From Candidatus Binatus sp. (GTDB taxonomy: Bacteria; Desulfobacterota; Binatia; Binatales; Binataceae): DNA of 64,000 nucleotides. The position numbers and the translations under genes were made by a program. The notes beneath the pieces are model-generated. The model was not told the DNA's origin and searched no databases. It worked only from the letters and a program-made list of their open reading frames with translations. This document shows positions 1-64,000 of this stretch, one piece after another. The stretch spans positions 12,455 through 76,454 of the forward strand of contig NZ_JBEKFG010000003.1 of the NCBI RefSeq assembly GCF_050013435.1, given 5' to 3'. The number at the start of each line of letters is the position of its first letter. Positions within the stretch are counted from its first letter, which is position 1.

Positions 1-1
1 A

Positions 2-367
2 AAAGTAGTCACCGTAAGACCGGCCGCTACGCTCGCGACCGCGGCATCCAAGATGAAGGCGGGACCGTTTCGACGGCTGCCGGTCGTCGAGGCAGACCAA
101 CTCGTCGGAATCGTAAGCGAATTTGATTTGAGACGCTATGCGGACGCGCTCGACTCGACGCTCGTCGAAACCGCGATGACGCGTCATCCGATCACCGTGA
201 TGTCCTCGGACACGCTGGAACGTGCGGCCACCCTGATGCGCCAGCACAAAATCGGCGCGCTTCCCGTTATGCACCTTGGCAAACTCGTCGGCATCGTTGT
301 GGCAAAAGACCTCATGATGCCCGAGCCGCGACCGCTGCCAGAGTGGGATCCGCGCAACCGCCGGTAG
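2..367 (+). CDS. CBS domain-containing protein (5' truncated by window edge)
   Basis: Frame is open from position 2 (KVVTVRPAATLATAASKM...). Two CBS repeats: RRLPVV..LVGIVS and IGALPVM..LVGIV. Confidence 0.85.
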   Translation, partial: KVVTVRPAATLATAASKMKAGPFRRLPVVEADQLVGIVSEFDLRRYADALDSTLVETAMTRHPITVMSSDTLERAATLMRQHKIGALPVMHLGKLVGIVVAKDLMMPEPRPLPEWDPRNRR

Positions 368-550
368 CGCCAGCCCCGATATCGATTGCCGCGATCGGCG
401 TGCCACTTTTGTGCCGCCGCCGTCATCCAATTGCCGCCGCCCGCACGTTTAGCTCGCCTGCAACAAGCCCGTTCATTCACGCCGCACGGCATAAATCTTG
501 AACTGCAAGAACCAGGCGCTGCCGGGCAGTGATGTGAGAAGGAGCAATCT

Positions 551-2017
551 GTGGGCGAAGGCAAGCTTGGGAAACGGAACCTCACCGACAGATTACTTTG
601 GGCTGGCCTTGCCGCGGCTATCGTTGCGGCGGTGGCAATCGGCTGGAATGCCGATAAGGACGCGCATGAGTCCTACGCCTGGAACAACTGGGTAAGTCAC
701 ACGCAAAGTGTGCTCGACGCCCTGGACGACGCGCAAGAGAATTCACTCGCAGCGCTTTCCTCAATTCAAAACTACTACCAGAGCGGCGATCTGAAGAATT
801 TGGCCAGCGTCAGCAATTCTATCTCAAAGCTAAAGCGCCGGTCCGTAGTACTCCGCTCCCTGACCGGGGATAACGCGTCCCAGCAGAATCGACTTGATCG
901 AATCGATCAGATTGAGCGCCGCATGACAGCGCTCTCTGAGAATATTATTCGTTCGGCTCCGGCCTTTAGCCAGCCACAGTCCCTCAGGGCGCCGGAGGCT
1001 GCGGGGCTGAGTACCGCCGTTTATCAACTGTTTGTGCAATTGTACCAAATGTCCGCGGTGGAACGGCGGCTGCTGACAGAACGCACCGCAAGGGCCCGCG
1101 CGACGTCGCGCCAGAGCACGACTGCGTTGGAGATCGGCGGCAGTATCGTCTTCCTATGGCTGCTGATAGTCGGCGGCTACGCCTTCCTGACCACGAGGCG
1201 GCTGACTGATATTGCAAAAGCTCTCGCGGTCAGCGAGGTAGCTCGCGTCACCGAGCGCAAGCGCGTGGCGGACGATTTGCGGGCACTGAGCGAATCCGAG
1301 CGGAGATATGCCACCCAGCTCGAGGTCGTCAACAAGGAACTGGAGGCGTTCTCGTATTCGGTGTCGCACGATCTTCGCGCGCCGCTGCGCAGTATAGACG
1401 GCTTCAGCTCGGCGCTGATGGAGGATTACGCCGACAAACTCGACGAGCAGGCCAACCGTCACCTACGCCGGATCCGGGCGGCCGCTCAGCGCATGGCTCA
1501 ACTGATCGACGACCTGCTCAAGCTGGCGTTCGTAACGCGCAGCGAGATGCGCACCGAAGCGGTGGACCTGAGCGCGTTGGCCAACGTCATCCTGGCCGAG
1601 TGCCAGACGGCCGAGCCGCTGCGGCAGGTCGAGTGTGTGGTTCAGGACCGGATCATGGGCCGGGGAGATCCGCATCTGCTGCGTTTAGTGCTTGAAAATC
1701 TGCTCGGCAACGCATGGAAGTTCACCGGCAAGACGCAGCAGGCAAAGATTGAATTCAAAGTGGCGGATCAGGACGGACAGGCGGTTTATTTCGTCCGCGA
1801 CAATGGAGCCGGCTTCGACATGACCTATGCCGAAAAACTATTCGGCGCATTCCAGCGGCTTCATGCGGCAGCCGATTTCCCCGGGGTCGGCGTCGGACTG
1901 GCGACGGTTCAGCGGATCGTTCGACGCCACGGCGGCCAGGTTTCGGCACAGGCAGCGGAAGGCCAGGGAGCTACGTTTTCGTTTACTCTCGGAGTCAACC
2001 ATGGGGGGCAACAATGA
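551..2017 (+). CDS. Membrane sensor histidine kinase with CHASE3-like periplasmic domain
   Basis: Two TM segments; CHASE3-like WVSHT..VL and LTGDNASQQNRL; H-box FSYSVSHDLRAPLR; N box NLLGNAWKF; G boxes DNGAGF and GVGVGLA. Confidence 0.9.
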   Translation: MGEGKLGKRNLTDRLLWAGLAAAIVAAVAIGWNADKDAHESYAWNNWVSHTQSVLDALDDAQENSLAALSSIQNYYQSGDLKNLASVSNSISKLKRRSVVLRSLTGDNASQQNRLDRIDQIERRMTALSENIIRSAPAFSQPQSLRAPEAAGLSTAVYQLFVQLYQMSAVERRLLTERTARARATSRQSTTALEIGGSIVFLWLLIVGGYAFLTTRRLTDIAKALAVSEVARVTERKRVADDLRALSESERRYATQLEVVNKELEAFSYSVSHDLRAPLRSIDGFSSALMEDYADKLDEQANRHLRRIRAAAQRMAQLIDDLLKLAFVTRSEMRTEAVDLSALANVILAECQTAEPLRQVECVVQDRIMGRGDPHLLRLVLENLLGNAWKFTGKTQQAKIEFKVADQDGQAVYFVRDNGAGFDMTYAEKLFGAFQRLHAAADFPGVGVGLATVQRIVRRHGGQVSAQAAEGQGATFSFTLGVNHGGQQ

Positions 2018-2469
2018 GCGAACGGGTGATCCTGTTAGTGGAAGACAACGCTGACGACGAAGCGCTGACGCTGCGCGCGCTCAAGAAGAACAACATCACC
2101 AACACGATCGTGGTCGCGCGCAACGGGGTCGAGGCGCTCGATTACCTCTTCGGCACGGGACAGTACGCGGGGCGCGACACCAGCGTCCAGCCGGAACTGA
2201 TTCTGCTCGATCTGAAGTTGCCCAAAGTGGACGGCTTCGAGGTGCTAAGGAAGCTGCGCGCGGATGAGCGGACGAAGCTGCTCGCCGTGGTTATTCTGAC
2301 CTCCTCCACTGAGCAGCAGGACATCGTCAACGGCTACGGCCTGGGCGCTAACAGCTACGTTCGCAAGCCGGTTGACTTTCAGCACTTCATGGACGCCGTC
2401 CGGCAGCTCGGCCTGTATTGGCTGGTCCTGAACGAAAGGCCGTTTGCCGGTCTCAGGAACGGCCGATGA
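2014..2469 (+). CDS. Single-domain response regulator (Rcp1-like)
   Basis: ILLVEDN, LLDLKLPKVDG, GANSYVRKPVDF; 4-bp overlap with the kinase. Confidence 0.9.
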   Translation: MSERVILLVEDNADDEALTLRALKKNNITNTIVVARNGVEALDYLFGTGQYAGRDTSVQPELILLDLKLPKVDGFEVLRKLRADERTKLLAVVILTSSTEQQDIVNGYGLGANSYVRKPVDFQHFMDAVRQLGLYWLVLNERPFAGLRNGR

Positions 2470-4865
2470 AGCAGTCGCGCCGCATCCTGATCGTCGAGGA
2501 CTCGGCGGACGATGCTGAGCTCGAGGTGCGGGCGCTCCGGCGCGATGGCTGCGACGTGACCTACCAGCGAGTTGATACGCCGGAAGCAATGCTGGCGGCG
2601 CTCGAAGGCGGCGGCTGGGATCTGGTCATCGCCGACTACTCGATGCCGCATTTCAACGGGCTCGCCGCATTGAAGATGCTGCGCGACAGAGGACTCGACC
2701 TGCCGTTTGTCCTGGTCTCGGGGACGGTGGGCGAGGAGCTGGCCGTCGAGGCCATGAAGTGCGGCGCGGATGACTACGTTTTGAAGAGCAACCTGGCGCG
2801 GCTGCCGCTCGCCGTCGAGCGCGAGCTGCGCGACTATGAAGAGCGAATCGGGCACCAGCGTGCCGAGGTCCGCTACCGCAGTCTCGTCGATCGCGTGCCG
2901 GTCGGATTGTACAGAATTTCTACCGAAGGAAATATTCTCGAGGCCAATCCGGCGATGGTCGAGATGCTGGGATTCAAAGACGCCGACAGTCTCAAATGCG
3001 CCAACATCGCGCAGCTGTGGCTGGACGCGGGGGAGCGCGCCCGGCTCGCGGCTATCATCGCAAAAGAGGGAGTGGTCCAGAACTTCGAAATGGGGATACG
3101 CCGGCCCGACGGCAGCGTCATCTGGTGCGAGCAGAGTGCGCGCGCTGTTTACGACGCAGCCGGCAAGGTCGAACACTACGAGGGGGTGATGCTGGATACC
3201 ACCAGCCGCAAGCGCGCCGGGGAAGAGGCCGATCGCGCCCGCGATGGAGTGCGTGACCTTGCGCTGGAAGCGGCCCGTCTGCGCTCGGAATTCCTGGCCA
3301 GCATGAGCCACGAGATTCGGACGCCATTGGCAGGAATCATCGGGGCCGGAGAGCTGCTGTCGCTTTCCGATTTGACTCCCGAGCAACGCCGCCAAACTGA
3401 GATCGTTCGGTCAAGCGGCGAGCTGTTGCTGACCACCGTCAACGACATACTCGACTTCTCGAAACTCGCAGCCGGCCGGGTCGTGCTGGAGAAACTTGAC
3501 TTCGACCTTGTCGAACTGACGGAAAGTCTAATCGATTCTTTTGCAGTGGCTGCTCGCGGCAAAGGGATCGAGCTTGCCCTGTATGTGGACGTGAACATGC
3601 CAAGCGGCTTGCGAGGCGATCCGAGCAGGCTGCGCCAGATTCTCAACAACCTGGTGTCGAATGCGATCAAGTTCACCGAGCACGGCGAAGTGATGGTCCG
3701 GGCAAACAGGGTGGAAGACACAGCCGACGATGTGCTGGTGCGCTTCGAGGTGTCCGACACGGGGATTGGAATTCCATTCGAGGCGCAGGGGCGCCTGTTT
3801 CAGCCATTTGTTCAGGCAGAAAGCTCGACGAGCCGGCGCTTCGGCGGCACCGGACTCGGCCTCGTCATCGCGGCCAGGCTGACCGATCAAATGGGCGGCG
3901 AGATAGGATTTGAAAGCGCGCCAGGAAAAGGATCGAACTTTCATTTCACCGCGCGACTCGAGAAGGGACTGGAGATTGTGCGTCCGTGGATGACTGCGAC
4001 AGCCACCTCATGCTTCAACGGGATACGCGCGTTGATCGTCAACGACAGTCCATCCAGTCGTCAAATCCTTTCCGAATACCTGACGTCGTGGGGAATTGAG
4101 AACGCGGCGGTCGGCAGCGGGGCCGAGGCCCTGGATATTTTGAAGCTGGCGCGGACCGCTGACGAGAAGCAAATCGTTGCGCTGATCGATGAACAGATAT
4201 CCGGCCTGAGCGCGCTCGGCCTCGCGCGTGCAATCAAGGAGCGCTCCGATATCAAAAATAGCAAGGTGATCATGCTTAGCGCGCAGCGCGCTGTGCGCAA
4301 TGCGACCGAAGTGGTGGATGCGTGGATTACAAAGCCGGTGCGTCCGTCGCACCTGTTCAGCTGCCTCCTCGAGTTATGCAGAAGTGCCGATGGCGTCAGC
4401 ACCAAGACCATCGCGGCCCCGCCGGCACCGAGCCCGATTGACAATGAACCGCCGCAATGGCGCAAGGCGGTACAGGTGCTGTTGGTGGACGACAATCTGG
4501 TGAATCGAACTATCGGGGCGCAGCAGCTTTCCGTCCTCGGCTACACGGCGGAAATCGTCGATGGGGCACGGCGAGGGTTGGAGTTCGTGTCGTGCCGGCG
4601 CCCCGATATTGTCTTGATGGACTGCGAAATGCCCGAGATGGACGGCTACCAGGCGGTCGCGGAGATCAGGCGGCGCGAAGGAAATACTCGGCACACCGTG
4701 GTAGTCGCGCTTACTGCTCACGCGACGGAAGGCGATCGGGCCCGATGCCTCGACGCCGGAATGGACGATTATCTGAGCAAACCCGTAAAGCTGCAGTCGC
4801 TTGCAAAAATGCTGGACATCTGGGCAAGCGGCAAGCTCGACCACATCCTCCCTTCGGCGCAGTAG
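2466..4865 (+). CDS. Hybrid histidine kinase (REC-PAS-HisKA-HATPase-REC-REC)
   Basis: N-terminal receiver; PAS; FLASMSHEIRTPL; NLVSNAIKFT; GGTGLGL; one degenerate and one canonical C-terminal receiver (LMDCEMPEMDG). ATG at 2466 overlaps the upstream stop. Confidence 0.9.
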   Translation: MKQSRRILIVEDSADDAELEVRALRRDGCDVTYQRVDTPEAMLAALEGGGWDLVIADYSMPHFNGLAALKMLRDRGLDLPFVLVSGTVGEELAVEAMKCGADDYVLKSNLARLPLAVERELRDYEERIGHQRAEVRYRSLVDRVPVGLYRISTEGNILEANPAMVEMLGFKDADSLKCANIAQLWLDAGERARLAAIIAKEGVVQNFEMGIRRPDGSVIWCEQSARAVYDAAGKVEHYEGVMLDTTSRKRAGEEADRARDGVRDLALEAARLRSEFLASMSHEIRTPLAGIIGAGELLSLSDLTPEQRRQTEIVRSSGELLLTTVNDILDFSKLAAGRVVLEKLDFDLVELTESLIDSFAVAARGKGIELALYVDVNMPSGLRGDPSRLRQILNNLVSNAIKFTEHGEVMVRANRVEDTADDVLVRFEVSDTGIGIPFEAQGRLFQPFVQAESSTSRRFGGTGLGLVIAARLTDQMGGEIGFESAPGKGSNFHFTARLEKGLEIVRPWMTATATSCFNGIRALIVNDSPSSRQILSEYLTSWGIENAAVGSGAEALDILKLARTADEKQIVALIDEQISGLSALGLARAIKERSDIKNSKVIMLSAQRAVRNATEVVDAWITKPVRPSHLFSCLLELCRSADGVSTKTIAAPPAPSPIDNEPPQWRKAVQVLLVDDNLVNRTIGAQQLSVLGYTAEIVDGARRGLEFVSCRRPDIVLMDCEMPEMDGYQAVAEIRRREGNTRHTVVVALTAHATEGDRARCLDAGMDDYLSKPVKLQSLAKMLDIWASGKLDHILPSAQ

Positions 4866-4941
4866 ATGACCTCAGAATGCCTGCGAGGTGCTCGATAGGC
4901 GCGATGGACGGAGCGGGTGACGGCAGATAGAAGTAGCTATC

Positions 4942-5820
4942 ATGCCGCTTGAATCATCGATTGTGGGCAGCACGGGTGCGCCAATGGTCAGCGAGATCGA
5001 TTCGCGCTGGACGATGGCCTATGCCGCCGCGCTTGGCGACGCGATGCCCTGCTACATGGACACCAATCGCGCCGTGATTGCGCATCCGATGTTTCCGGTC
5101 TGCTTCGAATGGCCGGTGCAGGTCGCGATGCGCGCGCAGTTCGAAAAATCCTCCACGCTCACGCGCGACGAGGCGATGCGCGCCGTGCACGCGACGCATG
5201 ACACTGTCCTATATCGCCCGATTCTGCCCCCCGAGCGGCTGACGACGCAGCTCACGGTCGCGGGAGTCCAGCGGCGCACGCCCGGCGCGTACATGGTCAC
5301 GCGCCTCGATACCATCGATGGCGCAAGCAAGCCGGTTTGCACGAGCTGGTATGGCGCGCTCTATCGCGGAGTTGAGGTCAAGGGGCCCGATATTCCGCCG
5401 ACGCATCCGCCAGCGCCGTTGCAACCGATCGTCGAGGAAGGCGAGCCGCGTTCGCAGTGCCGGGTCGATGTGCCGTCGGGCATGGCGCACATCTACACGG
5501 AGTGCGCGCGAATCTTCAATCCGATACACACTGACGCATCGGTAGCGCGCGCCGCCGGGCTGCCCTCGATCATCCTGCACGGCACCGCGACGCTCGCGAT
5601 GGCAGTGTCACGAATCATCGAGAGCGAAGCGGGCAACGATCCTGCGCGAATTGAAAGAATTGCGGGCCGTTTCGGCGCGATGGTGATGATGCCCTCGACG
5701 CTGACGGTGCGGGTGCTGGGGCGCGATGACAGCGCGGACAGGGCGGCGGTCTTCTTCGAGACGTTGAGCGGCGAAGGCGGGCTTGCGATCCGCGAGGGAC
5801 TTGTGGTGTTGCGCGCGTAG
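4942..5820 (+). CDS. MaoC/hot-dog (R)-hydratase family protein (double hot-dog)
   Basis: Hydratase-2 motif IFNPIHTD..VA..AGLPSIILHG. Confidence 0.8.
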   Translation: MPLESSIVGSTGAPMVSEIDSRWTMAYAAALGDAMPCYMDTNRAVIAHPMFPVCFEWPVQVAMRAQFEKSSTLTRDEAMRAVHATHDTVLYRPILPPERLTTQLTVAGVQRRTPGAYMVTRLDTIDGASKPVCTSWYGALYRGVEVKGPDIPPTHPPAPLQPIVEEGEPRSQCRVDVPSGMAHIYTECARIFNPIHTDASVARAAGLPSIILHGTATLAMAVSRIIESEAGNDPARIERIAGRFGAMVMMPSTLTVRVLGRDDSADRAAVFFETLSGEGGLAIREGLVVLRA

Positions 5821-5836
5821 TTCACGACGAGTTCTG

Positions 5837-7078
5837 CTAATCGAACTGTTCGTCGGAGGGTTTGACGGCGCGGAACTGAATCAGCAATGCGATGTCGTAA
5901 ATTGTCTTGAGCGCGCCCGCGCAAATCAGCGGCCATCCAAATGACGAATGATTCAGCATCGCGCCCGCCGGCAACGGCGCCATCGCCGCTGCCAGGCTGC
6001 GCGGCACATTGGTCACCGTCGCCGCGGCCGCGCGCTCCTCGGGCGGCACCACCGCCATCACATACGACTGGCGCGCGGGAACGTCCATCTGCGAGGTCGA
6101 AAAGCGCAGCAGCAGAAATGTCATCGCCAGCCCCGGGGTCGGCATCAACGCCGCGACGATCAGCATGACGTTCGACGGCAGATGGCTGAACACCATCGTG
6201 TTGATCCGGCCGAACCGCGCCGAAAGCGCCGACGAAATAAACTGTGAAAACGAGCCAAGCAGTCCGGCCGCGAAAAAAAACGTGCCCGCCACTTGAACCG
6301 AGAGGTTGAAGCGCCGAAACAACCACAGCGCCAGCAGCGACTGAATTACGAATCCGCCGCCGAGCGAGTCGAGACTGAACAGCGCCGAGAGCCGCAGCAC
6401 GATTGCCCGCGACTTCGCCAGCGGCGCGGACCTGGCGGGCTGGCGCTCGACTTCGACGGCCGGGGAGAGACGCCGATAAACCGCGAACGCAATCACCGCG
6501 ATGATCGAGTATGCGACGAAGCCCGACCGCAGCGCCGGCGCGAGCGCCCATCCATGGCGCGCCGCGAGGATCGCCGGCACGCCACTGGCCAGCGCGCCAA
6601 ACGCACCAGCCGTCGCGCCCGCAACATTGTACAGCGCGAACATCGCGGTCAGATCGCGAGGCTCTGCGGCCTCGGCCAACGCCGCCTGTTCGACGGGCAG
6701 AAACAGGCTGACGTCGCCAGCCGATGGATTCAGCGTGCCGACGACCGCCACCACGAACAGCAGCCAGAAGCTCTCCGTGGTGGCGAATCCTATCCCCGTT
6801 GCCAGCATCAGCGCGCACGCCGCAAGCAGGACTCGACGCCGGCCCAGCCGATCGGTGGCCAGCCCCACCCATAGCGTTAACGCCGCCGAGCCCAGCAGCG
6901 TGCCAAACACGATTGCGCCGACGCGGAGCGGATTGAAGCCGATCGCGGTCAGGTAACTTGGCAACAATATGCTGACTGCCCCGTCGGCAAGGCCGCGCAG
7001 CGCGCGTGTCGCCAGCAGCAGCTTGGCGTCAGTCGTAGCGCTGCGCGGGAACCATCGACTGATCGGACTCACCCTCAT
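5837..7078 (-). CDS. MFS transporter
   Basis: About 12 hydrophobic segments; motif A GLATDRLGRRR. Start chosen at ATG 7078 (MRVSP) because the longer ORF overlaps the divergent RRE gene. Confidence 0.85.
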   Translation of the reverse strand: MRVSPISRWFPRSATTDAKLLLATRALRGLADGAVSILLPSYLTAIGFNPLRVGAIVFGTLLGSAALTLWVGLATDRLGRRRVLLAACALMLATGIGFATTESFWLLFVVAVVGTLNPSAGDVSLFLPVEQAALAEAAEPRDLTAMFALYNVAGATAGAFGALASGVPAILAARHGWALAPALRSGFVAYSIIAVIAFAVYRRLSPAVEVERQPARSAPLAKSRAIVLRLSALFSLDSLGGGFVIQSLLALWLFRRFNLSVQVAGTFFFAAGLLGSFSQFISSALSARFGRINTMVFSHLPSNVMLIVAALMPTPGLAMTFLLLRFSTSQMDVPARQSYVMAVVPPEERAAAATVTNVPRSLAAAMAPLPAGAMLNHSSFGWPLICAGALKTIYDIALLIQFRAVKPSDEQFD

Positions 7079-7277
7079 CTGGCCGAAACCTAACCCCCTA
7101 GCCCTTCCCAACGTGGGAAGCGGAACAATCGCATTGAGATGGTCTATAAGGCGCGCGCCGCCAAGGGAAGCCAATAGCATAACGCTCTGTTCGCCGATCC
7201 GCTGCTTGTGGCATACTCGTGGCCTCTGCGCGTGTTTTGGGGAGCAATCGTCCACGGCCATCCGAAGGGAAAACTTG

Positions 7278-7562
7278 ATGCGCGTCGAAATCAGCGATGG
7301 CGTCATATGGCGGGATCTCGGCGGCGACGTAGTCATCCTGAACGTCGAAACCGGCATCTACTTCGGCCTCGACGGCTCGGGTGGCCAGATATGGCGCGAA
7401 CTCGTCGAACACGGTTCCATTGAGAAAACCTTCGCGTCGCTAAAGCAGCAGTTCGATGCCGAGCCCGACGAATTACGCCGCGACCTCGACGCTCTCGTGG
7501 ATCAACTTGTCGAAAAGAGACTCGTGCATCTGATCGCCGAACGCAAAGGTCGTTTGCGATGA
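7278..7562 (+). CDS. PqqD-family RiPP recognition element (lasso B1 protein)
   Basis: 94 aa MRVEISDGVIWRDLGGDVVILNVETGIYFGLDGSGGQIW...LRRDLDALVDQLVEKRLV: the 3-strand/3-helix PqqD pattern, directly upstream of the cyclase. Confidence 0.9.
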   Translation: MRVEISDGVIWRDLGGDVVILNVETGIYFGLDGSGGQIWRELVEHGSIEKTFASLKQQFDAEPDELRRDLDALVDQLVEKRLVHLIAERKGRLR

Positions 7563-7608
7563 CGCCGAGGCTGGAGGCATCGGGCCGTCACCTCGGCGCT
7601 TCGATCTA

Positions 7609-9561
7609 ATGAGCGGCATCGCGGTCCTCTATCAATGGGACGGTGCTCCAGCAGACCGCTCGACCGTCGAGCGGATGATTGAGGTCATCCCGTACCGCTC
7701 GGTTGACGGCTTCGGCGTATGGGGCAACGGCCCGGTCGCAATTGGGCATGCAAAGCTCCAGACGACGCCCGAAGCTTCGGCCGAGACCAGCCCGTTCGTG
7801 GACGAAGCCAGCGGGCTCGTTCTATCGATGGACGGGCGGGTGGATAACCACGACGAACTCGCGGCGGAGTTGAACTCGCATGGTCATCGTGTTCGCACGG
7901 GCACTGACGCAGAGATCATGCTTCGCGCCTGGCAGCGCTGGGGTGCCGAGGCGCCTGCGAGAGTCATAGGCGATTTCGCGTTCGCCTTATGGGACCCATC
8001 GAAGCGGACGCTCTTCTGTGCCCGGGATCCTCTAGGAGTGAAGAGCTTCTACTACTTCAATGGCCCGGGGTTCTTTCTGTGCGCCTCGGAGCTTCATCAA
8101 CTGTTCCAGGATCCAAGGGTCGTACAAAGACCGAACGAGCCTGCTGTAGCCGAGATGCTGGTGAGGCTCCCGGTTGATCGCGAGGAGACACTCTTCGAAG
8201 GTATCCGCCGCCTCGAGCCCGCGCATTATCTGAGCGTGAGCGCGCGTGGCGTGGAACGCCGGCGCTATTACGATCTGGACGCCTCACGGGAGATCACCTA
8301 TCGGAGCGACGACGAATACTCCGATCATTTTCTCTCACTGTTCAAGGAGGTGATGCGATGCCACCTTCGCAGCAACAAGGGAGTCGCCTCGGACCTGAGT
8401 GGCGGGCTTGATTCCGGATCGATTGTCTGTGTGACCGAACAACTACGCCGCGACGGCGAAGTGCAACTCCCGAATTTTGAGACCTTCACGGTTCGCTTCG
8501 ACACCGGACCCGCGGCCGAGGCTGAGTACGTCGAAGAGGTCTTGCATAAGTATCCTCATCGCCATACCTACGTTCCTCCAGGCATGGCCCCGCTCGGCCA
8601 ACTCATTGCCCAGGTTGCGCACTACCTGGACCTTCCGGATTTTCCCAACTCTGTATGCGCCGATTACACGCCGCTGCTTGGCAATCGTAACGACCTGAGA
8701 GTTCGGCTGACCGGTCTGGGCGGCGACGAGTGGTTTGGCTCGACCTACGCTGCATACGCCGACCTGTTGAAGCAGTTTCGCATCGTCGCGCTGTTGCGCA
8801 CGCTGCGGATTGATCGAAACCAACCGGCCGGATTCGCGCCTTTTCCGGGCTATGCCAATGCTCTGGTGCGGTATGGAGTCTTGCCACTCGTGCCCTACCG
8901 CCTCAAAGCGGCGCTCAGGCCATGGCTGCGTCGCCCGCCCGAGCCTCCCGCGCTGGTCGTACCCGCGTTCGCGGCCAGGATGAAACTCATGGACCGGCTG
9001 TCTGCGAGGCAGCCGTGGCCCCGATGCCGCAGCTTCGCGCAGCAGCTCCTCTACCAGGGCTACTCGTCCGGATGGCTCTCGTACGCGCTCGAGATGGACG
9101 CGCGCTGGACCGCGGGCTTTCGACTGGAGGGACGCAGTCCCTTGCTGGACCGCCGGATACTCGAGTTTGCCTTCGCCATACCTGATAACCAGCGCTTCAG
9201 GCCCGGCGTTAGCAAGTTCGTGTTGCGCAATTCGATGCGCGGAATCCTGCCGGAGCGAATCCGGCGGCGGTCTTCCAAGGCTGACCTGACGGAGTTACAC
9301 CCGATGGCGCTAATCGCGCTTGGTGGAGAGCGGCTGTTCGATCGCCTCAACGTCGTCAAAAACGGATGGGTCGACGGAGTTGCTGTGCGCAGGCTCTACC
9401 GCTCGATGGCTGAGGCGTTTTCGCGCCGCGATCCCTCCTACATGGAGAATGTCCTGGAACTATGGAATATCTTTGCGGTCGAACTCTGGCTCAACGTGGT
9501 GTTTCTCGGTATCAGCGAGCCTTTCAAGCACATAACCGAAACCAGCGCAGCGGCTTTGTGA
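7609..9561 (+). CDS. Asparagine synthetase-like lasso peptide cyclase (C protein)
   Basis: AsnB-like; PP-loop LSGGLDS, GLGGDE, RSPLLDRR. N-terminus is MSGIA, lacking the glutaminase Cys. Clustered with RRE and precursor. Confidence 0.85.
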   Translation: MSGIAVLYQWDGAPADRSTVERMIEVIPYRSVDGFGVWGNGPVAIGHAKLQTTPEASAETSPFVDEASGLVLSMDGRVDNHDELAAELNSHGHRVRTGTDAEIMLRAWQRWGAEAPARVIGDFAFALWDPSKRTLFCARDPLGVKSFYYFNGPGFFLCASELHQLFQDPRVVQRPNEPAVAEMLVRLPVDREETLFEGIRRLEPAHYLSVSARGVERRRYYDLDASREITYRSDDEYSDHFLSLFKEVMRCHLRSNKGVASDLSGGLDSGSIVCVTEQLRRDGEVQLPNFETFTVRFDTGPAAEAEYVEEVLHKYPHRHTYVPPGMAPLGQLIAQVAHYLDLPDFPNSVCADYTPLLGNRNDLRVRLTGLGGDEWFGSTYAAYADLLKQFRIVALLRTLRIDRNQPAGFAPFPGYANALVRYGVLPLVPYRLKAALRPWLRRPPEPPALVVPAFAARMKLMDRLSARQPWPRCRSFAQQLLYQGYSSGWLSYALEMDARWTAGFRLEGRSPLLDRRILEFAFAIPDNQRFRPGVSKFVLRNSMRGILPERIRRRSSKADLTELHPMALIALGGERLFDRLNVVKNGWVDGVAVRRLYRSMAEAFSRRDPSYMENVLELWNIFAVELWLNVVFLGISEPFKHITETSAAAL

Positions 9562-9637
9562 CGATCGTCGCTGCGCTATTCGCGCTGTAAACGCTGTCGC
9601 AACGTAAGGCAGAGCGAACTGAAATGGAACGAGTAAA

Positions 9638-10777
9638 ATGTCTTTGATGCTGGATGAGCATCGCCTGTATCTTTCCGACCTGACCCGAACCTCATTGTTT
9701 CGACGGGCGATCAACGCGGTGGTCAAGCCGGGCGATGTCGTGCTCGACATCGGCTGTGGAACTGGGGTGCTTGGCCTGCTCGCGATGAAGGCCGGAGCCG
9801 CAAGGGTGTACCAGATTGACCAATCGCCCATGATCCAGGTCGCCCGCGACGTGGCATCTGCCAATGGTTACGGGCAAAGCACGATCGGGATTCACGAACG
9901 CTCCGGTCGTGCCAAGCTTCCCGAAAAGGCCGACGTCGTCGTTGCCGATCAGCTGAGCCACTTCGGAATTGGCGCCGGGATGCCCGAGGTATTCAACGAC
10001 GCCCGCCGGCGTCTCCTCAAGCCGGGCGCCCGCGCGATCCCTCGACGCATCGAACTCTTCGTCGTCCCGGTGAATTTCCCCGACATGTGGCGCATCGCCA
10101 GCTTCTGGGACAAACGCCATGCGGGGCTGAAGATGTCGTCGGCACGCAGTATTGCATTCAATACCGTTTACCCCAGCGAGAAGAGCCCGCGCCGGATGCT
10201 GGGCAAACCCGCGCGGATGTTCAGCTTTGACCTTACGGAGCTGACGCCGGAACGTTTCTCTGCCAAGGCCGCGATCGAGGTTTCAGCGGCCGGCGTTATG
10301 CACGGTCTCAGCGGATGGTTCGTTGCCGAACTGGCGCCGGGCGTGATCATGACCAATTCGCCCTTTCGCAAAAGCCGAATCCAACGGTCCGCCGCGTTCT
10401 TTCCGGTCGAGAAGCCTTTAGCGCTGAGCAAGGGGGATCGCCTGGATATCACGATGACTGCTATCAGCACGCAGAACCTCCTTAGCTGGAAGGTGGAGGT
10501 CTTCAATACCAAGGGTAGGGAAAAAGCACGGTATGTTCATTCCACGCTCAAGGGAATGTCACTCATGCCTGAAGAATTGGCGAAGACACGACCAGACTTT
10601 GTGCCACGGCTGTCGGATTGGGGTGCGGCGCGAAGATCAGTGATGAACCTGGCCGATGGAACACGTATACTGGCCGAAATAGAAAGGGAAATGCTCCGAC
10701 TTCACTCGGATCTTTTCCCATCAATAGCCCATGCGTCGGAGTACGTCACCAAGGTTCTCATGACTGACTTGACCTAG
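9638..10777 (+). CDS. Class I SAM methyltransferase, PRMT-like fold, with C-terminal RRE-like helical extension
   Basis: H..YLSD..RT..F..AI, VLDIGCGTGVL, LLKPG..IP, HGLSGWF..EL: PRMT-like architecture. Confidence 0.8.
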   Translation: MSLMLDEHRLYLSDLTRTSLFRRAINAVVKPGDVVLDIGCGTGVLGLLAMKAGAARVYQIDQSPMIQVARDVASANGYGQSTIGIHERSGRAKLPEKADVVVADQLSHFGIGAGMPEVFNDARRRLLKPGARAIPRRIELFVVPVNFPDMWRIASFWDKRHAGLKMSSARSIAFNTVYPSEKSPRRMLGKPARMFSFDLTELTPERFSAKAAIEVSAAGVMHGLSGWFVAELAPGVIMTNSPFRKSRIQRSAAFFPVEKPLALSKGDRLDITMTAISTQNLLSWKVEVFNTKGREKARYVHSTLKGMSLMPEELAKTRPDFVPRLSDWGAARRSVMNLADGTRILAEIEREMLRLHSDLFPSIAHASEYVTKVLMTDLT

Positions 10778-10870
10778 GTCGTCGTCTTGCATACGCTGAG
10801 TGCGCGTTTCGAATTAGGTAGCGCATCCGTATCTTGACCAGCTTCGGCGAATCAGGAAGGGCTACGTCGG

Positions 10871-10899
10871 TTGCAACAAGCGTAAGTATCTTATATAAA
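10871..10899 (+). promoter_or_regulatory. Putative sigma70 promoter for the lasso precursor
   Basis: TTGCAA (10871-76), 17-nt spacer, TATAAA (10894-99), about 55 nt upstream of the precursor ATG in an AT-rich gap. Confidence 0.55.
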
Positions 10900-10953
10900 G
10901 TAACCTGACGTTCTGATGCGAGGCGAGATGCAATTGGAGTTTAGGGGTTGGAG

Positions 10954-11124
10954 ATGACCAAAAAAATTAAGATAGACGGGCAGAAGCCTCGGACGCAGAG
11001 CGTCAAGAAACCTTATGCCCGTCCTCATCTCGTAGAGTACGGCAACGTGGCAAAGCTCACAGCTTCGGGTGGGACTGCTACTCCGGTTGACTCCATGTCA
11101 GGCATGACCGGACCCCCGATGTGA
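10954..11124 (+). CDS. Lasso peptide precursor (A), 56 aa; not in the ORF track
   Basis: Manual translation MTKKIKIDGQKPRTQSVKKPYARPHLVEYGNVAKLTA|SGGTATPVDSMSGMTGPPM*. Leader motif YxxPxLxxxGxxxxxT with Thr at -2; Asp at core position 9. Confidence 0.92.
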   Translation: MTKKIKIDGQKPRTQSVKKPYARPHLVEYGNVAKLTASGGTATPVDSMSGMTGPPM

Positions 11125-11192
11125 CCTCCGAACCTGCGAGCCAGCAGATCGTCTGATTTCCAATCGAGGTTCGTTATCCGGCTGATTGCGCG

Positions 11193-12299
11193 TTGTCAAT
11201 ATCACAGTCGGCTGCGGTGCCTGCGCAAGAGAGCCGGCACAATCGGGCGTTGAGGCAAATCGAACGGTCTCAACCGGAAATTTCCTGGGCGTCGCGAACC
11301 GTCACTGACCCAAGCAAAACACCGATCCCGGTCTTTCGACAGCACGCTTACGGGCTGCGAATCGTTACAGACATCCCGCTTCCGGAGCTTGCCGCAATTC
11401 GGGTGTCGTCGGTCAGGTCGGCGATTCGTGCGACTCTTGGCGGCCGCTTTCAGCGCATCCGCCTCAATCCCCGATGGTACCTGCGTTCGCGGCTTCCAGG
11501 CGGCGGGACTTGGCTGCGCTGCGGCAAGACCGAGGGTGGCTACGTACTCTCCTTTGCTAACATCGCCGACTTTATCATTGACAGCTCCGGAAGCCAGGTA
11601 GTCTGCTGCAACGCGAGCAGCGACGTTAGCCTCGAGACCATTCGTCATCTCCTGATTGACCAGGTGCTTGCGCTGATCGTAAACCTGCGCGGCCGGGAGG
11701 CCCTGCACGCTACTGCGGTCGCGACGCACAGCGGCGTTTGCGCATTCACGGGGCCCGCAGGGTCGGGCAAGTCAACGCTCGCCGCGAGCTTCGTCCTATC
11801 GGGATATCCGCTGGTCTGCGATGATTGCCTGGCGCTTTCCGAAGGTAAAACGATTACGGCGCTCCCCGGTTATCCGGGCCTGCGGCTGTGGGATGATTCG
11901 ATACGCGCGCTCGGCGCAAGTTCACGGAATCTGAAGCCGGTTGCGCACTATACGACGAAATCGCGCTGGCAAGACCACTCGCGACGCGCCGACTTCTGCT
12001 CGACGACACGCCGACTCGCGCGCATCTATCTGCTCGAGCGCGCGCGATCGAGCAAACGCGCAGCCCGCGTCCTGATCGAGGAGCTCGCTCCCGGCGAGGC
12101 GCTGATGGGGCTGGTCAAGGCGGCCTACAGGCTCGACATCACCGACCAAGCGATGCTGACGCGTCAGTTCCAGTTCCTGTCCCGCGTCGCCGAGCGCGTC
12201 CCGGTCAAACGCCTGATCGTGCCCAACGAATTTTCCGCACTCTCCGATGTAAGACAGGCGGTGCTGCGCGACTTGAGCAATCGCCGGCCGCCCCGCTGA
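11193..12299 (+). CDS. HPr kinase-related P-loop kinase (putative lasso peptide kinase)
   Basis: LHATAV, Walker A GPAGSGKST, LVCDD, PGYPGLRLW. Start codon (TTG) uncertain. Confidence 0.8.
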   Translation: MSISQSAAVPAQESRHNRALRQIERSQPEISWASRTVTDPSKTPIPVFRQHAYGLRIVTDIPLPELAAIRVSSVRSAIRATLGGRFQRIRLNPRWYLRSRLPGGGTWLRCGKTEGGYVLSFANIADFIIDSSGSQVVCCNASSDVSLETIRHLLIDQVLALIVNLRGREALHATAVATHSGVCAFTGPAGSGKSTLAASFVLSGYPLVCDDCLALSEGKTITALPGYPGLRLWDDSIRALGASSRNLKPVAHYTTKSRWQDHSRRADFCSTTRRLARIYLLERARSSKRAARVLIEELAPGEALMGLVKAAYRLDITDQAMLTRQFQFLSRVAERVPVKRLIVPNEFSALSDVRQAVLRDLSNRRPPR

Positions 12300-12329
12300 G
12301 CGCTATACCGGGGCGATAGATTTCTCAGC

Positions 12330-12365
12330 AAAAAAAAGCTCCGCGGGTCGCAGGACCCGCGGAGC
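12330..12365 (-). terminator. Rho-independent terminator
   Basis: 12-bp stem GCTCCGCGGGTC-GCAG-GACCCGCGGAGC next to an A8 tract (U tail on the minus strand), between convergent genes. Confidence 0.8.
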
Positions 12366-12408
12366 CATCAAACGATCATGACTCAAGCCTGAAATTTTCC
12401 AGCGCCGA

Positions 12409-13395
12409 TCAGAACGTGACCAGCGGAATGCAGGCGGGACTCGACACGCCGTCGGCGTTGGCCGTGCCCCAGTCATTGCCGACCCACTGATTGTCGCCGC
12501 ACGTGCTGCTCGCGTCGTGGAGATCGTAGCCGCTTGTTACACCATTGCCCGATGCCTTGATGAGGTAGACCACATCATCAGTGGTCTTTTCACTTGCATC
12601 CAGGAAAATTCCGTCACCCTGGTTACCGGTGACCGCGGGTGTAGTAGTCGTCCCTATGGGCGCATCGCCCACCCGAACATCGGAATTGGAGCCGCAACCA
12701 GACGTGCAGCCTACGTGAACACCAGCGCCGCCGTTATCCGTCGCTGTGAATACGTTGATCCTCGCGCCGCTCGAGTGTGTTATAAGCACGCCGTCGGCGC
12801 CATTGCTTGAAGCGTCGAAGTCAGTAGCTATGCACTCATCGGTGCATTGATTGAAGTAAACACCCTGCTTGGTGTTGCTGTCCGCGGCAAAATTGGACCA
12901 CGTCGACGTCGCTCCGCCCGACGTGCCGTTCAGCTCCAGCCCGATTTGGTTGTCCTCCAGGGTGACGTTATCGCCAATGCTATTGTTCGACTGATCCAGG
13001 ATGCCATATTTAAACCCGGAGATTGTGCTATTAAAGCCTTCGATCACGTCATTATCGGCTGCGCTTGTGATATTGATTCCCGCTCCAGTCGAGGTCGCCC
13101 CAGGGCCCGTGATGCTGTAACCGAAGAGATCCAGGGTGCTGTTGCTGCCAGTCATATTGATACAGGTGCCGGTGCCAGACTCCGTGAGGTCGTTCGCCAG
13201 CTGATAGATAGTGTCGCTCCCGCTCAGCGTCCCACACGCGGTGACGGAGGTGGGATCTACAGCGTTCGCAGACGCATGATGCTTCTTCGCCCAAGCGGCC
13301 TGTGGGCCAGTCAGGACCAGCGCTACCGTCAAAGCAAGAAAAGATACGCCAGGAGCGCCTATTCTCCGAAAAAACCCTCTTTTGATCGCCTTCAT
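12409..13395 (-). CDS. Secreted right-handed beta-helix (pectin lyase-like) repeat protein
   Basis: Signal peptide ending AWA; repeats such as SNTKQGV, SNGADGV, DNGGAGV, GNQGDGI; several Cys; AAGGAG RBS before ATG 13395. Confidence 0.7.
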   Translation of the reverse strand: MKAIKRGFFRRIGAPGVSFLALTVALVLTGPQAAWAKKHHASANAVDPTSVTACGTLSGSDTIYQLANDLTESGTGTCINMTGSNSTLDLFGYSITGPGATSTGAGINITSAADNDVIEGFNSTISGFKYGILDQSNNSIGDNVTLEDNQIGLELNGTSGGATSTWSNFAADSNTKQGVYFNQCTDECIATDFDASSNGADGVLITHSSGARINVFTATDNGGAGVHVGCTSGCGSNSDVRVGDAPIGTTTTPAVTGNQGDGIFLDASEKTTDDVVYLIKASGNGVTSGYDLHDASSTCGDNQWVGNDWGTANADGVSSPACIPLVTF

Positions 13396-13757
13396 ATCGT
13401 TTATGCTCCTTCGCTTTTCTTTCGTCTTCCCTAACGACACATCATTCGTAGTGGCGTCTTCGCAACCCTTGCTCTTGGAGGTTTATTCAGAACCTGCCGA
13501 AGTAGACTTGGCAATGGTTTACGACCGACGGCGCATCATTCCATTTCGCCTGTCTTCAGTCAAGTGGTTCTATGACGCCCGTTGACGGCTTTGTTGTTCG
13601 ATTTTAGTCGTTAGATGTCGTAGATTAGGCTCAGCGACGAAAATCTCTACAAGTTGTTATTCTATCGCCCACAAAACGAAAGCGGCTGTCACCGATAGAT
13701 ACACTTGTAAGCCGTACTTGGTTCCAGCTCGCGCCTGGGGCTGTTATTGATAATTCC

Positions 13758-14969
13758 GTGGAATTCGACTCCCTCCTCGACCTTGCCGACTTGCCCATCG
13801 AAGCGGCGCTCGTGCTGTGCTGCGCGACAACCGCGGCCACGCCCGTGCGCACGGAGCTCGCGTCCGACCTTGCGCCGCGCGTACGCAGTTGGGACCGCGT
13901 CGTCGATATCGCCAAACGTCATGCGGTGCTCCCGCTGGTACATCGCTATCTGAAGCTCGAATGTCCGACCGCGGTTCCGGGTGAAGGGCTTGCGAAGCTG
14001 CGGACGCAGTGGCAGATGATCATTCTCTACAACCGTCATCTGACCGCCGAACTTGTGCGCCTGATGGGCCTGCTGAAAGCGGCCGGAGTTCCGGCGGTCA
14101 CCTTCAAGGGCCCGGTGCTTGCCGCGATGGCATACGGATCGATCGAACTTCGCCAGTTCAGCGATCTGGATATTCTCGTGCGTCAGACTGACCTGCCGCG
14201 GGTCGCCGAAATACTCACCGCCGAACGATATTTGTCGCCGCATACCAGGCGCGAAGGCCTCGCCACCGGCTACTTTCAGGAGTACGAGGACGCCTTCGCC
14301 GGACCCGACGGGCTGGGCGCCGTGGACGTTCATTGGGACCTCACGCCGCGCTCGTTCCGTTTCGCCCCCGACGAGGAAGGCCTGTGGCGGCGCGCGCACG
14401 AGGTCGATCTGGAGCTCGGCAAAGTGATGGCGATCGCGCCCGACGACCTGTTGCTGTACATCTGCGTGCACGCCGCGAAGCATGGATGGGTCACGCTCGG
14501 ATCGATCTGCGATGTCGCCGAGACCGTTCGGGCCCGTCCGGAAATCGATCTGATGGGGATACTTGACGAGGCAGCCGCGCTCGGGAGCCGCCGAATGTTC
14601 CTGACCGGCATCTGGCTGGCGCACGAGCTGGCCGGCGCGCCGATTCCCGCCGATCTTGTCCGGCTGGCTCGCGGCGACCGCGCCGCCCGGGCATTGGCAG
14701 GACGCGTCGCGGGGCAACTGTTCAGCGGAGCCACGCAGGGACGGGCAGACTTCGATCCGTGGGCGGTTCCGATCCGCTCGATCGAGGGCGCACGCGCGCG
14801 AATCCGCTACATCGTCCGCCGAATGCTGGCGCCGACGATGGGCGACTACGAACTCATCCCGCTGCCGGCAGCGCTCTTTCCGCTCTACTGGGTGATTCGG
14901 CCGTTTCGGATGGCGGTGCAATACGGGCCGCGGCTGGTCCGCGGCTCTTCGAAGAGCTCGAACACGTGA
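13758..14969 (+). CDS. Nucleotidyltransferase family protein (NTP_transf_5-like, lasso-cluster associated)
   Basis: FKGPVLA..AYG..LRQFSDLDILV, VDVHW, LLYICVHAAKH motifs. Confidence 0.85.
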   Translation: MEFDSLLDLADLPIEAALVLCCATTAATPVRTELASDLAPRVRSWDRVVDIAKRHAVLPLVHRYLKLECPTAVPGEGLAKLRTQWQMIILYNRHLTAELVRLMGLLKAAGVPAVTFKGPVLAAMAYGSIELRQFSDLDILVRQTDLPRVAEILTAERYLSPHTRREGLATGYFQEYEDAFAGPDGLGAVDVHWDLTPRSFRFAPDEEGLWRRAHEVDLELGKVMAIAPDDLLLYICVHAAKHGWVTLGSICDVAETVRARPEIDLMGILDEAAALGSRRMFLTGIWLAHELAGAPIPADLVRLARGDRAARALAGRVAGQLFSGATQGRADFDPWAVPIRSIEGARARIRYIVRRMLAPTMGDYELIPLPAALFPLYWVIRPFRMAVQYGPRLVRGSSKSSNT

Positions 14970-15002
14970 GCAGTCTCAATTTTTGATTTTTCAGTGGATT
15001 TT

Positions 15003-15078
15003 TGGTGAGCCGGCCGGGACTTGAACCCGGGACCCTGTGATTAAAAGTCACATGCTCTACCGCCTGAGCTACCGGCTC
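15003..15078 (-). tRNA. tRNA-Lys(UUU)
   Basis: Reverse complement GAGCCGGTAGCTCAG...GACTTTTAATC...GGTTCAAGTCCCGGCCGGCTCACCA; anticodon TTT; CCA encoded. Confidence 0.97.
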
Positions 15079-15536
15079 GCCCGAGAGCTTTCAATGCTTA
15101 CAGGTAATTCGAAGGATTGGGAATAGTCGCGACTTCCGAAGTCGGTTCCGCAACGCCGCCGCGCTGCGATTTCAACTATGCATGTGCGGCGAAAACTCTA
15201 TCTTTAGACACTCAAATTAGCTCAAAGCGTGGTGCAGGTTACCAGCAGAGCGACCGAAATGAGGGCGCTGCAGGCGCCACGCTATGTCATTTTCTGTCAA
15301 AGTTTCTGTCCAGCGACGTCATAGTTGCACCGCGCGCATCACGGTGAAGAGCGCAATGACAAAACATAAGTTGACTAGCCTTTGCCCAAAATCAGGAGTT
15401 GCTGCGCCGACCTGCTTGACAGGCAACCCACTACTGGAATATATCCAAACCCTACAAATTAGTAGAGCAGGTTTGGGGAATAAGCGGAAGTCAGAAGTTA
15501 GAAGTTAGAAGAGTCAGCGCTCGAGGGGAACTGAAG

Positions 15537-16760
15537 ATGCGCCTACATGAGTACTCGGCGAATGGATCGTCGGTCGCGACTGCGAGGCAGAATCTTGGCG
15601 CCCAGCCGTTGGACGCAACGTCCGAGTGGTTGAGCCTGGCGGAACTTGCGCACGGGTCGGAACGGATCGGCGGGGCGGTGGTGCGGTCGGCGCACGCGCG
15701 CAAAATACTCAAAACCATTTCACGCTTGAGTCCGTACAAGTCGACCGTGCTGATTCACGGCGAATCCGGAACCGGCAAGGAACTGGTCGCGCGCGCGCTG
15801 CATACGATGGGCTCGGCGCCAAACGGCCCGTTCGTGACCTTCAATTGCTCCAACCTGGTCGATTCGCTGGCAGAGTCGCAGCTTTTCGGTCATGTGCGCG
15901 GCGCATTCACCGATGCCCGCGAGGATTCGCTCGGCTATTTCCGCTCCGCCAGTGGCGGAACTCTATTTCTGGACGAAGTCGGCGAGCTTCCGCTGCACCT
16001 GCAGCCCAAGCTGCTGCGCGCGCTCGATACCCACGAGATTCAGCCGGTCGGTTCGTCACGCACCTACTCGGTTGATATCCGGCTGGTCGCGGCAAGCAAT
16101 CGCAACCTGCACGCGATGGTCAAGGCGGGGCAATTCCGCGACGACCTCTACTACCGGCTTAACGCGGCGGCAATCCTGGTTCCGCCGCTTCGCGACCGGC
16201 GCGAGGCAATCCCGGCCTTCATCGCTCATTTTATCGAGCACTTCAACCGCCTGTTCGGCAAAGATATAAAGCTCGTATCGCGGACCGCCGTGGACGCGCT
16301 GTGCGCCAACCAGTGGCCCGGCAACGTCCGCGAGCTTGGCCATGCAATCGAGAGCGCGGTTCTGATGACCGAAACTGATCGTATCGATCTCCACGACCTG
16401 CCTTTGCGCCACGACGATGCGAATCCGCAAGTGCTGGTCGAGCCGGTCGGGAAGGTGCTGCAAAACGGCGGGCTCAATCTCGAAGGCGGGCACAATAGCG
16501 CCGGGATTGACTGCGAGAAGGCGTCGCAGCGGTGCTTCGAAATGGCGACCTGGCCTTACTCGCTCGACGCGGTAATCCGCGAGGCCTCGAAACTCGCGCT
16601 GGTTCGCGCGCTGCAAGCGACCCAGGGCAATTGCCATCGTGCGGCCGAGCTGCTGGGCGTATCGCGCTACACGGTTTACCGAATGCTGAACCGGTTTGGC
16701 CTGGGCGAAGGCCATACCTACCGGACGCTGCGCAAGTCGACGGTACGCCGCGCGTCCTGA
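15537..16760 (+). CDS. Sigma54-dependent transcriptional activator (AAA+ plus Fis HTH), no obvious sensory domain
   Basis: GESGTGKE, ESQLFGHVRGAFTDA, LFLDEVGE, WPGNVREL; C-terminal AAELLGVSRYTVYR. Confidence 0.9.
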   Translation: MRLHEYSANGSSVATARQNLGAQPLDATSEWLSLAELAHGSERIGGAVVRSAHARKILKTISRLSPYKSTVLIHGESGTGKELVARALHTMGSAPNGPFVTFNCSNLVDSLAESQLFGHVRGAFTDAREDSLGYFRSASGGTLFLDEVGELPLHLQPKLLRALDTHEIQPVGSSRTYSVDIRLVAASNRNLHAMVKAGQFRDDLYYRLNAAAILVPPLRDRREAIPAFIAHFIEHFNRLFGKDIKLVSRTAVDALCANQWPGNVRELGHAIESAVLMTETDRIDLHDLPLRHDDANPQVLVEPVGKVLQNGGLNLEGGHNSAGIDCEKASQRCFEMATWPYSLDAVIREASKLALVRALQATQGNCHRAAELLGVSRYTVYRMLNRFGLGEGHTYRTLRKSTVRRAS

Positions 16761-17021
16761 ATCCCCTCTGACGGCCTCTCCCGGTTTGCGACTGGCGACC
16801 TGACTCGCCAGCCGCGGGAGCGGCTATGACCTCAAGCGGAAAGGCCTAAGAAAAAACGACTGGATTTCCCGAAAGATGGACAGTACGCGATCGATCCTGT
16901 ACACCTGACTCGGTTACAGGAGGTCGGGTCCTGGAGCCGCGAACGGGAAGCGACCTGACGGGCTCCGTGGGTTGTTGAGCACGCTGCGCCCGCGGAAGGC
17001 GCAGTAAAGGGCAAGGCGCGC

Positions 17022-17162
17022 ATGCCGATCGAAACATCGCGCGACGAATTCTCCGAAGAAGACCTTCCTCCGCCTACTGGCACGATCTTCATATTAGGAA
17101 CGTACATGCTGGTGCTCGCGGTGGCCTGGGCCGTGATGTTCTGGATGCTGCTGGGCAGATAA
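17022..17162 (+). CDS. cbaD: ba3-type cytochrome c oxidase subunit IIa (small single-TM subunit); not in the ORF track
   Basis: Manual translation MPIETSRDEFSEEDLPPPTGTIFILGTYMLVLAVAWAVMFWMLLGR*; stop abuts the subunit II ATG; PxG..W..F pattern like Thermus subunit IIa. Confidence 0.75.
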   Translation: MPIETSRDEFSEEDLPPPTGTIFILGTYMLVLAVAWAVMFWMLLGR

Positions 17163-17645
17163 ATGGAACGGTACGAGAAGGCCTTCCTCGCGGCGTGCGC
17201 GGTAATACTGGTGATTTTTCTGGGCGCGCTTGCCTACGGCAGCGTCGCGATGGGCGTGCATCTTCCTTCCCGTGGCGGGCTGATCTATTGCGGGGTCGGC
17301 GAGAAGCTTCGCAAGGTGCTGAGCAAAACGCCGCCTTTCGATCACCCCGGAGTGCAGGAAATCGCGCCGGGGAAATACCGGGCGGTGGTGATCGCGAAGA
17401 CTTGGACCTTCGCTCCCAATGAGATCGACCTTCCGGTGGGCGCCGAGGTGAGGTTCGTCGCAACCTCGGTTGACGTAATTCACGGATTTTTCATCGTCGG
17501 CACGCGGGTCAACGTGATGCTGGTTCCCGGGGAGATTTCTCAATTCGACTATCGCTTTACCAAGCCCGGCGAATACCTGCTGATATGCCAGGAATACTGC
17601 GGCGAGCTGCATCAGACGATGGCCGGGAAGGTGGTGGTCAAATGA
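17163..17645 (+). CDS. cbaB: ba3-type cytochrome c oxidase subunit II
   Basis: One TM; CuA motif DVIHGF...CQEYCGELHQTM. Confidence 0.92.
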   Translation: MERYEKAFLAACAVILVIFLGALAYGSVAMGVHLPSRGGLIYCGVGEKLRKVLSKTPPFDHPGVQEIAPGKYRAVVIAKTWTFAPNEIDLPVGAEVRFVATSVDVIHGFFIVGTRVNVMLVPGEISQFDYRFTKPGEYLLICQEYCGELHQTMAGKVVVK

Positions 17646-19303
17646 GTACGGCGGTCGTCTCGGAGCCGTCGGGCTTCGCCCTGCCGCAGGGCCAGTTGAA
17701 CGTTATCAAATGGAACATCTATTTCGGGTTCGCGGTGCTTGCGGTCGGCGTCATCATGGGACTGGCTCAGGCGCTCAGTTACGCGCGAATAAACGTCGTC
17801 CAATACTATCCGGTAGTGAAATCCTACTACCAGGCGCTGACGATTCATGGGGTGTTCAACGCGCTGGTGCTGACCACGGCGTTCGCCAACGGCTTTATCG
17901 CGCTGACCACGGCGCGAGGTCTCGGCCGCAAGCTCAATAATGCGCTGCTGCATGCGGCGTTGTGGACGCTTTTTATCGGCTCGATCCTGGCGGCGTATGC
18001 GATGTTCGCCGACAAGGCCTCGGTCCTGTACACCTTCTACCCGCCGCTGGAAGCCCACTGGACGTTCTACCTGGGCCTCGCGTTGGTGGTGGTCAGCACG
18101 TGGATAACCTCGGCGGCCCAACTCGCGGCGCTGCGCGGATGGCGCAAGGATCATCGGGGCGAGCGAGTGCCGCTGCTCGCCTTCATGTCGATCGCAACCT
18201 ACGTGATGTGGGATATCGCATCGGTCGGGCTGGCCGTAGAGGTCGTGGTGTTCCTGCTGCCATGGTCGCTGGGATTGCTTCCGGGCGTCGATCCGATGCT
18301 CGATCGCACGCTGTTCTGGTTCACGGGGCATCCGATCGTGTACTTCTGGCTGCTGCCGGTTTACGTTTCATGGTACGGACTGATTCCCAAACAGGCCGGC
18401 GGCGTGCTGTTCAGCGACACCGTGACGCGGGTGGCCTTCATACTTTTCATCCTGCTGATCCCGGTCGGCTTTCATCATCAGTTCATGGACCCGGGAGTAT
18501 CGCAGGGACTGAAGTTCACCATCGCGGCCATGACCTTCGCGATTTTCTTCCCCAGCCTGATAACGGCGTTCTCGGTAATGTATGCGCTCGAGATCGGGGG
18601 ACGCCGCCGGGGCGGGAACGGGCTGGTCGGATGGTTTTTCAAGATTCCATGGAGCGATCCGTCGGTGGCGGCGCAGGTGCTGGCGATGATCGCATTCCTG
18701 ATCGGCGGCATCTCCGGGCTGATGAACGCGAGCTACACCATGGACATGGAGATTCACAACACGGCGTTCATATCGGGCCATTTTCATCAAACCGTCGGCT
18801 GTGCGGTGGCTCTCTCCTACATGGGAATTGCCTACTGGCTGATACCGTATTTCGAGCGGCGCGAGCTATGGTTGCCGCGCCTGGCACTGTTCCAGGCATT
18901 TTTGTATTTCATCGCAGTGATGATTTTCTCCAACGGCCTGGAAGCGGGCGGCATGGAGGGATTGCCGCGGCGCACCGACATGGTGCATGCAACCTACGGG
19001 CTGGCGGCGTGGAAGATTCCGGGAATCATGACCGCGTTGGGCGGAACGCTGATGTTCGCGAGCGCGATGCTGTTCTTTCTCATCGTGGTGATGACGATAG
19101 TCGCCGGCAAAAGGACCGCGCAGCGCGACCTTCCGTTCACCGCGACGGTCCAGGCGCCACCCACCGTCGGATGGCAGCCGCGGCTCGATCGGCTCAGCTA
19201 CTGGGTCCTGATTTCGGTCGTGCTGGTAATCGCGGTCTATGGCCCATTTTTTCTCGAACACTTCCCGCCCAGCCTCTCGATCCAGGGCCTGATCTATCCT
19301 TAG
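17642..19303 (+). CDS. cbaA: ba3 (B-family) heme-copper oxidase subunit I
   Basis: TIHGV, WFTGHPIVYFW, GFHHQF, GHFH ligand motifs; LYTFYPPL. Confidence 0.92.
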   Translation: MSTAVVSEPSGFALPQGQLNVIKWNIYFGFAVLAVGVIMGLAQALSYARINVVQYYPVVKSYYQALTIHGVFNALVLTTAFANGFIALTTARGLGRKLNNALLHAALWTLFIGSILAAYAMFADKASVLYTFYPPLEAHWTFYLGLALVVVSTWITSAAQLAALRGWRKDHRGERVPLLAFMSIATYVMWDIASVGLAVEVVVFLLPWSLGLLPGVDPMLDRTLFWFTGHPIVYFWLLPVYVSWYGLIPKQAGGVLFSDTVTRVAFILFILLIPVGFHHQFMDPGVSQGLKFTIAAMTFAIFFPSLITAFSVMYALEIGGRRRGGNGLVGWFFKIPWSDPSVAAQVLAMIAFLIGGISGLMNASYTMDMEIHNTAFISGHFHQTVGCAVALSYMGIAYWLIPYFERRELWLPRLALFQAFLYFIAVMIFSNGLEAGGMEGLPRRTDMVHATYGLAAWKIPGIMTALGGTLMFASAMLFFLIVVMTIVAGKRTAQRDLPFTATVQAPPTVGWQPRLDRLSYWVLISVVLVIAVYGPFFLEHFPPSLSIQGLIYP

Positions 19304-19422
19304 CAGGCTGAGCCGGCCGGCTTCATCACCCGCCCGTTGAGCCGGTTGGCACAAGCCGTGTAACCTACCGGCAAAGGGCCGCGCGGCGGGCCCAAAAAAC
19401 CATGAGAGAGCCAAGCTAAACG

Positions 19423-20397
19423 GTGCCTCGCGTTTCTGTAATCATTCCCGCGTACAACGCGGCCGCGACTATCGCCGGCACCCTGGACAGCGTAATCGGG
19501 CAGACCTTCCAGGATTTTGAAATCATTTGCGTTGACGACGGCTCGACCGATCGAACCCGCGCAATCGTTGAACAGTACGCCCGAGACTGCGGCGACCGAG
19601 TGAAGCTTGTCGAGCAGGCCAACAGCGGACCGGCGGCGGGGCGCAACAACGGCGCGCGGCATTCGACGGGCGAGTATCTCGCTTTCCTCGATGCCGACGA
19701 CGTCTGGACGGCGCCGATGCTCGAGCGGACGGTGGCGGTTCTGGACGCCGACCCCCTGCTCTCGCTGGTGTATTGCAACGCGGCGCTCGCCGACAGCGAA
19801 GGCGTGGCGCTGGATACGTCGCTGGTCGGCAAAGGCTTCGACCATCCGCCGTCGATCCATGAACTGCTGACGCGGCTGTGGCCGATAATGCCCAGCGCGG
19901 CGCTGGTGCGGCGCTCCGGTTACGAAAAATGCGGCGGCTATCGCGACGAATTGCGCGGCGCGAGCTTCCGCTTCGAGGACGTAGATTTCTGGATCAAGAT
20001 GCGCGAGCAGGGGCCGTTCGGCTATATCGCCGAGCCGCTGGTGATATGGCGGTTCGCGTGGTTTCCGAAGCAGCTCAAGCGGTTGCCTGACTATTCGAAA
20101 GCATTGCACGTCTTCGAGGCGTATCTGCAGGAGCGTTACGGAGTCTCCGCGGCGCCGCTGGTGAATGCGCGGACGCGGGCTCCGCGAAGTATCCTGGCGA
20201 CGATAGGATTGAAGGCGCTTCGCGACGGCGATCGCCGGCGCGCGCGGGCGGCGTTCGCGCGCGCGATCAGGGTGGATCCCTACCGGTTCAAGAACTACCT
20301 GCGCTGGATGAGGACGTTTCTGCCCGATCGGCTGGCGCAGAATCTTTCGGGTAAAAGTTCGCGGCGTGCTCGATCTGGCGGCGCGTATCAGGAATAA
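19423..20397 (+). CDS. GT2 family glycosyltransferase
   Basis: VSVIIPAYN, VDDGSTD, AFLDADD. Confidence 0.9.
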   Translation: MPRVSVIIPAYNAAATIAGTLDSVIGQTFQDFEIICVDDGSTDRTRAIVEQYARDCGDRVKLVEQANSGPAAGRNNGARHSTGEYLAFLDADDVWTAPMLERTVAVLDADPLLSLVYCNAALADSEGVALDTSLVGKGFDHPPSIHELLTRLWPIMPSAALVRRSGYEKCGGYRDELRGASFRFEDVDFWIKMREQGPFGYIAEPLVIWRFAWFPKQLKRLPDYSKALHVFEAYLQERYGVSAAPLVNARTRAPRSILATIGLKALRDGDRRRARAAFARAIRVDPYRFKNYLRWMRTFLPDRLAQNLSGKSSRRARSGGAYQE

Positions 20398-21690
<1,293 letters not shown>

Positions 21691-21775
21691 GGAAGCTGCG
21701 CTCGATGCGCAAGTAACTTTTCAGGTGGCGCGGATCGCGCGATAGCGGCTAGCTTCGAAGATCGAACCGCAGAAG

Positions 21776-22717
21776 CTATCGACGGTCACGCGAACGGTCG
21801 AGTGCGCGAATAATGCTCATCGGGAGTAGCGTTCGCGCGATCCGCAAATATGTCTTGAACGCCGTGCGATCATAAGAGAGCGAGCGAATCAGGCATTTGC
21901 GCGCGGCGGCTCGATTGCCCTTCCTGAGCTCAGCAAGGCCGGTATTTCTGAGGATACGGACTTTGTGTTGGGTGTAACTCTGAAGAACTCCAGAGGCGCG
22001 ATCTCCATATCGAGATCGAATCGACCGCACGAAGAGCTCGCCGCGGCTGTCTCGCCTGAGCACCTTGGGATATAGCGGGCCCATCGTGAACCGCGTGAGC
22101 TTTTCGGGCAAATAGCTGAACTCGCCTTGTTCGCGAATACGAATCCAGAAGTCCAGGTCCTCGCTGAATCCTTCGGCAAAACGGCCGCACTTTTCATAGG
22201 CCGCCCGACGCATCACGACCGTACTCGGCATGATCGGCCACAAACGGCTGAGCATCTCGTCGAGGGTGGGAGAATGCGCTGTTTGCGCATCGACGGGCGA
22301 AGTACCCAGCTCGCGGCCGGCGGTGTCGCAATTGGAAACATCCGTATAGACGAGTGCGACTTGCCGAGACTGGTCGAGAATCGCGATCGACTTTTCGAGT
22401 TTGGTTGGCAGCCAGAAATCATCTGCGTCCAACAACGCGAGATACTCGGCTTTCGACTTTGCGATTCCGGCGTTGCGGGCGGCGCAAAATCCCTGGTTGG
22501 GCTGCCGAATGACCACGATCCTGGAGCCGAACCGTTCAAGTATGGAAGCGGTTGCGTCGGTCGAGCCGTCATCGACGACGACGACTTCGTAGTCGGTGAA
22601 GGTTTGATCGAAAATGCTCTGGAGCACGTCGCTAATCGTGGCGGCCCCGTTATAAACCGGGATTATTGCCGAGACGCGCGGCGTGCGTCCGCCGGATGTT
22701 GACGCGGCAGATGTCAT
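21776..22717 (-). CDS. GT2 family glycosyltransferase
   Basis: VSAIIPVYN, VDDGSTD, LLDADD; start uncertain. Confidence 0.88.
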   Translation of the reverse strand: MTSAASTSGGRTPRVSAIIPVYNGAATISDVLQSIFDQTFTDYEVVVVDDGSTDATASILERFGSRIVVIRQPNQGFCAARNAGIAKSKAEYLALLDADDFWLPTKLEKSIAILDQSRQVALVYTDVSNCDTAGRELGTSPVDAQTAHSPTLDEMLSRLWPIMPSTVVMRRAAYEKCGRFAEGFSEDLDFWIRIREQGEFSYLPEKLTRFTMGPLYPKVLRRDSRGELFVRSIRSRYGDRASGVLQSYTQHKVRILRNTGLAELRKGNRAAARKCLIRSLSYDRTAFKTYLRIARTLLPMSIIRALDRSRDRR

Positions 22718-22727
22718 CCGCGCCGGC

Positions 22728-23648
22728 TCAGGCCTCGCCATCGCCCGTGCGCGAGGCCGCCAGCGGCGAGCGAGCCGGAAGAAAAGTCTTCAAGTATCGA
22801 CGGTAGGCCTTCGGTGACGCGGGTTGATAGTGGATGACGCGGGCGAGACAACGGCGCGCATCCTTGGGGCGTCCCTCCTCCATCAGAGTGCGGGCCATAT
22901 GTCTCATGACCTTCATTCGCATGCGCCGGAATTCGCGGATGAGACCGGTGGCCGAGGCGCCATAGCGCACGCGGACCAGCCGAACGAACAGTTCGCACTC
23001 CCGCTCGCGTTCCAGCGCCTTGGGATAGAGCGGGCGCGTGGTCTTGCGCATCAGCAATTCGGGGACGGATCGGAAATGTCCGTGTTCGCGGCCATTGAGC
23101 AGGAAATAGAGATCCTCGCATGACGTTACGAAGCGCTCGTCAAATCCACCGCATCGGTCGAAGACCTCGCGGCGCACCATGAACTGACTCGGCACGACAT
23201 TCCACGGGCGCTCGAGCATCTGCGCGAGCGTCGGAGAATCGACGCCTTGGGTCTGGCTGTCCTGATTGGGCATCGGCCGCCCGTTTAGATCGACCCTGAG
23301 CGCGCCCGTGTACACCAGCACGCAATTCGGATCTTGATCAAGGACGGCTGCGGATCGCGCGAGCTTTTCGGGCATCCACTCGTCGTCAGCGTCGAGGAAC
23401 GCGACATACTCGCCGCCCGATGCGCGTACGCCTGCGTTGCGCGCCCCGGCAAGACCGCGATTGGGCTGGCTGACAACTCGAATTCGATCGCCGTAACCGG
23501 CCAGCACCGACGCGGTATCGTCGGTCGAGCCATCGTCGAGGACCACGACTTCGTAGTCGGAGCACGACTGGGCGAATACGCTCGCCAGTGCGCGGCGGAT
23601 CGTGGCTGCGCCATTATATACCGGAATTACTACCGACACCTTTGCCAT
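22728..23648 (-). CDS. GT2 family glycosyltransferase
   Basis: VSVVIPVYN, LDDGSTD, FLDADD. Confidence 0.9.
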   Translation of the reverse strand: MAKVSVVIPVYNGAATIRRALASVFAQSCSDYEVVVLDDGSTDDTASVLAGYGDRIRVVSQPNRGLAGARNAGVRASGGEYVAFLDADDEWMPEKLARSAAVLDQDPNCVLVYTGALRVDLNGRPMPNQDSQTQGVDSPTLAQMLERPWNVVPSQFMVRREVFDRCGGFDERFVTSCEDLYFLLNGREHGHFRSVPELLMRKTTRPLYPKALERERECELFVRLVRVRYGASATGLIREFRRMRMKVMRHMARTLMEEGRPKDARRCLARVIHYQPASPKAYRRYLKTFLPARSPLAASRTGDGEA

Positions 23649-23657
23649 TGCGGGTCG

Positions 23658-24566
23658 CTATTTCCCCTGAATGGCGTCAGCGCGAGGAGCTGCGGGACTG
23701 CAATCAGCCTGAGGTCTCTTCCACATGGAAAGGTCTCGCCCGATCATCGGCTCCAGCGCATCGAATTCCGGCCGCATTAAATCGTGAAGGCGCGCTTCAG
23801 TCTCCTGATCAAGCGATGAGAACTTCGGCCCGCCGCCGAATGAGAATTTCCAAAGTCCCGCTCGTTCAAGGAAATTGAGCATGCCGTAAAGTTGTTTCTC
23901 TTCGAGCCAGTACATGAAATGGCGCGCCTTGCGGGCGACGTGCGGAAACCTTGGCAGATCGGTAATTGAATTGATCAACTTGCCCTGAGCTGCCAACGCC
24001 GGCACCGGGTACCGCGCGATACCGATAAAATCGCAAACCCGGTCGAGGTAGGCCTGCGGATCGGCGCGCAGGTCGTCGTTGAGCAGGACCAGCACCCGGT
24101 CCTGGCCAAAACGCGCGCGCCAGTCGGGCAGATGCCTGGCGTAGCGGGTCACTTCGATCACCTGCGGAACTTTTACGAGGAACTCATCGAGCGGAAAATT
24201 CGTAAGCGTGTAGTGACGCCAGAGTTTATAAGCCGAGTAGATTCGTTCGACCGGATTGCGAAACGTGCAGATGATTTTGCATCGCGGGATATGCAGCGCG
24301 ATGCGCTCGGCGGCCTCGGGGAAGCCGAAGTATGGATTGACCTCGCCAATCGGGCGGCCGCCGCCGGCATCGCGAAAGTGATGCGCGTACCACTGGATCC
24401 CCTTGTGGTAGTTGGTGGTGAAGAAATCGGTCTCCTTGATTCCGGCCGGCAGATCGACGCGGCCCTTGAGGACTTCATGAAGCCACGTTGTGCCGGTCCT
24501 GCCCGGTCCGACCGCAACGAAATCGGGCAGTCTCAGTTGACGTCCGCTATTTGAAGATTGGGTCAC
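23658..24566 (-). CDS. PAPS-dependent sulfotransferase (copy 3)
   Basis: PDF..GPGRTGTTWL, IKETDFF, RNPVERIYS; start uncertain (24566 or 24596). Confidence 0.88.
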   Translation of the reverse strand: MTQSSNSGRQLRLPDFVAVGPGRTGTTWLHEVLKGRVDLPAGIKETDFFTTNYHKGIQWYAHHFRDAGGGRPIGEVNPYFGFPEAAERIALHIPRCKIICTFRNPVERIYSAYKLWRHYTLTNFPLDEFLVKVPQVIEVTRYARHLPDWRARFGQDRVLVLLNDDLRADPQAYLDRVCDFIGIARYPVPALAAQGKLINSITDLPRFPHVARKARHFMYWLEEKQLYGMLNFLERAGLWKFSFGGGPKFSSLDQETEARLHDLMRPEFDALEPMIGRDLSMWKRPQADCSPAAPRADAIQGK

Positions 24567-25485
24567 GAAGATCGTCACGGCTGGTAGCGCGTGCACCAGC
24601 TACAGCGGCCTTTCGCTTATCGTGGCCAGCTTGTGGTGCGCGCGGTTTCTTCCACGCAGAGAGATCGATCGCAAGCAATTCCTCGAGCTCCTCGACTTCG
24701 GGGAGGTAGCGCTGACGCAGGTGCTCCTCCTGCTCGGGCGTCATCCGGCCGAACGGCTCGCCGCGGCCATGGCAGAAATCCCATACGCCCCAGCGGTCCA
24801 GAAGATTTATCGCACCGTATGCCTGGCGGACCTTGAACCAGTACATCAAGCGCGTCGCGCTGCGGGCGAGCCTGCGATTTTTTGGCGCGCGATCGAACGA
24901 ATGAACATCGTCGCGGATTTCGGGCCGCGCGGAAAGTGCAATCCGCTCGATGCCTATGAAATCGGTCACCCGATCCAGATACGTCTGCGGCTGCTCGCGC
25001 AATTCATCATACATCGTGATGAGCACGTTCTGGCGGCCGAAGTTTTCGAACCATTTGCGCAGATGGAACGCGTAGCGGTTGCCGCCGCCTAAACTGGGCC
25101 GGGATTTCAGGACCTCGTCGAACGAACCGCGCGCCCAGGCGTAGTGCGCAACCAGTTTATAGACCGAAAACGAATGCTCGACGGGATCGCGCAGGGTGAT
25201 GATTACCCGGCAGTTCGGAATGTGGGTCTTGATGCGATCGGGGGTGAGCGGATCGAACAGGTAGGGACAGATCTCGACGATCGGCCGCTGGCCGGTTGCG
25301 TAGCGAAAATGGCGCGCGTACCAGTCGATACCCTTGTCGTAGTAGAAGCTGAAAAACTGGGTTTCCTTGACGCCGTAGGGCAGATCGACATGGCCTTCGA
25401 GCACCCGATGCAACCAGGTAGTGCCGGTGCGACCGGGACCGGCGCCGATGATCTCAGGGAGCCGATGTTTGATGGTTGCGCTCAT
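24547..25485 (-). CDS. PAPS-dependent sulfotransferase (copy 2)
   Basis: GPGRTGTTWL, VKETQFF, RDPVEHSFS; ATG overlaps the upstream stop. Confidence 0.88.
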   Translation of the reverse strand: MSATIKHRLPEIIGAGPGRTGTTWLHRVLEGHVDLPYGVKETQFFSFYYDKGIDWYARHFRYATGQRPIVEICPYLFDPLTPDRIKTHIPNCRVIITLRDPVEHSFSVYKLVAHYAWARGSFDEVLKSRPSLGGGNRYAFHLRKWFENFGRQNVLITMYDELREQPQTYLDRVTDFIGIERIALSARPEIRDDVHSFDRAPKNRRLARSATRLMYWFKVRQAYGAINLLDRWGVWDFCHGRGEPFGRMTPEQEEHLRQRYLPEVEELEELLAIDLSAWKKPRAPQAGHDKRKAAVAGARATSRDDLRDPIFK

Positions 25486-26435
25486 CCGTTGGCCAGTCGC
25501 TGCAGCCGGGGCGCCGGGGAAGTATCGATAGTGCGCGGCGAGCGCGATTTCTTCCACGCGGAGAGATCGATCATCAGCAATTCCTCGAGCGCTTCGACCT
25601 CGGGCAGAAAGCGCGCGCGCAAGCGCTCATCCTGCTCGGGAGTAAGGCCCGGAAACAGGTCGCCGCGCCCGTGGCAGAACTCCCACACGCCCGCGCGCTC
25701 GAGCAGGTTGATAACGCGATACGCCTGATGGCCCCTGAGCCAGTACATGAACCTGGTCGCTCTGCGCGCGAGTTTGCGGTTTTTGGGCGCACGAGCAAAA
25801 GCATTCACATCGCCACTGAGATCGGGGCGCGGCGAGAGCACGACTCGCTCGGCGCTCATAAAGTCGCAAACCCGATTCACATAGCTCTGCGGATCCGCGC
25901 GCAATTCATCATATATCGTGACCAGGACGTTCTCGCGGCCGAAACTCTCGAAGCACCTCTCGAGACGCGCCGCGTAGCGATTGGCGCCACCCAGCTGCGG
26001 CAACGCTATGAGGGCCTCGTCGAAGGTTCCGCGACGCACCCATCCGTAATGACGCTGAAGCTTGTACGCAGAATAGATTCTATCGACCGGATCGCGCATC
26101 GTCGCGACGATCCTGCAGTTCGGGATGTGGGTCTTGATGCGTTCGAGCGCCAGCGGATGAAAAAAATATGGGCAGATTTCGGCGATCGTGCGATCGCCGG
26201 TCGCGTAGCGAAAATGGCGCGCGTACCAGTCGATACCCTTGTCGTAAAACGTGTTGAAGAACTGGGTTTCCTTGACGCCGCAGGGCATGTCGACCACGTC
26301 GCGCAGCGCGTTGTAAAGCCAGGTCGAACCGGTGCGCGGCGGCCCGATTACGATAACGTCGGGGAGCCTCGAGGGGCGCGCGCTTCGCATTGCGGGCAAT
26401 ATAGAGTTCGAAGATTGTGGCTTGGCGATGGTCAT
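25482..26435 (-). CDS. PAPS-dependent sulfotransferase (copy 1)
   Basis: GPPRTGSTWL, VKETQFF, RDPVDRIYS. Confidence 0.88.
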   Translation of the reverse strand: MTIAKPQSSNSILPAMRSARPSRLPDVIVIGPPRTGSTWLYNALRDVVDMPCGVKETQFFNTFYDKGIDWYARHFRYATGDRTIAEICPYFFHPLALERIKTHIPNCRIVATMRDPVDRIYSAYKLQRHYGWVRRGTFDEALIALPQLGGANRYAARLERCFESFGRENVLVTIYDELRADPQSYVNRVCDFMSAERVVLSPRPDLSGDVNAFARAPKNRKLARRATRFMYWLRGHQAYRVINLLERAGVWEFCHGRGDLFPGLTPEQDERLRARFLPEVEALEELLMIDLSAWKKSRSPRTIDTSPAPRLQRLANG

Positions 26436-26751
26436 TCCGGACCTGCCCCAGCACCGGCATCGCGGCGATGACCGTCAACGATAACATCGCCAATATTTCA
26501 TATCAATCAGGGCGCGGGCGCCAGCGCAGGTCGGCGCGCGGGAATCGCCGCGCAGGGTGCGGCTGCGACAGCGGTGTTGCGATGCTCACATCTGACTGAG
26601 CGACAGTTTCGAGCCGCCCTCAAATCGGTAATAATTGACCTCCACGATCCAGACTGATACTTCGAATGGATCTGGAACATGCGGAGGATGCGCCGGCGGC
26701 GGCCCTGTGGGACTCCCGGCGCGACGGTTTGAAACGGATGAAGAAATATAG

Positions 26752-27636
26752 ATGAGTACGCAGACCGAAAATTCAAAGTTTTACGAGCCGATCGTACCGT
26801 CGGACCAGATTCAGTATCGCGAATACAAGCTGCTGCTGAAGCCGGAGCGGTTTCCCGACGAGAAAGCGTTTCACAAGTTCTGGAAGTTAGCGCATCACGC
26901 GGCGAAGTCACTCGGTATCAAGCTGGGCAAGATCGACCAATCGGTCAAGCCGCATCAGCGCGAAGTGGTGTTCTACGACACGCCGCACTTCAAGCTCTAC
27001 AATCACGGCTTCATCCTGAGAAAACGCACCTTCTATCATCACGGTCTGCCCGACGCGAAGCACGAGCTGGTGATCAAATTTCGGCATCCGGAAAAGAAGA
27101 CGGCGCTGGCGGTGGATCCGCGTCCGCTGCTGCCGTGCGCGTACACGCTGAAGTTCAAGGAGGAAATCCTCCTGCCGAAAGATGGCGCGCTGGGGATGCG
27201 GCTGGTGTATTCGCACAACTGCGAGCTCGACACACCCAACATCATATTGACGCAGCGATTCGAAACGACCGCGGAAGCATTTCCGGCGCTTAAGAAAATC
27301 GACGCGAACCCGAAGGCGGCACTGAGCGTAGTCAACGGCGTATCGATCCAGGAATACGAGGTTGACCTCGGGATGCTGGACTTCGGGCACAAGCTCGAGG
27401 CGAAGGCGACGCTGGCGGTATGGCGGGTGCGCACGACCAACACGCCAATCGTGGCGGAGTTCGGCTACCAATTGAAGTTCGATAGTCCCGAAGCGGTGCG
27501 GCGCAAGCAGCGCGAGCTTTCCGAATTCTTCTACACGGCCCTGCAGTCGCGGGCCTCAGACTGGGTGCAGCGTGGAACAACCAAAACCGCCCTCATCTAC
27601 GGATACGGAAACACCAGTCTCAAGCACCAGGAATGA
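26752..27636 (+). CDS. Hypothetical protein, possibly CYTH-like (triphosphate tunnel fold)
   Basis: YREYKLLL near the N-terminus, F.DT.F.L...GFILRKR, C-terminal TKT; coupled to the chromate transporter genes. Confidence 0.5.
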   Translation: MSTQTENSKFYEPIVPSDQIQYREYKLLLKPERFPDEKAFHKFWKLAHHAAKSLGIKLGKIDQSVKPHQREVVFYDTPHFKLYNHGFILRKRTFYHHGLPDAKHELVIKFRHPEKKTALAVDPRPLLPCAYTLKFKEEILLPKDGALGMRLVYSHNCELDTPNIILTQRFETTAEAFPALKKIDANPKAALSVVNGVSIQEYEVDLGMLDFGHKLEAKATLAVWRVRTTNTPIVAEFGYQLKFDSPEAVRRKQRELSEFFYTALQSRASDWVQRGTTKTALIYGYGNTSLKHQE

Positions 27637-28243
27637 ACCCGATCTTCATCCGAGCCTGCTGACGCTCTTCCGAATCTTCCTGCTCGCGGGCGGGCTCAGC
27701 TTCGGCGGCGGCGCGGTTGCCTATTTGCGCGAATACCTGGTGCAACAAGAAGGATGGCTCGACGACGAGGGATTTCTCGGCGCGATGGAGATCAGCGAGA
27801 CGCTGCCGGGGCTCAACGCCGTCAACATGGCGATCATCATGGGCGACAATCTGCGCGGGCTGGCCGGCGCGGCGGTGTCGGTCATCGGGATGCTGCTGCC
27901 GGGGGGAATCGTCGTGATGGTGCTGGGGATACTGTATCAATCGAATCACGGCAATCCCGACGTCAAGCGTTTTCTGCTCGGGATCGCAGCCGCGGCGGTT
28001 GGCTTGCTGTCGGCGGTGACGTTGCAGATCGGGCGGCGCCAATTCCGCCAACTCCCGGATATCGCGATCATCATCCTGACGTTTCTGGCGGTCAGCTTCG
28101 TTAAATTGCCGCTGTTCGTGGTGCTGCTGGGTCTCGGGCCGATATCGGTCTGGCTCTACCGGCCCAAGGTCTCAAAACCGCGCGCGCAGGATGAGCATTT
28201 GCCATTTCATCGCGGCCCGCGCCATCACCTGTTTCGTCATTAA
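27572..28243 (+). CDS. Short-chain chromate transporter subunit 1
   Basis: LSFGGG, SETLPG.NAVN motifs; start uncertain (GTG overlapping the upstream gene). Confidence 0.85.
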   Translation: MEQPKPPSSTDTETPVSSTRNEPDLHPSLLTLFRIFLLAGGLSFGGGAVAYLREYLVQQEGWLDDEGFLGAMEISETLPGLNAVNMAIIMGDNLRGLAGAAVSVIGMLLPGGIVVMVLGILYQSNHGNPDVKRFLLGIAAAAVGLLSAVTLQIGRRQFRQLPDIAIIILTFLAVSFVKLPLFVVLLGLGPISVWLYRPKVSKPRAQDEHLPFHRGPRHHLFRH

Positions 28244-28263
28244 CTATTGAGATCGAAACCCGC

Positions 28264-28782
28264 ATGACGCGATTGATACATCTGTTCCTGGTTTTCGCTC
28301 TGCTGTCGGTGTTGGCGGTCGGCGGCGGCACGGCGGTGCTGCCCGAGATGCAGCACATGACGGTGCATACGTTTCACTGGCTGAGTGACGCGCAGTTCCG
28401 CAACATCTACAGCCTCGGCCAGGTTGCGCCGGGACCAAACATGTTGATGGTGCTGGTGATTGGTTATCAGCTGGCGGGATGGGCCGGGATGGTGGTGGTG
28501 GGAATCGCATTTTTCCTGCCCGACTGCGTGATTACATTGTTCGTCAATCGATGGTGGGTGCATCTGGGCGGGTGGCCGTGGCGTACATCGATTCAGCGCG
28601 GGCTGGCGCCGGTCGCAATCGGCCTGATGACGTCGGGGACGTTTGCGATTGCGAGGCTTTCGATCGTGAACGTGCCGACGCTGGCGATCGCAATTGCGGT
28701 GTTCGGAATTTTGCTGTGGCGCCACATCAATCCGGGCGTACTGGTGCTGGTGGGAGGCGCGGTTTACATGTTGTTGAGATAG
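28264..28782 (+). CDS. Short-chain chromate transporter subunit 2
   Basis: AVGGG, WLSDAQF..LGQVAPGPN, GLAPVAIGL. Confidence 0.85.
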   Translation: MTRLIHLFLVFALLSVLAVGGGTAVLPEMQHMTVHTFHWLSDAQFRNIYSLGQVAPGPNMLMVLVIGYQLAGWAGMVVVGIAFFLPDCVITLFVNRWWVHLGGWPWRTSIQRGLAPVAIGLMTSGTFAIARLSIVNVPTLAIAIAVFGILLWRHINPGVLVLVGGAVYMLLR

Positions 28783-28812
28783 GCCGCGGGAATCGACGTC
28801 CGCGCGTGAGTG

Positions 28813-28852
28813 AAAAGAAAACGCCGGCAGGAGTGGATGCTCCTGCCGGCGT
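28813..28852 (-). terminator. Rho-independent terminator (repeat copy 1; further copies at 30464-30503 and 32107-32146)
   Basis: Stem ACGCCGGCAGGAG/CTCCTGCCGGCGT next to AAAAGAAA. Confidence 0.8.
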
Positions 28853-28896
28853 CGTACAATCAGGATCGTAAGGCGATTGGCCTCGCGGCCGCCTTG

Positions 28897-30210
28897 CTAC
28901 ATGTGTCCGGTTTCGGACATCTTCACCATCGCCTCGGTGCTGAAGAACGCTCGATCCACCGCGCCCATGTTGATGTACCAGCATTCACGCTCGGGCGTCT
29001 CGATGCCGGGCAGGTAGCACATCGTGGCCTGGCCGCTCTGCACATCGCTGGAGCAGGAGCCGACGACGAATTCTCGCTTGAAAGGATAGATGGCGACTTT
29101 CGCGTCGGGCACCGGGCGATCGCGATACGCGAGCCAGAAGATGTTGTTGCGGAACAGCGCGCCACGACGATCGTAGGTATCGATGTACGGCTCGAACCAC
29201 ATTTCAGAATCCATGTAGATGACGGTCTTGGAATCGAGCGCCGAGGAGTTGTTGACGCCGCGCCGCGGCTCGGCGGTCACGATGTACATGTGGCGCATCT
29301 GCCAACGCTCCGGGCATGCGCTGCCGCCGCCGTCGGTGGCGCAGCGGATTTCCGGCGAATGCTCGGCGTCAACCGTCGCGAGCATCTCCTTCTCGCCAAT
29401 GAACTTATAGTCGTACTCTTCGGTCTTCGGATTGAAACCCGAATAGCGATCGGGGTCAAAGCTCTGCGCGCCGGTCGCGGTCGAATTCATCGCCTCGTTC
29501 AGACGGCGCAGGCGCCGCGTGCCGGGCTCCCAAGCCCAGGTGTCGTCGCCATGAGTCGGACTGCCGTACCGATAACGCAGCAGACTGCTGCCACGTTCAG
29601 CCTGGGGCGCGAGTTCGGGACCGAGCAGGAACAACCACAGGCGGTTGGTAATCTTGAAGTCGGGATCGACGGGAATCGGCTCGACCTCGGTTCGGCCGAC
29701 CAGATCATAACCGGCGTAGTGCCCCTCCTGCAGGTATTCGACTGGAAAATAGGGCTTCTTGTAGCCGGTGTAGACCGTCTCGCAATCGAAATATCGCAGG
29801 TCGTAGTCGTCAGTGCTGATCGGACGCCACAAGGCGTTCCAGACGACCTTACTCGCGACGTAGGGATCGTTGGCGTCGATCAGCGGGAACGGCTGGCCGG
29901 CGACATAGCCGATGACGCTGCGATGATCCTTCGACAGCTGTACTTGCGACGAATATTTCTCGGTCGCGTCCTTATACGGCGGCGGCCAATCGATGCGCGA
30001 GGTGGGGACTATTTTCATCGTCATCCCGCGCTGCACTTTGTAGAACACGCCCGGCGAAACCAGATCCTTCACCTGCGCCGCGTTGTCCGGATTGATAAAA
30101 TCGCCCGGCTTGACGCCTGCCTCCCCCGGCAAGCTCAAGGCCAAGAGGGCCAACAATCCAAGGCCCCCGGCGACGACTGTTTTGCAAAACCCCGTAATCC
30201 CCGATTCCAT
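28897..30210 (-). CDS. DUF1329-like periplasmic/outer-membrane-associated protein, copy 1
   Basis: Signal peptide; KPGD.I...N, AGQPFP.ID.NDP, DD.W.W.PGTRRLRRL; GGAGG RBS. Confidence 0.8.
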   Translation of the reverse strand: MESGITGFCKTVVAGGLGLLALLALSLPGEAGVKPGDFINPDNAAQVKDLVSPGVFYKVQRGMTMKIVPTSRIDWPPPYKDATEKYSSQVQLSKDHRSVIGYVAGQPFPLIDANDPYVASKVVWNALWRPISTDDYDLRYFDCETVYTGYKKPYFPVEYLQEGHYAGYDLVGRTEVEPIPVDPDFKITNRLWLFLLGPELAPQAERGSSLLRYRYGSPTHGDDTWAWEPGTRRLRRLNEAMNSTATGAQSFDPDRYSGFNPKTEEYDYKFIGEKEMLATVDAEHSPEIRCATDGGGSACPERWQMRHMYIVTAEPRRGVNNSSALDSKTVIYMDSEMWFEPYIDTYDRRGALFRNNIFWLAYRDRPVPDAKVAIYPFKREFVVGSCSSDVQSGQATMCYLPGIETPERECWYINMGAVDRAFFSTEAMVKMSETGHM

Positions 30211-30545
30211 TCGAACCTCCGTAAAAGCCTTGAGCCGTTTTCCCCCGGCTGGATAAAAATACTCGCGAGCACGCATTTTTCAAGAACCTCTATTAGAATG
30301 GAAGCATGCCGATGTCAATCTGGCTATTGCGTATCAAATAAAATTTACCTGTTGCGTTCCCAGAGGCACGGATTGACGCGCGGCGATATCGCCGTTTTGC
30401 CGGCAATCCACTGGGCAGTTTATATGAAGATAGGCCGCGGGAATCGACGTCCGCGCGTGAGTGAAAAGAAAACGCCGGCAGAAGCGGATGCTCCTGCCGG
30501 CGTCGTACGATCAGAATCGTAAGGCGACTGCCTCGCGGCTGCTTG

Positions 30546-31859
30546 CTACATGTGTCCGGTTTCGGACATCTTCACCATCGCCTCGGTGGTGAAGAAGGCT
30601 CGATCCACCGCACCCATGTTGATGTACCAGCATTCACGCTCGGGTGTCTCGATGCCGGGCAGATAGCACATCGTTGCCTGGCTGCTCTGCACATCGGTGG
30701 AGCAGGCGCCGACGACGAATTCTCGCTTGAAAGGATAGATGGCGATTTTCGCGTCGGGCACCGGACGATCGCGATACGCGAGCCAGAAGACGTTGTTGCG
30801 GAACAGCTGGCCGCGGCGATCGTAGGTATCGATATACGGCTCGAACCACATTTCAGAATCCATGTAGATGACCGTCTTGGAATCGATCGCCTCGGCGTTG
30901 TTAACGCTGCGTCGCGGTTCGGCGCTCACGATGTACATGTGGCGCATCTGCCAACGCTCGGGGCATGCGCTGCCGCCGCCGTCGGTGGCGCATCGCAGTT
31001 CCGGTGAATGCTCGGCGTCAACCGAGCCGAGCATCTCCTTCTCGCCAATGAACTTATAGTCGTACTCTTCGGTCTTGGGATTGAAACCCGAATAGTGATC
31101 GGGGCTGAAGGTCTGCGTGCCGGTCGCGGTCGAATTCATCGCCTCGTTCAGACGGCGCAGGCGCCGCGTGCCGGGCTCCCAGGCCCAGGTGTCGTCGCCA
31201 TGAGTCGGACTGCCGTACCGATAACGCAGCAGACTGGTGCCACGTTCATTCTGGGGCGCGAGTTCCGGACCGAGCAGGAACAACCACAGGCGGTTGGTAA
31301 TCTTGAAGTCGGGATCGACGGGCATTGGCTCGACCTCGGTTCGCCCGACCAGGTCATAACCCGCGTAATGCCCCGTTTGATAGTACCAGAGTGCAAAGTA
31401 GGGCTTGTTGATGCCGGTGTAAACCGTGTCGCAATCGAAATATCGCAGGTCGTAGTCGTCATTGCTGATCGGACGCCACAAGGCATTCCAGACGATCTTG
31501 GTCGCGACGTAGGGATCGTTGGCGTCAATGAGCGGGAACGGCTGGCCGGCGACATAGCCGACGACACTGCGATGATCCTTCGAGAGTTGTACCTGCGACG
31601 CGTATTTTTCGGTCGCGTCCTTGTACGGCGGCGGCCAATCGATGCGCGAGGTGGGGACTATTTTCATCGTCATCCCACGCTGCACCTTGTAGAACACGCC
31701 CGGCGAAACCAGATCCTTCACCTGCGACGCGTTGTTCGGAGTGATGAAGTCGCCCGGCTTGACGCCTGCCTCCCCCGGCAAGCTCAAAGCCAAGAGGGCC
31801 AACAATCCAAGGCCCCCGGCGACGACTGTTTTGCGAAACCCCGCTATCCCCAATTGCAT
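30546..31859 (-). CDS. DUF1329-like protein, copy 2
   Basis: 437 aa, near-identical paralog of copies 1 and 3. Confidence 0.8.
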   Translation of the reverse strand: MQLGIAGFRKTVVAGGLGLLALLALSLPGEAGVKPGDFITPNNASQVKDLVSPGVFYKVQRGMTMKIVPTSRIDWPPPYKDATEKYASQVQLSKDHRSVVGYVAGQPFPLIDANDPYVATKIVWNALWRPISNDDYDLRYFDCDTVYTGINKPYFALWYYQTGHYAGYDLVGRTEVEPMPVDPDFKITNRLWLFLLGPELAPQNERGTSLLRYRYGSPTHGDDTWAWEPGTRRLRRLNEAMNSTATGTQTFSPDHYSGFNPKTEEYDYKFIGEKEMLGSVDAEHSPELRCATDGGGSACPERWQMRHMYIVSAEPRRSVNNAEAIDSKTVIYMDSEMWFEPYIDTYDRRGQLFRNNVFWLAYRDRPVPDAKIAIYPFKREFVVGACSTDVQSSQATMCYLPGIETPERECWYINMGAVDRAFFTTEAMVKMSETGHM

Positions 31860-32189
31860 TCGAACCTCCGTAGAAGCCTTGAGCCGTTTTCCCCGTGGCT
31901 GGATAAACTAACCGCCCGCTTAGAGTTTTCAGTAATATCTATTAGAAAAAAAGACGCGGAATGTCAACCCGCCTAATCGTATGAAATCTAGCCGTCGTGT
32001 TCCCAGAGGCGCGGATTGACGCGTGGTGAAGCAGCCTATTTGCCGGCAATCCACTGGGCAGTTTATATGAAGATAGGCCGCGGGAATCGACGTCCGCGCA
32101 TGAGAGAAAAGAAAACGCCGGCAGGAGTGGATGCTCCTGCCGGCGTCGTACGATCAGAATCGTGAGGCGATTCGCCTCGCGGCCGCTTG

Positions 32190-33503
32190 CTACATGTGTC
32201 CGGTCTCGGACATCTTCACCATCGCCTCGGTGGTAAAGAAGGCTCGATCCACCGCGCCCATGTTGATGTACCAGCATTCACGCTCGGGCGTCTCGATGCC
32301 GGGCAGGTAGCACATCGTGGCCTCGCCGCTCTGCACATCGGTGGAGCAGGCGCCGACGACGAATTCGCGCTTGAATGGATAGATGGCGATTTTCGCGTCA
32401 GGCACCGGGCGATCGCGATACGCGAGCCAGTAGATGTGATTGCGGAACAGCTCGCCGCGACGATCGTAAGTATCGATGTACGGCTCGAACCACATTTCGG
32501 AATCCATGTAGATGACCGTCTTGGAATCGATCGCCTCGGCGTTGTTAACGCTGCGCCGCGGCTCGGCGCTCACGATGTACATGTGGCGCATCTGCCAACG
32601 CTCGGGGCACGCACTGCCGCCGCCGTCGGTGGCGCATCGGACTTCCGGCGAATGCTCGGCGTCAACCGTCGCGAGCATCTCCTTCTCGCCGACGAACTTA
32701 TAGTCGTACTGTTCGGTCTTGGGATTGAAACCCGAATAGTGATCGGGGTCCCAGGTCTGCGCGCCGGTCGCGGTCGAATTGATCGCCTCGTTCAGGCGGC
32801 GCAAGCGCCGCGTGCCGGGCTCCCAGGCCCAGGTGTCGTCGCCATGAGTCGGACTGGCGTACCGATAACGCAGAAGACTTGTGCCACGAGCGTCCTGAGG
32901 CGCGAGTTCGGGACCGAGCAGGAACAACCAGAGGCGGTTGGTATTCTTGAAGTCGGGATCGACGGGCATCGGCTCGACCTCGGTTCGCCCGACCAGGTCA
33001 TAACCGGCGTAGTGACCCAACTGTCCGTAAGCGATTTCAAAAAAGGGCTTGTTGCGGCCGGTGTACACCGTGTCGCAATCGTAATATCGCAGGTCGTAGT
33101 CGTCATTGCTGATTGGACGCCACAAGGCGTTCCAGACGACCTTGGTCGCGACGTAGGGATCGTTCGCGTCGATCAGCGGGAAGGGCTGGCCGGCGACATA
33201 GCCGACGACGGTGCGATGATCCTTCGAGAGCTGCACCTGCGACGAATATTTCTCGGTCGCGTCCTTGTACGGCGGCGGCCAATCGATGCGCGAGGTGGGG
33301 ACTATCTTCATCGTCATCCCGCGCTGCACCTTGTAGAACACGCCCGGCGAAACCAGATCCTTCACCTGCGCCGCGTTGTCCGGAGTGATGAAGTCGCCCG
33401 GCTTGACGCCTGCCTCCCCTGGCAGGCTCAAGGCCACGAGGGCCAACAATCCAAAGCCCCCGGCGGCGATTGTTCTGCGAAACCCCGCTATCCCCATTTT
33501 CAT
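32190..33503 (-). CDS. DUF1329-like protein, copy 3
   Basis: 437 aa from ATG 33503; near-identical paralog. Confidence 0.8.
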   Translation of the reverse strand: MKMGIAGFRRTIAAGGFGLLALVALSLPGEAGVKPGDFITPDNAAQVKDLVSPGVFYKVQRGMTMKIVPTSRIDWPPPYKDATEKYSSQVQLSKDHRTVVGYVAGQPFPLIDANDPYVATKVVWNALWRPISNDDYDLRYYDCDTVYTGRNKPFFEIAYGQLGHYAGYDLVGRTEVEPMPVDPDFKNTNRLWLFLLGPELAPQDARGTSLLRYRYASPTHGDDTWAWEPGTRRLRRLNEAINSTATGAQTWDPDHYSGFNPKTEQYDYKFVGEKEMLATVDAEHSPEVRCATDGGGSACPERWQMRHMYIVSAEPRRSVNNAEAIDSKTVIYMDSEMWFEPYIDTYDRRGELFRNHIYWLAYRDRPVPDAKIAIYPFKREFVVGACSTDVQSGEATMCYLPGIETPERECWYINMGAVDRAFFTTEAMVKMSETGHM

Positions 33504-33583
33504 TCGAACCTCCGTAAAAGCCCTGAGCGGTTTTCCCCCTGGCTGGATAAACATCCCAGCCAGCATAGAGTTTTCACTAATCT

Positions 33584-33612
33584 CTATTAGAAAAAAAGCC
33601 GCGGAATGTCAA
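33584..33612 (-). promoter_or_regulatory. Putative sigma70 promoter of DUF1329 copy 3 (equivalents at 30290-30318 and 31939-31967)
   Basis: TTGACA-N17-TAATAG on the minus strand in all three units. Confidence 0.65.
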
Positions 33613-33680
33613 TGCGCCTAATCGTATAAAATCTCGCCGTCGTGTTCCGAGAGGCACGGATTTATGCGAAGCGAAACAGC

Positions 33681-34268
33681 CTATTTGCCACCAACCCGCC
33701 ACTCCGATGCCGGGCTGCGGCGATAGATGCCCTTATCGCGCGTCAGCATCCCGTATCCGACCATCTCGCGGCGCAGCGTCGCGCAGTCGCGGTGGTGCAG
33801 CTTGAGGATCGCGTTCAGCCGGGCCTCGGTGTAGCTGATGCCCGGTTCGAAGAACTCGGCGAGCCACTTCAGGATTACTAATCGCTTCTTGCGGCTGACC
33901 GGAATTTCGAGCAAGCGCTCTCCATCGATGAAGTTGTCGAGGACTTTTTGCTCCGAGCCGCCAGCTTCAGCCGACACGGCCAATCTGGCGATATTATCGC
34001 GGCTGAACACGGTACGGCTGAGCTGTCTGAGCATCTCTTCGTTCAACCGATACCGGTGGAAGTTCCCGTCGGCGCGCAGCTTGACCAAGCCGAGCTGTTT
34101 GAGCACCGCGAGGTGATGCGAGACGGTCGGTTCCTTCAAATTGAGCATTGACGCCAGCTCTTGAACGCTGCGCTCAGCGGTGGAGAGCAGGCTGATGATC
34201 TTGAGGCGGCTCTCGTCGGCCATCGCCTTGCAGAACTGAAGCATGATTTCGGGTGGTTGATGATCCAT
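33681..34268 (-). CDS. ArsR-family HTH regulator with C-terminal DUF2087-like domain
   Basis: KAMADESRLKII...SVQELA...PTVSHHL; C-terminal IP..RKKRLVIL...D.ATLRREMV. Confidence 0.85.
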   Translation of the reverse strand: MDHQPPEIMLQFCKAMADESRLKIISLLSTAERSVQELASMLNLKEPTVSHHLAVLKQLGLVKLRADGNFHRYRLNEEMLRQLSRTVFSRDNIARLAVSAEAGGSEQKVLDNFIDGERLLEIPVSRKKRLVILKWLAEFFEPGISYTEARLNAILKLHHRDCATLRREMVGYGMLTRDKGIYRRSPASEWRVGGK

Positions 34269-34280
34269 CGCGGGCCGCTG

Positions 34281-34324
34281 AACTATTTTGATGCTTATCT
34301 AATTAGATATATATCAAAATAGTT
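34281..34324. promoter_or_regulatory. 44-bp AT-rich palindrome, probable operator
   Basis: AACTATTTTGAT-gct-TATCTAATTAGATA-tat-ATCAAAATAGTT, 12 bp upstream of the regulator start codon. Confidence 0.75.
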
Positions 34325-34496
34325 CCAGCGATCAAGCACTCGCCATCGCCTGCGCGCTGGTCGACGCTGTACGTCCAGCGTCTGCGGGCGCGAATCACGT
34401 CGAGTTCGTCCGGCTCAGCGCTCTTAACGTTGCGGTGCCGCCGGATGGGGCAGACAAAGGCGGACAATCGGGACTGTCGGAAGGAAGAGAGCTGAG

Positions 34497-34571
34497 CGTC
34501 CCCGACGGGATTTGAACCCGTGTTACCGACGTGAAAGGCCGGTGTCCTAGGCCGAGCTAGACGACGGGGAC
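34497..34571 (-). tRNA. tRNA-Glu(UUC)
   Basis: Reverse complement GTCCCCGTCGTCTAGCTCGGCCTAGGACACCGGCCTTTCACGTCGGTAACACGGGTTCAAATCCCGTCGGGGACG; anticodon TTC; CCA not encoded. Confidence 0.95.
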
Positions 34572-34732
34572 ATAAGCATCGAAACCCGAAAATACAAACG
34601 CGCGCGATGCGCGCGCCTGACAGCCAAAAGTATCAGAGCCGCAAGAAGCGGAGCAAGTCATCGCGGCCAGCGGTCCAGCGGCCGCAAGCGCTGGCGTTGT
34701 CTGGAGAACCGGCTACCGATAATTTCGACACG

Positions 34733-35713
34733 ATGTCCGATACTCCCATCTTGATCGCGGGCGCCGGCGCGATTGGCTCGATCCTCGGCGGGATGCTGCA
34801 TGATGCCGGGCACGACGTCACGCTGCTTGGCCGGCCAGCGCATCTCGAGGCGATTGCACGCGGGGGCTTGAGAATTTCGGGACTGCTTGGCGATCGAATC
34901 GTCGCCGGCATGACGCTGGCCGACGATCCCGCCAGACTTGGCAGGCGCTTCGGATTAATCGTCTGCGCGGTCAAGAGTTATGACACCGAATCGATCGCGG
35001 CTGCGCTGGCCGACCGGTTGAGCGAAGACGGCGCGACCGTCTCGATGCAAAATGGCCTGGGCAATATCGAGTCGTTGATCGAGCGCTTCGGACGACGGCG
35101 CGTATTGGGCGCGCGCGTGATCTTCGGCGCGGAAATACCTTCGCCGGGCAGCGCGCACGTGACGGTTTTCGCGCAGCCGGTCGCAATCGGACCAGCGCCT
35201 GCGATTCATCGGGAGGACTCGCCGGCGCTGGCAGCGCGCGCCCGCGCGATCGCCGCAATGATCGACGCCGCCGGCGTTCCTGCCGTCGCTGTTGACGACA
35301 TCATGCCCGTGCTGTGGACCAAGCTTCTGTACAACGTGGCGCTGAATCCGCTCGGCGCACTTCTGCAGCAGCATTACGGGGCGCTGGCCGGGGATCCGGA
35401 CGTGAGGCCAATCATGGACAGCGCGATCGAGGAGGCATTCGCGGTCGCGCGCGCGCTCGGCATCGCCCTGCCCTTTTCGAGTGCGGCGGAGTATCGAAAA
35501 GTTTTTTACGAGCAGATGATTCCGCCGACGTCCAGCCATCGGCCGACGATGCTGCACGATCTTCATGTTCGCGGACGCACCGAGATCGGCGCGCTCAACG
35601 GCAAGATCGTCGAGCTTGCCGATCGCCTCGGAGTCAGCGCGGAGACGAATCGGATGCTCACTCGGCTCGTCCGAGCTGCGCAACGCGTCACTGAAAAAAA
35701 GGAGCACCGATGA
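34733..35713 (+). CDS. panE: 2-dehydropantoate 2-reductase (ketopantoate reductase family)
   Basis: GAGAIGS, VKSYD, MQNGLG, WTKLLYN...NPL, TMLHD...GRTEI. Confidence 0.85.
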   Translation: MSDTPILIAGAGAIGSILGGMLHDAGHDVTLLGRPAHLEAIARGGLRISGLLGDRIVAGMTLADDPARLGRRFGLIVCAVKSYDTESIAAALADRLSEDGATVSMQNGLGNIESLIERFGRRRVLGARVIFGAEIPSPGSAHVTVFAQPVAIGPAPAIHREDSPALAARARAIAAMIDAAGVPAVAVDDIMPVLWTKLLYNVALNPLGALLQQHYGALAGDPDVRPIMDSAIEEAFAVARALGIALPFSSAAEYRKVFYEQMIPPTSSHRPTMLHDLHVRGRTEIGALNGKIVELADRLGVSAETNRMLTRLVRAAQRVTEKKEHR

Positions 35714-36192
35714 AGGCGGCATCGATACGCCGCGCGAGCATGGATGCGATCGTCGCACAGGCTGAGCGCGAGTTCCCGTTCGAATGCTGCGGCTTCATCA
35801 TCGGTGACAACGAAAACTCGGTCGAGGAAGTCCGCCCGGTCGCCAACATTCAGGACCGCATGCACACGCAAGATCCCGCGGCGTTCCCGCGTGACGCGCG
35901 CGCGGCTTTCCTGATGGAGCCGAAAGAGCATCTGGCGGTAATGAACGAAGTCGATCGGCGCAAGCTCGCGGTCCGCGCCGTTTACCATTCGCATCCCGAT
36001 CACGACGCGTATTTTTCCGCGACCGATCGCGCGCAGGCGTGCTCGTTCGATCCGCCGGCACCCGACTATCCCGGAGTCGTTTACATCGTGATGTCGATTC
36101 GCGCCGGCAAATTCGCGAGCGCAGCCGCGTTCGCCTGGGATTTCGAAAAGCAGGACTTCGCCGAGACACCGCTGACCGTCGACGGATTGTAA
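35710..36192 (+). CDS. JAB/MPN (M67) metallopeptidase, Mec-like
   Basis: P.ECCG and YHSHPD..AYFS.TD JAMM motif. Confidence 0.85.
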   Translation: MKAASIRRASMDAIVAQAEREFPFECCGFIIGDNENSVEEVRPVANIQDRMHTQDPAAFPRDARAAFLMEPKEHLAVMNEVDRRKLAVRAVYHSHPDHDAYFSATDRAQACSFDPPAPDYPGVVYIVMSIRAGKFASAAAFAWDFEKQDFAETPLTVDGL

Positions 36193-36221
36193 GTAGTCAC
36201 AATCTGAACTACACTGGTTTG

Positions 36222-36521
36222 ATGCCGAAGCGAGCCGTAATGCTCGGCCCGGACGCGGTCCGTCAATTCAGGGCGCTCAGCGCCGCCGAACGCTCGCGGC
36301 TCAAGGCGGCAATGCAGGCCGCGCTCGCTGAAGATGACGCGACCGTTAAGAACAAGAACCGCTTGCGCTTGCGGCGGCCTTCCGGGCAGTACGAGTTCGA
36401 GTTCCGAGACGGCGATTTGCGCGTCTTCTATCGGGTCGAAGATGACCAGGTGATCGTCGACGCAATCGGACGCAAGCGTGGCAACCAGCTTTTCATCGGA
36501 AGCAGGAAGGTGACTCTATGA
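36222..36521 (+). CDS. RelE/ParE-superfamily toxin
   Basis: About 99 aa, basic; EFRDGDLRVFYRV...V.V.AIG.K; overlaps the antitoxin start. Confidence 0.75.
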   Translation: MPKRAVMLGPDAVRQFRALSAAERSRLKAAMQAALAEDDATVKNKNRLRLRRPSGQYEFEFRDGDLRVFYRVEDDQVIVDAIGRKRGNQLFIGSRKVTL

Positions 36522-36760
36522 AAATCGAGAACATTCGCGAGGTCAAAACGCGGTTCAGCCGCTACGTCAAGGAGCTGCCGAAAAGCGGCTCGGTCCTGAT
36601 CACCAAGAACGGCCGGCCATGCGCGGCACTGGTGCCGGTTACCGAAGACACCGACCTCGAAGCGCTGGCGCTGTCCCAGAACAAGCGCTTCTGGAAACTT
36701 ATCGACGACGCAGTCGCGCGTGGGAAAAAAGAGGGCTTCGTCGATCTGGCGGACCTGTAA
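36518..36760 (+). CDS. Phd/YefM-family antitoxin
   Basis: IREVKTRFSRYV...VLITKNGRP.AALVP. Confidence 0.85.
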   Translation: MKIENIREVKTRFSRYVKELPKSGSVLITKNGRPCAALVPVTEDTDLEALALSQNKRFWKLIDDAVARGKKEGFVDLADL

Positions 36761-36788
36761 GCCCCGGCGCCCGCTGCGGCAAGCGTCT

Positions 36789-38198
36789 CTATAAGGTGGG
36801 TAAGGGAATGAAGCGCTTCAGTTTCCCAGCATCCTGGCGCTCGATCCTATCAACCCGGCGCACGATCACTTCCGGTGCGGGCAGGCCAAGGCCGATGAGC
36901 CGTTGAGCCAGCGTGGATCGGAGGGCCTCGATATCGACGGTGGCGCGAGCAACGATAGCGATCTCGGCCCCGCGTTGCGTCTGCCGGACCTGGTATTCGA
37001 CGATCGCCGGATCTTTGCCGAGCGAGGAACGGAAGTTCAGCGGGTGAACGGTGGTCCCGCTTGCGTAACGGAACACGTCGTCGGCTCGGCCGTGCACGTC
37101 GGCTACCTTGAGATAGGCCGAGCCGCAGCGACAAGGGCCGGCGGCGATCTGGAACTCGTCGGTAATCTCGTAGCGGATAAGCGGCATGATTCGATTGTAA
37201 AGGTTGGTCACGAGGATTTTGGCCGAGCGCTGGCCGCGGGGGACCGGATTGCCGTGCTCATCAATCGGTTCGATGATGTTCAGATCCTCCCCGATGTGGA
37301 AACCCGCGCCAGCCGGGCAACAAAACGCGCCGCCGTTGGATTCGCTGGCCGCCCAACCGTTCGCAACCGGAGCGCTCCAGGTCGCTTCAACCATCGCTCG
37401 AACCTCCGGCAGCAGCGGCTCGGAAGTGCTCCAGATGAGCGCGGGTGCGATGTGCAGATGGCCGCTGTGCGCTTCCTCGCACAGAGCCGGCAGCATGCTG
37501 GGGTAGGTGTGCAGGAGCGACGGCTGTGCGCGATTCAGGATCGCAACGATTTCGGCGAGCGGCAGGCTGACGGGAGCTCGCACGCTGGGCCGCTCCGGAT
37601 TCGAGAACGTTTGTCCAAGAGCGCTGGTCGCGTGGCTCGCCACGTACGCCGACACGGTTGCGAAGGGTCCCGGCTGCCGTCCAAGGCTCAGTAGAATATC
37701 GTAGAGGCCTCGCATCAAACCGAGCGCCGACGCCGCCCAGCCGTACCAGTCGTAGACAAATACGCCGCGCTTTCCACTGGAGCCGCCCGACGCGATCACA
37801 TGCAAATCGTCAAGGAAGTACGAATCGGCGGCAAGTCCAGCGAGATGGGTTTCGGCGGCTGCAAGAGTGCAGCGGGGATCGGTGACGATTGCGTCCCAGT
37901 GCTCCATCAGGTCGCCCTTCGTCATCGGCGGAATATCGCGCAGGGCGGCCGGCGTCAGGCGATCGCCATCCAGCCCTCGCAGGCGTTCGCGATGCCACGG
38001 AGAAGAGCGCACTGCATGGCTCACGAGATCCCGCAGCGCGCGTGTCTGTTCGGCGTCGATCTCCGCTCTGGACCAACGCAAGCGCGCGAGGAACTCGGGC
38101 ATGCGGCTCATCAGATACGAGAAGTGTCGCTGGCGCGTCTTTTCGTAAGATCCGGCTCCATTCGAAGCAATGGGTGTTGCGTCGTCGACCACCGCCAC
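36789..38198 (-). CDS. Phenylacetate-CoA ligase (PaaK/CapK)-like adenylate-forming enzyme
   Basis: SGGSSGKRG P-loop, VTNLYN..MPLIRYEITD, CRCG...GRADD. Confidence 0.8.
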   Translation of the reverse strand: MAVVDDATPIASNGAGSYEKTRQRHFSYLMSRMPEFLARLRWSRAEIDAEQTRALRDLVSHAVRSSPWHRERLRGLDGDRLTPAALRDIPPMTKGDLMEHWDAIVTDPRCTLAAAETHLAGLAADSYFLDDLHVIASGGSSGKRGVFVYDWYGWAASALGLMRGLYDILLSLGRQPGPFATVSAYVASHATSALGQTFSNPERPSVRAPVSLPLAEIVAILNRAQPSLLHTYPSMLPALCEEAHSGHLHIAPALIWSTSEPLLPEVRAMVEATWSAPVANGWAASESNGGAFCCPAGAGFHIGEDLNIIEPIDEHGNPVPRGQRSAKILVTNLYNRIMPLIRYEITDEFQIAAGPCRCGSAYLKVADVHGRADDVFRYASGTTVHPLNFRSSLGKDPAIVEYQVRQTQRGAEIAIVARATVDIEALRSTLAQRLIGLGLPAPEVIVRRVDRIERQDAGKLKRFIPLPTL

Positions 38199-38247
38199 CT
38201 TGTAGCACCTTCATCATTGGCCCTAACAGGGCGGTGCCACGGGCACG

Positions 38248-38319
38248 GCAGGGGTGACCCCTGCACTCAGTGTTAAGGCCGCGCTCCGTTGTCGCGCGCG
38301 GGCAGGGGTGACCCCTGCC
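38248..38319. repeat. Pair of REP-like palindromes
   Basis: GCAGGGGTGACCCCTGC at 38248-38264 and 38302-38318 in an intergenic gap. Confidence 0.7.
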
Positions 38320-38380
38320 ACGGCGGGTTTCACATAAAATGAAGTGATTTCCCCTTCCCCACCGCACGGCGGGGCGGGGA

Positions 38381-39697
38381 TCAGTTCTCCGACGTGGTGA
38401 ATTCCTCTTCCTTGCCGGCCATCTCGAGCGACATCCCGCGAGTTTCGTCGATCATCAGGCCGAACAGGATCGCAGCCGGGATTCCAATAATCGACAGCGC
38501 ACCGACGACGATCGACAGCCCGCCCATCGCGTTCGCCAGCATCGCGACCGCGGCATTGGAGATGACGGCGCCGATGGCGCCGACCAATGCGAACCAACCG
38601 ATCATGGTGCCGCGCAGCGGCGTGGGAAACAGCTCGGTCGCCGCCGCGTTGGTCGCGACGGTGCCCCCGTTGTCGCATACGTTGAACCAGAAAAACCCGG
38701 CCGACAGCCACATCAACGGCCACGCGAAATGCGCCGGCGGTCCCCAAAAAAACCACAAATGCCCGGCGGTGATGAAAATGCCGAAGCCGACCACCGTCGG
38801 CACGCGGCCGAAGCGCTCCGCCGCCCACGCGCCGAGTGGAAAACCAAGCAAGCCTATTCCGCCGGCGACAATCGTCATCGCGCTGGCGGCCGCCGCCGAC
38901 AGGCCGACCACGGAAACCGCGTGATAATAGCCGAAGGCGTTGGCGGCGGTGGTCGAGATTGCGACGGCCAGCGCGCATACGATCATCGTGATCGAGCGTT
39001 TGCGATAGAGCGGCTGAAAGACGTCGTAAAAACGCGACCTGGCAGTGAATCCCGCAGCTTCGGAGAGCTCCCATCGCTCGCTCTCGGGTAACAGCCGCGC
39101 CATCGCGGGCAGCATCGCGACCCCCGCCGCTGAAATCACGAACATCCATCGCCACGACCATCCGTAGGCCACGAAGATCGGCATGAGGAAAACGCAGAGT
39201 CCGGCTCCCACCGAGGCCGCCAGACCGCCGAAGCTTTGGCCGCGTGCGCGACGGGCGATGGGAAGCTCTTCGGAAAGCATCACGATACAGCCGGCGCCGG
39301 CGGCGCCGAGGACCGCGTAGAGCGCGATCTGAAATGAAGTGAACGCGACAAAATTGGTGGCGAGCGCGGCTCCGATGCTGAAGACGGGAATCGCGGCCAT
39401 GCACCACAGGATCATGCGGCGGCGTCCGTGCCGGTCGATCATCCGTGAAAGCGCGAGCGCGCCCAGCGCGGAGAGCGAGATCCATGCGAACAGGCGGGCG
39501 ATACCGGCGCCGTCGAGATGGAAGCTGATTGCGATCCACGGCGCCGCAACCGAGACAATCGAGGCCGCGAAGCCCTGGTAAAAGAGCATCGCGACCAGCG
39601 CGATGACGGTCACCCGCTCGCGCCGGGCGGACTGGCCGGCGGCATCGAGCTGCTCGTGATTCGGGGCGGGGGCCGTCGGCGTCGCGGGATCAATCAC
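38381..39697 (-). CDS. MFS transporter
   Basis: DRHGRRR, LPESERW, ELFPTPLRG, ETRG motifs. Confidence 0.88.
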   Translation of the reverse strand: MIDPATPTAPAPNHEQLDAAGQSARRERVTVIALVAMLFYQGFAASIVSVAAPWIAISFHLDGAGIARLFAWISLSALGALALSRMIDRHGRRRMILWCMAAIPVFSIGAALATNFVAFTSFQIALYAVLGAAGAGCIVMLSEELPIARRARGQSFGGLAASVGAGLCVFLMPIFVAYGWSWRWMFVISAAGVAMLPAMARLLPESERWELSEAAGFTARSRFYDVFQPLYRKRSITMIVCALAVAISTTAANAFGYYHAVSVVGLSAAAASAMTIVAGGIGLLGFPLGAWAAERFGRVPTVVGFGIFITAGHLWFFWGPPAHFAWPLMWLSAGFFWFNVCDNGGTVATNAAATELFPTPLRGTMIGWFALVGAIGAVISNAAVAMLANAMGGLSIVVGALSIIGIPAAILFGLMIDETRGMSLEMAGKEEEFTTSEN

Positions 39698-39715
39698 AAA
39701 TAAATTCGCGGCCCC

Positions 39716-40159
39716 TCAGGCGTCGGCGACCAGCTCAAAGACGGGCGTGCGCGACGCGACGGCGCCAAACGCGGCGGCGGGCGAGCCGGCGGGCACCTCG
39801 AAGAAACGCTGAACCTGGGAGGCGAAGCGATCGAGGAACGCCTTGATAATCTCGGGCTTGTCGGCATCGGCAAGCTCGCGAACGGCCAGCGATTCGGAAC
39901 TGGAGCCGCGGCGCAGGACGACGCGACCGGCGGCGCGCGCGTTGCGCGCCCATGCAGTCTCGCCGCGAGCAGCCACCAGCCATCGGCGCCCCTGGAATTC
40001 AAGCAGGTTGACGGGAGTGGTGAAGCTCAACCCCGATTTTCTGCCGCGGACCTCGAGCAGGCGCATGTATCCGGGCGCGATTCCGAGCTTGACGGCGCGG
40101 CCCATCAGGCGGTTGAAGAATCGAGCGAGCGCGCTTTCCTTCTGAAAAGTCTCGGGCAC
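39716..40159 (-). CDS. Deazaflavin (F420)-dependent nitroreductase-like split-barrel protein
   Basis: LEVRGRKSG..TTPV, WARNARAAG, PVFEL; GTG start with GGAGG RBS. Confidence 0.75.
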   Translation of the reverse strand: MPETFQKESALARFFNRLMGRAVKLGIAPGYMRLLEVRGRKSGLSFTTPVNLLEFQGRRWLVAARGETAWARNARAAGRVVLRRGSSSESLAVRELADADKPEIIKAFLDRFASQVQRFFEVPAGSPAAAFGAVASRTPVFELVADA

Positions 40160-40216
40160 GATGTGGAGGCCTCCGCGGCGAGGATATACGGCGAGCATAC
40201 TCGGTGCATAGGCGCT

Positions 40217-41845
40217 TTATCCAAGCAGATGGTATTCGGGTTTGTAGGTCTGCGATCGGACGAATTGCCCGATATCCTTCGGCGCCGGGACGCGCGCCAG
40301 GCCGCGCGCGAAAATCACCTCCGCCACGCGCTCGGCGGCATATAGCTCGGTGTCGAATATCGTCGACACGGGAGGATAGATCAGCCCGGCATCGAGCTGG
40401 GCCGGAGTCACCTTTTCCGCCACCGCGCAGGCGGCAGCTATGAACATCTCATTGGTCACGCGGGTTGCGCGGGTCGCATAGACCGCCAGGCCTATCGCGG
40501 GAAAGATATAAACGTTGTTCCCCTGTCCGGGCACAAAGGTCTTGCCGCTAAGGTGCACCGGAGGAAACGGGCTGCCGCTGGCGAAGATGGCACGGCCCTC
40601 CGACCATCGGTAAGCCTCATCGGCGGAGCACTCGGAGTGCGAGGTCGGATTCGAGCAAGCGAAGATAATCGGGCGCTTGTTCATTCGCGACATCGTTTCG
40701 ATCACGCGCTGGTTGAAGGCCTTGCCGACCGTGCTGACCCCGATGATCGCGGTGGGCTTGATCGACTCGATCGCATCGACAAAATCCCTGGTCGGCGCGT
40801 GGCGATGCGCGTAAGGCTTGTGGAAATCAGCCAGGTCAGTCCGGGTTGATTCCAGCAGTCCGTTGATGTCGAACAACCACAGTCGAGCGCGCGCATCCTG
40901 GGCGGCAACCCCCTCGAGCATCAACCTTTCGGTCAACAGACCCGAGATTCCGATCGCGGCGGAACCCGCGCCAAGGAACAGGAAGGTCTGGTCGGAGAGC
41001 TTGCCGCCTGTTGTGCGAAGCGCTCCGAGAATTCCCGCAAGCGCGACCGCCGCGGTGCCCTGGATGTCGTCGTTGAAGCAGCAAATCCGGTCGCGGTAGC
41101 GGGCGAGCAGCCGGATCGCGTCGGCGCCGGCCCAATCCTCGAACTGGACGCAGCAATTAGGGAACTCTTCCTGAACCGCGGTTATGAATTCCTCGACGAA
41201 CTCATCCAACTGCGCGATCGGCGGGCGCGTCTGGCGCAAGCCCAGGTAGAGCGGGTCGCGCAGCAACGCCTCATTGTTGGTGCCACAGTCGATGAGGATG
41301 GGCAGAGAATACTGCGGCGGCACGCCGGCGCATGCGGTATAAAGCGCCAGCTTGCCGATCGGGATTCCCATGCCGTTTGCGCCGAGATCGCCAAGCCCCA
41401 GAATTCGCTGCCCGCTGCTGACCACGATGAAGCGCACGTCGCGCTGCGGCCAATTGCGCAGGGTTTCGCGGACCCGGCCCTTGCGCTTGATCGACAGGTA
41501 AAGGCCCTTGGGCCGGCGCATGATGTGGCCGAACTGGAGGCAGGCCTCGCCCACCGTCGGCGTATAGACCAGCGGCAGGAATTGCACCGGGTCCGACATG
41601 AGCACGCAGTAGAAGAGCGTCTCGTCGTTATCCTGCAGTTGCGACAAGTAGATGTATTTTTCCAGATCGTTGGGCTTGTGCGACAACTGAAGATGTATCC
41701 GCCGAATCTGATCTGCCTCGGAATCGATCCCTTCGGGCAAAAGCCCGTGCAGGCCCAGCGCCTCGCGCTCGGACTCGGTGAACGCGGTCGATTTATTCAA
41801 TTGCGGATCACGCAGCAGCGCCAAGCCCCGCGGTGTACCTGCCAT
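40217..41845 (-). CDS. maeA: NAD-dependent malic enzyme
   Basis: P.VYTPTVGEAC, RILGLGDLG, QFEDW, FNDDIQGT, GAGSA, SNPT, PGQGNN; start 41845 or 41866. Confidence 0.92.
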   Translation of the reverse strand: MAGTPRGLALLRDPQLNKSTAFTESEREALGLHGLLPEGIDSEADQIRRIHLQLSHKPNDLEKYIYLSQLQDNDETLFYCVLMSDPVQFLPLVYTPTVGEACLQFGHIMRRPKGLYLSIKRKGRVRETLRNWPQRDVRFIVVSSGQRILGLGDLGANGMGIPIGKLALYTACAGVPPQYSLPILIDCGTNNEALLRDPLYLGLRQTRPPIAQLDEFVEEFITAVQEEFPNCCVQFEDWAGADAIRLLARYRDRICCFNDDIQGTAAVALAGILGALRTTGGKLSDQTFLFLGAGSAAIGISGLLTERLMLEGVAAQDARARLWLFDINGLLESTRTDLADFHKPYAHRHAPTRDFVDAIESIKPTAIIGVSTVGKAFNQRVIETMSRMNKRPIIFACSNPTSHSECSADEAYRWSEGRAIFASGSPFPPVHLSGKTFVPGQGNNVYIFPAIGLAVYATRATRVTNEMFIAAACAVAEKVTPAQLDAGLIYPPVSTIFDTELYAAERVAEVIFARGLARVPAPKDIGQFVRSQTYKPEYHLLG

Positions 41846-42136
41846 TTTACTTTCGCTGTCCTCCAATCCTGATTTTCAGGTCCGAACCGCCGAATCCGAT
41901 CACCGGAAGATGTTGGTCCTGGCAAGCTCGACGTGGTCGCTGCCGGCAGTCATCCTGCGCCCCGCTCCAATCGCATTCAAGCCAGCGTGAATAAAGGCGT
42001 TTTAAGCGTAGTATAATTTAGTAGTTTACAATTAAAATGGAAGTCCGGGATTGCCCTCCGATGCGCGCAGGATTGCATTTTGCACCTGCGTTGGAATAGG
42101 AATTACGGTTCACAAATTTGGCCGAGGAGCGATGAA

Positions 42137-43954
42137 GTGACGCCCAACCCCGACAACACAACCAATTCACCGACCGGCGGCCGCGCGGTGCGCGATTGGG
42201 TCAAGCAAGTCGCCCGGCTCACCCGGCCCGATGCCGTGGTGTGGTGCGACGGTTCCGAAACAGAGAAAGATCGCCTCACCAGGCAGGCGCTCGCCGAGGG
42301 AATACTCATCGAGCTCAATCAGGCCAAACGGCCCGGCTGCTACCTGCATCGCTCGAACCCCAACGACGTTGCGCGCACCGAACAACTGACCTTCGTCTGC
42401 ACTCCGAACAAAAAAGACGCCGGTCCTACCAACAATTGGTCCGATCCCGCCGAGACCTACACCAAGCTGCGCGGATGGCTCGACGGCTCGATGCGCGGGC
42501 GCACGATGTACGTGGTGCCGTACGTGCTGGGCCCGCTGGGGTCGCCGTTCTCGAAGGTCGGCATCGAGCTCACCGACAGCATCTACGTCGTGCTGAACAT
42601 GCGAATCATGACGCGGATGGGCACGGCGGCGCTCGATCAACTCGGCGAGTCGCACGATTTCAATCGGGGAATTCATTGCACGCTCGATTTGAATCCCGAG
42701 CGCCGGCTGATTTGTCACTTCCCGCACGACAACACGATCATCTCGGTCGGCAGCGGCTACGGCGGCAACGCTTTGCTCAGCAAGAAATGTTTCGCACTTC
42801 GGATCGCAAGTTCGCTCGGCCGCGAGGAAGGCTGGCTCGCCGAGCACATGCTGATCCTCGGCCTGGAAAGTCCCAATGGCGAGACCACTTATGTCGCCGC
42901 CGCGTTTCCGAGCATGTGCGGCAAGACCAATCTTGCGATGCTGACGCCGCCGGCCGAGTTCAAGGGCTGGAAGGTGCACACGATTGGCGACGATATCGCG
43001 TGGCTGCGAGTCGGTCCCGACGGCGGCCTGTGGGCGGTCAATCCCGAGAACGGCTACTTCGCCGTCGCGCCCGGAAACAGCGAAAAATCGAACCTCAACG
43101 CGATGCGGATGCTCCATCATGATTCGATTTTCACCAACGTCGCGATGACCCCCGACGGCGACGTGTGGTGGGAAGGGATGGACACGCCGGCGCCCGACGG
43201 TCTGCTCGACTGGCAGGGACGCCCGTGGAAAAAAGGCTCGCCGGACAAAGCCGCGCATCCCAACAGCCGCTTCACGACTCCGATGCGCAACAATCCCGCC
43301 TGGTCGCCGCACGCCGACGATCCCCGCGGCGTGCCGATCTCCGCGATCATCTTCGGCGGACGACGCGCCACGACCGTGCCGCTGGTGCTCGAATCGACGG
43401 ACTGGACACACGGCGTCTTCATGGGCGCGACGATGGGTTCCGAAACGACGGCGGCGGCGGCAGGAGCCGTCGGCGTGCTGCGGCGCGATCCGATGGCGAT
43501 GCTGCCGTTTTGCGGCTACAACATGGGCGATTATTTCGCTCACTGGCTCAAGATGGGGATCGCGATCAAGAAACTGCCGCGCGTCTTCATGGTCAACTGG
43601 TTTCGCAAGGGAGCCGACGGCGACTTTATCTGGCCCGGCTACGGCGAAAATATGCGCGTGCTCAAATGGATGCTCGATCGAATCCATGGACACGCCGGTG
43701 GCCGCCAGACGCCGGTGGGAATCGTTCCCAATCAGGCAGACCTCGATCTCAAGGGCCTCGATCTGCCCGCGAGCACCGCACGCGATGCGCTCGCCATAAA
43801 TCCCGCGGAATGGAAGGCGGAACTCGAATCCGCCGGCGAGTTTTTCGAAAAGATTGGTCCGACGATGCCGAAGGAATTGGAGGAACGCCGTCAAGCGATC
43901 CTCAAATCAATCCACGACGACGCCCCCGTGCAGCAAGTCGCCGCCGGCCGCTGA
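42137..43954 (+). CDS. pckG: Phosphoenolpyruvate carboxykinase (GTP)
   Basis: GSGYGGNALL.KKCFALR, AFPS.CGKTNLAM, GDDIAW, AHPNSRF, RDPMAMLPFCGY. Confidence 0.95.
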   Translation: MTPNPDNTTNSPTGGRAVRDWVKQVARLTRPDAVVWCDGSETEKDRLTRQALAEGILIELNQAKRPGCYLHRSNPNDVARTEQLTFVCTPNKKDAGPTNNWSDPAETYTKLRGWLDGSMRGRTMYVVPYVLGPLGSPFSKVGIELTDSIYVVLNMRIMTRMGTAALDQLGESHDFNRGIHCTLDLNPERRLICHFPHDNTIISVGSGYGGNALLSKKCFALRIASSLGREEGWLAEHMLILGLESPNGETTYVAAAFPSMCGKTNLAMLTPPAEFKGWKVHTIGDDIAWLRVGPDGGLWAVNPENGYFAVAPGNSEKSNLNAMRMLHHDSIFTNVAMTPDGDVWWEGMDTPAPDGLLDWQGRPWKKGSPDKAAHPNSRFTTPMRNNPAWSPHADDPRGVPISAIIFGGRRATTVPLVLESTDWTHGVFMGATMGSETTAAAAGAVGVLRRDPMAMLPFCGYNMGDYFAHWLKMGIAIKKLPRVFMVNWFRKGADGDFIWPGYGENMRVLKWMLDRIHGHAGGRQTPVGIVPNQADLDLKGLDLPASTARDALAINPAEWKAELESAGEFFEKIGPTMPKELEERRQAILKSIHDDAPVQQVAAGR

Positions 43955-44331
43955 CAGGCCCGCAGGATACGACGCTTTGCGCCGCACCCTCTGTCATCGT
44001 GACGACGCGTTCGCGCCGCACCCTCTGTCATCCTGACGACGCGAGCAACGCGAGCCGCGCGCGACAACGGAGTGCGCTCTTAATACTGCGTCGCCGCCGC
44101 AGCGGCCGCGCCAGCGAAGCCGGTACCGGTTTTGGAATCGCGCAACGCTCCTTAAATCAATCCACGACGACGCCCCCGCGCAGCAAGTCGCCGCCGGCCG
44201 CTGACAGGCCCGCAAGATACGCCGCGTTCGCGCCGCACCCTCTGTCATCCTGACGACGCGAGCAACGCGAGCCGAGGAAGGATCTCGGACAGCTTCGCGC
44301 CAGCGAAGCCGGTACCGGTTTTGGAATCGCG
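43901..44331. repeat. Duplicated pckG 3' end with interspersed REP-like repeats
   Basis: 43901-43975 repeated at 44151-44225 (4 mismatches in 75). GCGCCGCACCCTCTGTCATC.TGACGACGCG occurs three times; GCGCCAGCGAAGCCGGTACCGGTTTTGGAATCGCG twice. Confidence 0.9.
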
Positions 44332-44416
44332 ACGCCCGCGCCATCCGCTGCGCGCGTGCGCATCGACGGCTCGCTTCCAGCAGGTCCGCGGGCAGCTTCA
44401 GGGATATAGACTCCAC
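44330..44416 (-). pseudogene. Probable truncated ribbon-helix-helix (CopG-like) gene remnant
   Basis: MESISLKLPADLLEASRRCARAQRMARA resembles an RHH strand-helix start, then runs into the repeat block. Confidence 0.45.
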
Positions 44417-44547
44417 GAGAGGTTCGCTCCAAAAAATCTCGATTAGATATCAGCCGCTGAATGCGCCGCGCTGGCCAGGGAAGCAATCCGAGTGGATTAT
44501 CCGGGCTTAACTAACATGCGCGTTTTTCACGCGACCCGCTGACGACG

Positions 44548-45141
44548 TTACTGCGCCTCGAACTCCTTGCCCCACACCGCGAACAGATATCCTAAAAGCG
44601 CCCCTGCTCCCAACACCGCAAGGCCGACGTTTGGGCTAAGCCGTGCCGCAGCGAATATAAAAAACACAAAAAGAGCGGCGAACGAGGCAAAAGAAGCCAC
44701 TAGACGATCCCGGGCTATTCCAGTTGGCTGAAGAAGCAAAAGGAGAGGCGAACAGATGAATCGCACTGAAAAATATAACACTCTGACCAACGCTTTTGCT
44801 GGATTCATTAGGTGAGGCTTCGATCTGCGTGGCTGCTGCGCCTCGCTCACAGCCCTGCCTCCCTTGTTTGTGACCCGCCCGAGGGCGTCTTCGAACTCTT
44901 TACCCCACACCGCAAACGAATATGCCAAAAGTGTTCCTACGGTCATCACCGCCACTTCGAAGCCAAATCCAAACCGTGCCGGAACGATTCGCGGGATGAC
45001 GAAAACGACGACCCCCACGGTACAGGTTGCCACGATGCTCTCTATGCGCATTCCAGTAGGCCGGAAGAGCAAAATGACGGGCATGAAAACAAATCGCAGT
45101 AAAACGTATATCTTTTTGACAATTATCTTCATTCGTTGCAA
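44548..45141 (-). CDS. Hypothetical membrane protein with internal duplication
   Basis: Two homologous hydrophobic halves, each with RF..P..LL..PTG and ending FAVWGKEFE; visibly more AT-rich than neighbours. Confidence 0.6.
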   Translation of the reverse strand: MQRMKIIVKKIYVLLRFVFMPVILLFRPTGMRIESIVATCTVGVVVFVIPRIVPARFGFGFEVAVMTVGTLLAYSFAVWGKEFEDALGRVTNKGGRAVSEAQQPRRSKPHLMNPAKALVRVLYFSVRFICSPLLLLLQPTGIARDRLVASFASFAALFVFFIFAAARLSPNVGLAVLGAGALLGYLFAVWGKEFEAQ

Positions 45142-45259
45142 TTCAGTGAAACCGCTGCTGGCACGGACAAGCCCGCGTCGCCTTGCTCACCTCACAATAC
45201 CGACATTAATCCAGCAGCGGGAGTCGTAAGACTTCGGCGCCTCGACTGTTTGCGCGATC

Positions 45260-45297
45260 GCCGGCGCTAATCGAGACGCTTGCGCAGGAACGTCGGG
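45260..45297 (-). repeat. Direct repeat of the ftsZ 3' end (partner 45573-45610)
   Basis: 35/38 identical; reads PTFLRKRLD* versus Fts[10 protein letters not shown]. Confidence 0.85.
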
Positions 45298-45579
45298 TCA
45301 GGGATGAACTGTTCAGCCTGCCCGCGCCGGACTTGGCGTGCTACGCATACGCTATGGTCAGCCGCCAGGATTCCCCGTACTCGCATCGCTCGCCGGAACT
45401 TGGGCGAGGCCGGTTATCGCGAAAAATTATTTTTGACGGAACAAAGCTAGCCCTTGTGGTCCGTACGTCACCAGACCACAACCGGTGGTATGAATTGCCC
45501 CTTTCCCAGCCCTGGCAAGACACGGCCTCCAGAGCGTCTGCGGACTCCGGTGCCGTATCTGCTCCCCGAATTGCCGGCG

Positions 45580-46851
45580 CTAGTCGAGATGCTTGCGCAG
45601 GAAGGTCGGGATGTCGAGCTTGTCGTCGCCGTCGAGCAGCGAATTGGGCTCGAGCTTCTCTCCATCCACCAGGCCCGCATCCTCGCCGCGGCGCCTGAAA
45701 GCCGGAATGTCCAGCGAACTGTCGTCCACGACCATTCCCATCCTGCGCACCGGCCTGTTGCCCGGGAACATCCTGACCTGCCCGGGCTGAGCCGCCGGCT
45801 TGACCTCCATCGGATCGACGGGCCGCGTCGAGGCCGCCGCGATCGGAGTGGTGACGGGAGCGCCCGACGGCGAATAGCGCGCCGGACCCCGGTCGAGATC
45901 GCCGAATCCCGTGGCGATAACCGTGACGCGAATCTCGTCGGTCATGGCGTCGTCGATCACGGCGCCGAAAATGATGTTCGCGTCCTCGTGCGCCTCTTCC
46001 TGGATCAGGCTGGCCGCCTCGTTGACTTCGTAGAGCGCCATGTCCGGGCCGCCGGTCACGTTGATCAGCAGGCCGCGCGCGCCCTTGATCGAAACGTCTT
46101 CGAGCAGCGGGCTCGAGATCGCACGCTGCGCCGCCTCGACTGCGCGATTTTCGCCCGACGCTGTCGCCGCGCCCATCATCGCCATGCCCATCTCGGCCAT
46201 GATCGATCGCACGTCGGCAAAATCCAGATTGATCAGGCCATGGACTGTCACCAGTTCGGAAATACCGCGCACCGCCTGCAGCAGCACGTCGTCGGCCTTC
46301 TGAAACGATTCCTTCAACGAGGTATTTTTGCTCGCGACCGAGAGCAGGCGTTGATTGGGAATCGTGATGAGCGTATCGACGGCGTTCTTGAGCTCGCGCA
46401 GTCCTTCCTCCGCCTGCGCCATGCGGCGGCGGCCTTCGAACTGGAACGGCTTGGTTACGACACCGACGGTCAGCGCGCCGAGCTCGCGCGCGACGCGGGC
46501 AATCACCGGCGCAGAGCCGGTGCCGGTGCCGCCGCCCATCCCGGCGGTCACGAACACCATCTCCGCTTCCGACAGGATTTCGCGGATCCGTTCTTCGTCT
46601 TCGAGCGCGGCCTTGCGTCCGATTTCAGGATTGCCGCCGGTGCCGCGTCCGCGCGTGATCGCGTCACCGATCTGAACGCGCAGCGCCGCATGATTATTCT
46701 GCAGCGCCTGGATGTCGGTATTCACGGCGATGAAATCGACGTTGCGCAGCCCCACATTGATCATGTGGTTGACCGCGTTGCCGCCGCATCCACCAGCGCC
46801 GATTACCTTGATCCTCGCGCCCGGGTCGGGATTACTCACCAACTCAATCAT
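45580..46851 (-). CDS. ftsZ: Cell division protein FtsZ
   Basis: [23 protein letters not shown]; C-terminal LDIPTFLRK. Confidence 0.98.
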
Positions 46852-46919
46852 TACAGATCCTCCTCCACCACCTACTGGCAAAACTTGTTGCCCGATAAAT
46901 TTTTTCTTTCGGCGACTCC

Positions 46920-48137
46920 TCAAAAGAAGTCCCTCACCCAATCGCCAAGCCGCGAGCGCAGCCGCCCCAGCCTACCTGTTCTTCCCACGCCGTTGCCGAT
47001 TCCATTCGCCGCGCTCTGGTGCAGCAGCAATCCCGCGGCCGTCGTGTACATCGGCTTCATCAGTTCTTCGGGCAGCCCCTTGAGGTTGATCGGAAGTCCG
47101 CGCCGCACCGGCACGCCGAAGATGCGCTCGGCCAGTTCCTGCGTGCCCTCCAGCAGCGAGGTGCCTCCGACCAGCACCACGCCCGAGGCAAGCCCGTCGG
47201 AAACCCCCGAGCGCAGCAACTCGCGCTGCACCATCGTGAAAATCTCTTCCATCCGCGGCTCGATAATTTCGCCGAGCAAGCGGCGCGCGATCACCCGCGG
47301 CTCGCGTCCGCCGACCCCCGGCACCTGCACCATCTCTTCGCGGCGCACGATCTGGTTGGTCGCCACGCCGAAGGTAATCTTGAGCCGCTCCGCTTCGGAA
47401 ATCGGCGTGCGCAATCCCGCGGCGATATCGCTGGTAAGATGGTTTCCGCCAATCGGCAGCACCGCGGTATGCATCACCGCGCCGCCATGAAACACGATGA
47501 TGTCGGTGGTGCCGCCGCCGAGATCGATCAGCGCTACTCCGAGCTCGCGTTCCTCCGGAAACAGCGCCGCGTCCGCCGACGCCAGCGGCTGGAAAACCAT
47601 CTCCGACGGCGTGACACCCGCGCGCTCGCAGCACTTGGTGAGATTCTGGCCGTAGCTCTGCGCCGCGGTCACGATATGAATGCGCGCCTCGAGGCGCACT
47701 CCCGCCATCCCGTACGGCTCGCGCACGCCTTCCTGCTCATCGACCGCAAACTGCTGCGGCAGGATATGCAGCACTTGCCGATCGAGCGGGATTGCGACCG
47801 CGCGCGCCGCATCGATCACTCGATCGACGTCGCGCGAACTGACTTCACCGCCGCGCACCGCGACGATCCCGTGGCTGTTGAGGCCCTTTATATGCGGTCC
47901 CGCAATCCCAACCACGGCCGAACCCACCCGCACGCCGGAAGTTTTCTCCGCTTCCGCGACCGCCAATCGGATCGCATCGACCGTCGCCTCGATATTGACC
48001 ACCACGCCCTTGCGCAACCCCGTGCACGGCGCGATGCCGTAACCGAGCGTCGCCAATTGGCCGTCGGGCAGCGACTCGCCGACGATTGCGCACACTTTGC
48101 TGGTGCCGACGTCCAATCCGGTGAGCAGATTTCTCAT
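46920..48137 (-). CDS. ftsA: Cell division protein FtsA
   Basis: [29 protein letters not shown]. Confidence 0.96.
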
Positions 48138-48928
48138 CGCGTCACGGACTCCCCGCTCGGCTGGAGCGAAACTTTTCGAATCCCGGCTTTATGTTTTGAA
48201 TGGTTACCCTCGCCTGCATGCAGGCGCACGACCACCAGCCCCGGCGTGGTCAAATCGAGCGCGGCGATCAGGTTCTCGCGCCCCTGCCATTGCTGGCGCA
48301 CCTTAATCGCGCGCTGAAGTTCCGTCGTCGCGCGATCGAGATCGATCACCACCTCGGTGCGCTCGCGTTCCAGAAAGAGCGACGCGGTCGCGTCATCATT
48401 AATTCGCATTTCCGAGATAATTTCGGACAGCTGCGCCTCCGCGCGCACCAGCACCGCCGCATAATCGACCATCTGTGGTCCACGCGCGTTGTCGAGCGCC
48501 GCGCCGCTCAACACCGGCAGATCGCCCTGCACCCCGGGTGAGACCGGCCCGCGCAGCTCGCCGCCGCTGAACAGCTCGTAGAAGCCGTCGTGGCGCTCGA
48601 CGATCGCGATCGCGCCTTCACGCATGTCGCCCGCCGCCAGCACTGCGGCGCCCGGTTCGTGGCTGGCGCGATGGTAAATTCCGGCGCGTCCGGCCCACTG
48701 GGTCAGCAACGCCGGGTAGCTCGCGGCGGCGGTGCGCGCCGGCGCGAGCGAATCCATTATTTGATTTCGATATGAGCTGAGAGTCGCGCAAGTTCTGAGC
48801 GCGATTGCGCGGCCGGCCGTGCTGAATCCCGTCATCACGCCCAGCGCAAAAAAGGCGCACACGACCAGCCCGCCCAACCGCGGGCTCCATCCTGCCACCA
48901 CCCTGCTTCCACCGCTGCGAACCGCCAC
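48134..48928 (-). CDS. ftsQ: Divergent FtsQ/DivIB-like protein
   Basis: Position between murB and ftsA; N-terminal TM; LPVLSG, ISE and LDL..VVVR C-terminal pattern. Confidence 0.55.
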   Translation of the reverse strand: MAVRSGGSRVVAGWSPRLGGLVVCAFFALGVMTGFSTAGRAIALRTCATLSSYRNQIMDSLAPARTAAASYPALLTQWAGRAGIYHRASHEPGAAVLAAGDMREGAIAIVERHDGFYELFSGGELRGPVSPGVQGDLPVLSGAALDNARGPQMVDYAAVLVRAEAQLSEIISEMRINDDATASLFLERERTEVVIDLDRATTELQRAIKVRQQWQGRENLIAALDLTTPGLVVVRLHAGEGNHSKHKAGIRKVSLQPSGESVTR

Positions 48929-48948
48929 CCCGCCACCTCAATCCCGCG

Positions 48949-49851
48949 TCACCAATCGCCGACCAGCTTAACCTCCGGTTCAAGCCAGACGCCGCTCTGC
49001 TCCCTGACCTTGATCCGCGCCATGTCGATCAGCGCGCGCACTTCCGCAGCCTGAGCGCCGCCAAGATTCACGATAAAATTTGCATGCTGATCGGAAAAAG
49101 CCGCGCCGCCCAGCCGCGTCCCCTTCAGACCCGCGCCTTCCAACAGCTTCCCCGCAAACTTGCCGGGCGGATTCTTGAAGATCGATCCGGCATTCGGCAC
49201 GCCGCGGGGCTGGCGCGACGCACGCCTGGCCTTCAGCTCCGCGACTCGCGCCATCAGCTGTGCGCGATCGCCGCGAGCAAGCTCGAAATCGACGCGCGTG
49301 ATTATGAAGTGCGCCGGCAGCTCGGTGCGCCGGTATGCGAACTTGACTTCGTCCCTGGTCAGCGCAAGCGCGTCGCCAGCCTCGGTGACGCCGTGGACCA
49401 GGGTGACCACCTTGGCGATTTCGCCGCCGAACGCGCCGGCGTTCATCACCAATCCGCCGCCGACCGTGCCGGGAATGCCTTCGCCGAATTCGAGCCCCTC
49501 AAGCCCCTGATCGACCACCGCCTGGACCAGGGCGCCGAACGCGGCAGCAGCGCCCGCGACGACTTTCGTGCCGTCAATTTTTATTTTGCCGAAGCCGTCG
49601 CCAAGCCTCACGACCAACCCGCGCACCCCGCGATCGCTCACCAGCAGATTGGTCCCCAAGCCGAGGCAAAAGCACGGCAGGCCCGCGCGATACGCCGCCG
49701 CCTTCGCGTGCATCAGCTCGGCTTCGTCCTCGACGGTGACGAACAAGTCCGCGGGCCCGCCAATGCGAAACGAGGTCAGCTCGGCCAGCGGCATCGCGCA
49801 GCGGACTCGCGCGCCAAATTTCTCGCGCAGCTCGCGTTCAAGCGCCTTCAT
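48949..49851 (-). CDS. murB: UDP-N-acetylmuramate dehydrogenase
   Basis: TSFRIGGPAD, GIPGTVGG..MNAGA, AGSIFKNP, HANFIVN, LEPEV. Confidence 0.95.
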   Translation of the reverse strand: MKALERELREKFGARVRCAMPLAELTSFRIGGPADLFVTVEDEAELMHAKAAAYRAGLPCFCLGLGTNLLVSDRGVRGLVVRLGDGFGKIKIDGTKVVAGAAAAFGALVQAVVDQGLEGLEFGEGIPGTVGGGLVMNAGAFGGEIAKVVTLVHGVTEAGDALALTRDEVKFAYRRTELPAHFIITRVDFELARGDRAQLMARVAELKARRASRQPRGVPNAGSIFKNPPGKFAGKLLEGAGLKGTRLGGAAFSDQHANFIVNLGGAQAAEVRALIDMARIKVREQSGVWLEPEVKLVGDW

Positions 49852-51268
49852 GGATTTTGACCTCGGCGCTGAGCGCGTTGAGTACTTCACCGCCCGTCTT
49901 GTAGATATCGCCGGCGCCCAAAGTCGCGATCACGTCGCCGGCGCGCGAGCCTGACGCGATGCGCGCGGCGGGATCTTCCTCGGCGCCGAGGTAATGCACT
50001 TCGAGATGGCCCCGCGCACGCAGCGCCTCGTACAGACGCCGCGCGGAAACGTCGGCAATCGGCTCCTCGCCGGCCGGATATACGTCGAACAGGTAAAGCA
50101 CGTCGGCATCGTCGAATGCCGACAGAAAATCGTCGAACAAATCGCGCAGCCGGGTGTATCGATGCGGCTGAAAGACCGCCACTACCCGGCGCTTGAACGA
50201 TGCGCGCACCGCGGCCAGGGTGGCGCGCACCTCCGCCGGATGATGCGCATAGTCGTCGAGCACGATTCGTCCGGCCGCTTCGCCCTTGATCTCGAATCGC
50301 CGGCTGATTCCGCCGAACTTGGCCAGCGCCGCCGCCGCGCGCTCGAAACTGATTCCAATTTCCATCGCGACTGCGATCGCCGCGAGCGAGTTCATCGCAA
50401 CATGCACGCCCGGCGTCGGTATGGTCACCGTGCCAAGCTGCTCGCCATTGCGAACCACCTCGAAGCGCGTGGAAAGGCCGTCGATTACGATCTTCTCGGC
50501 GCGCAGATCCGCGTCCTGCGCAACACCGTAGGTCACCATCGGCTTGCGAATCGACGCCATCAGGCCGCGCACGTTCACACTGTCGATTCCGAGCACGGCA
50601 ACGCCGTAGAACGGCACCCGGTTGATAAAGTCCGCAAACGCCTGCCGCACCCGATCCATCGTGCCGTAGTGATCGAGATGCTCCGGATCGATGTTCGTCA
50701 CCACCGCGATCGTCGGGATCAGCAGCAGAAACGACGCGTCGCTCTCGTCGGCCTCGGCAACCATGAAATCGCCGCGCCCCAGCCGGACGTTGGTGCCCGT
50801 ATTGCGAATATTTCCGCCCACCGCGACCGTGGGATCGAGGTCTGCTTCTTCCATGATCAGCGCGATGAGACCGGTCGTGGTCGTCTTGCCATGAGTCCCC
50901 GCGACCGCCACGCCGAGCTTGGCCATCCGCAGCAGCTCACCGAGCATCTCGGCGCGCGCGATTACCGGAATTTTCAGCTCGCGCGCTCGCGCGACTTCAG
51001 GGTTCGAAAATTTTATCGCCGACGAGATTACCACCGCGTCGATGCCGGCCTCATCCTTCAGATGCGCCGGATGATGCCCCTGGCTGATTTGCGCACCCAG
51101 CGACGCGAGCCGCGTGATCGCCGCCGATGGTTTCACATCGCATCCGCTGACCCGCATCCCGAGCTTCAGGCACAGCTCGGCGATTGCGCTCATGCCGGCG
51201 CCGCCGATTCCGACGAAGTGCAGCCGCCGCTGACGCGTCAAGAGACCATTTGCGAGCAGTTCACTCAC
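49838..51268 (-). CDS. murC: UDP-N-acetylmuramate--L-alanine ligase
   Basis: HFVGIGGAGMS, GTHGKTTT, EADESD, DDYAHHP, FQPHRY. Confidence 0.96.
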   Translation of the reverse strand: MSELLANGLLTRQRRLHFVGIGGAGMSAIAELCLKLGMRVSGCDVKPSAAITRLASLGAQISQGHHPAHLKDEAGIDAVVISSAIKFSNPEVARARELKIPVIARAEMLGELLRMAKLGVAVAGTHGKTTTTGLIALIMEEADLDPTVAVGGNIRNTGTNVRLGRGDFMVAEADESDASFLLLIPTIAVVTNIDPEHLDHYGTMDRVRQAFADFINRVPFYGVAVLGIDSVNVRGLMASIRKPMVTYGVAQDADLRAEKIVIDGLSTRFEVVRNGEQLGTVTIPTPGVHVAMNSLAAIAVAMEIGISFERAAAALAKFGGISRRFEIKGEAAGRIVLDDYAHHPAEVRATLAAVRASFKRRVVAVFQPHRYTRLRDLFDDFLSAFDDADVLYLFDVYPAGEEPIADVSARRLYEALRARGHLEVHYLGAEEDPAARIASGSRAGDVIATLGAGDIYKTGGEVLNALSAEVKIHEGA

Positions 51269-52347
51269 GCTGCCGCTTGCTCCGCAACTTCAAAACATAT
51301 TCCGGCTACGTGGCGAGCGGCGTCCGGATGCGCCGCCTGATGCGCCCGCAGACCCATCTCGTCCAGCCGCGCCGGATTCCCGGTAAGCGCGTCAAGTTCG
51401 CGCGCGAGATTGGACGCAAGCTGCTCGTCATCGCGAACTATTATCGCTCCGCCGCGCTTTTCAATCACGCGCGCGTTGTGCAGTTGTTGCAAATCCTTAT
51501 GGAACGGATAAGGCACGAAAATGGCCGCACGCGCGCCAAGAGCTATATCCGTGACCGTCATCGCGCCTGAACGTGCGACAACCAGATCGGCGCGATGCAG
51601 GGCGTCGGCGAGGTCGTCGATAAACGGCGTCACCTCAGCCGCGAGCCCCATTTCGCGGTATGCACTCCTCACCAACTCCTCATCCGCCTCCCCGGTCTGG
51701 TGGACAATGTTCAAATTTATAACACTTTTTCCGCAGATTTTGAAAGCCCCGACAACACCAATATTGACGCGATGTGCTCCCGATGAACCGCCTAAAACAA
51801 GGATTTGTAATTGCCCACCCTCCCGGGGTGATCGGTCAGGACGGTATTGAAAGCGGGTCGGATTACCCGTGACCGCGACTTTAGAGGAACTGAAATAAGC
51901 CGCACTGTCACTGAAGCCGACGCAGATTTTGTCCGCGAATCTCGACAACATCCGATTCGCCAGACCCGGCCGCGTGTTCTGCTCCATCAACACCAGCGGT
52001 GTCCGCGTCATGATCGCCGCCGCACCCATCGACGCCGACGCATATCCACCCGCGCTCACCACGAGGCTCGGACGAAAGCGCCTGACCAGCGACACCGCCA
52101 GCCCAATCGCGCGAACGAATTCCACCGACGCGCGCGCCCGCTCGATCGCGCTATGCCCGCGAATTCCATGCATCTCGAATAATTCGTAACGGTGCCCGCT
52201 CATCGGCAACCACTTCGCCTCGAGACCCGCGCTGGTGCCGACGAACAGCACCTCGATGCCGGGACGCTCGCGAATCAGTTCCTCGCCCAGCGCGACGGCC
52301 GGGAAGAGATGTCCTCCGGTGCCGCCGCCTGCGATTATCACCTTCAT
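51265..52347 (-). CDS. murG: Undecaprenyl-PP-MurNAc-pentapeptide GlcNAc transferase
   Basis: MKVIIAGGGTGGHLFP, GGYAS, EQN..PG.AN, GGS.GA. Confidence 0.95.
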   Translation of the reverse strand: MKVIIAGGGTGGHLFPAVALGEELIRERPGIEVLFVGTSAGLEAKWLPMSGHRYELFEMHGIRGHSAIERARASVEFVRAIGLAVSLVRRFRPSLVVSAGGYASASMGAAAIMTRTPLVLMEQNTRPGLANRMLSRFADKICVGFSDSAAYFSSSKVAVTGNPTRFQYRPDRSPREGGQLQILVLGGSSGAHRVNIGVVGAFKICGKSVINLNIVHQTGEADEELVRSAYREMGLAAEVTPFIDDLADALHRADLVVARSGAMTVTDIALGARAAIFVPYPFHKDLQQLHNARVIEKRGGAIIVRDDEQLASNLARELDALTGNPARLDEMGLRAHQAAHPDAARHVAGICFEVAEQAAA

Positions 52348-53492
52348 CGCACCGCCGGCCGGCGCCCGAGCGCGAGTAGCGCGCCCAGCGCCGCCATCGC
52401 GATGATGATCGAAGTGCCGCCGTAACTCAGGAACGGCAGAGGCAGCCCCTTGGTCGGGATCAGTCCGATCACCACCGACATGTTGATCAGCGCTTGAATC
52501 GAGAGCAGCGCGGTCAGTCCCACGGCCAGCAGGCTCGCGAACGGATCGGGCTCGTCGTGCGCGATTCGCATCCCCCGAAACAGGATCACCAGGAACAGCG
52601 CGACCACGACCGCCGCCCCGGCCAGGCCGAACTCCTCGCCAACCACCGCGAAAACAAAATCGGTGTGCGCCTCCGGCAGATAGAACATCTTCTGCCGTCC
52701 CGCGCCGAGACCTACGCCCCACTTGCCGCCTTCGCCCAGCGCGATGAACGATTGGACCAGCTGGAAGCCGGCTCCGCGCGCGACCGACCATGGATCGAGG
52801 AACGTCGTCAGCCGCTTCATGCGGTAGGATTTCGCTACTGCCTGGAATACCAACAGGCCGAGCGCTCCGCTGCCCGCGGCGGCAAGATGATCCCAGCGCG
52901 CGCCCGCCGCCCACAGCATCGCGAACAGGATCAGCGCGATCATCACGGTACTGCCGAAGTCCGGCTGCTTGAGAATCATCAGCGTGATCGGCCCGACGAT
53001 CAGAAACACCGCCAGCGGTCCATGCGTGAACTCGCGGATCCGATCCTGCCGCTTGCTCAGGAACCTGGCGAGGAAAAAGACCAGCGCGAATTTCACCAGC
53101 TCCGACGGTTCCGCGACCACCGGTCCCAGCTTGAGCCAGCGCCGCGCGCCGCCCTTGATCAGCCCGAGCCCCGGAACGTAGAGCAGCACCAGCATCACGA
53201 GCGACACGATGAACAACGGCATCACGATTCGGCGCAGACCCGCCAGCGAGAATTGCGACAGCAGGGTCAAAATGACGAAGCCGGCCGCGATGTGCGCCAG
53301 GTGAAGCTTGAAGAAATGGAACGCGTCGCCGCGCTTCTCGATGCCGAGAAAGTACGTCGTGTTCAGCACCATCAGCAGCCCGAGCAACAGCAGCGCCGCC
53401 GCCGGCAGCCACAGCCACGGGTCGGGACGCCGATAGGTTACCGCGTCAAAGCGCCCGAACCAGCTCTTTATATACGTTGCCGCGTTCCGCAT
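52344..53492 (-). CDS. ftsW: Peptidoglycan glycosyltransferase FtsW
   Basis: GARRW, QPDFG, LPEAHTDF, TKGLPLPFLSYGG; start approximate. Confidence 0.93.
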   Translation of the reverse strand: MRNAATYIKSWFGRFDAVTYRRPDPWLWLPAAALLLLGLLMVLNTTYFLGIEKRGDAFHFFKLHLAHIAAGFVILTLLSQFSLAGLRRIVMPLFIVSLVMLVLLYVPGLGLIKGGARRWLKLGPVVAEPSELVKFALVFFLARFLSKRQDRIREFTHGPLAVFLIVGPITLMILKQPDFGSTVMIALILFAMLWAAGARWDHLAAAGSGALGLLVFQAVAKSYRMKRLTTFLDPWSVARGAGFQLVQSFIALGEGGKWGVGLGAGRQKMFYLPEAHTDFVFAVVGEEFGLAGAAVVVALFLVILFRGMRIAHDEPDPFASLLAVGLTALLSIQALINMSVVIGLIPTKGLPLPFLSYGGTSIIIAMAALGALLALGRRPAVR

Positions 53493-54783
53493 AGTCCTTG
53501 AACTGATCGAAGCTCGAGCACGCCGGCGACAGCAGGACCGTGTCGCCCGGCCGCGCCGCGCGCGCCGCATGTTCAACCGCCTCGCTTAGAGTCGCCACCA
53601 ATTCGATCTGCGTCGCACCTTCGAGCGCCGCCGCCATCTTGTCCCGCGCCGCTCCGTTCAAAATCGCAAGCTTGACCTTCTCGCCGAGCGGCCGTCTCAG
53701 CGGCGCGTAATCTCCGCCCTTGTCGAGACCGCCGGCGATCAGAATTATCGGCGCCGCGATCGCGTCGATCGCCTCGACCACCGCGCCGACGTTGGTTCCC
53801 TTCGAGTCGTCGATATAAGTCACGCCGCCGCGCGCATGGACGACTTCGATTCGATGCGGCAGTCCGCGAAATGACGCGAGCGCGCGTTCGATATCTTCAG
53901 CCTCGACCCCAAGCGCGAGCGCCGCTGCCGACGCCGCCATCGCATTGGATATGTTGTGCCGCCCACGCAAGCGAAATCCTTCAAGGCCGATTCGCCCGCG
54001 ACGCGCGCCGTCAAAATGCAAATCGAAGACGATCGCGTTTGACCGCTCGTCGAACCAAATCGACGCCGCGCCTTCGCCGCGCGCGTGACCGAAGCCGATC
54101 ACCCGCGAGCGCACGCCGTCGGCGAGCTTCCACACATTGGGATCGTCGCGATTGAGAATCGCGTAGTCCGAAGCATCCTGGTTTTCGAACAAGCGCGCCT
54201 TCGCGCGCCCGTAGTCGGCGAGATCGCGATAGCGATCGAAGTGATCGTCGCTCAGATTCAGATGCACGCCGGCGTGCGGCCGGAATTTCTCGATCCATTC
54301 GAGCTGGAAGCTCGACACCTCGACGACCGCGGCGTCCCACTTGCCCTCGACCGCGTCGATTAGCGGCGTGCCCAGGTTGCCGCCGACGAACGTGCGCCGT
54401 CCCGACGCCTTCAAAATCTCGCCGACGAGCACCACGACCGTGCTCTTGCCGTTGGTGCCGGTGACCGCGGCGATCGGCGCCTTGAGGAAGCGGCTGGCGA
54501 GTTCGATTTCTCCGATTACCGGAATTCTCCGCTCGATCGCAGCCCGCAGCAGAATCGAATCGCGCGGTACTCCCGGACTGGTGACGACCAACTCGACGCC
54601 GTGCAGCCAGCTCGCATCTTCGGCGCCGAGCTTCAATGCGCCCGCAGGCAGTTTGCCGCGCTCGACGTCGACGCGTCGATCCGTCATCACGAGTTTCGCG
54701 CCGCGCGAGGCAAGGAACCGCGCCGCGGCGAGCCCGCTGACTCCCAGTCCCACGATCATCACGCGCTTGTCCGAAAGTTCCAT
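53446..54783 (-). CDS. murD: UDP-MurNAc-L-Ala--D-Glu ligase
   Basis: GLGVSG, TGTNGKST, EVSSFQL, DDSKGTN, SPACSSFDQF. Confidence 0.96.
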   Translation of the reverse strand: MELSDKRVMIVGLGVSGLAAARFLASRGAKLVMTDRRVDVERGKLPAGALKLGAEDASWLHGVELVVTSPGVPRDSILLRAAIERRIPVIGEIELASRFLKAPIAAVTGTNGKSTVVVLVGEILKASGRRTFVGGNLGTPLIDAVEGKWDAAVVEVSSFQLEWIEKFRPHAGVHLNLSDDHFDRYRDLADYGRAKARLFENQDASDYAILNRDDPNVWKLADGVRSRVIGFGHARGEGAASIWFDERSNAIVFDLHFDGARRGRIGLEGFRLRGRHNISNAMAASAAALALGVEAEDIERALASFRGLPHRIEVVHARGGVTYIDDSKGTNVGAVVEAIDAIAAPIILIAGGLDKGGDYAPLRRPLGEKVKLAILNGAARDKMAAALEGATQIELVATLSEAVEHAARAARPGDTVLLSPACSSFDQFKDYAERGNVYKELVRAL

Positions 54784-55862
54784 CAACGCAACTTCAACGT
54801 GCTCAGTGCGACCAGCGCACACACGATCGATACAATCCAGAATCTGATCACGACCACGGTTTCGGGGATGCCCTTCAGTTCAAAATGATGATGCAGCGGC
54901 GCCATGAGAAAAAAACGCTTGTGCGTCGCCTTGAAATAGTAGCGCTGAATGATGGTCGAGAGCGCCTCTGCGACAAAAACTCCGCCGGCTATTGCCAGTG
55001 CGAGTTCCTGCTTGGCCAGCACGGCTACGGTTCCGAGCGCGCCGCCCAGCGCGAGCGCGCCCACGTCGCCCATCATCATCGAAGCCGGATAGGCGTTGAA
55101 CCAGAGGAAGCCAAGCGACGCGGCAATCACCGACGCGCAGAAAATCGCAACCTCGCCGACGTTGGCGATGTACGGAATCTGCAAATAGCTCGCGAACTTG
55201 ATGTTGCCGGCGACGTAGGTGAACGTCCAGTAGGTGAACGCGACGGTCATCACGGGTCCAATCGCGAGGCCGTCGAGCCCGTCGGTCAGGTTCACCGCAT
55301 GCGAGCATCCCACGATCACGAGCATCGCGAACGGGATATAAAGCCACCAGTGAAGATCGGGATGAATGTTCTTCAGGAACGGCACCGTCAGATGGGTGTC
55401 GAAGCCGAGATACAGGACCAGCCACGCCGCGGCGATGAACGCGCACGAAAATGACCAGGCGAGCTTGACCGGGCCGCTCAGACCAAGCCCTTTGCCGCGG
55501 GTGAGCTTCAAGTAGTCGTCGGTGAAACCGATCGCGCCGAAAGACAGCGTCACGAAGATCGCGATCCAGACGTACGGATTGAGGATGTTGGCGAGCAGCA
55601 GCGTCGCCGCCAGCATCGACGCCACGATCAGCAGACCGCCCATCGTGGGCGTGCCGGCCTTCTTCTGATGCGCCTGCGGAACAACCTCGCGAATCGTCTG
55701 ACCGATATGCAGCTCGCGAAACCGTTCAATTAGAATGGGTCCCAGAGCCAACGACAGCGCCAGCGCCGCCAGCCCGGCCAGCACCGATCGCAGCGTCTCG
55801 TACCTGAGCGCATTGAAGCCGGAATAATATTTGTGCAGGGGGTAGAGCAGCAGGTAGAGCAT
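54783..55862 (-). CDS. mraY: Phospho-N-acetylmuramoyl-pentapeptide transferase
   Basis: KAGTPTMGG, NLTDGLDGL, MGDVG, MAPLHHHFE. Confidence 0.97.
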   Translation of the reverse strand: MLYLLLYPLHKYYSGFNALRYETLRSVLAGLAALALSLALGPILIERFRELHIGQTIREVVPQAHQKKAGTPTMGGLLIVASMLAATLLLANILNPYVWIAIFVTLSFGAIGFTDDYLKLTRGKGLGLSGPVKLAWSFSCAFIAAAWLVLYLGFDTHLTVPFLKNIHPDLHWWLYIPFAMLVIVGCSHAVNLTDGLDGLAIGPVMTVAFTYWTFTYVAGNIKFASYLQIPYIANVGEVAIFCASVIAASLGFLWFNAYPASMMMGDVGALALGGALGTVAVLAKQELALAIAGGVFVAEALSTIIQRYYFKATHKRFFLMAPLHHHFELKGIPETVVVIRFWIVSIVCALVALSTLKLR

Positions 55863-55880
55863 CGCGGCGCTCGCCGAGTA

Positions 55881-57419
55881 TCAACTCTGCCCGCCGCCGA
55901 GTTCCGCCGCAATCTCGCGGACCACGACCCGATCGTCGAACGGAAGTACCCGCCCCGCCACCAGCTGATAGTCCTCGTGTCCCTTGCCCGCGATCAAAAC
56001 CGCGTCGCCAGCCGTCGCGATTCTGAGCGCAATCGCGATCGCGGTGCGCCGATCCGGCTCCACGATATATCCGCCACGCATCGATGCATCACCAAGCTTT
56101 TTCGGATTTCCGATTCGCGCGCGTCCCGCCGCGATCAATCCCTGCTCGACCTCGGCGATTATCGCCATCGGGTCTTCGCTGCGCGGATTGTCGGAGGTCA
56201 GCACCGGGAGATCGGCGAGCCGTCCCGCAATCTCACCCATGATCGGCCGCTTGCCGCGGTCGCGATCTCCGCCGCATCCGAACACGCAGATGATCCTGCC
56301 CGCGCCGACGCGCCGCAGCGCCGTGAGCACCGCCTCCAGCGCGTCGGGCTTGTGCGCGTAATCGACCAGCACGGTGACCCCCGCTTTCGCCTGGATCGCT
56401 TCGAGTCTGCCGGGGGCCCCTGGGCATCGCCGCACCCCATCCGCCACCGCCCCTGATCCGACACCCAGGGCCGCCGACAGAGCCGACGCGCCCAGGATAT
56501 TGAGCAAATTGATTTCGCCGATCAGCGGCGACTCGATTTCGATCTTTTTGCCGAGCACCGACAGCGTCGCGCGAAGTCCGCTCACGTCCGCGTCGAATTT
56601 CTCGGGATGCACGTCGAGCGAGCGGTCCAGCCCGAAACTTATTTTCGAGCCCTTGACCGATTCGAGCACCCGTTGCCCGAACGGATCGTCGCCGCGCACC
56701 ACCGCGACCGGGTCTGCGCGCCGGCTGCGCGGCAGTATCTCGGTGAACAGCCGCAGCTTCGCCGCGAAGTAGTCCTCGATTGTCGCATGATAGTCGAGAT
56801 GGTCGCGGCCCAGGTTGGTGAACATGCAGGCGCGAAAGCTCAGCGCATCGACCCGCCCTTCCGCGATTCCAATCGACGACACTTCCGCCGCCGCGTGCCG
56901 CACGCCCGCGCGCTCCATTTGCGCCAGCGCGGACTCGAAGTCGATCGACTCGGGCGTGGTAAGCCCGCTGTAGATTTTCTTTCCGGCAATGAAAATGCCG
57001 ATCGTGCCGATGATCCCCGCGGGCATGCCGGCCGCCTCGAAAATCGACGCCAGGATGTAGCTGGTCGTGGTCTTGCCGCTGGTTCCGGTGATACCGATCA
57101 AATCGACGCGCTCGCTCGGCGCACCAAAGAAGCGCGACGCGGCCGCGCCCATCAGCAGACGCGGCCGCTCGCTCTCCACCAGGGTCACCGCGGGGCGCAC
57201 CGTTCCACCATCCCATCCCCCAACCACCACAGCGCGCGCCCCACGGTTTAATGCATCGTCAATGTTGGCCCGGTTCCGCTTTGGATCGCGGGCCGTCGAG
57301 AAGTACAGATGACCGGGCCTGGTCTGGCGCGAGTCGTAGCTGAGGCCCGTGATTTCCACGTTCAGGTCACCGTCGATTCGACGGACGTCGAGTCCTTCGA
57401 GTAATTCACCAAGTTTCAC
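55881..57419 (-). CDS. murE: UDP-MurNAc-tripeptide synthetase (mDAP-specific)
   Basis: GTSGKTTT, LTTPE, DYAHKPD, FGCGGDRD, DNPR, GKGHE. Confidence 0.95.
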   Translation of the reverse strand: MKLGELLEGLDVRRIDGDLNVEITGLSYDSRQTRPGHLYFSTARDPKRNRANIDDALNRGARAVVVGGWDGGTVRPAVTLVESERPRLLMGAAASRFFGAPSERVDLIGITGTSGKTTTSYILASIFEAAGMPAGIIGTIGIFIAGKKIYSGLTTPESIDFESALAQMERAGVRHAAAEVSSIGIAEGRVDALSFRACMFTNLGRDHLDYHATIEDYFAAKLRLFTEILPRSRRADPVAVVRGDDPFGQRVLESVKGSKISFGLDRSLDVHPEKFDADVSGLRATLSVLGKKIEIESPLIGEINLLNILGASALSAALGVGSGAVADGVRRCPGAPGRLEAIQAKAGVTVLVDYAHKPDALEAVLTALRRVGAGRIICVFGCGGDRDRGKRPIMGEIAGRLADLPVLTSDNPRSEDPMAIIAEVEQGLIAAGRARIGNPKKLGDASMRGGYIVEPDRRTAIAIALRIATAGDAVLIAGKGHEDYQLVAGRVLPFDDRVVVREIAAELGGGQS

Positions 57420-57422
57420 TTT

Positions 57423-59501
57423 TCACTTTCGCCCGGCCTGCCCGCCGCCGCTGAAATACGACGCGGGTACGACGCCGGAATCGCCTGCCGCGCCGGCTTC
57501 ACTCTCCGCGACAATCGGCGCGAGCGTCAGTTTCACCGTCGAATGATTGAGCGCAGCGCCGGCGCGCGGCTCCTGCGCGACCACGTAGCCGCCGCCATGC
57601 ACGTCGACATTGACGCGCGAGATTCGCGCCAGCTCCATCGCGCGCCTGAGACTCAATCCCGCGAAATCGGGGGTTGCCCGCGTCAGTTTCGAACCCGTCA
57701 GCACGGGCAGATAGTCGTCCACCTCGGCAGCCGCGCGCTTCGGGTCCGGATTTCGGGCCGCCGAATCCTTGCCGAAATCGGGCATCGGAATCATGCCGGC
57801 GGTATCGTAGGGCTGACTGGGCGCGGTGATATTCAGATCGCGAACCGCGCCCTGCGCGATTTCGCTGAACACCGGCGCCGCGATCAATCCGCCAAAATGT
57901 TCGTGGCCCACATCGTACAACACCACCAGGATCAGGAGGCGCGGATCGTCCGCCGGCAAAAATCCCACGAACGATGAAACGTGGCGATTCTGATAGTAGG
58001 TGCCGTTTTCCGGATTCACCATCTGCGCCGTGCCGGTCTTGCCCGCCACGATAAACCCGTCAACCCGCGCCTTGGCAGCGGTACCGCCGTCGGACATCAC
58101 GACGTTGCGCAGCAGGAGGTTCATCTGATGCGCGATATCGGGCGCAATCGCGCGACGCATCACCTGCGGCGTATGCGTGAGCAGCGCGCGCCCATCGGCG
58201 CCGTAAGCCGCCCTCACCACGTACGGGCGGATGATATTTCCGCCGTTGGCGATCGCCGCGTAGGCCACCGCGAGCTGGATCGGCGTGACCGCCACGCCCT
58301 GCCCAAAACCGTGATTGGCGAGATCTATTTCTTTCCATCCCGACGCTTTGCTCAGCATCCCCGCCGCTTCGCCCGGCAAATCGATTCCGGTGCGCGCGCC
58401 GATTCCAAATGCGAGCAGTCCTTCGTGGTAGCGGTCCGAGCCGAGCGTCAACGCGATCTTCGCCGCGCCGATATTCGACGACACTTCGATTATCCCGCCC
58501 AGATTGAGCCATCCGTGACGGCTGTGATCGTGGATCGTGTGACGATCGATCGTGAACTGTCCGTCCTCGCAGTAGAATTGGCGATCGAGCGTGATCGCGT
58601 GATCGGCCAGCGCAATCGAGCCGAGAATTCCCTTCATCGTCGAGCCCGGCTCGAACGCATCCTCCACCGCCGGGTTGTGCAGACGGTCGTGGACGTCGGC
58701 GCCACCGGCGCTGACGTTGGCCATCGCGATCACTTCGCCGGTAAATGGATCGAGCACGATTGCGCTGCCGCGCTTCGCGCCGCTCTGAACTACTTCCGCC
58801 GCCAACTCGGTTTCGGCAAGCGATTGGATCGACGAATCGATCGTCAGCTCGAGTTGCGCGCCCGGTGCCGGCGCCTTGAGCGCCATCGGGCTGTCGAAAA
58901 TCGGATGCCCCAGCGCGTCACGATAGAAGCTCAGCTCAACCGCTTCGCCTCGCGCCAGCTTGTCGTATTGCAACTCCAACCCGGAGAGACCCTGGCCATC
59001 CATCCCCGCCAACCCCACCACCGAAGCGGCCAGGTTGCTCTCCGGGTAAAACCGCTTGTATTCGCTGATCGTGCCGATACCGTCGATTCCGAGCGCTTCC
59101 ACGGCCTGCGCCTTGTCCGGTGAGATTCGACGCTCGAGCCACACGAACGGCGCGTCCTTGTTCAACTTCGATTCGAGCGAAATCGGCAGCATCATCAGGA
59201 TTGCCGCGAGCTTGGTCCGCTCGGCCGGGGTGCTCGACTCGAGCACCCGGCGCGGCCGCGCGTAAACCGAGCGCGTCTCGGCCGACAGCGCCAGCGGCTC
59301 GCCGTTGCGATCGACGATCGGTCCGCGCACCGCCGCCAGTTCGCTCTCTCCGGTATGTTCGTGGCGGGCCAGCGAGTTCAGTCGCGGCCCGTATATCGCC
59401 ACCAGCATCACCAGCCGGATTACCGCCAAACCGAACAACGCCGACAGAGCGAGCGTGAGTGCTCCGATTCGAGTGCGCCGCTGCTTGAACGATGCCTTCA
59501 T
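57423..59501 (-). CDS. ftsI: Penicillin-binding protein FtsI with C-terminal PASTA-like domain
   Basis: RG.IVDRNG; STMK (SxxK), SSN, KTG motifs. Confidence 0.93.
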   Translation of the reverse strand: MKASFKQRRTRIGALTLALSALFGLAVIRLVMLVAIYGPRLNSLARHEHTGESELAAVRGPIVDRNGEPLALSAETRSVYARPRRVLESSTPAERTKLAAILMMLPISLESKLNKDAPFVWLERRISPDKAQAVEALGIDGIGTISEYKRFYPESNLAASVVGLAGMDGQGLSGLELQYDKLARGEAVELSFYRDALGHPIFDSPMALKAPAPGAQLELTIDSSIQSLAETELAAEVVQSGAKRGSAIVLDPFTGEVIAMANVSAGGADVHDRLHNPAVEDAFEPGSTMKGILGSIALADHAITLDRQFYCEDGQFTIDRHTIHDHSRHGWLNLGGIIEVSSNIGAAKIALTLGSDRYHEGLLAFGIGARTGIDLPGEAAGMLSKASGWKEIDLANHGFGQGVAVTPIQLAVAYAAIANGGNIIRPYVVRAAYGADGRALLTHTPQVMRRAIAPDIAHQMNLLLRNVVMSDGGTAAKARVDGFIVAGKTGTAQMVNPENGTYYQNRHVSSFVGFLPADDPRLLILVVLYDVGHEHFGGLIAAPVFSEIAQGAVRDLNITAPSQPYDTAGMIPMPDFGKDSAARNPDPKRAAAEVDDYLPVLTGSKLTRATPDFAGLSLRRAMELARISRVNVDVHGGGYVVAQEPRAGAALNHSTVKLTLAPIVAESEAGAAGDSGVVPASYFSGGGQAGRK

Positions 59502-59785
59502 GGGAGCATCACCACCTGCCCGCGTCCGGGCGGCGCAAGATGATATTGCGGCGCGAGCGCGCGCAGCCGATCGTGCGAGCTGAGTTGCGCGGCCGTCAGG
59601 CGCAGTCCGCGATTTTCGTCCTGCAGCCTGGCAATTTCATCGTGCAACGCCGGCAGCCGATAGCCTTCTCGCGTCACTTCCAGCCGTATCATCAATGTCG
59701 CGAATCCCACGACCGCGATCAGCGCGCCGAGCACCGCCGGCACCGCCCTGGACGGCCGCTGCGTCGGCTTTACCCGCGCGCTCAT
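59498..59785 (-). CDS. ftsL: Cell division protein FtsL
   Basis: Small TM plus coiled-coil protein between rsmH and ftsI. Confidence 0.75.
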   Translation of the reverse strand: MSARVKPTQRPSRAVPAVLGALIAVVGFATLMIRLEVTREGYRLPALHDEIARLQDENRGLRLTAAQLSSHDRLRALAPQYHLAPPGRGQVVMLP

Positions 59786-60702
59786 CGTGCGCTCCGCTCG
59801 ATGCATCGGATCCTTGCACTGCGCGCGCGCGAATTGCGCGAAGTTTCCGACGACGACGGCTTGATCACCTTGCGCGCAATCGCCGTGTAGTCGCCGCCGC
59901 GCACCAGCTCGCGAAAACGCTCCTTGACCGGACGGTCTTCGAGCGAATGATACGAAATAAACAGCATCCGGCCGCCGGGATTGAGCATCGCCGGGCCATC
60001 GCGCAGCAGCGCCGCGAGACTTTCCAGCTCGTGATTCACCGCGATTCGAAGCGCCTGGAAGGTGCGTGTCGCCGGATGCGCGCCGCCGCGGCGATGCGCT
60101 CCCAGCGCGCGCTCGACGATCGCGCGCAATTCGCCGGTCGTCTCGATCGGACTGCGCCGGCGCGCCTCGACGATCATCCTCGCTATCCGCCGCGACGCCC
60201 GCTCCTCGCCGTACGTATATATGATGCGCGCGAGCTCCTCGGCGCTCTCTTCATTGACGATGTCGCGCGCGCGGATCGCTTGCCGGTCGTCCATCCGCAT
60301 GTCGAGCGGACCATCGAGCCGAAATGAAAACCCGCGCTGCGGATCGTCGAGCGCGTAGCTGCTCATGCCGAGATCGGCAAGCATCGCGTCGGCGCCATCG
60401 AAGCCGTGATGCTTCATCGTGGCCGCGAGTTCGCCGAAGTCCGCCCGCTCCAGCACCACGCGATCGCCAAACTGCGCCAGCCGCTCGCGTGCGAATCCCA
60501 ACGCCGCTCCGTCGCGATCCAGCCCGAGCATCCGCGCCTTGGTCGCGCGCAGCATCGCCTCGGCATGTCCTCCTGTCCCGACCGTCACGTCGACGAACGC
60601 GAGCGGACCGTGTGCGGACAGCAGCCCGCACACCTCCTCCACCATCACCGGCACATGCCTCCGGTCCGCCGCGTCGTCTTCGTGTATGGCCGCCAGACTC
60701 AT
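59782..60702 (-). CDS. rsmH: 16S rRNA m4C1402 methyltransferase
   Basis: HVPVM, GTGGHA, DLGMSS, GPLDMRMD, HPATRTFQALRIAVN, SYHSLED. Confidence 0.96.
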   Translation of the reverse strand: MSLAAIHEDDAADRRHVPVMVEEVCGLLSAHGPLAFVDVTVGTGGHAEAMLRATKARMLGLDRDGAALGFARERLAQFGDRVVLERADFGELAATMKHHGFDGADAMLADLGMSSYALDDPQRGFSFRLDGPLDMRMDDRQAIRARDIVNEESAEELARIIYTYGEERASRRIARMIVEARRRSPIETTGELRAIVERALGAHRRGGAHPATRTFQALRIAVNHELESLAALLRDGPAMLNPGGRMLFISYHSLEDRPVKERFRELVRGGDYTAIARKVIKPSSSETSRNSRARSARIRCIERSAR

Positions 60703-60708
60703 CACTCG

Positions 60709-61158
60709 TCACAGACCCAGCTTCGAAAAAAATTCCGGATCCATTATCTTCTCCTCGGTGGCCTTCAAGACCTTCTCGAGGATCTGCTTGTCCCAAAGTT
60801 GAAAATGATCCTGCCGCGCCGAAAACGTCACCTCGCGATCCAGCCCCGCATATTCGCGAAGCTTGGGCGGAATCAAAATCCGTCCCTGCCGATCCACGGG
60901 CACCTCATGCGCTCCGCCGATGATCAGCGTCTCGAACACCTGCACCCGCGGATCGAATCTCGGCTTGGTCTGCAGATGCGCGTTGAGCGTCTCCCACTGA
61001 CTCGGTGGATACAGCGCCAGGCACCGCTCTCCGTCAAACGGAAAATTCGTGATATAAAGACGATCGTGATTCTCGCGCTGGAGAACTTCGCGAAATCGGG
61101 CAGGGATACTCACCCTCCCTTTCTCGTCGATCGAATGGTCGAAGCGACCGTTGAACAC
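60709..61158 (-). CDS. mraZ: Transcriptional regulator MraZ
   Basis: IDEKGRVSIP and VDRQGRILIP repeats. Confidence 0.95.
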   Translation of the reverse strand: MFNGRFDHSIDEKGRVSIPARFREVLQRENHDRLYITNFPFDGERCLALYPPSQWETLNAHLQTKPRFDPRVQVFETLIIGGAHEVPVDRQGRILIPPKLREYAGLDREVTFSARQDHFQLWDKQILEKVLKATEEKIMDPEFFSKLGL

Positions 61159-61177
61159 CGTGTCTCCTCCCCAGCGT

Positions 61178-61202
61178 CCCACAACATCCCACTCTTCCCC
61201 AC
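61178..61202 (-). promoter_or_regulatory. MraZ binding repeats
   Basis: Three GTGGG boxes at 10-nt periodicity just upstream of mraZ. Confidence 0.8.
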
Positions 61203-61482
61203 TTCAGTCAAGCAATTCGCCGATCCTGCGATGAGATAAACTGACTATTTGATCGAATAGTTAGTAATCGAAGAAAAAGCGAAAGAAGGTCATCCAATTA
61301 CTATTCGGCGGGCAGCCCGGGTTACGGGGGCATCCGGGCAGCCGGGCGGTCCGCGCGTTCCCTGAAAAAAGCTCAGCTTGACAGGGACGCCACTGATTGG
61401 CGAAACTCGCGCCGACTCCATAGTCGATCCATCAAATTAAGAATTAAGGACCCTAAAGCTCATCAGGGCAGAGAGAGGATAG

Positions 61483-62274
61483 ATGAAGACGGGAAATTCT
61501 TGGCTGCGAACGGCCGCAGTCGTAGCAGCAGGCATAGTACTGACGGTGCTGGTTACCAGCCCCGCCGCTCATTCGAAGCAAAAAAAGAAACAGGTTCCGA
61601 CGCCGACCGAAACCGTGACGCCGACCGCCACGCCGACCCCTGATGTTCACGTGTGGAATTTTGATCAGGACAAAGCGGGCGCCGTGCCCGAGGGATGGAA
61701 ACCGCTTGAAGGCGATTGGCAGGTGATTGCCGATCCGAGCGCGCCGAGCAAGCCCAATACCTTCGGCTTGCCGGCGGGCCGCCTGCTCAAGTCGCTGACC
61801 AACGCGCTCGAGTATTACCCAATGGCAATTCAAACCGATCCGACTGAGTATTCCGACTTTACTCTCGAAGCTCAGTTCAAATCTGCCGGCGGACGCTTCG
61901 ATTGCTCCGGCGGTCTCATCTTCCGCTTCGTCGACGACAAAAACTTCTACCTGCTTTCCGCGGGATGCCCCAGCGATTACTTCGCGCTGTCGCGGATGAC
62001 CAACGGGCAGATCGTCCCGCTCAAGCAGAACGTGGTGCCCACCGACAAAGACACCTGGTACCGGCTCAAGGTCACGGTCCAGGGCGGGCACTTCATGTGT
62101 TACGACGATGACAAGATGATCTTCGATTTCGACGACAGCAAAATAGCCAAAGGAAAAATCGGGCTGTGGGCGCGCGACGATTCGCAGGCGCAATTCGACG
62201 ACGTGAAGATCACGCTGCTTGCCGCAGGCGACAGCGGAGCGCCCGCCGCGCCCGCCGCGTCGCCGTCACCGTAG
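61483..62274 (+). CDS. Secreted DUF1080/concanavalin-like (3-keto-disaccharide hydrolase-like) protein
   Basis: Signal peptide, PT-rich linker, GGLIFR..D..NFY, WYRLKV, GKIGLW, FDDVKI. Confidence 0.7.
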   Translation: MKTGNSWLRTAAVVAAGIVLTVLVTSPAAHSKQKKKQVPTPTETVTPTATPTPDVHVWNFDQDKAGAVPEGWKPLEGDWQVIADPSAPSKPNTFGLPAGRLLKSLTNALEYYPMAIQTDPTEYSDFTLEAQFKSAGGRFDCSGGLIFRFVDDKNFYLLSAGCPSDYFALSRMTNGQIVPLKQNVVPTDKDTWYRLKVTVQGGHFMCYDDDKMIFDFDDSKIAKGKIGLWARDDSQAQFDDVKITLLAAGDSGAPAAPAASPSP

Positions 62275-62371
62275 TCGATTCGTTCTCGAGGTTCGCCGAC
62301 GCGATAACAGTTTCGCCAGGCGCCCGCGCGATGGTTGCATCCGGGCGCCTGGCAACTTACTCTAAACCCTG

Positions 62372-62617
62372 ATGGAAACCGTCGAAGATAAAGACCGCGT
62401 CGAGTTTCAAATCCAGCCGCTGCGCGGTGCCCGCCTGGTCGGGGAAGTCGCTGGCGGAGTTGGCCGCGCGCTGGGTCTGACCCTGTTCTGGGGACTGGAA
62501 ATCGTCCGCGATTCCTACTTCCGCCTGCTCGATCGTCTCAACGTTCGCCCGCGCCGCAAACGCGCGAGCGCGTTTCCTCCCGGCCAGCCGAAAAAGCGCA
62601 AAGCCCCCGCTCGCTAA
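62372..62617 (+). CDS. Small hypothetical protein
   Basis: 81-aa ORF filling the gap; hydrophobic centre and basic tail. Confidence 0.55.
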   Translation: METVEDKDRVEFQIQPLRGARLVGEVAGGVGRALGLTLFWGLEIVRDSYFRLLDRLNVRPRRKRASAFPPGQPKKRKAPAR

Positions 62618-62646
62618 CCGGACTCCCGCGCGCTGGTTTTTTTCCG

Positions 62647-64000
62647 TTATCCCGAGCGAAGTCTGCGCAGCCGGGGAACCCGCGGACGGGCTGTTTCATT
62701 CTCATCGAGCACCTGCGCCAGGTATCGCGCGAGCTTTTCGTCGAGCACCCGCACCAGCGCGTCGGTCTGCGCGGCTTGCGTGATCTTCAGAAATCCTTCG
62801 AGGCGATGCTCGCGGTCGTGAATCCGAATCAGCCGCGCGATCATGCTTTGCGAGAGCGCCGCCAGTTTGATCTCGAGTGCGCGACGAATCCCTTCCATCG
62901 CTTCTTCGAGTTCCGCCTGTGGCGGCGCCGCGCCCAGTTGAAACCCGCAGCTCGAGCATCGCGGCGTCGTCTCGGGCGCGATTGCGTCCTTCAGCTCGCA
63001 TCGCACCACGCGCGCGCCCAGCTCCACCACCCGCGCCCCCAGATGCTCGCCTTCGGGCGGACCCAGCGCGGCGATCGCGTTGAGCCGGGTGAGCGCGTCG
63101 AAGTAACGCCGCGCGTCGCCGGCCACCAGCTCCAGCCGCTCCATCTTCACGCGCCATCGCTCATGCGCGCTCAGGTAACACTGCACGTACGTCCATTTGA
63201 ATTTTTGAAACCGCGCTTCCAGCGCGTCCAGACTGCGCGGCGGACCCGTCAGGATTCGCGGCCCAAGTTCCACCCGGAGCAGTTCGCACTCGGTCTCCAA
63301 TGAAACGACCGCCGATTCGCGCGCGGCACTTTCCAATAAGCCGGCCTCGCCCGGCGCCGCGCGCAGCCCCGTCGCATTGAGAAACTCGCGCATCGAGCGC
63401 ATCCGCGGGATCGATTCGCAAGCGGCCGCGATCGCCTCGTACGCGCCGGCAATCCGGATCGCCGAGGCGAGATACGCTCGATCGGACGCCGCCTCGAGCA
63501 TCGCCGCCGCGCCCGATTCCGCAAGCCCGATATATTCCGCGATCGCCGTGCGATTAGCCGCGGGCATCTCGAGGTTCGCTTCCGCAAGCGCCGCCGCCAG
63601 CACGATTCGCGTGCCGATTGCCGCCTCGACCGCGTCGGCCATCGCGGCTTCGAGTCGTTTCAGCCGTGCGTCCAGTTCCTCGCGGTCGCGCGCGAGCGCA
63701 AGCCGCGGATCGAATCGCCGCGCCAGCTCGAGCACCGCGTTAAACGCCGCGAGCTCCGGCGCGCCGGCGGCCTGCGGGTCGAAGCGGGCCGCGTCGGTCT
63801 CGAAGCGGATCACGCCGCCGGTGGACACCTCCAGGCGGCGCAACAACTCGCGCACCGCCGCAACCGCCCGCTCATTGGCGATACCGCCGCGCGCGACCAT
63901 CGGCACTCGCGACTTCAGTTCCTTGATCGCCAGCGCCGCCGTGCCGCCGCACACGTTCTCCATGATCAGCGAGTCGATTATTTCGCGCGCGAGATCCTTC
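62647..64000 (-). CDS. Hypothetical helical protein with CxxC motif (5' truncated by window edge)
   Basis: Frame open to the window end; C-terminal RCSSCGF. Confidence 0.6.
   Translation of the reverse strand, partial: KDLAREIIDSLIMENVCGGTAALAIKELKSRVPMVARGGIANERAVAAVRELLRRLEVSTGGVIRFETDAARFDPQAAGAPELAAFNAVLELARRFDPRLALARDREELDARLKRLEAAMADAVEAAIGTRIVLAAALAEANLEMPAANRTAIAEYIGLAESGAAAMLEAASDRAYLASAIRIAGAYEAIAAACESIPRMRSMREFLNATGLRAAPGEAGLLESAARESAVVSLETECELLRVELGPRILTGPPRSLDALEARFQKFKWTYVQCYLSAHERWRVKMERLELVAGDARRYFDALTRLNAIAALGPPEGEHLGARVVELGARVVRCELKDAIAPETTPRCSSCGFQLGAAPPQAELEEAMEGIRRALEIKLAALSQSMIARLIRIHDREHRLEGFLKITQAAQTDALVRVLDEKLARYLAQVLDENETARPRVPRLRRLRSG

What the first reader, a model, noticed from the sequence alone, without database searches (positions are those of the whole stretch)
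7278..14969. Lasso-peptide gene cluster with an unusual triple tailoring set (PRMT-like methyltransferase, HPr-type kinase, nucleotidyltransferase)
Seen: RRE, AsnB-like cyclase, methyltransferase, precursor and kinase in one direction, then a beta-helix gene and a nucleotidyltransferase, ending at tRNA-Lys. Known: kinases and nucleotidyltransferases occur in paeninodin/pseudomycoidin-type clusters. The characterised lasso methyltransferases I know of are C-terminal carboxyl methyltransferases or PIMT-like aspartimide formers, not PRMT-fold. Inference: a new multiply modified lasso peptide family, probably from a poorly studied lineage.
Basis: partly seen in the sequence, partly recalled or inferred. 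Interest (0 to 1): 0.92.

Follow-up and report, generated by a model that had tools for sequence, protein, structure and literature searches.

The report
Lasso peptide cluster with PRMT-fold methyltransferase
This is a real gene cluster for a knotted "lasso" peptide in an uncultured peat bacterium, and it belongs to a large, apparently undescribed family whose hallmark is a methyltransferase built like the enzymes that methylate arginine in eukaryotic proteins.

Summary
Window 7278-14969 holds a PqqD-type RRE, a lasso-type cyclase, a PRMT-fold methyltransferase (MT), a 56-aa precursor, an HprK-like kinase, a NosD-like beta-helix gene on the other strand and a PF14907 nucleotidyltransferase (NTase), ending at tRNA-Lys.

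The genome's only B2 lies on another contig, beside a second RRE and an ABC exporter.

The host is a Binataceae MAG from peat. The MT marks a large family. Of 88 related loci, all 29 with at least 3 kb on both flanks carry cyclase and kinase, and 22 of 29 carry the NTase.

Of 75 distinct MT-linked cores:
- 62 end in a Met-rich tail closed by Cys-Leu; the window's clade has lost this ending.
- All 75 contain Met or Cys.
- 49 lack Arg.
- None ends in Ser.

So the MT is not an arginine methyltransferase, and the kinase is not a paeninodin-type C-terminal-Ser kinase. Biosynthetic genes have dN/dS of 0.14-0.33.

I found no paper linking lasso clusters to a PRMT-fold MT. The chemistry is untested. 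I rate it a new variant of a known kind.

The parts
7278..7562 (+). B1 / RiPP recognition element (PqqD family), 94 aa
   Evidence: PF05402 at E 1.4e-16. NF033536 lasso_PqqD_Bac at 3.5e-13, below cut-off. TbiB1 (5v1u) at E 2.8e-9. dN/dS 0.14-0.33 against four relatives.
7609..9561 (+). Lasso cyclase (C), asparagine-synthase-like, 650 aa
   Evidence: PF00733 at 1.4e-39 plus GATase_7 and GATase_6. NF033535 lasso cyclase at 416.9 bits (cut-off 525) against TIGR01536 at 244.1 bits. It is the only such gene in the genome. Residue 2 is Ser, not the Cys nucleophile of glutamine-hydrolysing AsnB (sequence; the role of Cys2 is established knowledge).
9638..10777 (+). PRMT-fold SAM-dependent methyltransferase with an extra C-terminal three-helix domain, 379 aa
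   Evidence: PrmA PF06325 at 2.8e-12 and PRMT_C PF22528 at 5e-9. AF2 model pLDDT 93.4. Foldseek top hits are PRMT6, PRMT2, PRMT1 and CARM1 at 20-25% identity. Linked to lasso genes in all 29 of 29 fully flanked loci.
10954..11124 (+). Precursor peptide (A), 56 aa from the ATG at 10954 (58 aa from the TTG at 10948). Predicted core is SGGTATPVDSMSGMTGPPM with a Ser1-Asp9 ring.
   Evidence: Leader has Y-17, P-14, L-12 and T-2 (sequence; alignment). NF033528 at 4.8e-4 and NF033521 at 0.0041, both below cut-off. Homologues occupy the same position in 8 of 8 genome loci. An AGGGG lies 6-7 nt before the ATG at 10954.
11193..12299 (+). HprK-like P-loop kinase (K), up to 368 aa; start codon uncertain
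   Evidence: TIGR04352 HprK-related kinase A at 2.4e-9 and 36.7 bits, cut-off 200. Only weak P-loop matches to HPr kinases in the PDB, E 0.066-0.9. Homologue alignments start at residues 5-42. Present in 29 of 29 fully flanked loci.
12337..12366 (.). Strong hairpin between the convergent kinase and beta-helix genes; probable end of the core operon
   Evidence: 13-bp stem with 10 G-C pairs, followed by a T run on the minus strand. The scan as a whole found no more terminator-like sites than shuffles did (9 against 8.1).
12409..13440 (-). Secreted NosD-like right-handed beta-helix protein; clade-specific neighbour whose role in the cluster is unproven
   Evidence: No Pfam hit. Atlas feature score 0.96 to NosD/Beta_helix clusters. 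Present beside the kinase in 8 of 8 Binataceae genome loci. Among metagenome loci it appears in L015-L018 and L021 only, and never in loci whose MT is 52% identical or less. dN/dS 0.44-0.73.
13758..14969 (+). PF14907 nucleotidyltransferase (N), 403 aa
   Evidence: PF14907 at 3e-58. It follows the kinase directly on the same strand in most non-Binataceae loci. Present in 22 of 29 fully flanked loci. dN/dS 0.24-0.27.
15003..15078 (-). tRNA-Lys (UUU), right-hand border
   Evidence: ARAGORN and Rfam RF00005 at 72.3 bits.

Best explanation
This is a functional, split lasso-peptide biosynthetic system in a Binataceae bacterium from peat.

Proposed pathway:
1. The 56-aa precursor is bound through its YxxPxL...T(-2) leader by the RRE (inferred from the family).
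2. The HprK-like kinase, the PRMT-fold MT and the PF14907 NTase decorate the peptide. By analogy with characterised lasso tailoring enzymes, this most likely happens on the linear precursor (inferred).
3. A B2 cysteine peptidase encoded on another contig, beside a second RRE and an ABC exporter, removes the leader.
4. The cyclase joins Ser1 to Asp9, giving a 9-residue ring with a 10-residue Met-containing tail (inferred).
5. The ABC transporter exports the product (inferred).

Shown here: gene identities, synteny, the precursor motifs, family-wide linkage of the MT to lasso genes, purifying selection, and the PRMT fold.

Not shown: any modification.

My most likely chemistry:
- The kinase phosphorylates a ring Ser/Thr, as BsfK does on Ser3, rather than a C-terminal Ser.
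- The NTase builds on that phosphate.
- The MT methylates a non-arginine acceptor. I favour sulfur of the Met/Cys-rich tail (about 35%). Alternatives are a phosphate or hydroxyl oxygen (about 20%), a nitrogen such as Lys, a backbone amide or leader Lys-4 (about 20%), the C-terminal carboxylate (about 15%), or something else (about 10%).
For: - Gene identities.
- There is one cyclase and one B2 in the genome. The B2 sits next to a second PqqD gene and an ABC transporter on C19.
- In relatives these accessory genes are physically joined to the cassette. L010 has NTase and ABC directly upstream of the RRE. L011 has B2 and NTase downstream.
- In non-Binataceae loci, 6 of 7 ORFs tested between RRE and cyclase are PF13471.
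- Among five Binataceae genomes, cyclase and B2 occur together in three (G000, G317, G174), each time on different contigs. Both are missing from G204, which is 98% complete. G263 has a cyclase but no B2 was found.
- Of 88 related loci, cyclase is present in 79 and kinase in 71. The misses all lie on short or truncated contigs.
- Of the 29 loci with at least 3 kb on both flanks: cyclase 29, kinase 29, RRE 28, NTase 22.
- Leader residues Y, P, L, Y, G, K and T are invariant in 59 aligned precursors.
- Asp or Glu sits at core position 7-9 in 75 of 75 cores.
- Ser or Thr sits at core position 3 or 4 in 58 of 75 cores.
- dN/dS is 0.14-0.33 for RRE, cyclase, MT, kinase and NTase against L007, L016, L008 and L009.
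- MT fold.
- Five loci with kinase but no MT have cores without the Met-rich/Cys-Leu tail, and three of the five end in Ser.
- Precedents from the literature: BsfK phosphorylates core Ser3, helped by B1 (PMC10368454; abstract and section 22). StspM, ThcoK and SyanK act on linear precursors (PMC8498205; passages). Longipeptin A carries Met S-methylation at a plug position (PMC10664482; passages).
- Weak hint of transcription: a 262-nt contig identical to 11874-12135 in one metatranscriptome, and a 544-nt contig of about 97% identity over 7250-7788 in another. DNA carry-over is not excluded.
Against: - No B2 or exporter lies in the window, so the system depends on unlinked genes whose partnership is inferred from five genomes only.
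- The cyclase, RRE, precursor and kinase all score below NCBIfam's curated cut-offs.
- The window's precursor lacks the family's Cys-Leu ending, and its tail has no large plug residue other than Met.
- The NTase is separated from the core operon by an opposite-strand gene and a terminator-like hairpin, so co-regulation is unproven.
- The MT stays under purifying selection in a clade without Cys, which argues against Cys as its sole target.
- Invariant Asp104 in the active-site loop argues against a carboxylate acceptor but does not identify the real one.
- More distant MT relatives (28-34% identity) are not all next to lasso genes. L142, L143 and L146 showed none by tblastn.
- No mass-spectrometric or other product data exist.
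Confidence: 0.8

Rival explanations
1. The MT is a housekeeping enzyme, as in the NCBI name '50S ribosomal protein L11 methyltransferase' given to relatives. On this view it merely sits among lasso genes and does not touch the peptide.
For: Sources name relatives PrmA or 'protein arginine N-methyltransferase 1'. The best Pfam hit is PrmA.
Against: - The PrmA model TIGR00406 gives only 40 bits against a cut-off of 183. A much better PrmA candidate lies on C56 at 149 bits.
- The gene is embedded between cyclase or precursor and kinase in every locus with flanks, 29 of 29.
- MT presence tracks a distinctive Met/Cys-rich core.
Confidence: 0.05
2. The window's cluster is a decaying remnant. It has lost its peptidase and exporter, and its precursor has lost the family's Cys-Leu ending, so no mature product is made.
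For: No PF13471 gene in the window. The window, L007, L008, L009, L015, L016 and L017 lack the Cys-Leu ending. L013 and L014 show broken cyclase or MT frames.
Against: - All window genes are intact.
- dN/dS is 0.14-0.33 in four comparisons.
- B2 + RRE + ABC are present elsewhere and co-occur with the cyclase in three of five family genomes.
- Nearly identical DNA is held by 18 metagenome runs at a share of 0.95 or more, 17 labelled peat and one wetland.
- The breaks in L013 and L014 may be long-read errors; this was not tested.
Confidence: 0.1
3. The MT is a true arginine methyltransferase acting on Arg in the core, and the kinase is a paeninodin-type C-terminal-Ser kinase. That would make this an ordinary combination of known chemistries.
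For: PRMT fold. HprK-like kinase plus PF14907 NTase, as in the pseudomycoidin and bsf clusters (passages). 26 of 75 cores do contain Arg.
Against: - The window's core has no Arg or Lys, and 49 of 75 cores lack Arg.
- PRMT1's Glu144 aligns with an invariant Asp104, and Glu153 aligns with Ala113. A nearby acidic residue 112 is present in most of the family but is Gly in the window's clade (alignment). The PRMT1 numbering is recalled, and the register is my own count from the shared motif III.
- None of 75 cores ends in Ser.
Confidence: 0.05

Closest known systems
bsf cluster of Bradymonas sediminis FA350 (bsfA/B1/B2/C/D/K/N; PMC10368454; abstract, section 22 and passages read)
   Same: A lasso cluster with an HprK-like kinase and a predicted NTase. 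The leader has YxxPxL. The kinase acts on a Ser inside the ring region (Ser3), not on a C-terminal Ser. B1 assists the kinase.
   Different: The passages read mention no methyltransferase in bsf. Its leader has Ile at -2, whereas here it is Thr. In bsf, B2 and D lie inside the cluster. No sequence comparison with BsfK was made because its sequence is not among the session's stored sequences.
Paeninodin, SyanK-type and pseudomycoidin clusters (as summarised in PMC8498205 and PMC9266682; passages read; original papers not held)
   Same: HprK-homologous kinase and PF14907-type NTase beside the A, B1, B2, C and D genes. The kinases act on the linear precursor.
   Different: Those precursors share a C-terminal Ser, which is the phosphorylation site. 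None of 75 cores here ends in Ser. No PRMT-fold MT is described there.
Known lasso methyltransferases: LasF/StspM (C-terminal carboxyl O-MT), PIMT homologues of cellulonodin-2 and lihuanodin, and the putative Met S-methyltransferase LopH of longipeptin A (PMC9266682, PMC8498205, PMC10664482; passages read)
   Same: SAM-dependent tailoring of a lasso peptide. StspM acts on the precursor before folding. Longipeptin shows that a tail Met at a plug position can be S-methylated.
   Different: The fold differs. This MT is Rossmann plus PRMT beta-barrel plus a C-terminal helical domain. It shows no PIMT or O-MT Pfam hits among 12 families at E 0.01 or better. LopH is described as resembling the SAM-binding domain of MTHFR.
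Eukaryotic type I PRMTs (PRMT1, PRMT6, CARM1)
   Same: Overall two-domain fold, with TM 0.64-0.84 across the rows shown and 20-25% identity over about 315 residues. SAM motif I and an Arg on the N-terminal helix are conserved (alignment).
   Different: The N-terminal YFxxY helix is missing. The double-E loop is changed to Asp104 with no Glu at the second position. An extra 65-residue C-terminal helical domain is present. No conserved Arg is found in the presumed substrate.

Membership tests
Lasso peptide biosynthetic gene cluster | Precursor with a leader carrying YxxPxL and Thr at -2, and a core with Asp/Glu at position 7-9 available for the macrolactam | tested here: met
   The window precursor has Y-17, P-14, L-12, T-2 and Asp9. 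These leader residues are invariant in 59 aligned homologues. D/E at position 7-9 in 75 of 75 cores.
Lasso peptide biosynthetic gene cluster | PqqD-type RRE (B1) | tested here: met
   PF05402 at 1.4e-16. TbiB1 at E 2.8e-9.
Lasso peptide biosynthetic gene cluster | Transglutaminase-like leader peptidase (B2, PF13471) inside the cluster | tested here: not met
   None among the window's genes. The genome's single PF13471 gene is on contig C19, at 82.2 bits, beside a PqqD gene and an ABC transporter. So the feature is met only in trans.
Lasso peptide biosynthetic gene cluster | ATP-dependent asparagine-synthase-like cyclase of the lasso type | tested here: inconclusive
   The best model is NF033535 at 416.9 bits, under its 525 cut-off, and the match covers mainly positions 1-400. 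It still scores clearly above AsnB (244.1 bits) and the PEP-CTERM amidotransferase (211 bits).
Lasso peptide biosynthetic gene cluster | A threaded, cyclised product | not testable with these tools
   Needs expression and MS/NMR.
Paeninodin-type phosphorylated lasso peptides | C-terminal Ser on the precursor as the kinase's target | tested here: not met
   The window core ends in Met. None of 75 MT-linked cores ends in Ser.
Paeninodin-type phosphorylated lasso peptides | HPr-kinase-homologous kinase in the cluster | tested here: inconclusive
   TIGR04352 at 2.4e-9 but 36.7 bits against a cut-off of 200. PDB HPr kinases match only at E 0.066-0.9 over the P-loop.
Bsf-type lasso clusters (ring Ser3 phosphorylation) | Ser at core position 3 and Ile at -2 of the leader | tested here: not met
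   The window has Gly3, Thr4 and Thr at -2. Ser/Thr at position 3 or 4 in 58 of 75 cores. It may work like Bsf but is not a member of that group.
Type I protein arginine methyltransferases | Rossmann domain plus beta-barrel fold | tested here: met
   Foldseek E 1e-24 to 4e-27 against PRMT6, PRMT2, PRMT1 and CARM1.
Type I protein arginine methyltransferases | Double-E loop (two Glu that hold the guanidinium) and an arginine substrate | tested here: not met
   Asp104 and Ala113 occupy the two positions. Residue 112 is Gly in the window (the register to PRMT1 is counted by me and the PRMT1 numbers are recalled). There is no Arg in the window's core, and 49 of 75 cores lack Arg.
PrmA (ribosomal protein L11 methyltransferase) | Score above the TIGR00406 cut-off; the genome's own PrmA | tested here: not met
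   40 bits against a cut-off of 183. A better candidate lies at G000:C56, at 149 bits.
PF14907 nucleotidyltransferases of lasso clusters (PsmN/BsfN type) | PF14907 domain, encoded beside a lasso kinase | tested here: met
   3e-58 and 197.8 bits against a cut-off of 31.2. Present beside the kinase in 22 of 29 fully flanked loci. Direct comparison with PsmN or BsfN was not made.
RRE-fused tailoring enzymes | A PqqD-like winged-helix domain fused to the enzyme (here the MT's C-terminal 65 residues) | tested here: inconclusive
   - Nothing in Pfam at E 10 or better.
- hhalign and hmmsearch against the loci's RREs gave nothing.
- Foldseek gave no hit at E 0.001 or better; PqqD 3g2b ranked 2 at E 2.5.
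- VIA-align wide placed PqqD 3g2b first of 48,161 chains at Z 4.9. TfuB1 had Z 4.3 and TbiB1 Z 4.1. These are tied with many unrelated helical domains.

The most novel reading that the evidence does not exclude
A PRMT-fold enzyme has been recruited as a peptide methyltransferase for a non-arginine acceptor. The boldest version is sulfur methylation of a Met/Cys-rich lasso tail. That would give thioether or sulfonium 'plugs', or a soft-metal (for example Cu(I)) binding tail.

It would act together with a ring-directed Ser/Thr kinase and a nucleotidyltransferase. This triple-tailored chemotype would define a widespread family of lasso peptides in uncultured soil and peat bacteria (Binataceae, Acidobacteriota and others). 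The family is marked by a C-terminal Met-rich Cys-Leu motif, which the window's clade has replaced with terminal Met.
Probability: 0.3. Interest if true: 0.82.

Novelty: new variant of a known kind. Interest (0 to 1): 0.64.

Why it matters
Lasso peptides are compact, protease-resistant scaffolds with antibiotic and receptor-binding activities, and each new tailoring enzyme widens what can be made from them.

This finding offers four things:
- A methyltransferase fold not reported for RiPPs in the sources I could read.
- A conserved, unexplained core signature: a Met-rich tail ending in Cys-Leu.
- A kinase whose target cannot be the known C-terminal Ser.
- A family large enough to choose expressible members. 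The MT has 1118 representatives of 50%-identity clusters at E 1e-30 or better, although I showed lasso linkage only for the closer relatives.

It also shows a natural case in which the leader peptidase and exporter are split from the rest of a lasso cluster. Cluster-finding software that demands B2 in cis would miss or truncate such clusters.

Tried and rejected
- **Complex prediction.** Complex prediction of the MT (alignment A2) with the precursor (alignment A3) scored 0.02 and 0.01 against a mark of 0.32. The verdict was 'no answer', so it says nothing for or against binding.
- **MT C-terminal domain as an RRE.** Pfam at E 10 or better gave nothing. hhalign and hmmsearch against RREs from the loci gave nothing. 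Foldseek on the isolated domain gave no hit at E 0.001 or better. VIA-align wide put PqqD first but at Z 4.9, tied with unrelated folds. I leave this as a hint only.
- **A second carrier of that domain.** I looked for another enzyme type sharing the MT's C-terminal domain. The extra hits in L029 and L040 turned out to be second MT paralogues, not another enzyme class.
- **Cys as the MT's only target.** Rejected, because the MT stays under purifying selection in the clade without Cys.
- **A precursor other than 10954-11124.** The motif scan of window 5001-17000 on both strands found only this one.
- **Kinase and NTase against solved structures by sequence.** The kinase gave only P-loop-level matches. 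The NTase gave none at E 1 or better.
- **RNA runs.** Two metatranscriptome runs hold only short parts. Parts without cover prove nothing, and DNA carry-over is not excluded.
- **Literature searches that found no paper on this family.**. Two were badly aimed: one search was swamped by PRMT papers and by LASSO regression. The Zhu et al. 2016 JBC paper was not held.

Full report
**What is there.**

| Feature | Coordinates | Key evidence |
|---|---|---|
| PqqD-type RRE | 7278-7562 (+) | PF05402 at 1.4e-16; nearest solved relative is the lasso RRE TbiB1, E 2.8e-9 |
| Asparagine-synthase-like cyclase | 7609-9561 (+) | see next paragraph |
| Methyltransferase (MT) | 9638-10777 (+) | PrmA at 2.8e-12, PRMT_C at 5e-9 |
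| Precursor ORF | 10948/10954-11124 (+) | see 'The precursor' below |
| P-loop kinase | 11193-12299 (+) | only family hit is HprK-related kinase A, 2.4e-9, far under cut-off |
| Beta-helix gene | 12409-13440 (-) | no Pfam hit; NosD-like by Atlas features, 0.96 |
| PF14907 nucleotidyltransferase (NTase) | 13758-14969 (+) | 3e-58 |
| tRNA-Lys | 15003-15078 (-) | |

The cyclase's best model is the lasso cyclase NF033535, at 416.9 bits and below the 525 cut-off. Asparagine synthase TIGR01536 scores 244.1 bits. Residue 2 of the cyclase is Ser rather than the catalytic Cys of glutamine-hydrolysing AsnB. A strong hairpin at 12337-12366 lies between the convergent kinase and beta-helix genes.

**The precursor.** It carries Tyr-17, Pro-14, Leu-12 and Thr-2, counted back from the predicted cleavage site. 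The predicted core is SGGTATPVDSMSGMTGPPM, which gives a Ser1-Asp9 ring and a 10-residue tail. The ATG at 10954 has an AGGGG 6-7 nt upstream, and homologues start at the same Met. Two NCBIfam lasso-precursor models match weakly, at 4.8e-4 and 0.0041, both below cut-off.

**What is missing, and where it is.** The window has no B2 leader peptidase. The genome is a MAG of 3.57 Mb in 150 contigs, 94% complete. It has exactly one PF13471 gene, on contig C19. That gene lies directly beside a second PqqD gene and an ABC transporter. The genome has one lasso-type cyclase, the window's.

Three lines of evidence support a working partnership between the two loci:
- In relative L010, an NTase and an ABC transporter 52% identical to the C19 one sit immediately upstream of the RRE. 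In L011, a B2 62% identical to the C19 one and an NTase lie downstream.
- In more distant loci, 6 of 7 ORFs tested between RRE and cyclase are PF13471. The usual order there is B1-B2-C-A-MT-K-N.
- Among five Binataceae genomes, three have both cyclase and B2, each time on separate contigs. One (98% complete) has neither. One has a cyclase but no B2 was found. Five related genomes are weak statistics.

**Who carries it.** A scan of one genome per species found 8 loci, all in Binataceae or 'delta proteobacterium' MAGs, with 64-92% MT identity. All 8 carry RRE-cyclase-MT-precursor-kinase and the opposite-strand beta-helix gene. In L013 and L014 the cyclase matches in several pieces (broken frames), and in L014 the MT does too. 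The NTase was found in 4 of the 8. Nearly identical DNA is held by 18 metagenome runs at a share of 0.95 or more, 17 labelled peat and one wetland. Seventeen of these are marked as possible sources of the window's DNA.

**A much larger family.** The MT has many relatives:
- 1626 of the 8000 candidates scored have E 1e-5 or better. Sources name some as Binataceae, Acidiferrales and Acidobacteria.
- 1118 representatives of 50%-identity clusters have E 1e-30 or better. Most of the best 150 align over nearly the full length.

A metagenome scan with an MT alignment confirmed 234 relatives and kept the best 80. Over these 80 plus the 8 genome loci, tblastn with the window's proteins found:

| Gene | All 88 loci | 29 loci with at least 3 kb on both flanks |
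|---|---|---|
| Cyclase | 79 | 29 |
| Kinase | 71 | 29 |
| RRE | 46 | 28 |
| NTase | 42 | 22 |
| B2 | 22 | 10 |

B2 is under-detected by tblastn. All 9 loci without a cyclase hit, and most without a kinase hit, are on short contigs or have the MT within about 900 nt of a contig end. So, down to about 43% identity, this MT is a lasso-cluster gene.

Further out the link weakens. Of five MTs at 28-40% identity in the same phylum, three showed no lasso genes by tblastn and two showed some. One MT at 33% identity (L123) does sit in a lasso cluster.

**Core peptides.** I extracted 75 distinct cores from MT-linked loci.
- 62 end in Cys-Leu, usually after a run rich in Met. The mean is 2.1 Met in a tail of 10.8 residues.
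- All 75 contain Met or Cys.
- 26 contain Arg, and 35 contain Arg or Lys.
- None ends in Ser.
- The ring acid sits at position 8 in 39 cores, position 9 in 35 and position 7 in one.
- Ser or Thr is at position 3 or 4 in 58 cores, and at position 3-5 in 70.
- 13 cores do not end in Cys-Leu. They include the window and its closest relatives L007, L008, L009, L015, L016 and L017. In 11 of the 13, a Met lies within the last three residues.

Five loci in the same phylum have a kinase homologue but no MT. Their cores lack the Met-rich/Cys-Leu tail, and three of the five end in Ser, as in the known phosphorylated lasso peptides. The sample is small and its members are related, but it ties the MT to the sulfur-rich tail.

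**The methyltransferase.** The AF2 model (pLDDT 93.4) has a Rossmann domain and a beta-barrel. It matches PRMT6, PRMT2, PRMT1 and CARM1 at Foldseek E 1e-24 to 4e-27, with 20-25% identity.

Differences from canonical PRMTs:
- There is no N-terminal YFxxY helix.
- By my count from the shared motif III, PRMT1's Glu144 corresponds to an invariant Asp104 and Glu153 to Ala113. The PRMT1 numbering is recalled, not taken from a tool.
- An acidic residue at position 112 is common in the family but is Gly in the window's clade.
- A conserved His-Ser-Thr sits where I recall the PRMT THW loop to be.

Since most cores have no Arg, this is not an arginine methyltransferase. It is not the genome's PrmA either.

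**The MT's extra domain.** A 65-residue three-helix domain follows the barrel. Its sequence pattern reminded me of the helical half of PqqD, but sequence tests found nothing. Structure tests are only suggestive: PqqD ranks first of 48,161 chains but at Z 4.9.

**Selection and expression.** Against L007, L016, L008 and L009, dN/dS is 0.14-0.33 for RRE, cyclase, MT, kinase and NTase. It is 0.25-0.56 for the short precursor and 0.44-0.73 for the beta-helix gene. The tailoring genes are therefore maintained even where the Cys-Leu end is gone.

Two metatranscriptome assemblies hold short pieces: 262 nt identical within the kinase, and 544 nt at about 97% identity over the RRE and the cyclase start. 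This is a weak hint only.

**How it most likely works.**
1. The RRE binds the leader.
2. The kinase phosphorylates a ring Ser/Thr. The precedent is BsfK on Ser3, assisted by B1 (PMC10368454).
3. The NTase elaborates that phosphate. The precedent is PsmN adding hexoses to a phospho-Ser, as summarised in PMC9266682.
4. The MT methylates a non-arginine acceptor.
5. The C19 B2 removes the leader.
6. The cyclase closes Ser1-Asp9.
7. The C19 ABC transporter exports the product.

All enzymatic steps are inferred.

For the MT's acceptor I favour sulfur in the tail, for three reasons. Every MT-linked core has Met or Cys, while MT-less relatives lack the sulfur-rich tail. An acidic active-site loop suits a cationic product. 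Met S-methylation at a lasso plug position has a precedent in longipeptin A (PMC10664482). The evidence is circumstantial, and the alternatives are listed with odds under Best explanation.

**Comparison with the literature.** Two reviews (PMC9266682 and PMC8498205; passages read) list only LasF/StspM-type and PIMT-type MTs for lasso peptides. PMC10664482 adds the putative LopH, which has a different fold. Eight full-text searches found no paper joining lasso peptides with PRMT, PrmA, PF06325 or PF22528, or describing Met-rich Cys-Leu cores. Supplements and most subscription papers could not be read, so members of this family may already sit unremarked in published cluster tables.

**Verdict.** This is a new variant of a known kind: a lasso cluster with a new class of tailoring enzyme and a split architecture. 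It is one member of a large uncharacterised family. Interest is 0.64. It is a strong, well-delimited lead for RiPP enzymology, but no chemistry has yet been shown.

Noticed in passing
G000 contig C19, locus L002:6437-9000 (outside the window): The second half of the lasso system sits here, all on one strand: an ABC transporter (6437-8290), the genome's only B2 peptidase (8244-8687) and a second PqqD gene (8671-9000). No cyclase or recognisable precursor lies beside them.
   Followed up: partly
L010:14982-15695: A fusion of a 2OG-Fe(II) oxygenase domain with a PqqD domain lies downstream of the homologous cluster in one Binataceae MAG. It could be a further leader-guided tailoring enzyme. The window has no counterpart.
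   Followed up: no
L040:4402-5562 and L029:2-964: Some family loci carry a second PRMT-fold MT paralogue with the same C-terminal helical domain. In the L040 paralogue, two Glu in the active-site loop have the PRMT1-like spacing, and that locus's core contains an Arg.
   Followed up: partly
L011:12791-16465: Three tandem copies of the NosD-like beta-helix gene stand where the window has one. This gene evolves faster than the biosynthetic genes (dN/dS 0.44-0.73).
   Followed up: partly
L013 and L014, positions about 7980-11430: The cyclase matches in several pieces in L013 and L014. In L014 the MT matches in pieces too, and the precursor reading frame ends early. This suggests frameshifts in these MAGs. 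Whether they are real decay or long-read assembly errors was not tested.
   Followed up: no
window 15537-16760: A sigma-54-dependent activator with an AAA+ domain and a Fis-type HTH. No receiver or sensor domain was detected in its first 50 residues. It is conserved next to the NTase and tRNA-Lys in L007, L008 and L016. A link to the cluster is unknown.
   Followed up: no
window 5837-7357 (-): The longest reading of the upstream MFS transporter ORF overlaps the RRE start by about 80 nt on the opposite strand. The short 'MFS' matches in loci that lack the MFS gene are the reverse strand of the conserved RRE start. The true MFS start is therefore probably further in.
   Followed up: partly
L097 (G263:C53:10912-11862): A kinase homologue in a related Binataceae genome is read through one in-frame TGA. 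Its locus (L121) has cyclase, precursor, kinase, NTase and ABC but no MT, and its core has no Met-rich or Cys-Leu tail.
   Followed up: partly
L124, L128, L129: In the same phylum, lasso loci with a kinase homologue but no MT have precursors ending in Ser, the known target of paeninodin-type kinases. The two precursor styles thus coexist in one phylum and separate by presence of the MT.
   Followed up: partly

What the first reader, a model, noticed from the sequence alone, without database searches (positions are those of the whole stretch)
9638..10777. PRMT-fold methyltransferase with remodelled active site and RRE-like tail, next to a core with no Arg
Seen: the PRMT double-E loop (SEWMGYxLxxE) reads ADQLSHFGIGAG, and the THW loop region reads TNSPFRKSRIQR. 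The C-terminal VMNLADGTRILAEIEREMLRLHSDLFP...EYVTKVL resembles the helical part of PqqD/RRE domains. The predicted core contains no Arg or Lys. Inference: a leader-guided methyltransferase acting on a non-Arg acceptor (Ser/Thr, Met sulfur, C-terminal carboxyl, backbone amide or phosphate), which would be new RiPP chemistry.
Basis: partly seen in the sequence, partly recalled or inferred. Interest (0 to 1): 0.8.

Follow-up and report, generated by a model that had tools for sequence, protein, structure and literature searches.

The report
PRMT-fold methyltransferase tailoring a lasso peptide
This gene encodes an enzyme shaped like eukaryotic arginine methyltransferases but lacking half of their arginine-binding residues; it belongs to a large unstudied bacterial family that sits beside a peptide kinase in lasso-peptide gene clusters and travels with sulfur-rich peptide tails, so it probably adds an unusual, still unidentified methyl mark.

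Summary
The gene (9638-10777, +) is real. It has a confident PRMT fold and lies in a lasso-peptide operon: PqqD, cyclase, methyltransferase, precursor, HprK-like kinase, and a nucleotidyltransferase further on. The leader protease is on another contig.

The core has no Arg or Lys.

All 80 of 80 genome loci holding a homolog carry lasso genes, and 77 of 80 hold the kinase.

The RRE-like tail is only weakly supported. It is a three-helix bundle without the beta-sheet. PqqD is its best structural match, but at Z 5.1, within noise. Profile comparisons are negative.

New here: methyltransferase-linked cores have Met/Cys in the tail in 150 of 152 cases and end in Cys-Leu/Ile in 128 of 152. For kinase-type clusters without the enzyme the figures are 1 of 11 and 0 of 11.

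My best reading is methylation of the peptide tail, on sulfur or on the C-terminal carboxylate. The acceptor is unproven.

I found no PRMT-type lasso enzyme in print. This scan has noted the family before on other DNA: 25 notes in at least 17 genomes.

The parts
7272..7562 (+). Discrete PqqD-family protein (lasso B1-type RRE), first gene of the operon
   Evidence: Pfam PqqD 1.5e-16. NCBIfam lasso_PqqD models are the best hits but fall below their cut-offs.
7609..9561 (+). Lasso cyclase (asparagine-synthetase-like, C protein)
   Evidence: Pfam Asn_synthase 1.4e-39 plus GATase_7. The best NCBIfam hit is the lasso isopeptide cyclase model, E 1.6e-124, 416.9 bits, under its 525-bit cut-off.
9638..10777 (+). 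PRMT-fold SAM-dependent methyltransferase, 379 aa (the finding)
   Evidence: Pfam PrmA 2.8e-12 and PRMT_C 5e-9. PDB phmmer gives PRMT2 and PRMT6 at about 2e-21. AF2 mean pLDDT is 87.7. Foldseek top hits are all PRMTs, E 3e-26, TM 0.65-0.71. dN/dS is 0.19-0.26 against relatives.
9944..9979 (+). Loop equivalent to the PRMT double-E loop, reading ADQLSHFGIGAG (D104 kept, second Glu absent)
10352..10387 (+). Loop equivalent to the PRMT THW loop, reading TNSPFRKSRIQR (THW replaced by R-I-Q)
10544..10777 (+). Conserved linker plus C-terminal three-helix domain of the methyltransferase (residues 303-379)
   Evidence: AF2 of the tail alone gives pLDDT 94.8 with three helices. The best, weak, structural match is the helical half of PqqD, Z 5.1. 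A profile of the tail finds 778 proteins at E<=0.001. The top 150 are C-termini of about 380-aa methyltransferases or fragments.
10948..11124 (+). Lasso precursor peptide. Leader carries YxxPxL...KLT-A; the core is at 11065-11121.
   Evidence: Weak, below-cut-off NCBIfam lasso peptide and leader hits. Homologous precursors lie beside the methyltransferase in the related loci. It is the only precursor-profile hit in the genome, E 3.6e-18. Core translated.
11193..12299 (+). HprK-related peptide kinase
   Evidence: NCBIfam HprK_rel_A 2.4e-9, below cut-off. Weak PDB hits to HPr kinases. Present in 77 of 80 genome loci that hold the methyltransferase.
13758..14969 (+). PF14907 nucleotidyltransferase, a frequent companion of lasso kinases
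   Evidence: Pfam NTP_transf_5 3e-58. Present in 49 of 80 loci.
12409..13440 (-). 343-aa protein of unknown family between kinase and nucleotidyltransferase. Membership in the system is uncertain.
   Evidence: No Pfam, NCBIfam or PDB match. Homologs lie beside the cluster in close relatives L001-L006 and L039 and in 6 of 80 metagenome loci.

Best explanation
The gene encodes a SAM-dependent tailoring methyltransferase of a kinase-type lasso-peptide pathway. It is built on the protein-arginine-methyltransferase fold, but it no longer methylates arginine.

Most likely it acts on the Met/Cys-rich C-terminal tail of the core peptide. In most of the family that would mean the penultimate Cys of a conserved C-terminal Cys-Leu, or the terminal carboxylate next to it. 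In this window the core ends in Met and has three Met and no Cys. Here the candidates are a Met thioether, giving a sulfonium as in longipeptin A, or the C-terminal carboxylate.

Within tail-directed methylation I put sulfur at about 0.35 and the carboxylate at about 0.25.

The HprK-like kinase that always accompanies the enzyme probably phosphorylates the conserved ring Ser/Thr, as BsfK does.

Shown: the fold, the SAM-binding motifs, the altered arginine pocket, the genomic linkage, purifying selection, and the association with sulfur-rich tails.

Inferred: that the peptide is the substrate, which atom is methylated, that the enzyme acts on the linear precursor, and how it finds the peptide (through its own helical tail or through the discrete PqqD proteins).
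For: Fold and cofactor site.
- Pfam PRMT_C, PDB phmmer and Foldseek all point to PRMTs.
- Motif I Gly residues, D37, R17 (the equivalent of the SAM-carboxylate Arg) and D/E61 are kept in 81-82 of 82 members.

Not arginine.
- The second Glu and the THW motif are absent in the window.
- The window core has no Arg or Lys.
- Only 31 of 84 linked cores have Arg. Of 55 cores whose enzyme has Glu at position 112, 28 have no Lys or Arg.

Pathway membership.
- Of 80 genome loci, 80 have at least one lasso gene, 77 the kinase and 74 the cyclase.
- Of 80 metagenome loci, many of them short, 67 have the cyclase and 64 the kinase.
- One 691-aa protein fuses methyltransferase and kinase.

The gene is in use. 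dN/dS is 0.26, 0.22 and 0.19 against L001, L039 and L002.

Link to the tail.
- Of 152 methyltransferase-linked cores, 150 have Met or Cys in the tail, with a mean Met+Cys fraction of 0.27, and 128 end in Cys-Leu/Ile.
- Of 11 cores from kinase-type lasso clusters without the enzyme, 1 has Met or Cys in the tail (mean fraction 0.01) and 0 end in Cys-Leu/Ile.
- Those 11 include a same-family genome (L162) and the neighbouring cluster on the L039 contig.
- Ring Ser/Thr occurs in 83 of 84 methyltransferase-linked cores. By eye it is also there in most of the 11 cores of clusters without the enzyme (printed, not counted). This fits the kinase rather than the methyltransferase.

Chemical fit (inference). 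Retained acidic residues, D104 in 81 of 82 and E/D112 in 68 of 82, suit a thiol or a cationic sulfonium product better than an anionic acceptor.

Precedents.
- Met13 sulfonium in the tail of the lasso peptide longipeptin A (PMC10664482, passages read).
- BsfK phosphorylates ring Ser3, helped by B1 (PMC10368454, passages read).
Against: - No direct evidence that the peptide is methylated at all.
- No single sulfur residue is universal. Cys is absent from this window's core and from 24 of 152 linked cores. Met is absent from the tail in 17 of 152. Two linked cores have no sulfur in the tail (L007, L178).
- The comparison of clusters with and without the enzyme is small. It rests on 11 precursors from 8 loci plus one neighbouring cluster. 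In 9 further enzyme-less loci, and in L173 with its partial methyltransferase-like hit, no precursor was recognised.
- That comparison is not corrected for shared ancestry, and the precursor search used a profile built from methyltransferase-linked precursors.
- Arg251 tracks the Cys-Leu end in raw counts (19/111/3/17 of 150). After phylogenetic control only about 3 of 8 independent pairs agree, 0.3 disagree, and sign-test p is about 0.25.
- In the window's subclade position 112 is Gly, so the argument from two acidic residues is weaker here.
- Sulfur-rich tails could serve the peptide's own function, for example metal binding, and be unrelated to the enzyme's chemistry.
Confidence: 0.55

Rival explanations
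1. The enzyme methylates the phosphate that the neighbouring kinase puts on the ring Ser/Thr, giving a methyl phosphodiester. That would explain why it never occurs without the kinase.
For: - The kinase is present in 77 of 80 genome loci with the enzyme. The 3 exceptions stop at or close to a contig end.
- The kinase gene usually follows directly: 57 of 77 kinase reading frames begin within -1400 to +400 bases of the methyltransferase stop.
- There is one methyltransferase-kinase fusion.
- Kinase clusters exist without the enzyme, but not the reverse, in what I searched.
- Ring Ser/Thr is the one side-chain nucleophile common to 83 of 84 cores.
- Extra basic residues lie near the pocket by alignment: R9 in 79 of 82, and H or R at position 108 in 67 of 82.
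Against: - The pocket keeps acidic residues (D104 in 81 of 82, E/D112 in 68 of 82), which should repel a phosphate (inference).
- Kinase-type clusters that lack the enzyme also have ring Ser/Thr, so what changes with the enzyme is the tail, not the ring.
- The nucleotidyltransferase is the partner already known to build on the phosphate in pseudomycoidin (reviews PMC9266682 and PMC8498205, passages read).
- I know of no precedent in peptides (recalled).
Confidence: 0.1
2. It is still an arginine or lysine N-methyltransferase. It acts on basic residues where the core has them, or on the invariant Lys at -4 of the leader.
For: - The PRMT fold.
- Most of the family keeps two acidic loop residues.
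- 48 of 84 cores have Lys or Arg.
- Lys at -4 of the leader is invariant in 45 of 45 aligned precursors.
Against: - The window's core has no Lys or Arg, yet the gene is under purifying selection.
- 36 of 84 cores have neither residue.
- The THW motif is missing. By alignment the protein starts only seven residues before the conserved His, so the N-terminal helix that caps the PRMT pocket also appears to be missing.
- Methylating a leader that is then discarded has no obvious use (inference).
Confidence: 0.05
3. The enzyme does not modify the lasso peptide. It methylates another protein, for example as self-protection of the peptide's cellular target or to regulate the kinase or PqqD. Alternatively it is a non-catalytic scaffold that uses its helical tail to assemble the tailoring complex.
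For: - Public records name relatives as ribosomal protein L11 methyltransferase, and Pfam PrmA is the best single hit.
- PRMTs are protein methyltransferases.
- The tail weakly resembles the C-terminal winged-helix domain of rickettsial protein lysine methyltransferases.
- The conserved linker shares a P...P.L..[YWF]G pattern with the leaders (49 of 82 enzymes, 45 of 81 leaders). This could be a handle for a PqqD protein.
Against: - The enzyme is linked to the kinase and precursor rather than to a transporter or a target gene.
- The SAM-binding residues are conserved, which speaks against a scaffold.
- Its presence tracks a property of the core peptide.
- The linker-leader pattern was noticed after the fact, and hhalign does not align the two.
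Confidence: 0.1
4. It methylates some other position of the peptide: a ring Ser/Thr hydroxyl, an Asn/Gln side chain or a backbone amide.
For: Ring Ser/Thr is near-universal. Backbone and side-chain N-methylation occur in other RiPPs (review PMC11285071, passages read).
Against: - Some cores have a single hydroxyl residue that the kinase presumably needs. L014's core has one Ser and no Thr.
- These features do not distinguish clusters with the enzyme from those without it.
Confidence: 0.12

Closest known systems
Eukaryotic type I protein arginine methyltransferases (PRMT6, PRMT2, PRMT1, CARM1)
   Same: Rossmann domain, beta-barrel and dimerisation arm. Motif I, the acidic residue after it, and the Arg that binds the SAM carboxylate are present. 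The first acidic residue of the double-E loop is kept as Asp.
   Different: The second Glu is absent here. THW is replaced by R-I-Q. The N-terminal capping helix is not present. A conserved linker and three-helix tail are added. The context is bacterial, inside lasso clusters, and the linked peptide has no Arg.
Bsf cluster of Bradymonas sediminis (bsfA, B1, B2, C, K, N, D) and paeninodin/pseudomycoidin-type phosphorylated lasso peptides
   Same: A lasso cluster with a split B protein, an HprK-like kinase and a nucleotidyltransferase. BsfK phosphorylates a ring Ser, and the ring Ser/Thr is conserved here as well (PMC10368454, passages read).
   Different: Those clusters have no methyltransferase (bsf gene list). 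BsfA ends in Asp and the others in Ser, not in Met/Cys-rich tails. In this genome B2, a second PqqD and the ABC exporter lie on another contig.
LopH and longipeptin A (Met S-methylation to a sulfonium in a lasso peptide tail)
   Same: A methyl on a tail Met of a lasso peptide is the chemistry I consider most likely for this window (PMC10664482, passages read).
   Different: LopH is only a candidate enzyme, and its fold is different: its best structural match is the SAM-binding domain of MTHFR, according to the paper. That cluster has P450s and no kinase. No sequence comparison with LopH was made here.
StspM/LasF C-terminal carboxyl O-methyltransferases (lassomycin type)
   Same: A lasso tailoring methyltransferase acting at the C-terminus of the linear precursor. 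This is my second candidate chemistry (PMC9266682 and PMC8498205, passages read).
   Different: StspM was modelled on mitomycin 7-O-methyltransferase, with a His/Glu catalytic pair. The window protein's Pfam and fold hits are PRMT and PrmA only.
PIMT-type TceM/LihM (aspartimide-forming lasso methyltransferases)
   Same: A SAM-dependent lasso tailoring enzyme with an extra C-terminal domain.
   Different: A different family: no PCMT hit. Those enzymes need a free Asp in the ring, whereas the only acidic residue of this core is the one needed for the macrolactam.
PqqD / RRE domains (PF05402; lasso B1 proteins such as TbiB1, 5v1u, and 6jx3)
   Same: The three helices of the tail superpose best on the helical half of PqqD 3g2b: Z 5.1, rmsd 2.2 A over 49 residues. 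Lasso B1 structures rank 13 and 23, at Z 4.2 and 4.0.
   Different: The tail has no three-stranded sheet. No Pfam hit exceeds the cut-off in 0 of 50 tails. hhalign probability is under 1%. The scores lie in the chance band.

Membership tests
Type I protein arginine methyltransferase (PRMT) | Rossmann SAM-binding domain followed by a beta-barrel with a dimerisation arm | tested here: met
   Pfam PRMT_C 5e-9 over residues 139-274. The listed Foldseek matches are all PRMTs, best E 3e-26, and PRMT1 1ori gives TM 0.71/0.84 at rmsd 3.0 A. The model's mean pLDDT is 87.7.
Type I protein arginine methyltransferase (PRMT) | SAM-binding residues: motif I GxGxG, an acidic residue after strand 2, and Arg on the N-terminal helix | tested here: met
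   G41 in 82 of 82, G43 in 80 of 82, D37 in 82 of 82, D/E61 in 81 of 82 and R17 in 82 of 82. Aligned to PRMT2 and PRMT6.
Type I protein arginine methyltransferase (PRMT) | Double-E loop with two Glu that hold the guanidinium | tested here: not met
   The window reads ADQLSHFGIGAG, with Asp at the first position and Ala/Gly at the second. Across the family, D104 is kept in 81 of 82 and position 112 is E/D in 68 of 82.
Type I protein arginine methyltransferase (PRMT) | THW loop | tested here: not met
   THW aligns to R-I-Q. Position 248 is I, V, L or M in 82 of 82.
Type I protein arginine methyltransferase (PRMT) | An arginine in the substrate | tested here: not met
   The only precursor core in the genome has no Arg. 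31 of 84 linked cores have Arg. Other cellular substrates were not tested.
RiPP recognition element (PqqD-like, PF05402) | Match to the PqqD profile | tested here: not met
   No hit for the window tail at E up to 10. 5 of 50 family tails hit, best E 0.014 and none significant. hhalign against the clusters' PqqDs gives probability 0.2-0.7%, with a control at 100%.
RiPP recognition element (PqqD-like, PF05402) | Winged helix with a three-stranded beta-sheet, whose third strand together with helix 3 forms the leader cleft | tested here: not met
   The AF2 models show three helices and no sheet in residues 303-379. This rests on models, not on a solved structure.
RiPP recognition element (PqqD-like, PF05402) | Structural similarity above background | tested here: inconclusive
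   3g2b ranks first in both searches, but with Foldseek E 1.5 and Z 5.1. The tool states that Z under 8, or under 13 for helical bundles, may reflect only a common arrangement.
RiPP recognition element (PqqD-like, PF05402) | Binds the leader peptide | not testable with these tools
   Needs a binding assay.
Lasso peptide biosynthetic cluster (context) | Precursor with a YxxPxL leader, Thr at -2, and Asp/Glu at core position 7-9 | tested here: met
   The leader ends in KLT-A, and the core has S1 and D9. Weak NCBIfam lasso hits, below cut-off. It aligns with 44 related precursors.
Lasso peptide biosynthetic cluster (context) | Cyclase, RRE (B1) and leader peptidase (B2) | tested here: met
   Cyclase and PqqD are in the window. 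B2 (PF13471, 7.2e-23) is not in the window but on contig C19, next to a second PqqD and an ABC exporter.
StspM/LasF-type C-terminal carboxyl O-methyltransferase | Small-molecule O-methyltransferase fold (mitomycin 7-O-methyltransferase-like) with a His/Glu catalytic pair | tested here: not met
   No such Pfam family among the 12 hits, and the fold is PRMT. The definition comes from PMC9266682. No direct comparison with StspM was made.
PIMT-type lasso methyltransferase (TceM/LihM) | PCMT-family catalytic domain and a free Asp in the ring | tested here: not met
   No PCMT hit. The core has a single acidic residue.

The most novel reading that the evidence does not exclude
A PRMT-fold enzyme has been repurposed in bacteria as a peptide S-methyltransferase. 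It caps the penultimate Cys of a conserved C-terminal Cys-Leu. In lineages such as this one, which have lost the Cys, it turns a tail Met into a sulfonium. It would define a widespread, phosphorylated, Met/Cys-rich class of lasso peptides, seen in records labelled Binataceae, Nitrospira, Acidobacteriota, Rokuibacteriota (also labelled Methylomirabilota) and Actinomycetota. Their thioether-rich tails might bind soft metals such as Cu(I).
Probability: 0.3. Interest if true: 0.8.

Novelty: new variant of a known kind. Interest (0 to 1): 0.6.

Why it matters
Lasso peptides are valued scaffolds. Each new tailoring enzyme adds chemistry that can be moved to other peptides.

Two types of lasso methyltransferase have been shown to work: the StspM-type C-terminal O-methyltransferase and the PIMT type. 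LasF (of the StspM type) and LopH are proposed only. None of them has a PRMT fold.

This family is large. At least 226 clusters at 50% identity carry its specific tail at E<=1e-10, and it spans several phyla of mostly uncultured soil and water bacteria.

If it methylates sulfur or the C-terminus of a phosphorylated lasso peptide, it would show how the arginine-methyltransferase fold was adapted to a new acceptor. It would also open a new class of Met/Cys-rich lasso peptides whose function is unknown.

The comparative rule found here turns a vague lead into a concrete mass-spectrometry experiment. The rule is that the enzyme goes with sulfur-rich tails and the kinase goes with the ring Ser/Thr.

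Tried and rejected
- Complex prediction of methyltransferase, SAM and precursor. The tool gave no answer (score 0.05, mark 0.32), so this is evidence neither way.
- Pfam on the window tail alone found nothing.
- hhalign of the tail against the clusters' PqqDs, in two set-ups, gave under 1% probability.
- A profile search with the tail against 1.84 billion representatives. The top 150 are the same methyltransferase family or fragments of it. Whether discrete PqqDs sit among the unlisted weak hits could not be seen.
- Protein Atlas on the tail. The best named lead was the PKMT C-terminal winged-helix domain at 0.80, below the tool's own level of trust.
- A leader-like motif in the linker. The pattern is rare: 2 hits in 3.3 million residues of the genome's six-frame ORFs, one of them this gene. 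It was chosen after the fact, and hhalign does not align linker and leader. I keep it only as an observation.
- Covariation of Arg251 with the Cys-Leu end. It is strong in raw counts but not significant on independent pairs.
- Arginine as acceptor was rejected on the core sequences.
- Cys as the sole acceptor was rejected. This window and its relatives L001 and L039 lack Cys, yet the gene shows dN/dS of 0.22-0.26.
- Literature. Searches for 'lasso peptide' with 'arginine methyltransferase', 'PRMT', 'methyltransferase'+'HPr kinase', 'methyltransferase'+'kinase'+'nucleotidyltransferase', 'methyltransferase' from 2023, and 'methionine-rich', and for 'RiPP'+'protein arginine methyltransferase'+'precursor peptide' found no description of this enzyme type.
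- The metanodin paper (PMC12670498, passages read) cloned soil lasso clusters 'encoding phospho- or methyltransferases'. The passages I saw report a product only from another cluster. Its figures and supplements were not seen, so I cannot tell whether those clusters belong to this family.
- Two papers were not held: the paeninodin study and a 2024 lasso review.
Distances from conserved residues to the SAM methyl could therefore not be measured.
Full report
WHAT IS THERE. Window 9638-10777 (+) is an intact 379-aa ORF. It lies in a same-strand run of genes separated by short gaps:
- a discrete PqqD protein (7272-7562, Pfam PqqD 1.5e-16);
- an asparagine-synthetase-like lasso cyclase (7609-9561);
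- the methyltransferase;
- a 58-aa precursor (10948-11124);
- an HprK-related kinase (11193-12299).

After one gene on the opposite strand comes a PF14907 nucleotidyltransferase (13758-14969). The leader peptidase B2 is not in the window. The genome's only PF13471 match lies on contig C19, next to a second PqqD and an ABC exporter. The genome is 94% complete. It holds one precursor, one cyclase, one kinase and one close copy of this methyltransferase.

THE OBSERVATION.
- The fold is PRMT. Pfam gives PRMT_C 5e-9 and PrmA 2.8e-12. PDB phmmer gives 80 distinct sequences at E<=0.01, and the 60 listed are PRMT-type methyltransferases, best PRMT2 and PRMT6 at about 2e-21. AF2 mean pLDDT is 87.7. The listed Foldseek matches are all PRMTs, with best E 3e-26 and TM 0.65-0.71 on the query.
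- In 82 family members, D104 (the first Glu position) is kept in 81. Position 112 is Glu in 56, Asp in 12, Gly in 7 (the window's subclade) and Asn in 7. THW is replaced by R/x-I-x. R250 corresponds to the Lys after THW in PRMTs, so it is not a new feature.
- The core, SGGTATPVDSMSGMTGPPM, has no Arg or Lys.

THE TAIL. Residues 303-379 form a conserved linker and three helices.
- PqqD (3g2b) is the top match in both fold searches. Foldseek gives E 1.5. VIA-align gives Z 5.1, rmsd 2.2 A over 49 residues. These values are inside the band that the tool calls common for helical bundles. Lasso B1 structures rank 13 and 23.
- There is no beta-sheet.
- Pfam finds nothing in the window tail. In 50 family tails it gives only sub-threshold hits: HTH_47 in 6, PqqD in 5, PKMT_2nd in 2.
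- hhalign against the clusters' own PqqDs gives under 1%, while PqqD against PqqD gives 100%.
- A profile of the tail finds 778 proteins at E<=0.001. The top 150 are C-termini of this methyltransferase family, or fragments of it.

I conclude that the tail is a small helical, winged-helix-like domain specific to this family. Kinship with RREs is possible but not shown.

CONTEXT ELSEWHERE.
- The family is large: 1637 hits at E<=0.001 among 8000 scored candidates. Most of the 120 listed are full-length proteins at 45-92% identity.
- Of 600 pattern matches in one genome per species, 351 encode relatives. The best 80 were fetched. Their records are labelled Candidatus Binataceae or Deltaproteobacteria, Nitrospira, Acidobacteriota, Rokuibacteriota and others.
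- Of these 80 loci, 80 carry at least one lasso gene, 77 the kinase, 74 the cyclase, 67 a PqqD, 53 B2 and 49 the nucleotidyltransferase.
- The three loci without a kinase (L006, L049, L078) stop at or close to a contig end.
- L036 and L050 have 8 kb upstream of the methyltransferase without a cyclase.
- Eighty metagenome loci, many of them short, give cyclase in 67 and kinase in 64.
- One 691-aa protein joins methyltransferase and kinase. It may be a gene-calling artefact.

WHAT DOES IT METHYLATE?
- Arg or Lys cannot be the general answer. Of 84 cores, 48 have Lys or Arg and 31 have Arg. Enzymes with Glu at position 112 are paired with Lys/Arg-free cores in 28 of 55 cases.
- The ring Ser/Thr is near-universal (83 of 84). 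By analogy with BsfK, which phosphorylates ring Ser3 of BsfA and is helped by B1 (PMC10368454, passages), I assign it to the kinase.
- The striking feature is the tail. 69 of 82 precursors from the genome loci end in Cys-Leu after a Met-rich stretch.

To ask whether this goes with the enzyme or with the kinase, I searched 401 genomes of the window's phylum for the kinase and found it in 21. I then searched the 20 other kinase-bearing genomes for the methyltransferase family. Strong, kinase-adjacent matches occurred in 3, plus one partial. I fetched 20 kinase regions.

Precursors were recognised in 8 loci without the enzyme (10 precursors). To these I added the enzyme-less neighbouring cluster on L039. 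In 9 further enzyme-less loci, and in L173 with its partial methyltransferase-like hit, no precursor was recognised, and these were dropped.

Result:

| Cores | n | Met/Cys in tail | Mean Met+Cys fraction of tail | End in Cys-Leu/Ile |
|---|---|---|---|---|
| Linked to the enzyme | 152 | 150 | 0.27 | 128 |
| Kinase clusters without it | 11 | 1 | 0.01 | 0 |

Counting the 135 unique linked cores gives 133 with Met/Cys in the tail and 112 ending in Cys-Leu/Ile.

The closest contrasts point the same way. L162 comes from the same family as the window, has the gene order C-A-K-N with no methyltransferase anywhere in a 97%-complete genome, and has a sulfur-free core. The two neighbouring clusters of L039 are the second contrast.

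Caveats. The sample is small. The rows are related. The precursor profile was built from enzyme-linked precursors. There are two exceptions (L007, L178).

THIS WINDOW. Its lineage (window, L001, L039, and L082-L085 from metagenomes) has lost the Cys-Leu end but keeps Met near the C-terminus. The gene is under purifying selection, with dN/dS 0.26, 0.22 and 0.19 against L001, L039 and L002. Cys therefore cannot be the only acceptor.

Position 251, next to the THW-equivalent loop, is Arg in 111 of 128 enzymes with Cys-Leu/Ile cores but in only 3 of 22 without. On phylogenetically independent pairs, about 3 of 8 agree and 0.3 disagree, p about 0.25. This is a lead, not a result.

MECHANISM I COMMIT TO. 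Methylation directed at the tail (0.55). Within it, sulfur is the likeliest acceptor (about 0.35): Cys thiol in most members and Met thioether here. The terminal carboxylate is second (about 0.25).

The acidic residues retained in the pocket fit a thiol that needs a base, or a cationic sulfonium product, better than an anionic acceptor. This is inference, because I could not measure distances: no coordinates are available.

Met S-methylation in a lasso tail has one precedent, longipeptin A, whose candidate enzyme LopH has a different fold (PMC10664482, passages; review PMC11285071, passages).

Rivals are methyl phosphate on the ring Ser/Thr (0.10), another peptide position (0.12), a non-peptide substrate or scaffold role (0.10), and Arg/Lys (0.05).

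KNOWN VERSUS NEW. The lasso methyltransferases shown to work are the StspM-type C-terminal O-methyltransferase and the PIMT-type TceM/LihM. LasF and LopH are proposed only (PMC9266682, PMC8498205, PMC13352647 and PMC11285071, passages). None has a PRMT fold. Seven full-text searches found no description of a PRMT-type RiPP enzyme. Supplements and figures were not seen, and subscription papers are not searched.

This scan has noted the family before on other DNA: 25 notes in at least 17 genomes, and one look-alike of this very gene. Those notes agree on the fold, the kinase linkage and the non-arginine reading. None that I saw reports the link to sulfur-rich tails.

VERDICT. The feature is real. 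It is a new variant of a known kind, a lasso tailoring methyltransferase. Its chemistry is undetermined and possibly new. Interest 0.6.

Noticed in passing
window 10948-11124; loci L001-L161: Most precursors beside this methyltransferase end in Cys-Leu after a Met-rich tail. The count is 69 of 82 in genome loci, and 128 of 152 overall when the Cys-Ile ends of L139 are included. The window's own lineage has lost the Cys-Leu but keeps Met. No paper mentioning such lasso tails was found. Function is unknown; thioether- and thiol-rich tails suggest soft-metal binding, which is speculation.
   Followed up: partly
L081 (own genome, contig C19): 1898-2227 (-), 1471-1914 (-), 3-1517 (-): The leader peptidase B2, a second PqqD and an ABC exporter lie on a different contig from the rest of the lasso genes. 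In other Binataceae loci (L006-L011) the order is PqqD2-B2-PqqD-cyclase, so many clusters carry two discrete PqqD proteins.
   Followed up: partly
window 12409-13440 (-): A 343-aa protein with a hydrophobic, signal-like N-terminal segment has no Pfam, NCBIfam or PDB match. Homologs sit beside the cluster in L001-L006 and L039, with three tandem copies in L003, and in 6 of 80 metagenome loci.
   Followed up: partly
L036 and L050 (records labelled Nitrospira): Precursor, methyltransferase, kinase and nucleotidyltransferase are present, but no cyclase or PqqD lies within the 8 kb upstream. Either the core genes are elsewhere or these peptides are not lassoed.
   Followed up: no
P0269 (691 aa) and P0271 (977 aa): P0269 joins methyltransferase (residues 1-358, 45% identity) and kinase (residues 386-689, 32% identity) in one reading frame, with the last helix of the tail missing. 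It may be a true fusion or a frameshift. P0271 carries Asn-synthase and PRMT_C domains, a cyclase-methyltransferase fusion at 28% identity.
   Followed up: partly
window 10592-10624 (methyltransferase residues 319-329) and precursor leader 11005-11037: The linker of the enzyme and the leader share the spaced pattern P...P.L..[YWF]G. It occurs in 49 of 82 enzymes and 45 of 81 leaders. It has only 2 hits in 3.3 million residues of the genome's six-frame ORFs, one of them this gene. It was noticed after the fact and hhalign does not support it. It could be a leader-like handle for a PqqD protein.
   Followed up: partly
methyltransferase residue 251 (window 10388-10390): Arg251 is kept in 111 of 128 enzymes whose peptide ends in Cys-Leu/Ile, but in only 3 of 22 whose peptide does not. 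The window has Ser here. The association is not significant on independent pairs.
   Followed up: yes
window 5837-7357 (-): An MFS transporter lies divergently upstream of the operon. Close homologs flank the cluster in L001 and L025. It may be the exporter here in place of an ABC transporter.
   Followed up: no
window 15537-16760 (+) and 2418-4865 (+): A sigma-54 activator lies downstream; a similar gene lies at the same place in L001 and after the cluster in L024 and L116. A hybrid histidine kinase/response regulator lies upstream. Both are possible regulators and were not examined.
   Followed up: no
Its kinase match contains one in-frame TGA.
   Followed up: no

What the first reader, a model, noticed from the sequence alone, without database searches (positions are those of the whole stretch)
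10954..11124. Hidden 56-aa lasso precursor with an aromatic-free, Met/Ser/Thr/Pro-rich core
Seen: not in the ORF track; leader KKPYARPHLVEYGNVAKLTA matches YxxPxLxxxGxxxxxT, and it has its own candidate promoter TTGCAA-N17-TATAAA. Predicted core SGGTATPVDSMSGMTGPPM gives a Ser1-Asp9 ring and a 10-residue tail. The core has no aromatic or basic residue, so the usual bulky plug residues are missing from a large ring. Inference: Met/Pro residues or the tailoring modifications may act as the steric lock.
Basis: partly seen in the sequence, partly recalled or inferred. Interest (0 to 1): 0.85.

Follow-up and report, generated by a model that had tools for sequence, protein, structure and literature searches.

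The report
Conserved Met-rich lasso peptide precursor gene
This is a real, conserved small gene for the precursor of a knotted "lasso" peptide in an uncultured peat bacterium, and it belongs to a large unstudied family whose threaded tails are rich in methionine rather than the usual bulky aromatic or basic residues.

Summary
The 56-aa ORF at 10954-11124(+) is real. It carries the lasso leader motif YxxPxLxxxGxxxxxT, found once in six frames of the window (0.02 expected). It lies between a PqqD RRE, a lasso cyclase, a PRMT-like methyltransferase, an HprK-like kinase and an NTP_transf_5 protein. Twenty-two protein homologues and 14 syntenic Binataceae MAG loci conserve the leader, Ser1 and the acceptor Asp.

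The genome's only leader peptidase (B2) lies on another contig, with a second RRE and an ABC exporter. The pathway is therefore split over two loci.

The aromatic- and basic-free core is correct as read, but it is not unusual in this family. In 152 related cores, Met makes up 18.3% of tail residues against 1.2% of ring residues, and 32 cores lack F/W/Y/K/R/H. A large residue occupies acceptor+5 in 73% of tails. Here that residue is Met14.

A lock by kinase tailoring, as proposed for pseudomycoidin, is disfavoured. The C-terminal Ser acceptor is absent, and two relatives with both enzymes have no hydroxyl residue in the tail.

Verdict: a genuine lasso precursor and an uncharacterised variant of a known kind. 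Topology, modifications and expression remain untested.

The parts
10871..10899 (+). Promoter-like element TTGCAA-N17-TATAAA upstream of the precursor gene. It overlaps the 13-nt imperfect palindrome 10863-10884.
   Evidence: Occurs once in the window, 0.01 expected. Found at the same position in 5 of 14 related loci. Palindrome. Not called by the generic sigma-70 scan. Function is inferred.
10943..10947 (+). Shine-Dalgarno-like AGGGG, 6 nt before the ATG.
   Evidence: Read. Purine-rich GGAG/GGGA runs sit at the same place in the aligned upstream regions.
10954..11064 (+). Leader peptide, residues 1-37 (MTKK...KLTA), with YxxPxLxxxGxxxxxT and Thr at -2.
   Evidence: In a 22-codon block of 15 sequences, all 22 third-position columns vary against 14 first- and 9 second-position columns. 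Pairwise codon differences are 961 synonymous and 547 non-synonymous. NF033521 scores 17.2 bits (cut-off 19) and NF033528 20.1 bits (cut-off 33).
11065..11124 (+). Core peptide, residues 38-56 (SGGTATPVDSMSGMTGPPM), plus the TGA stop. Predicted Ser1-Asp9 macrolactam, 10-residue tail, Met14 at the family's large-residue slot.
   Evidence: Ring, threading and lock are inferred.
7278..7562 (+). B1: PqqD-family RiPP recognition element, 94 aa.
   Evidence: PF05402 E 8e-16. NF033536 scores 47 bits, below its cut-off of 80. Orthologues start at MRVEISD.
7609..9561 (+). C: asparagine-synthase-like lasso macrolactam cyclase, 650 aa. It is the only one in the genome.
   Evidence: PF00733 and GATase_7. 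NF033535 scores 417 bits, below its cut-off of 525. Sole hit in the genome.
9638..10777 (+). PRMT-like SAM methyltransferase, 379 aa. Substrate unknown.
   Evidence: PrmA and PRMT_C. PRMT2 and PRMT6 structures at E about 1e-21 over residues 8-269. Present in 10 of 14 related loci.
11193..12299 (+). K: HprK-related P-loop kinase, 368 aa from a TTG. The start is uncertain, since the Atlas record begins at residue 9.
   Evidence: TIGR04352 E 2e-9, 36.7 bits, below its cut-off. Weak HPr kinase PDB hits. H172, K193, D210 and D211 are invariant in 12 orthologues. Atlas clusters carry Hpr_kinase_C in 14-22% of members.
12409..13440 (-). Secreted right-handed beta-helix protein, conserved beside K in all 14 related loci. 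Role unknown.
   Evidence: Synteny. No Pfam family at E<=0.01 and only a chance-level DUF3976 row at E 0.09. AlphaFold model pLDDT 77.7. Foldseek best matches are AlgE4, AlgG and capsule lyases, E 7e-5, TM about 0.5. Atlas suggests NosD/Beta_helix clusters.
13758..14969 (+). N: NTP_transf_5 nucleotidyltransferase-family protein, 403 aa.
   Evidence: PF14907, 198 bits. A homologue lies in 9 of 14 related loci: downstream of the precursor in 7 (L005, L006, L008, L011, L014, L015, L018), and only as an upstream paralogue of about 39% identity in L007 and L016.
15537..16760 (+). Sigma-54-dependent transcriptional activator. Syntenic in close relatives. Any link to the cluster is unproven.
   Evidence: PF00158 and HTH_8. 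Found in L005, L006, L008, L011 and L014.

Best explanation
The ORF encodes the precursor (A) of a disulfide-free (class II type) lasso peptide of an uncultured Binataceae bacterium from peat. The 37-residue leader carries YxxPxLxxxGxxxxxT with Thr at -2 and is bound by a PqqD-type RRE. It is cut after Ala37 by the genome's only B2 cysteine peptidase, which is encoded on another contig together with a second RRE and an ABC exporter. The adjacent asparagine-synthase-like cyclase then joins the alpha-amine of Ser1 to the side chain of Asp9. This gives a 9-residue ring around a 10-residue tail. The tail is most likely held by the large-residue slot at acceptor+5/+6, here Met14 and Thr15, the same ring and plug geometry as capistruin. 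The neighbouring kinase, NTP_transf_5 protein and PRMT-like methyltransferase probably decorate the peptide, but not on a C-terminal Ser. Shown here: the gene, its conservation, its context and the family statistics. Inferred: the cleavage site, the ring, the threading, the lock and all modifications.
For: - The motif is unique in the window.
- There are sub-threshold hits to the two NCBIfam lasso precursor models, and 142 and 140 of 150 family members match them at E<=0.01.
- The neighbours are PqqD, cyclase, kinase and NTP_transf_5.
- In 22 homologues the leader, S38, G39 and D46 are invariant while the core varies.
- Substitution is of the coding type.
- The B1-C-(MT)-A order holds in 13 of 14 MAG loci. 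The fourteenth, L012, is a 4-kb contig that begins just before A. K follows A in 12 of 14 and the beta-helix gene is present in all 14.
- The profile finds the precursor in 37 of 81 genomes of the family and 18 of 30 genera. The tally includes the unpublished G059.
- The genome is 94% complete and holds one precursor, one cyclase and one B2.
- The distant B1'-B2-D module has no precursor-like ORF beside it.
- Homologues of that module sit inside the precursor cluster in relatives: B1'-B2 in L013, B2 in L015, and D in L007 and L016.
- The large-residue slot peaks at acceptor+5 (73%) and +6 (50%).
- Capistruin has 19 residues, an Asp9 ring and its upper plug at residue 14 (table in PMC12214591).
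Against: - There is no direct evidence of transcription, translation or product.
- The only RNA-library contig lies in the kinase gene, not over the precursor.
- Both NCBIfam precursor models and the lasso cyclase model score below their curated cut-offs.
- B2 is not in the cluster.
- Met is smaller than the Arg, Phe or Tyr locks usual for 9-residue rings (my own knowledge). My library searches found no paper reporting Met as a lock.
- The family was gathered with a profile that includes core columns, so part of the Met signal could be ascertainment.
- Contexts are known only for the 14 loci, not for the 131 further representatives.
Confidence: 0.75

Rival explanations
1. The lasso is locked by tailoring, not by a side chain. 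The kinase and the NTP_transf_5 enzyme attach phosphate and sugar to the tail, and this bulky group prevents unthreading, as speculated for pseudomycoidin.
For: - K and N are conserved next to the precursor.
- K keeps an invariant His, P-loop Lys and Asp-Asp, matching the His-Lys-Asp-Asp motif described for lasso kinases in the review PMC9266682 (passages).
- The pseudomycoidin paper shows the unmodified product is a branched cycle and proposes the phospho-hexose as a lock (PMC6993621, abstract and sections 8 and 10).
- This tail has S10, S12 and T15.
Against: - Characterised kinases act on a C-terminal Ser. This peptide ends in Met, and only 2 of 152 family cores end in Ser.
- 36 of 149 tails have no Ser or Thr.
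- L008 and L014 have K and N adjacent but no S/T/Y in the tail.
- The only hydroxyls conserved in the close family are in the ring: Ser1 and Ser/Thr4.
Confidence: 0.15
2. The mature product is not a stable threaded lasso. It is a branched-cyclic or readily unthreading peptide, because the tail has no residue large enough for a 9-residue ring.
For: - The core has no F/W/Y/K/R/H.
- Pseudomycoidin purified without its modifications behaves as a branched cycle.
- The tail is Gly-, Ser- and Pro-rich.
Against: - The position-specific conservation of a large residue at acceptor+5/+6 across 149 tails is hard to explain unless the ring sits there.
- The substitution pattern in that column (M, K, R, F, Y) is what a steric role predicts.
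Confidence: 0.1
3. The ORF is a chance open frame and not a gene.
For: - It is short and below a 60-aa ORF cut.
- No Pfam family was found.
- No RNA cover was seen.
Against: - The motif is unique against shuffles.
- There are 22 homologues and 14 syntenic loci.
- Synonymous variation is in excess over invariant residues.
- The upstream promoter-like motif is conserved.
Confidence: 0.01

Closest known systems
Capistruin (Burkholderia thailandensis, class II lasso peptide)
   Same: A 19-residue core, a residue-1 to Asp9 nine-membered ring and a 10-residue tail. The ring plane sits at residue 14/15 (sequence and upper plug 14 from the table in PMC12214591). That corresponds to acceptor+5/+6, the large-residue slot of this family.
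   Different: From my own knowledge, capistruin is locked by Arg15 and Phe16. This core has Met14 and Thr15 and no aromatic or basic residue. The first residue is Ser, not Gly. The capistruin cluster has a fused B protein and no kinase, nucleotidyltransferase or methyltransferase (recalled, not tested here).
Paeninodin / ThcoA / SyanA kinase-tailored lasso peptides
   Same: An HprK-related kinase is encoded beside the precursor, with split B1 and B2 genes (review passages). An invariant His, Lys and Asp-Asp are present in the kinase.
   Different: The defining phospho-acceptor, a C-terminal Ser, is absent here and in 150 of 152 family cores. The kinase matches TIGR04352 only weakly, at 36.7 bits against a cut-off of 200.
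Pseudomycoidin (Bacillus pseudomycoides)
   Same: The cluster holds a kinase plus a nucleotidyltransferase-family gene. The tail is poor in bulky residues, and a non-canonical lock has been proposed (PMC6993621). The leader peptidase is dispensable or not local.
   Different: Pseudomycoidin is phosphoglycosylated on its C-terminal Ser, and this peptide has none. The organism here is from Binatota, not Firmicutes. A PRMT-like methyltransferase and a secreted beta-helix protein are extra conserved neighbours here.
NCBIfam NF033521 (lasso_leader_L3) and NF033528 (lasso_cyano) precursor models
   Same: The leader type is the same: 142 and 140 of 150 family members match at E<=0.01.
   Different: The window's own peptide scores below both curated cut-offs, 17.2 against 19 and 20.1 against 33. 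Automatic annotation would therefore not name it.

Membership tests
Lasso peptide precursor (class II) | Leader with YxxPxLxxxGxxxxxT and Thr at the penultimate leader position | tested here: met
   Y21...T36 with Ala37 at -1. Unique in the window. P24, G30 and T36 are invariant, and Y21, L26 and Y29 are at least 90% conserved, in 150 family members.
Lasso peptide precursor (class II) | Asp or Glu acceptor at core position 7-9 | tested here: met
   Asp9. D46 is invariant in 23 of 23. In 152 cores the acceptor is D8 in 75, E8 in 17, D9 in 55 and D7 in 2, with none in 3.
Lasso peptide precursor (class II) | No Cys in the core (class II, no disulfide) | tested here: met
   Read. Note that 60 of 152 relatives end in Cys-Leu.
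Lasso peptide precursor (class II) | Curated precursor HMM above its cut-off | tested here: not met
   NF033528 scores 20.1 against 33 and NF033521 scores 17.2 against 19.
Lasso peptide biosynthetic cluster | PqqD-type RRE (B1) beside the precursor | tested here: met
   PF05402 E 8e-16.
Lasso peptide biosynthetic cluster | Asparagine-synthase-like macrolactam cyclase (C) | tested here: inconclusive
   PF00733 and GATase are present. NF033535 scores 417 bits but its cut-off is 525.
Lasso peptide biosynthetic cluster | Transglutaminase-like leader peptidase (B2) in the cluster | tested here: not met
   There is none in the window. The only PF13471 hit in the genome is on contig C19, with a second PqqD gene and an ABC transporter. 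B2 lies inside the cluster in relatives L011, L013, L014, L015 and L018.
Lasso peptide biosynthetic cluster | RRE binds the leader | tested here: inconclusive
   The complex-prediction job gave no verdict. Listed under Tried and rejected only.
Lasso peptide (mature product) | Threaded [1]rotaxane topology with a steric lock | not testable with these tools
   Only positional statistics are available.
Kinase-tailored lasso peptides (paeninodin/pseudomycoidin type) | HprK-related kinase with a His-Lys-Asp-Asp motif | tested here: inconclusive
   H172, K193, D210 and D211 are invariant in 12 orthologues. No alignment to a characterised kinase was made. TIGR04352 scores below its cut-off.
Kinase-tailored lasso peptides (paeninodin/pseudomycoidin type) | C-terminal Ser as phospho-acceptor | tested here: not met
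   The C-terminus is Met. Only 2 of 152 cores end in Ser.
Kinase-tailored lasso peptides (paeninodin/pseudomycoidin type) | Nucleotidyltransferase-family gene (PsmN-like) | tested here: met
   PF14907, 198 bits. That PsmN belongs to this Pfam family is recalled, not tested.

The most novel reading that the evidence does not exclude
The Met-rich tails define a large, wholly uncharacterised clade of lasso peptides. The tails often carry M-x(0-2)-M and, in 60 of 152 cores, a C-terminal Cys-Leu. In this reading the thioether side chains do double duty. They act as the steric lock of an 8- or 9-membered ring, and they form a soft-metal (for example Cu(I)) ligand set displayed on a rigid scaffold. 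The peptides would be tailored by a kinase that cannot use a C-terminal Ser and by a PRMT-type methyltransferase acting on something other than a core arginine.
Probability: 0.1. Interest if true: 0.8.

Novelty: new variant of a known kind. Interest (0 to 1): 0.45.

Why it matters
Only about 50 lasso peptides have solved structures (PMC12214591), and their locks are mostly bulky residues.

This family could show how small a lock a 9-residue ring tolerates, which matters for lasso engineering. It has several hundred 50%-identity representatives: 697 hits at E<=0.001, a figure that includes some unrelated repeat proteins. Methionine fills the plug slot.

The gene set also poses two open enzymology questions:
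- What does a lasso-type kinase with NTP_transf_5 modify when there is no C-terminal Ser?
- What does a bacterial PRMT homologue methylate when the core has no Arg?

Finally, the cluster is an example of a lasso pathway whose peptidase and exporter are encoded elsewhere in the genome. Cluster-based genome mining would miss this or call it incomplete.

Tried and rejected
**Expression.** The look-up of sequencing runs gave 19 DNA runs from peat or wetland samples that hold the stretch almost whole; all but one may be the source. One metatranscriptome run (X20) held 9% of the words. Laid on 9600-12400, X20 gave a single 262-nt contig at 11874-12135, inside the kinase gene, and nothing over the precursor. 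Contigs cannot show absence, and DNA can be present in an RNA library. This is evidence neither for nor against expression of the precursor.

**RRE-leader binding.** Complex prediction used the B1 alignment A2 and the precursor alignment A1. It gave no verdict: 0.46 against 0.37 for a control with chain 1 replaced. This is not used as evidence either way.

**Attenuator or terminator after the precursor.** The inverted repeat in 11118-11195 folds no better than shuffles (z 0.52; 135 of 200 shuffles fold at least as well). The terminator scan found only a site at 10695-10710, inside the methyltransferase gene. Rejected.

**Sigma-54 promoter.** Reading the upstream sequence by eye, I found no GG-N10-GC spacing that fits. 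No tool test was run.

**Second precursor.** The single-protein search gave a weak hit on contig C54 (E 0.6, one TAG inside). It disappeared with the profile. Rejected as chance.

**Relatives with broken frames.** L006 reads through to more than 100 aa, and L017 stops after KLTS. Their neighbouring genes are also split into pieces, so I took these as assembly frameshifts and left both out of the core tables. P0083 and P0148 are tandem double precursors and were dropped from the counts. 18 of the 150 listed profile hits are proteins of 474 to 2,988 aa with 6-12 repeated short matches; they were left out as non-precursors.

**Tools and papers not available.** PMC4919450, the paeninodin paper, is not held, so what I say of it comes from the two reviews. 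Supplements are closed. Fig. S2 and Table S5 of PMC12214591 may list whether Met is ever a plug residue in solved lassos, and I could not see them.

**Literature searches that found nothing relevant.** The searches were 'lasso peptide' with 'Binat' (0 papers), with 'methionine-rich', with 'arginine methyltransferase' (1 unrelated paper), with 'plug residue' and 'methionine', with 'copper' and 'Met-rich' (no paper holding 'lasso peptide' together with 'Met-rich' was listed) and with 'NosD' (2 unrelated papers).

**Caveat on the family statistics.** The profile included core columns, so the Met enrichment may be partly ascertainment.

Full report
**Observation.** The frame 10954-11124(+) opens with ATG, closes with TGA and gives 56 residues. 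An AGGGG run lies 6 nt before the ATG. Residues 21-36 fit the lasso leader motif YxxPxLxxxGxxxxxT. This motif occurs once in the six-frame translation of the window, against a mean of 0.02 in 200 residue shuffles. With Thr at -2, the core is SGGTATPVDSMSGMTGPPM, with Asp at position 9, a 10-residue tail, and no aromatic, basic or Cys residue. The stated promoter-like TTGCAA-N17-TATAAA is at 10871-10899. The pattern is unique in the window (0.01 expected). The generic sigma-70 scan does not list it. All parts of the observation are confirmed.

**Context.** The neighbouring genes, upstream to downstream, are as follows.
- A PqqD-family RRE at 7278-7562.
- An asparagine-synthase-like cyclase at 7609-9561. 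NF033535 scores 417 bits, below its cut-off of 525.
- A PRMT-like methyltransferase at 9638-10777. PRMT2 and PRMT6 structures match at E about 1e-21.
- An HprK-related kinase at 11193-12299.
- A secreted protein on the opposite strand at 12409-13440.
- An NTP_transf_5 protein at 13758-14969.
- A sigma-54 activator at 15537-16760.

The precursor itself scores just under the cut-offs of the two NCBIfam lasso precursor models.

No B2 leader peptidase is in the window. The whole genome (94% complete, 150 contigs) has a single PF13471 match. It lies on contig C19, inside a PqqD-B2-ABC transporter row, and no precursor-like ORF sits beside it. The genome also has one precursor and one lasso cyclase. 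The simplest reading is one pathway split over two loci.

**Conservation.**
- A word-indexed search gave 22 homologues of 50-69 aa. In the alignment the leader block KKPYxxPxLVEYGxVAKLTA, Ser38, Gly39 and Asp46 are invariant, while the rest of the core varies. This is the usual RiPP pattern.
- A genome scan gave 14 loci, all in MAGs labelled Binataceae, 'delta proteobacterium', 'Deltaproteobacteria', 'uncultured proteobacterium' or, in one case, Acidobacteriaceae.
- tblastn with the window's proteins shows B1-C-(MT)-A in 13 of the 14. L012 is a 4-kb contig that starts just before A. K follows A in 12 of 14. The beta-helix gene is present in all 14.
- In relatives, homologues of the C19 genes lie inside the cluster. 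B1'-B2 sit directly upstream of B1 in L013, B2 beside N in L015, and the ABC transporter upstream of B1 in L007 and L016. This supports assigning the C19 module to this pathway.
- In a gap-free 22-codon leader block of 15 sequences, all 22 third positions vary, against 14 first and 9 second positions. Pairwise codon differences are 961 synonymous and 547 non-synonymous.
- The promoter-like motif is at the same place in 5 of 14 loci. In the alignment, three more distant loci (L014-L016) show a TTGAC(A/G)-spacer-TA(T/G)(C/G)TT element instead; I read this by eye.
- The profile finds the precursor in 37 of 81 genomes of the family and 18 of 30 genera. The unpublished G059 is included in those counts.

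**The wider family.** A profile search of 1.84 billion representatives gave 697 hits at E<=0.001. Of the 150 listed, 18 are long repeat proteins and were left out. Together with the close set this gives 154 short proteins, and all of them carry the relaxed leader regex. 142 of 150 match NF033521 and 140 match NF033528 at E<=0.01, so the leader type is one NCBI already models.

In 152 cores (two tandem precursors dropped), one search gives these counts.

| Feature | Count |
|---|---|
| First residue | S 67, G 40, T 20 |
| Acceptor | D8 75, E8 17, D9 55, D7 2, none 3 |
| Cores lacking F/W/Y | 102 |
| Cores lacking K/R/H | 48 |
| Cores lacking both sets | 32 |
| Met share of tail residues | 18.3% |
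| Met share of ring residues | 1.2% |
| Tails with at least one Met | 121 of 149 |
| Tails with at least two Met | 93 of 149 |
| Cores ending in Cys-Leu | 60 |
| Cores ending in Ser | 2 |

By position relative to the acceptor, a large residue (M/K/R/F/Y/W/H) occurs in 73% of tails at +5 (Met in 47%) and in 50% at +6, against 10-31% at +1 to +4. 138 of 149 tails have one at +4 to +6. In the 23 close homologues the +5 column holds M 13, K 3, R 2, Q 2, Y 1, G 1 and T 1. In this peptide +5 is Met14.

One caveat applies. The profile contained core columns, so some of the Met signal may come from how the set was gathered.

**Mechanism.**
- Shown: the gene, its neighbours, their conservation and the positional statistics.
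- Inferred from established lasso biosynthesis as described in the reviews read: an RRE binds the leader, B2 cuts after Ala37, and the cyclase links Ser1 N-alpha to the Asp9 side chain.
- The plug slot at acceptor+5/+6 matches capistruin, which has the same 19-residue length and an Asp9 ring and whose upper plug is residue 14 (table in PMC12214591).
- The M/K/R/F/Y interchange in that column fits a steric role better than a ligand role.
- I therefore favour Met14 as the lock. I rate that sub-claim at about 0.4 and the precursor claim at about 0.9.

**Tailoring.** The kinase keeps an invariant His, P-loop Lys and Asp-Asp in 12 orthologues. This is in line with the His-Lys-Asp-Asp motif reported for lasso kinases. 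Known lasso kinases and PsmN act on a C-terminal Ser, and that residue is missing here. 36 of 149 tails have no Ser or Thr. L008 and L014 have K and N adjacent and no S/T/Y in the tail. The conserved hydroxyls of the close family are Ser1 and Ser/Thr4, both in the ring. So if K and N act on the core, the ring is the more likely site, and a tail lock by tailoring is disfavoured.

The PRMT-like enzyme has no Arg to act on in this core, nor in the cores of L013, L015 and L016, which also have the enzyme. Its substrate is unknown.

**Comparison and novelty.** This is a lasso precursor by every sequence criterion except the curated HMM cut-offs and a local B2. It is not a member of the paeninodin/pseudomycoidin type in the strict sense, because the defining C-terminal Ser is absent. 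My literature searches found no paper on lasso peptides in Binatota, on Met-rich lasso tails, on Met as a plug or on PRMT-like enzymes in lasso clusters. The library does not hold most subscription journals, and supplements were closed. I rate it a new variant of a known kind, of moderate interest.

**Not obtained.** There is no evidence of expression, no verdict on RRE binding and no test of topology.

Noticed in passing
window 12409-13440 (-): A secreted protein with no Pfam family at E<=0.01 is conserved on the opposite strand beside the kinase in all 14 related loci, with three tandem copies in L015. The model has pLDDT 77.7 and is a right-handed beta-helix. Its closest matches are alginate epimerases (AlgE4, AlgG) and capsule lyases, at E 7e-5 and TM about 0.5. 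Atlas look-alikes are NosD/Beta_helix clusters. Five Cys are invariant and two more nearly so, and motifs such as HDASSTCG recur in most orthologues. Its role in or beside the lasso pathway is unknown.
   Followed up: partly
G000 contig C19, L004 6437-9000 (-): The genome's only B2 peptidase sits in a PqqD-B2-ABC transporter row, away from the precursor and cyclase. The two upstream ORFs of 228 and 261 aa have no Pfam family.
   Followed up: partly
window 9638-10777 (+): A full-length bacterial PRMT homologue, with both the Rossmann domain and the PRMT_C barrel, is conserved in 10 of 14 lasso loci, although several of their cores have no arginine. The three loci without it (L011, L014, L018) have B2 between B1 and C instead.
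   Followed up: partly
Family cores (P0035 to P0172; L010, L012, L013, L015, L016): 60 of 152 related cores end in Cys-Leu, usually after a run of Met. I know of no lasso modification tied to such an ending.
   Followed up: no
window 19423-26435: This stretch holds three family-2 glycosyltransferases, an NAD-dependent epimerase/dehydratase and three sulfotransferases. The first GT2 is syntenic in L005, L006, L008, L011 and L014. Whether this is lasso tailoring or a separate sulfated-glycan locus is open. Sulfotransferase genes have been noted in some lasso clusters (review).
   Followed up: no
window 17163-19303 (+): Cytochrome c oxidase subunits II and I lie between the sigma-54 activator and the GT2 genes. 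In L006 and L008 there is no room for them at the corresponding place, because the activator and the GT2 gene are about 200 nt apart.
   Followed up: no
L007 1528-1710 (+): A second, divergent precursor (core beginning GTTGSHTD) has its own cyclase, kinase, N and ABC transporter, directly upstream of the main cluster in one MAG. P0081 and P0164 look like the same subtype.
   Followed up: no
P0025, P0027, P0028 and 15 other long proteins: Proteins of 474-2988 aa match profile positions of about 29-44 (GNVAKLTASGG-like) 6-12 times each. This is probably an unrelated repeat family, and I did not look at it.
   Followed up: no
window 10863-10884 (+): A 13-nt imperfect palindrome is centred on the TTGCAA hexamer. 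The aligned relatives keep a CGCTnCTTGCAAGnAGCG-like symmetry there (read by eye). It may be an operator overlapping the -35 element.
   Followed up: no
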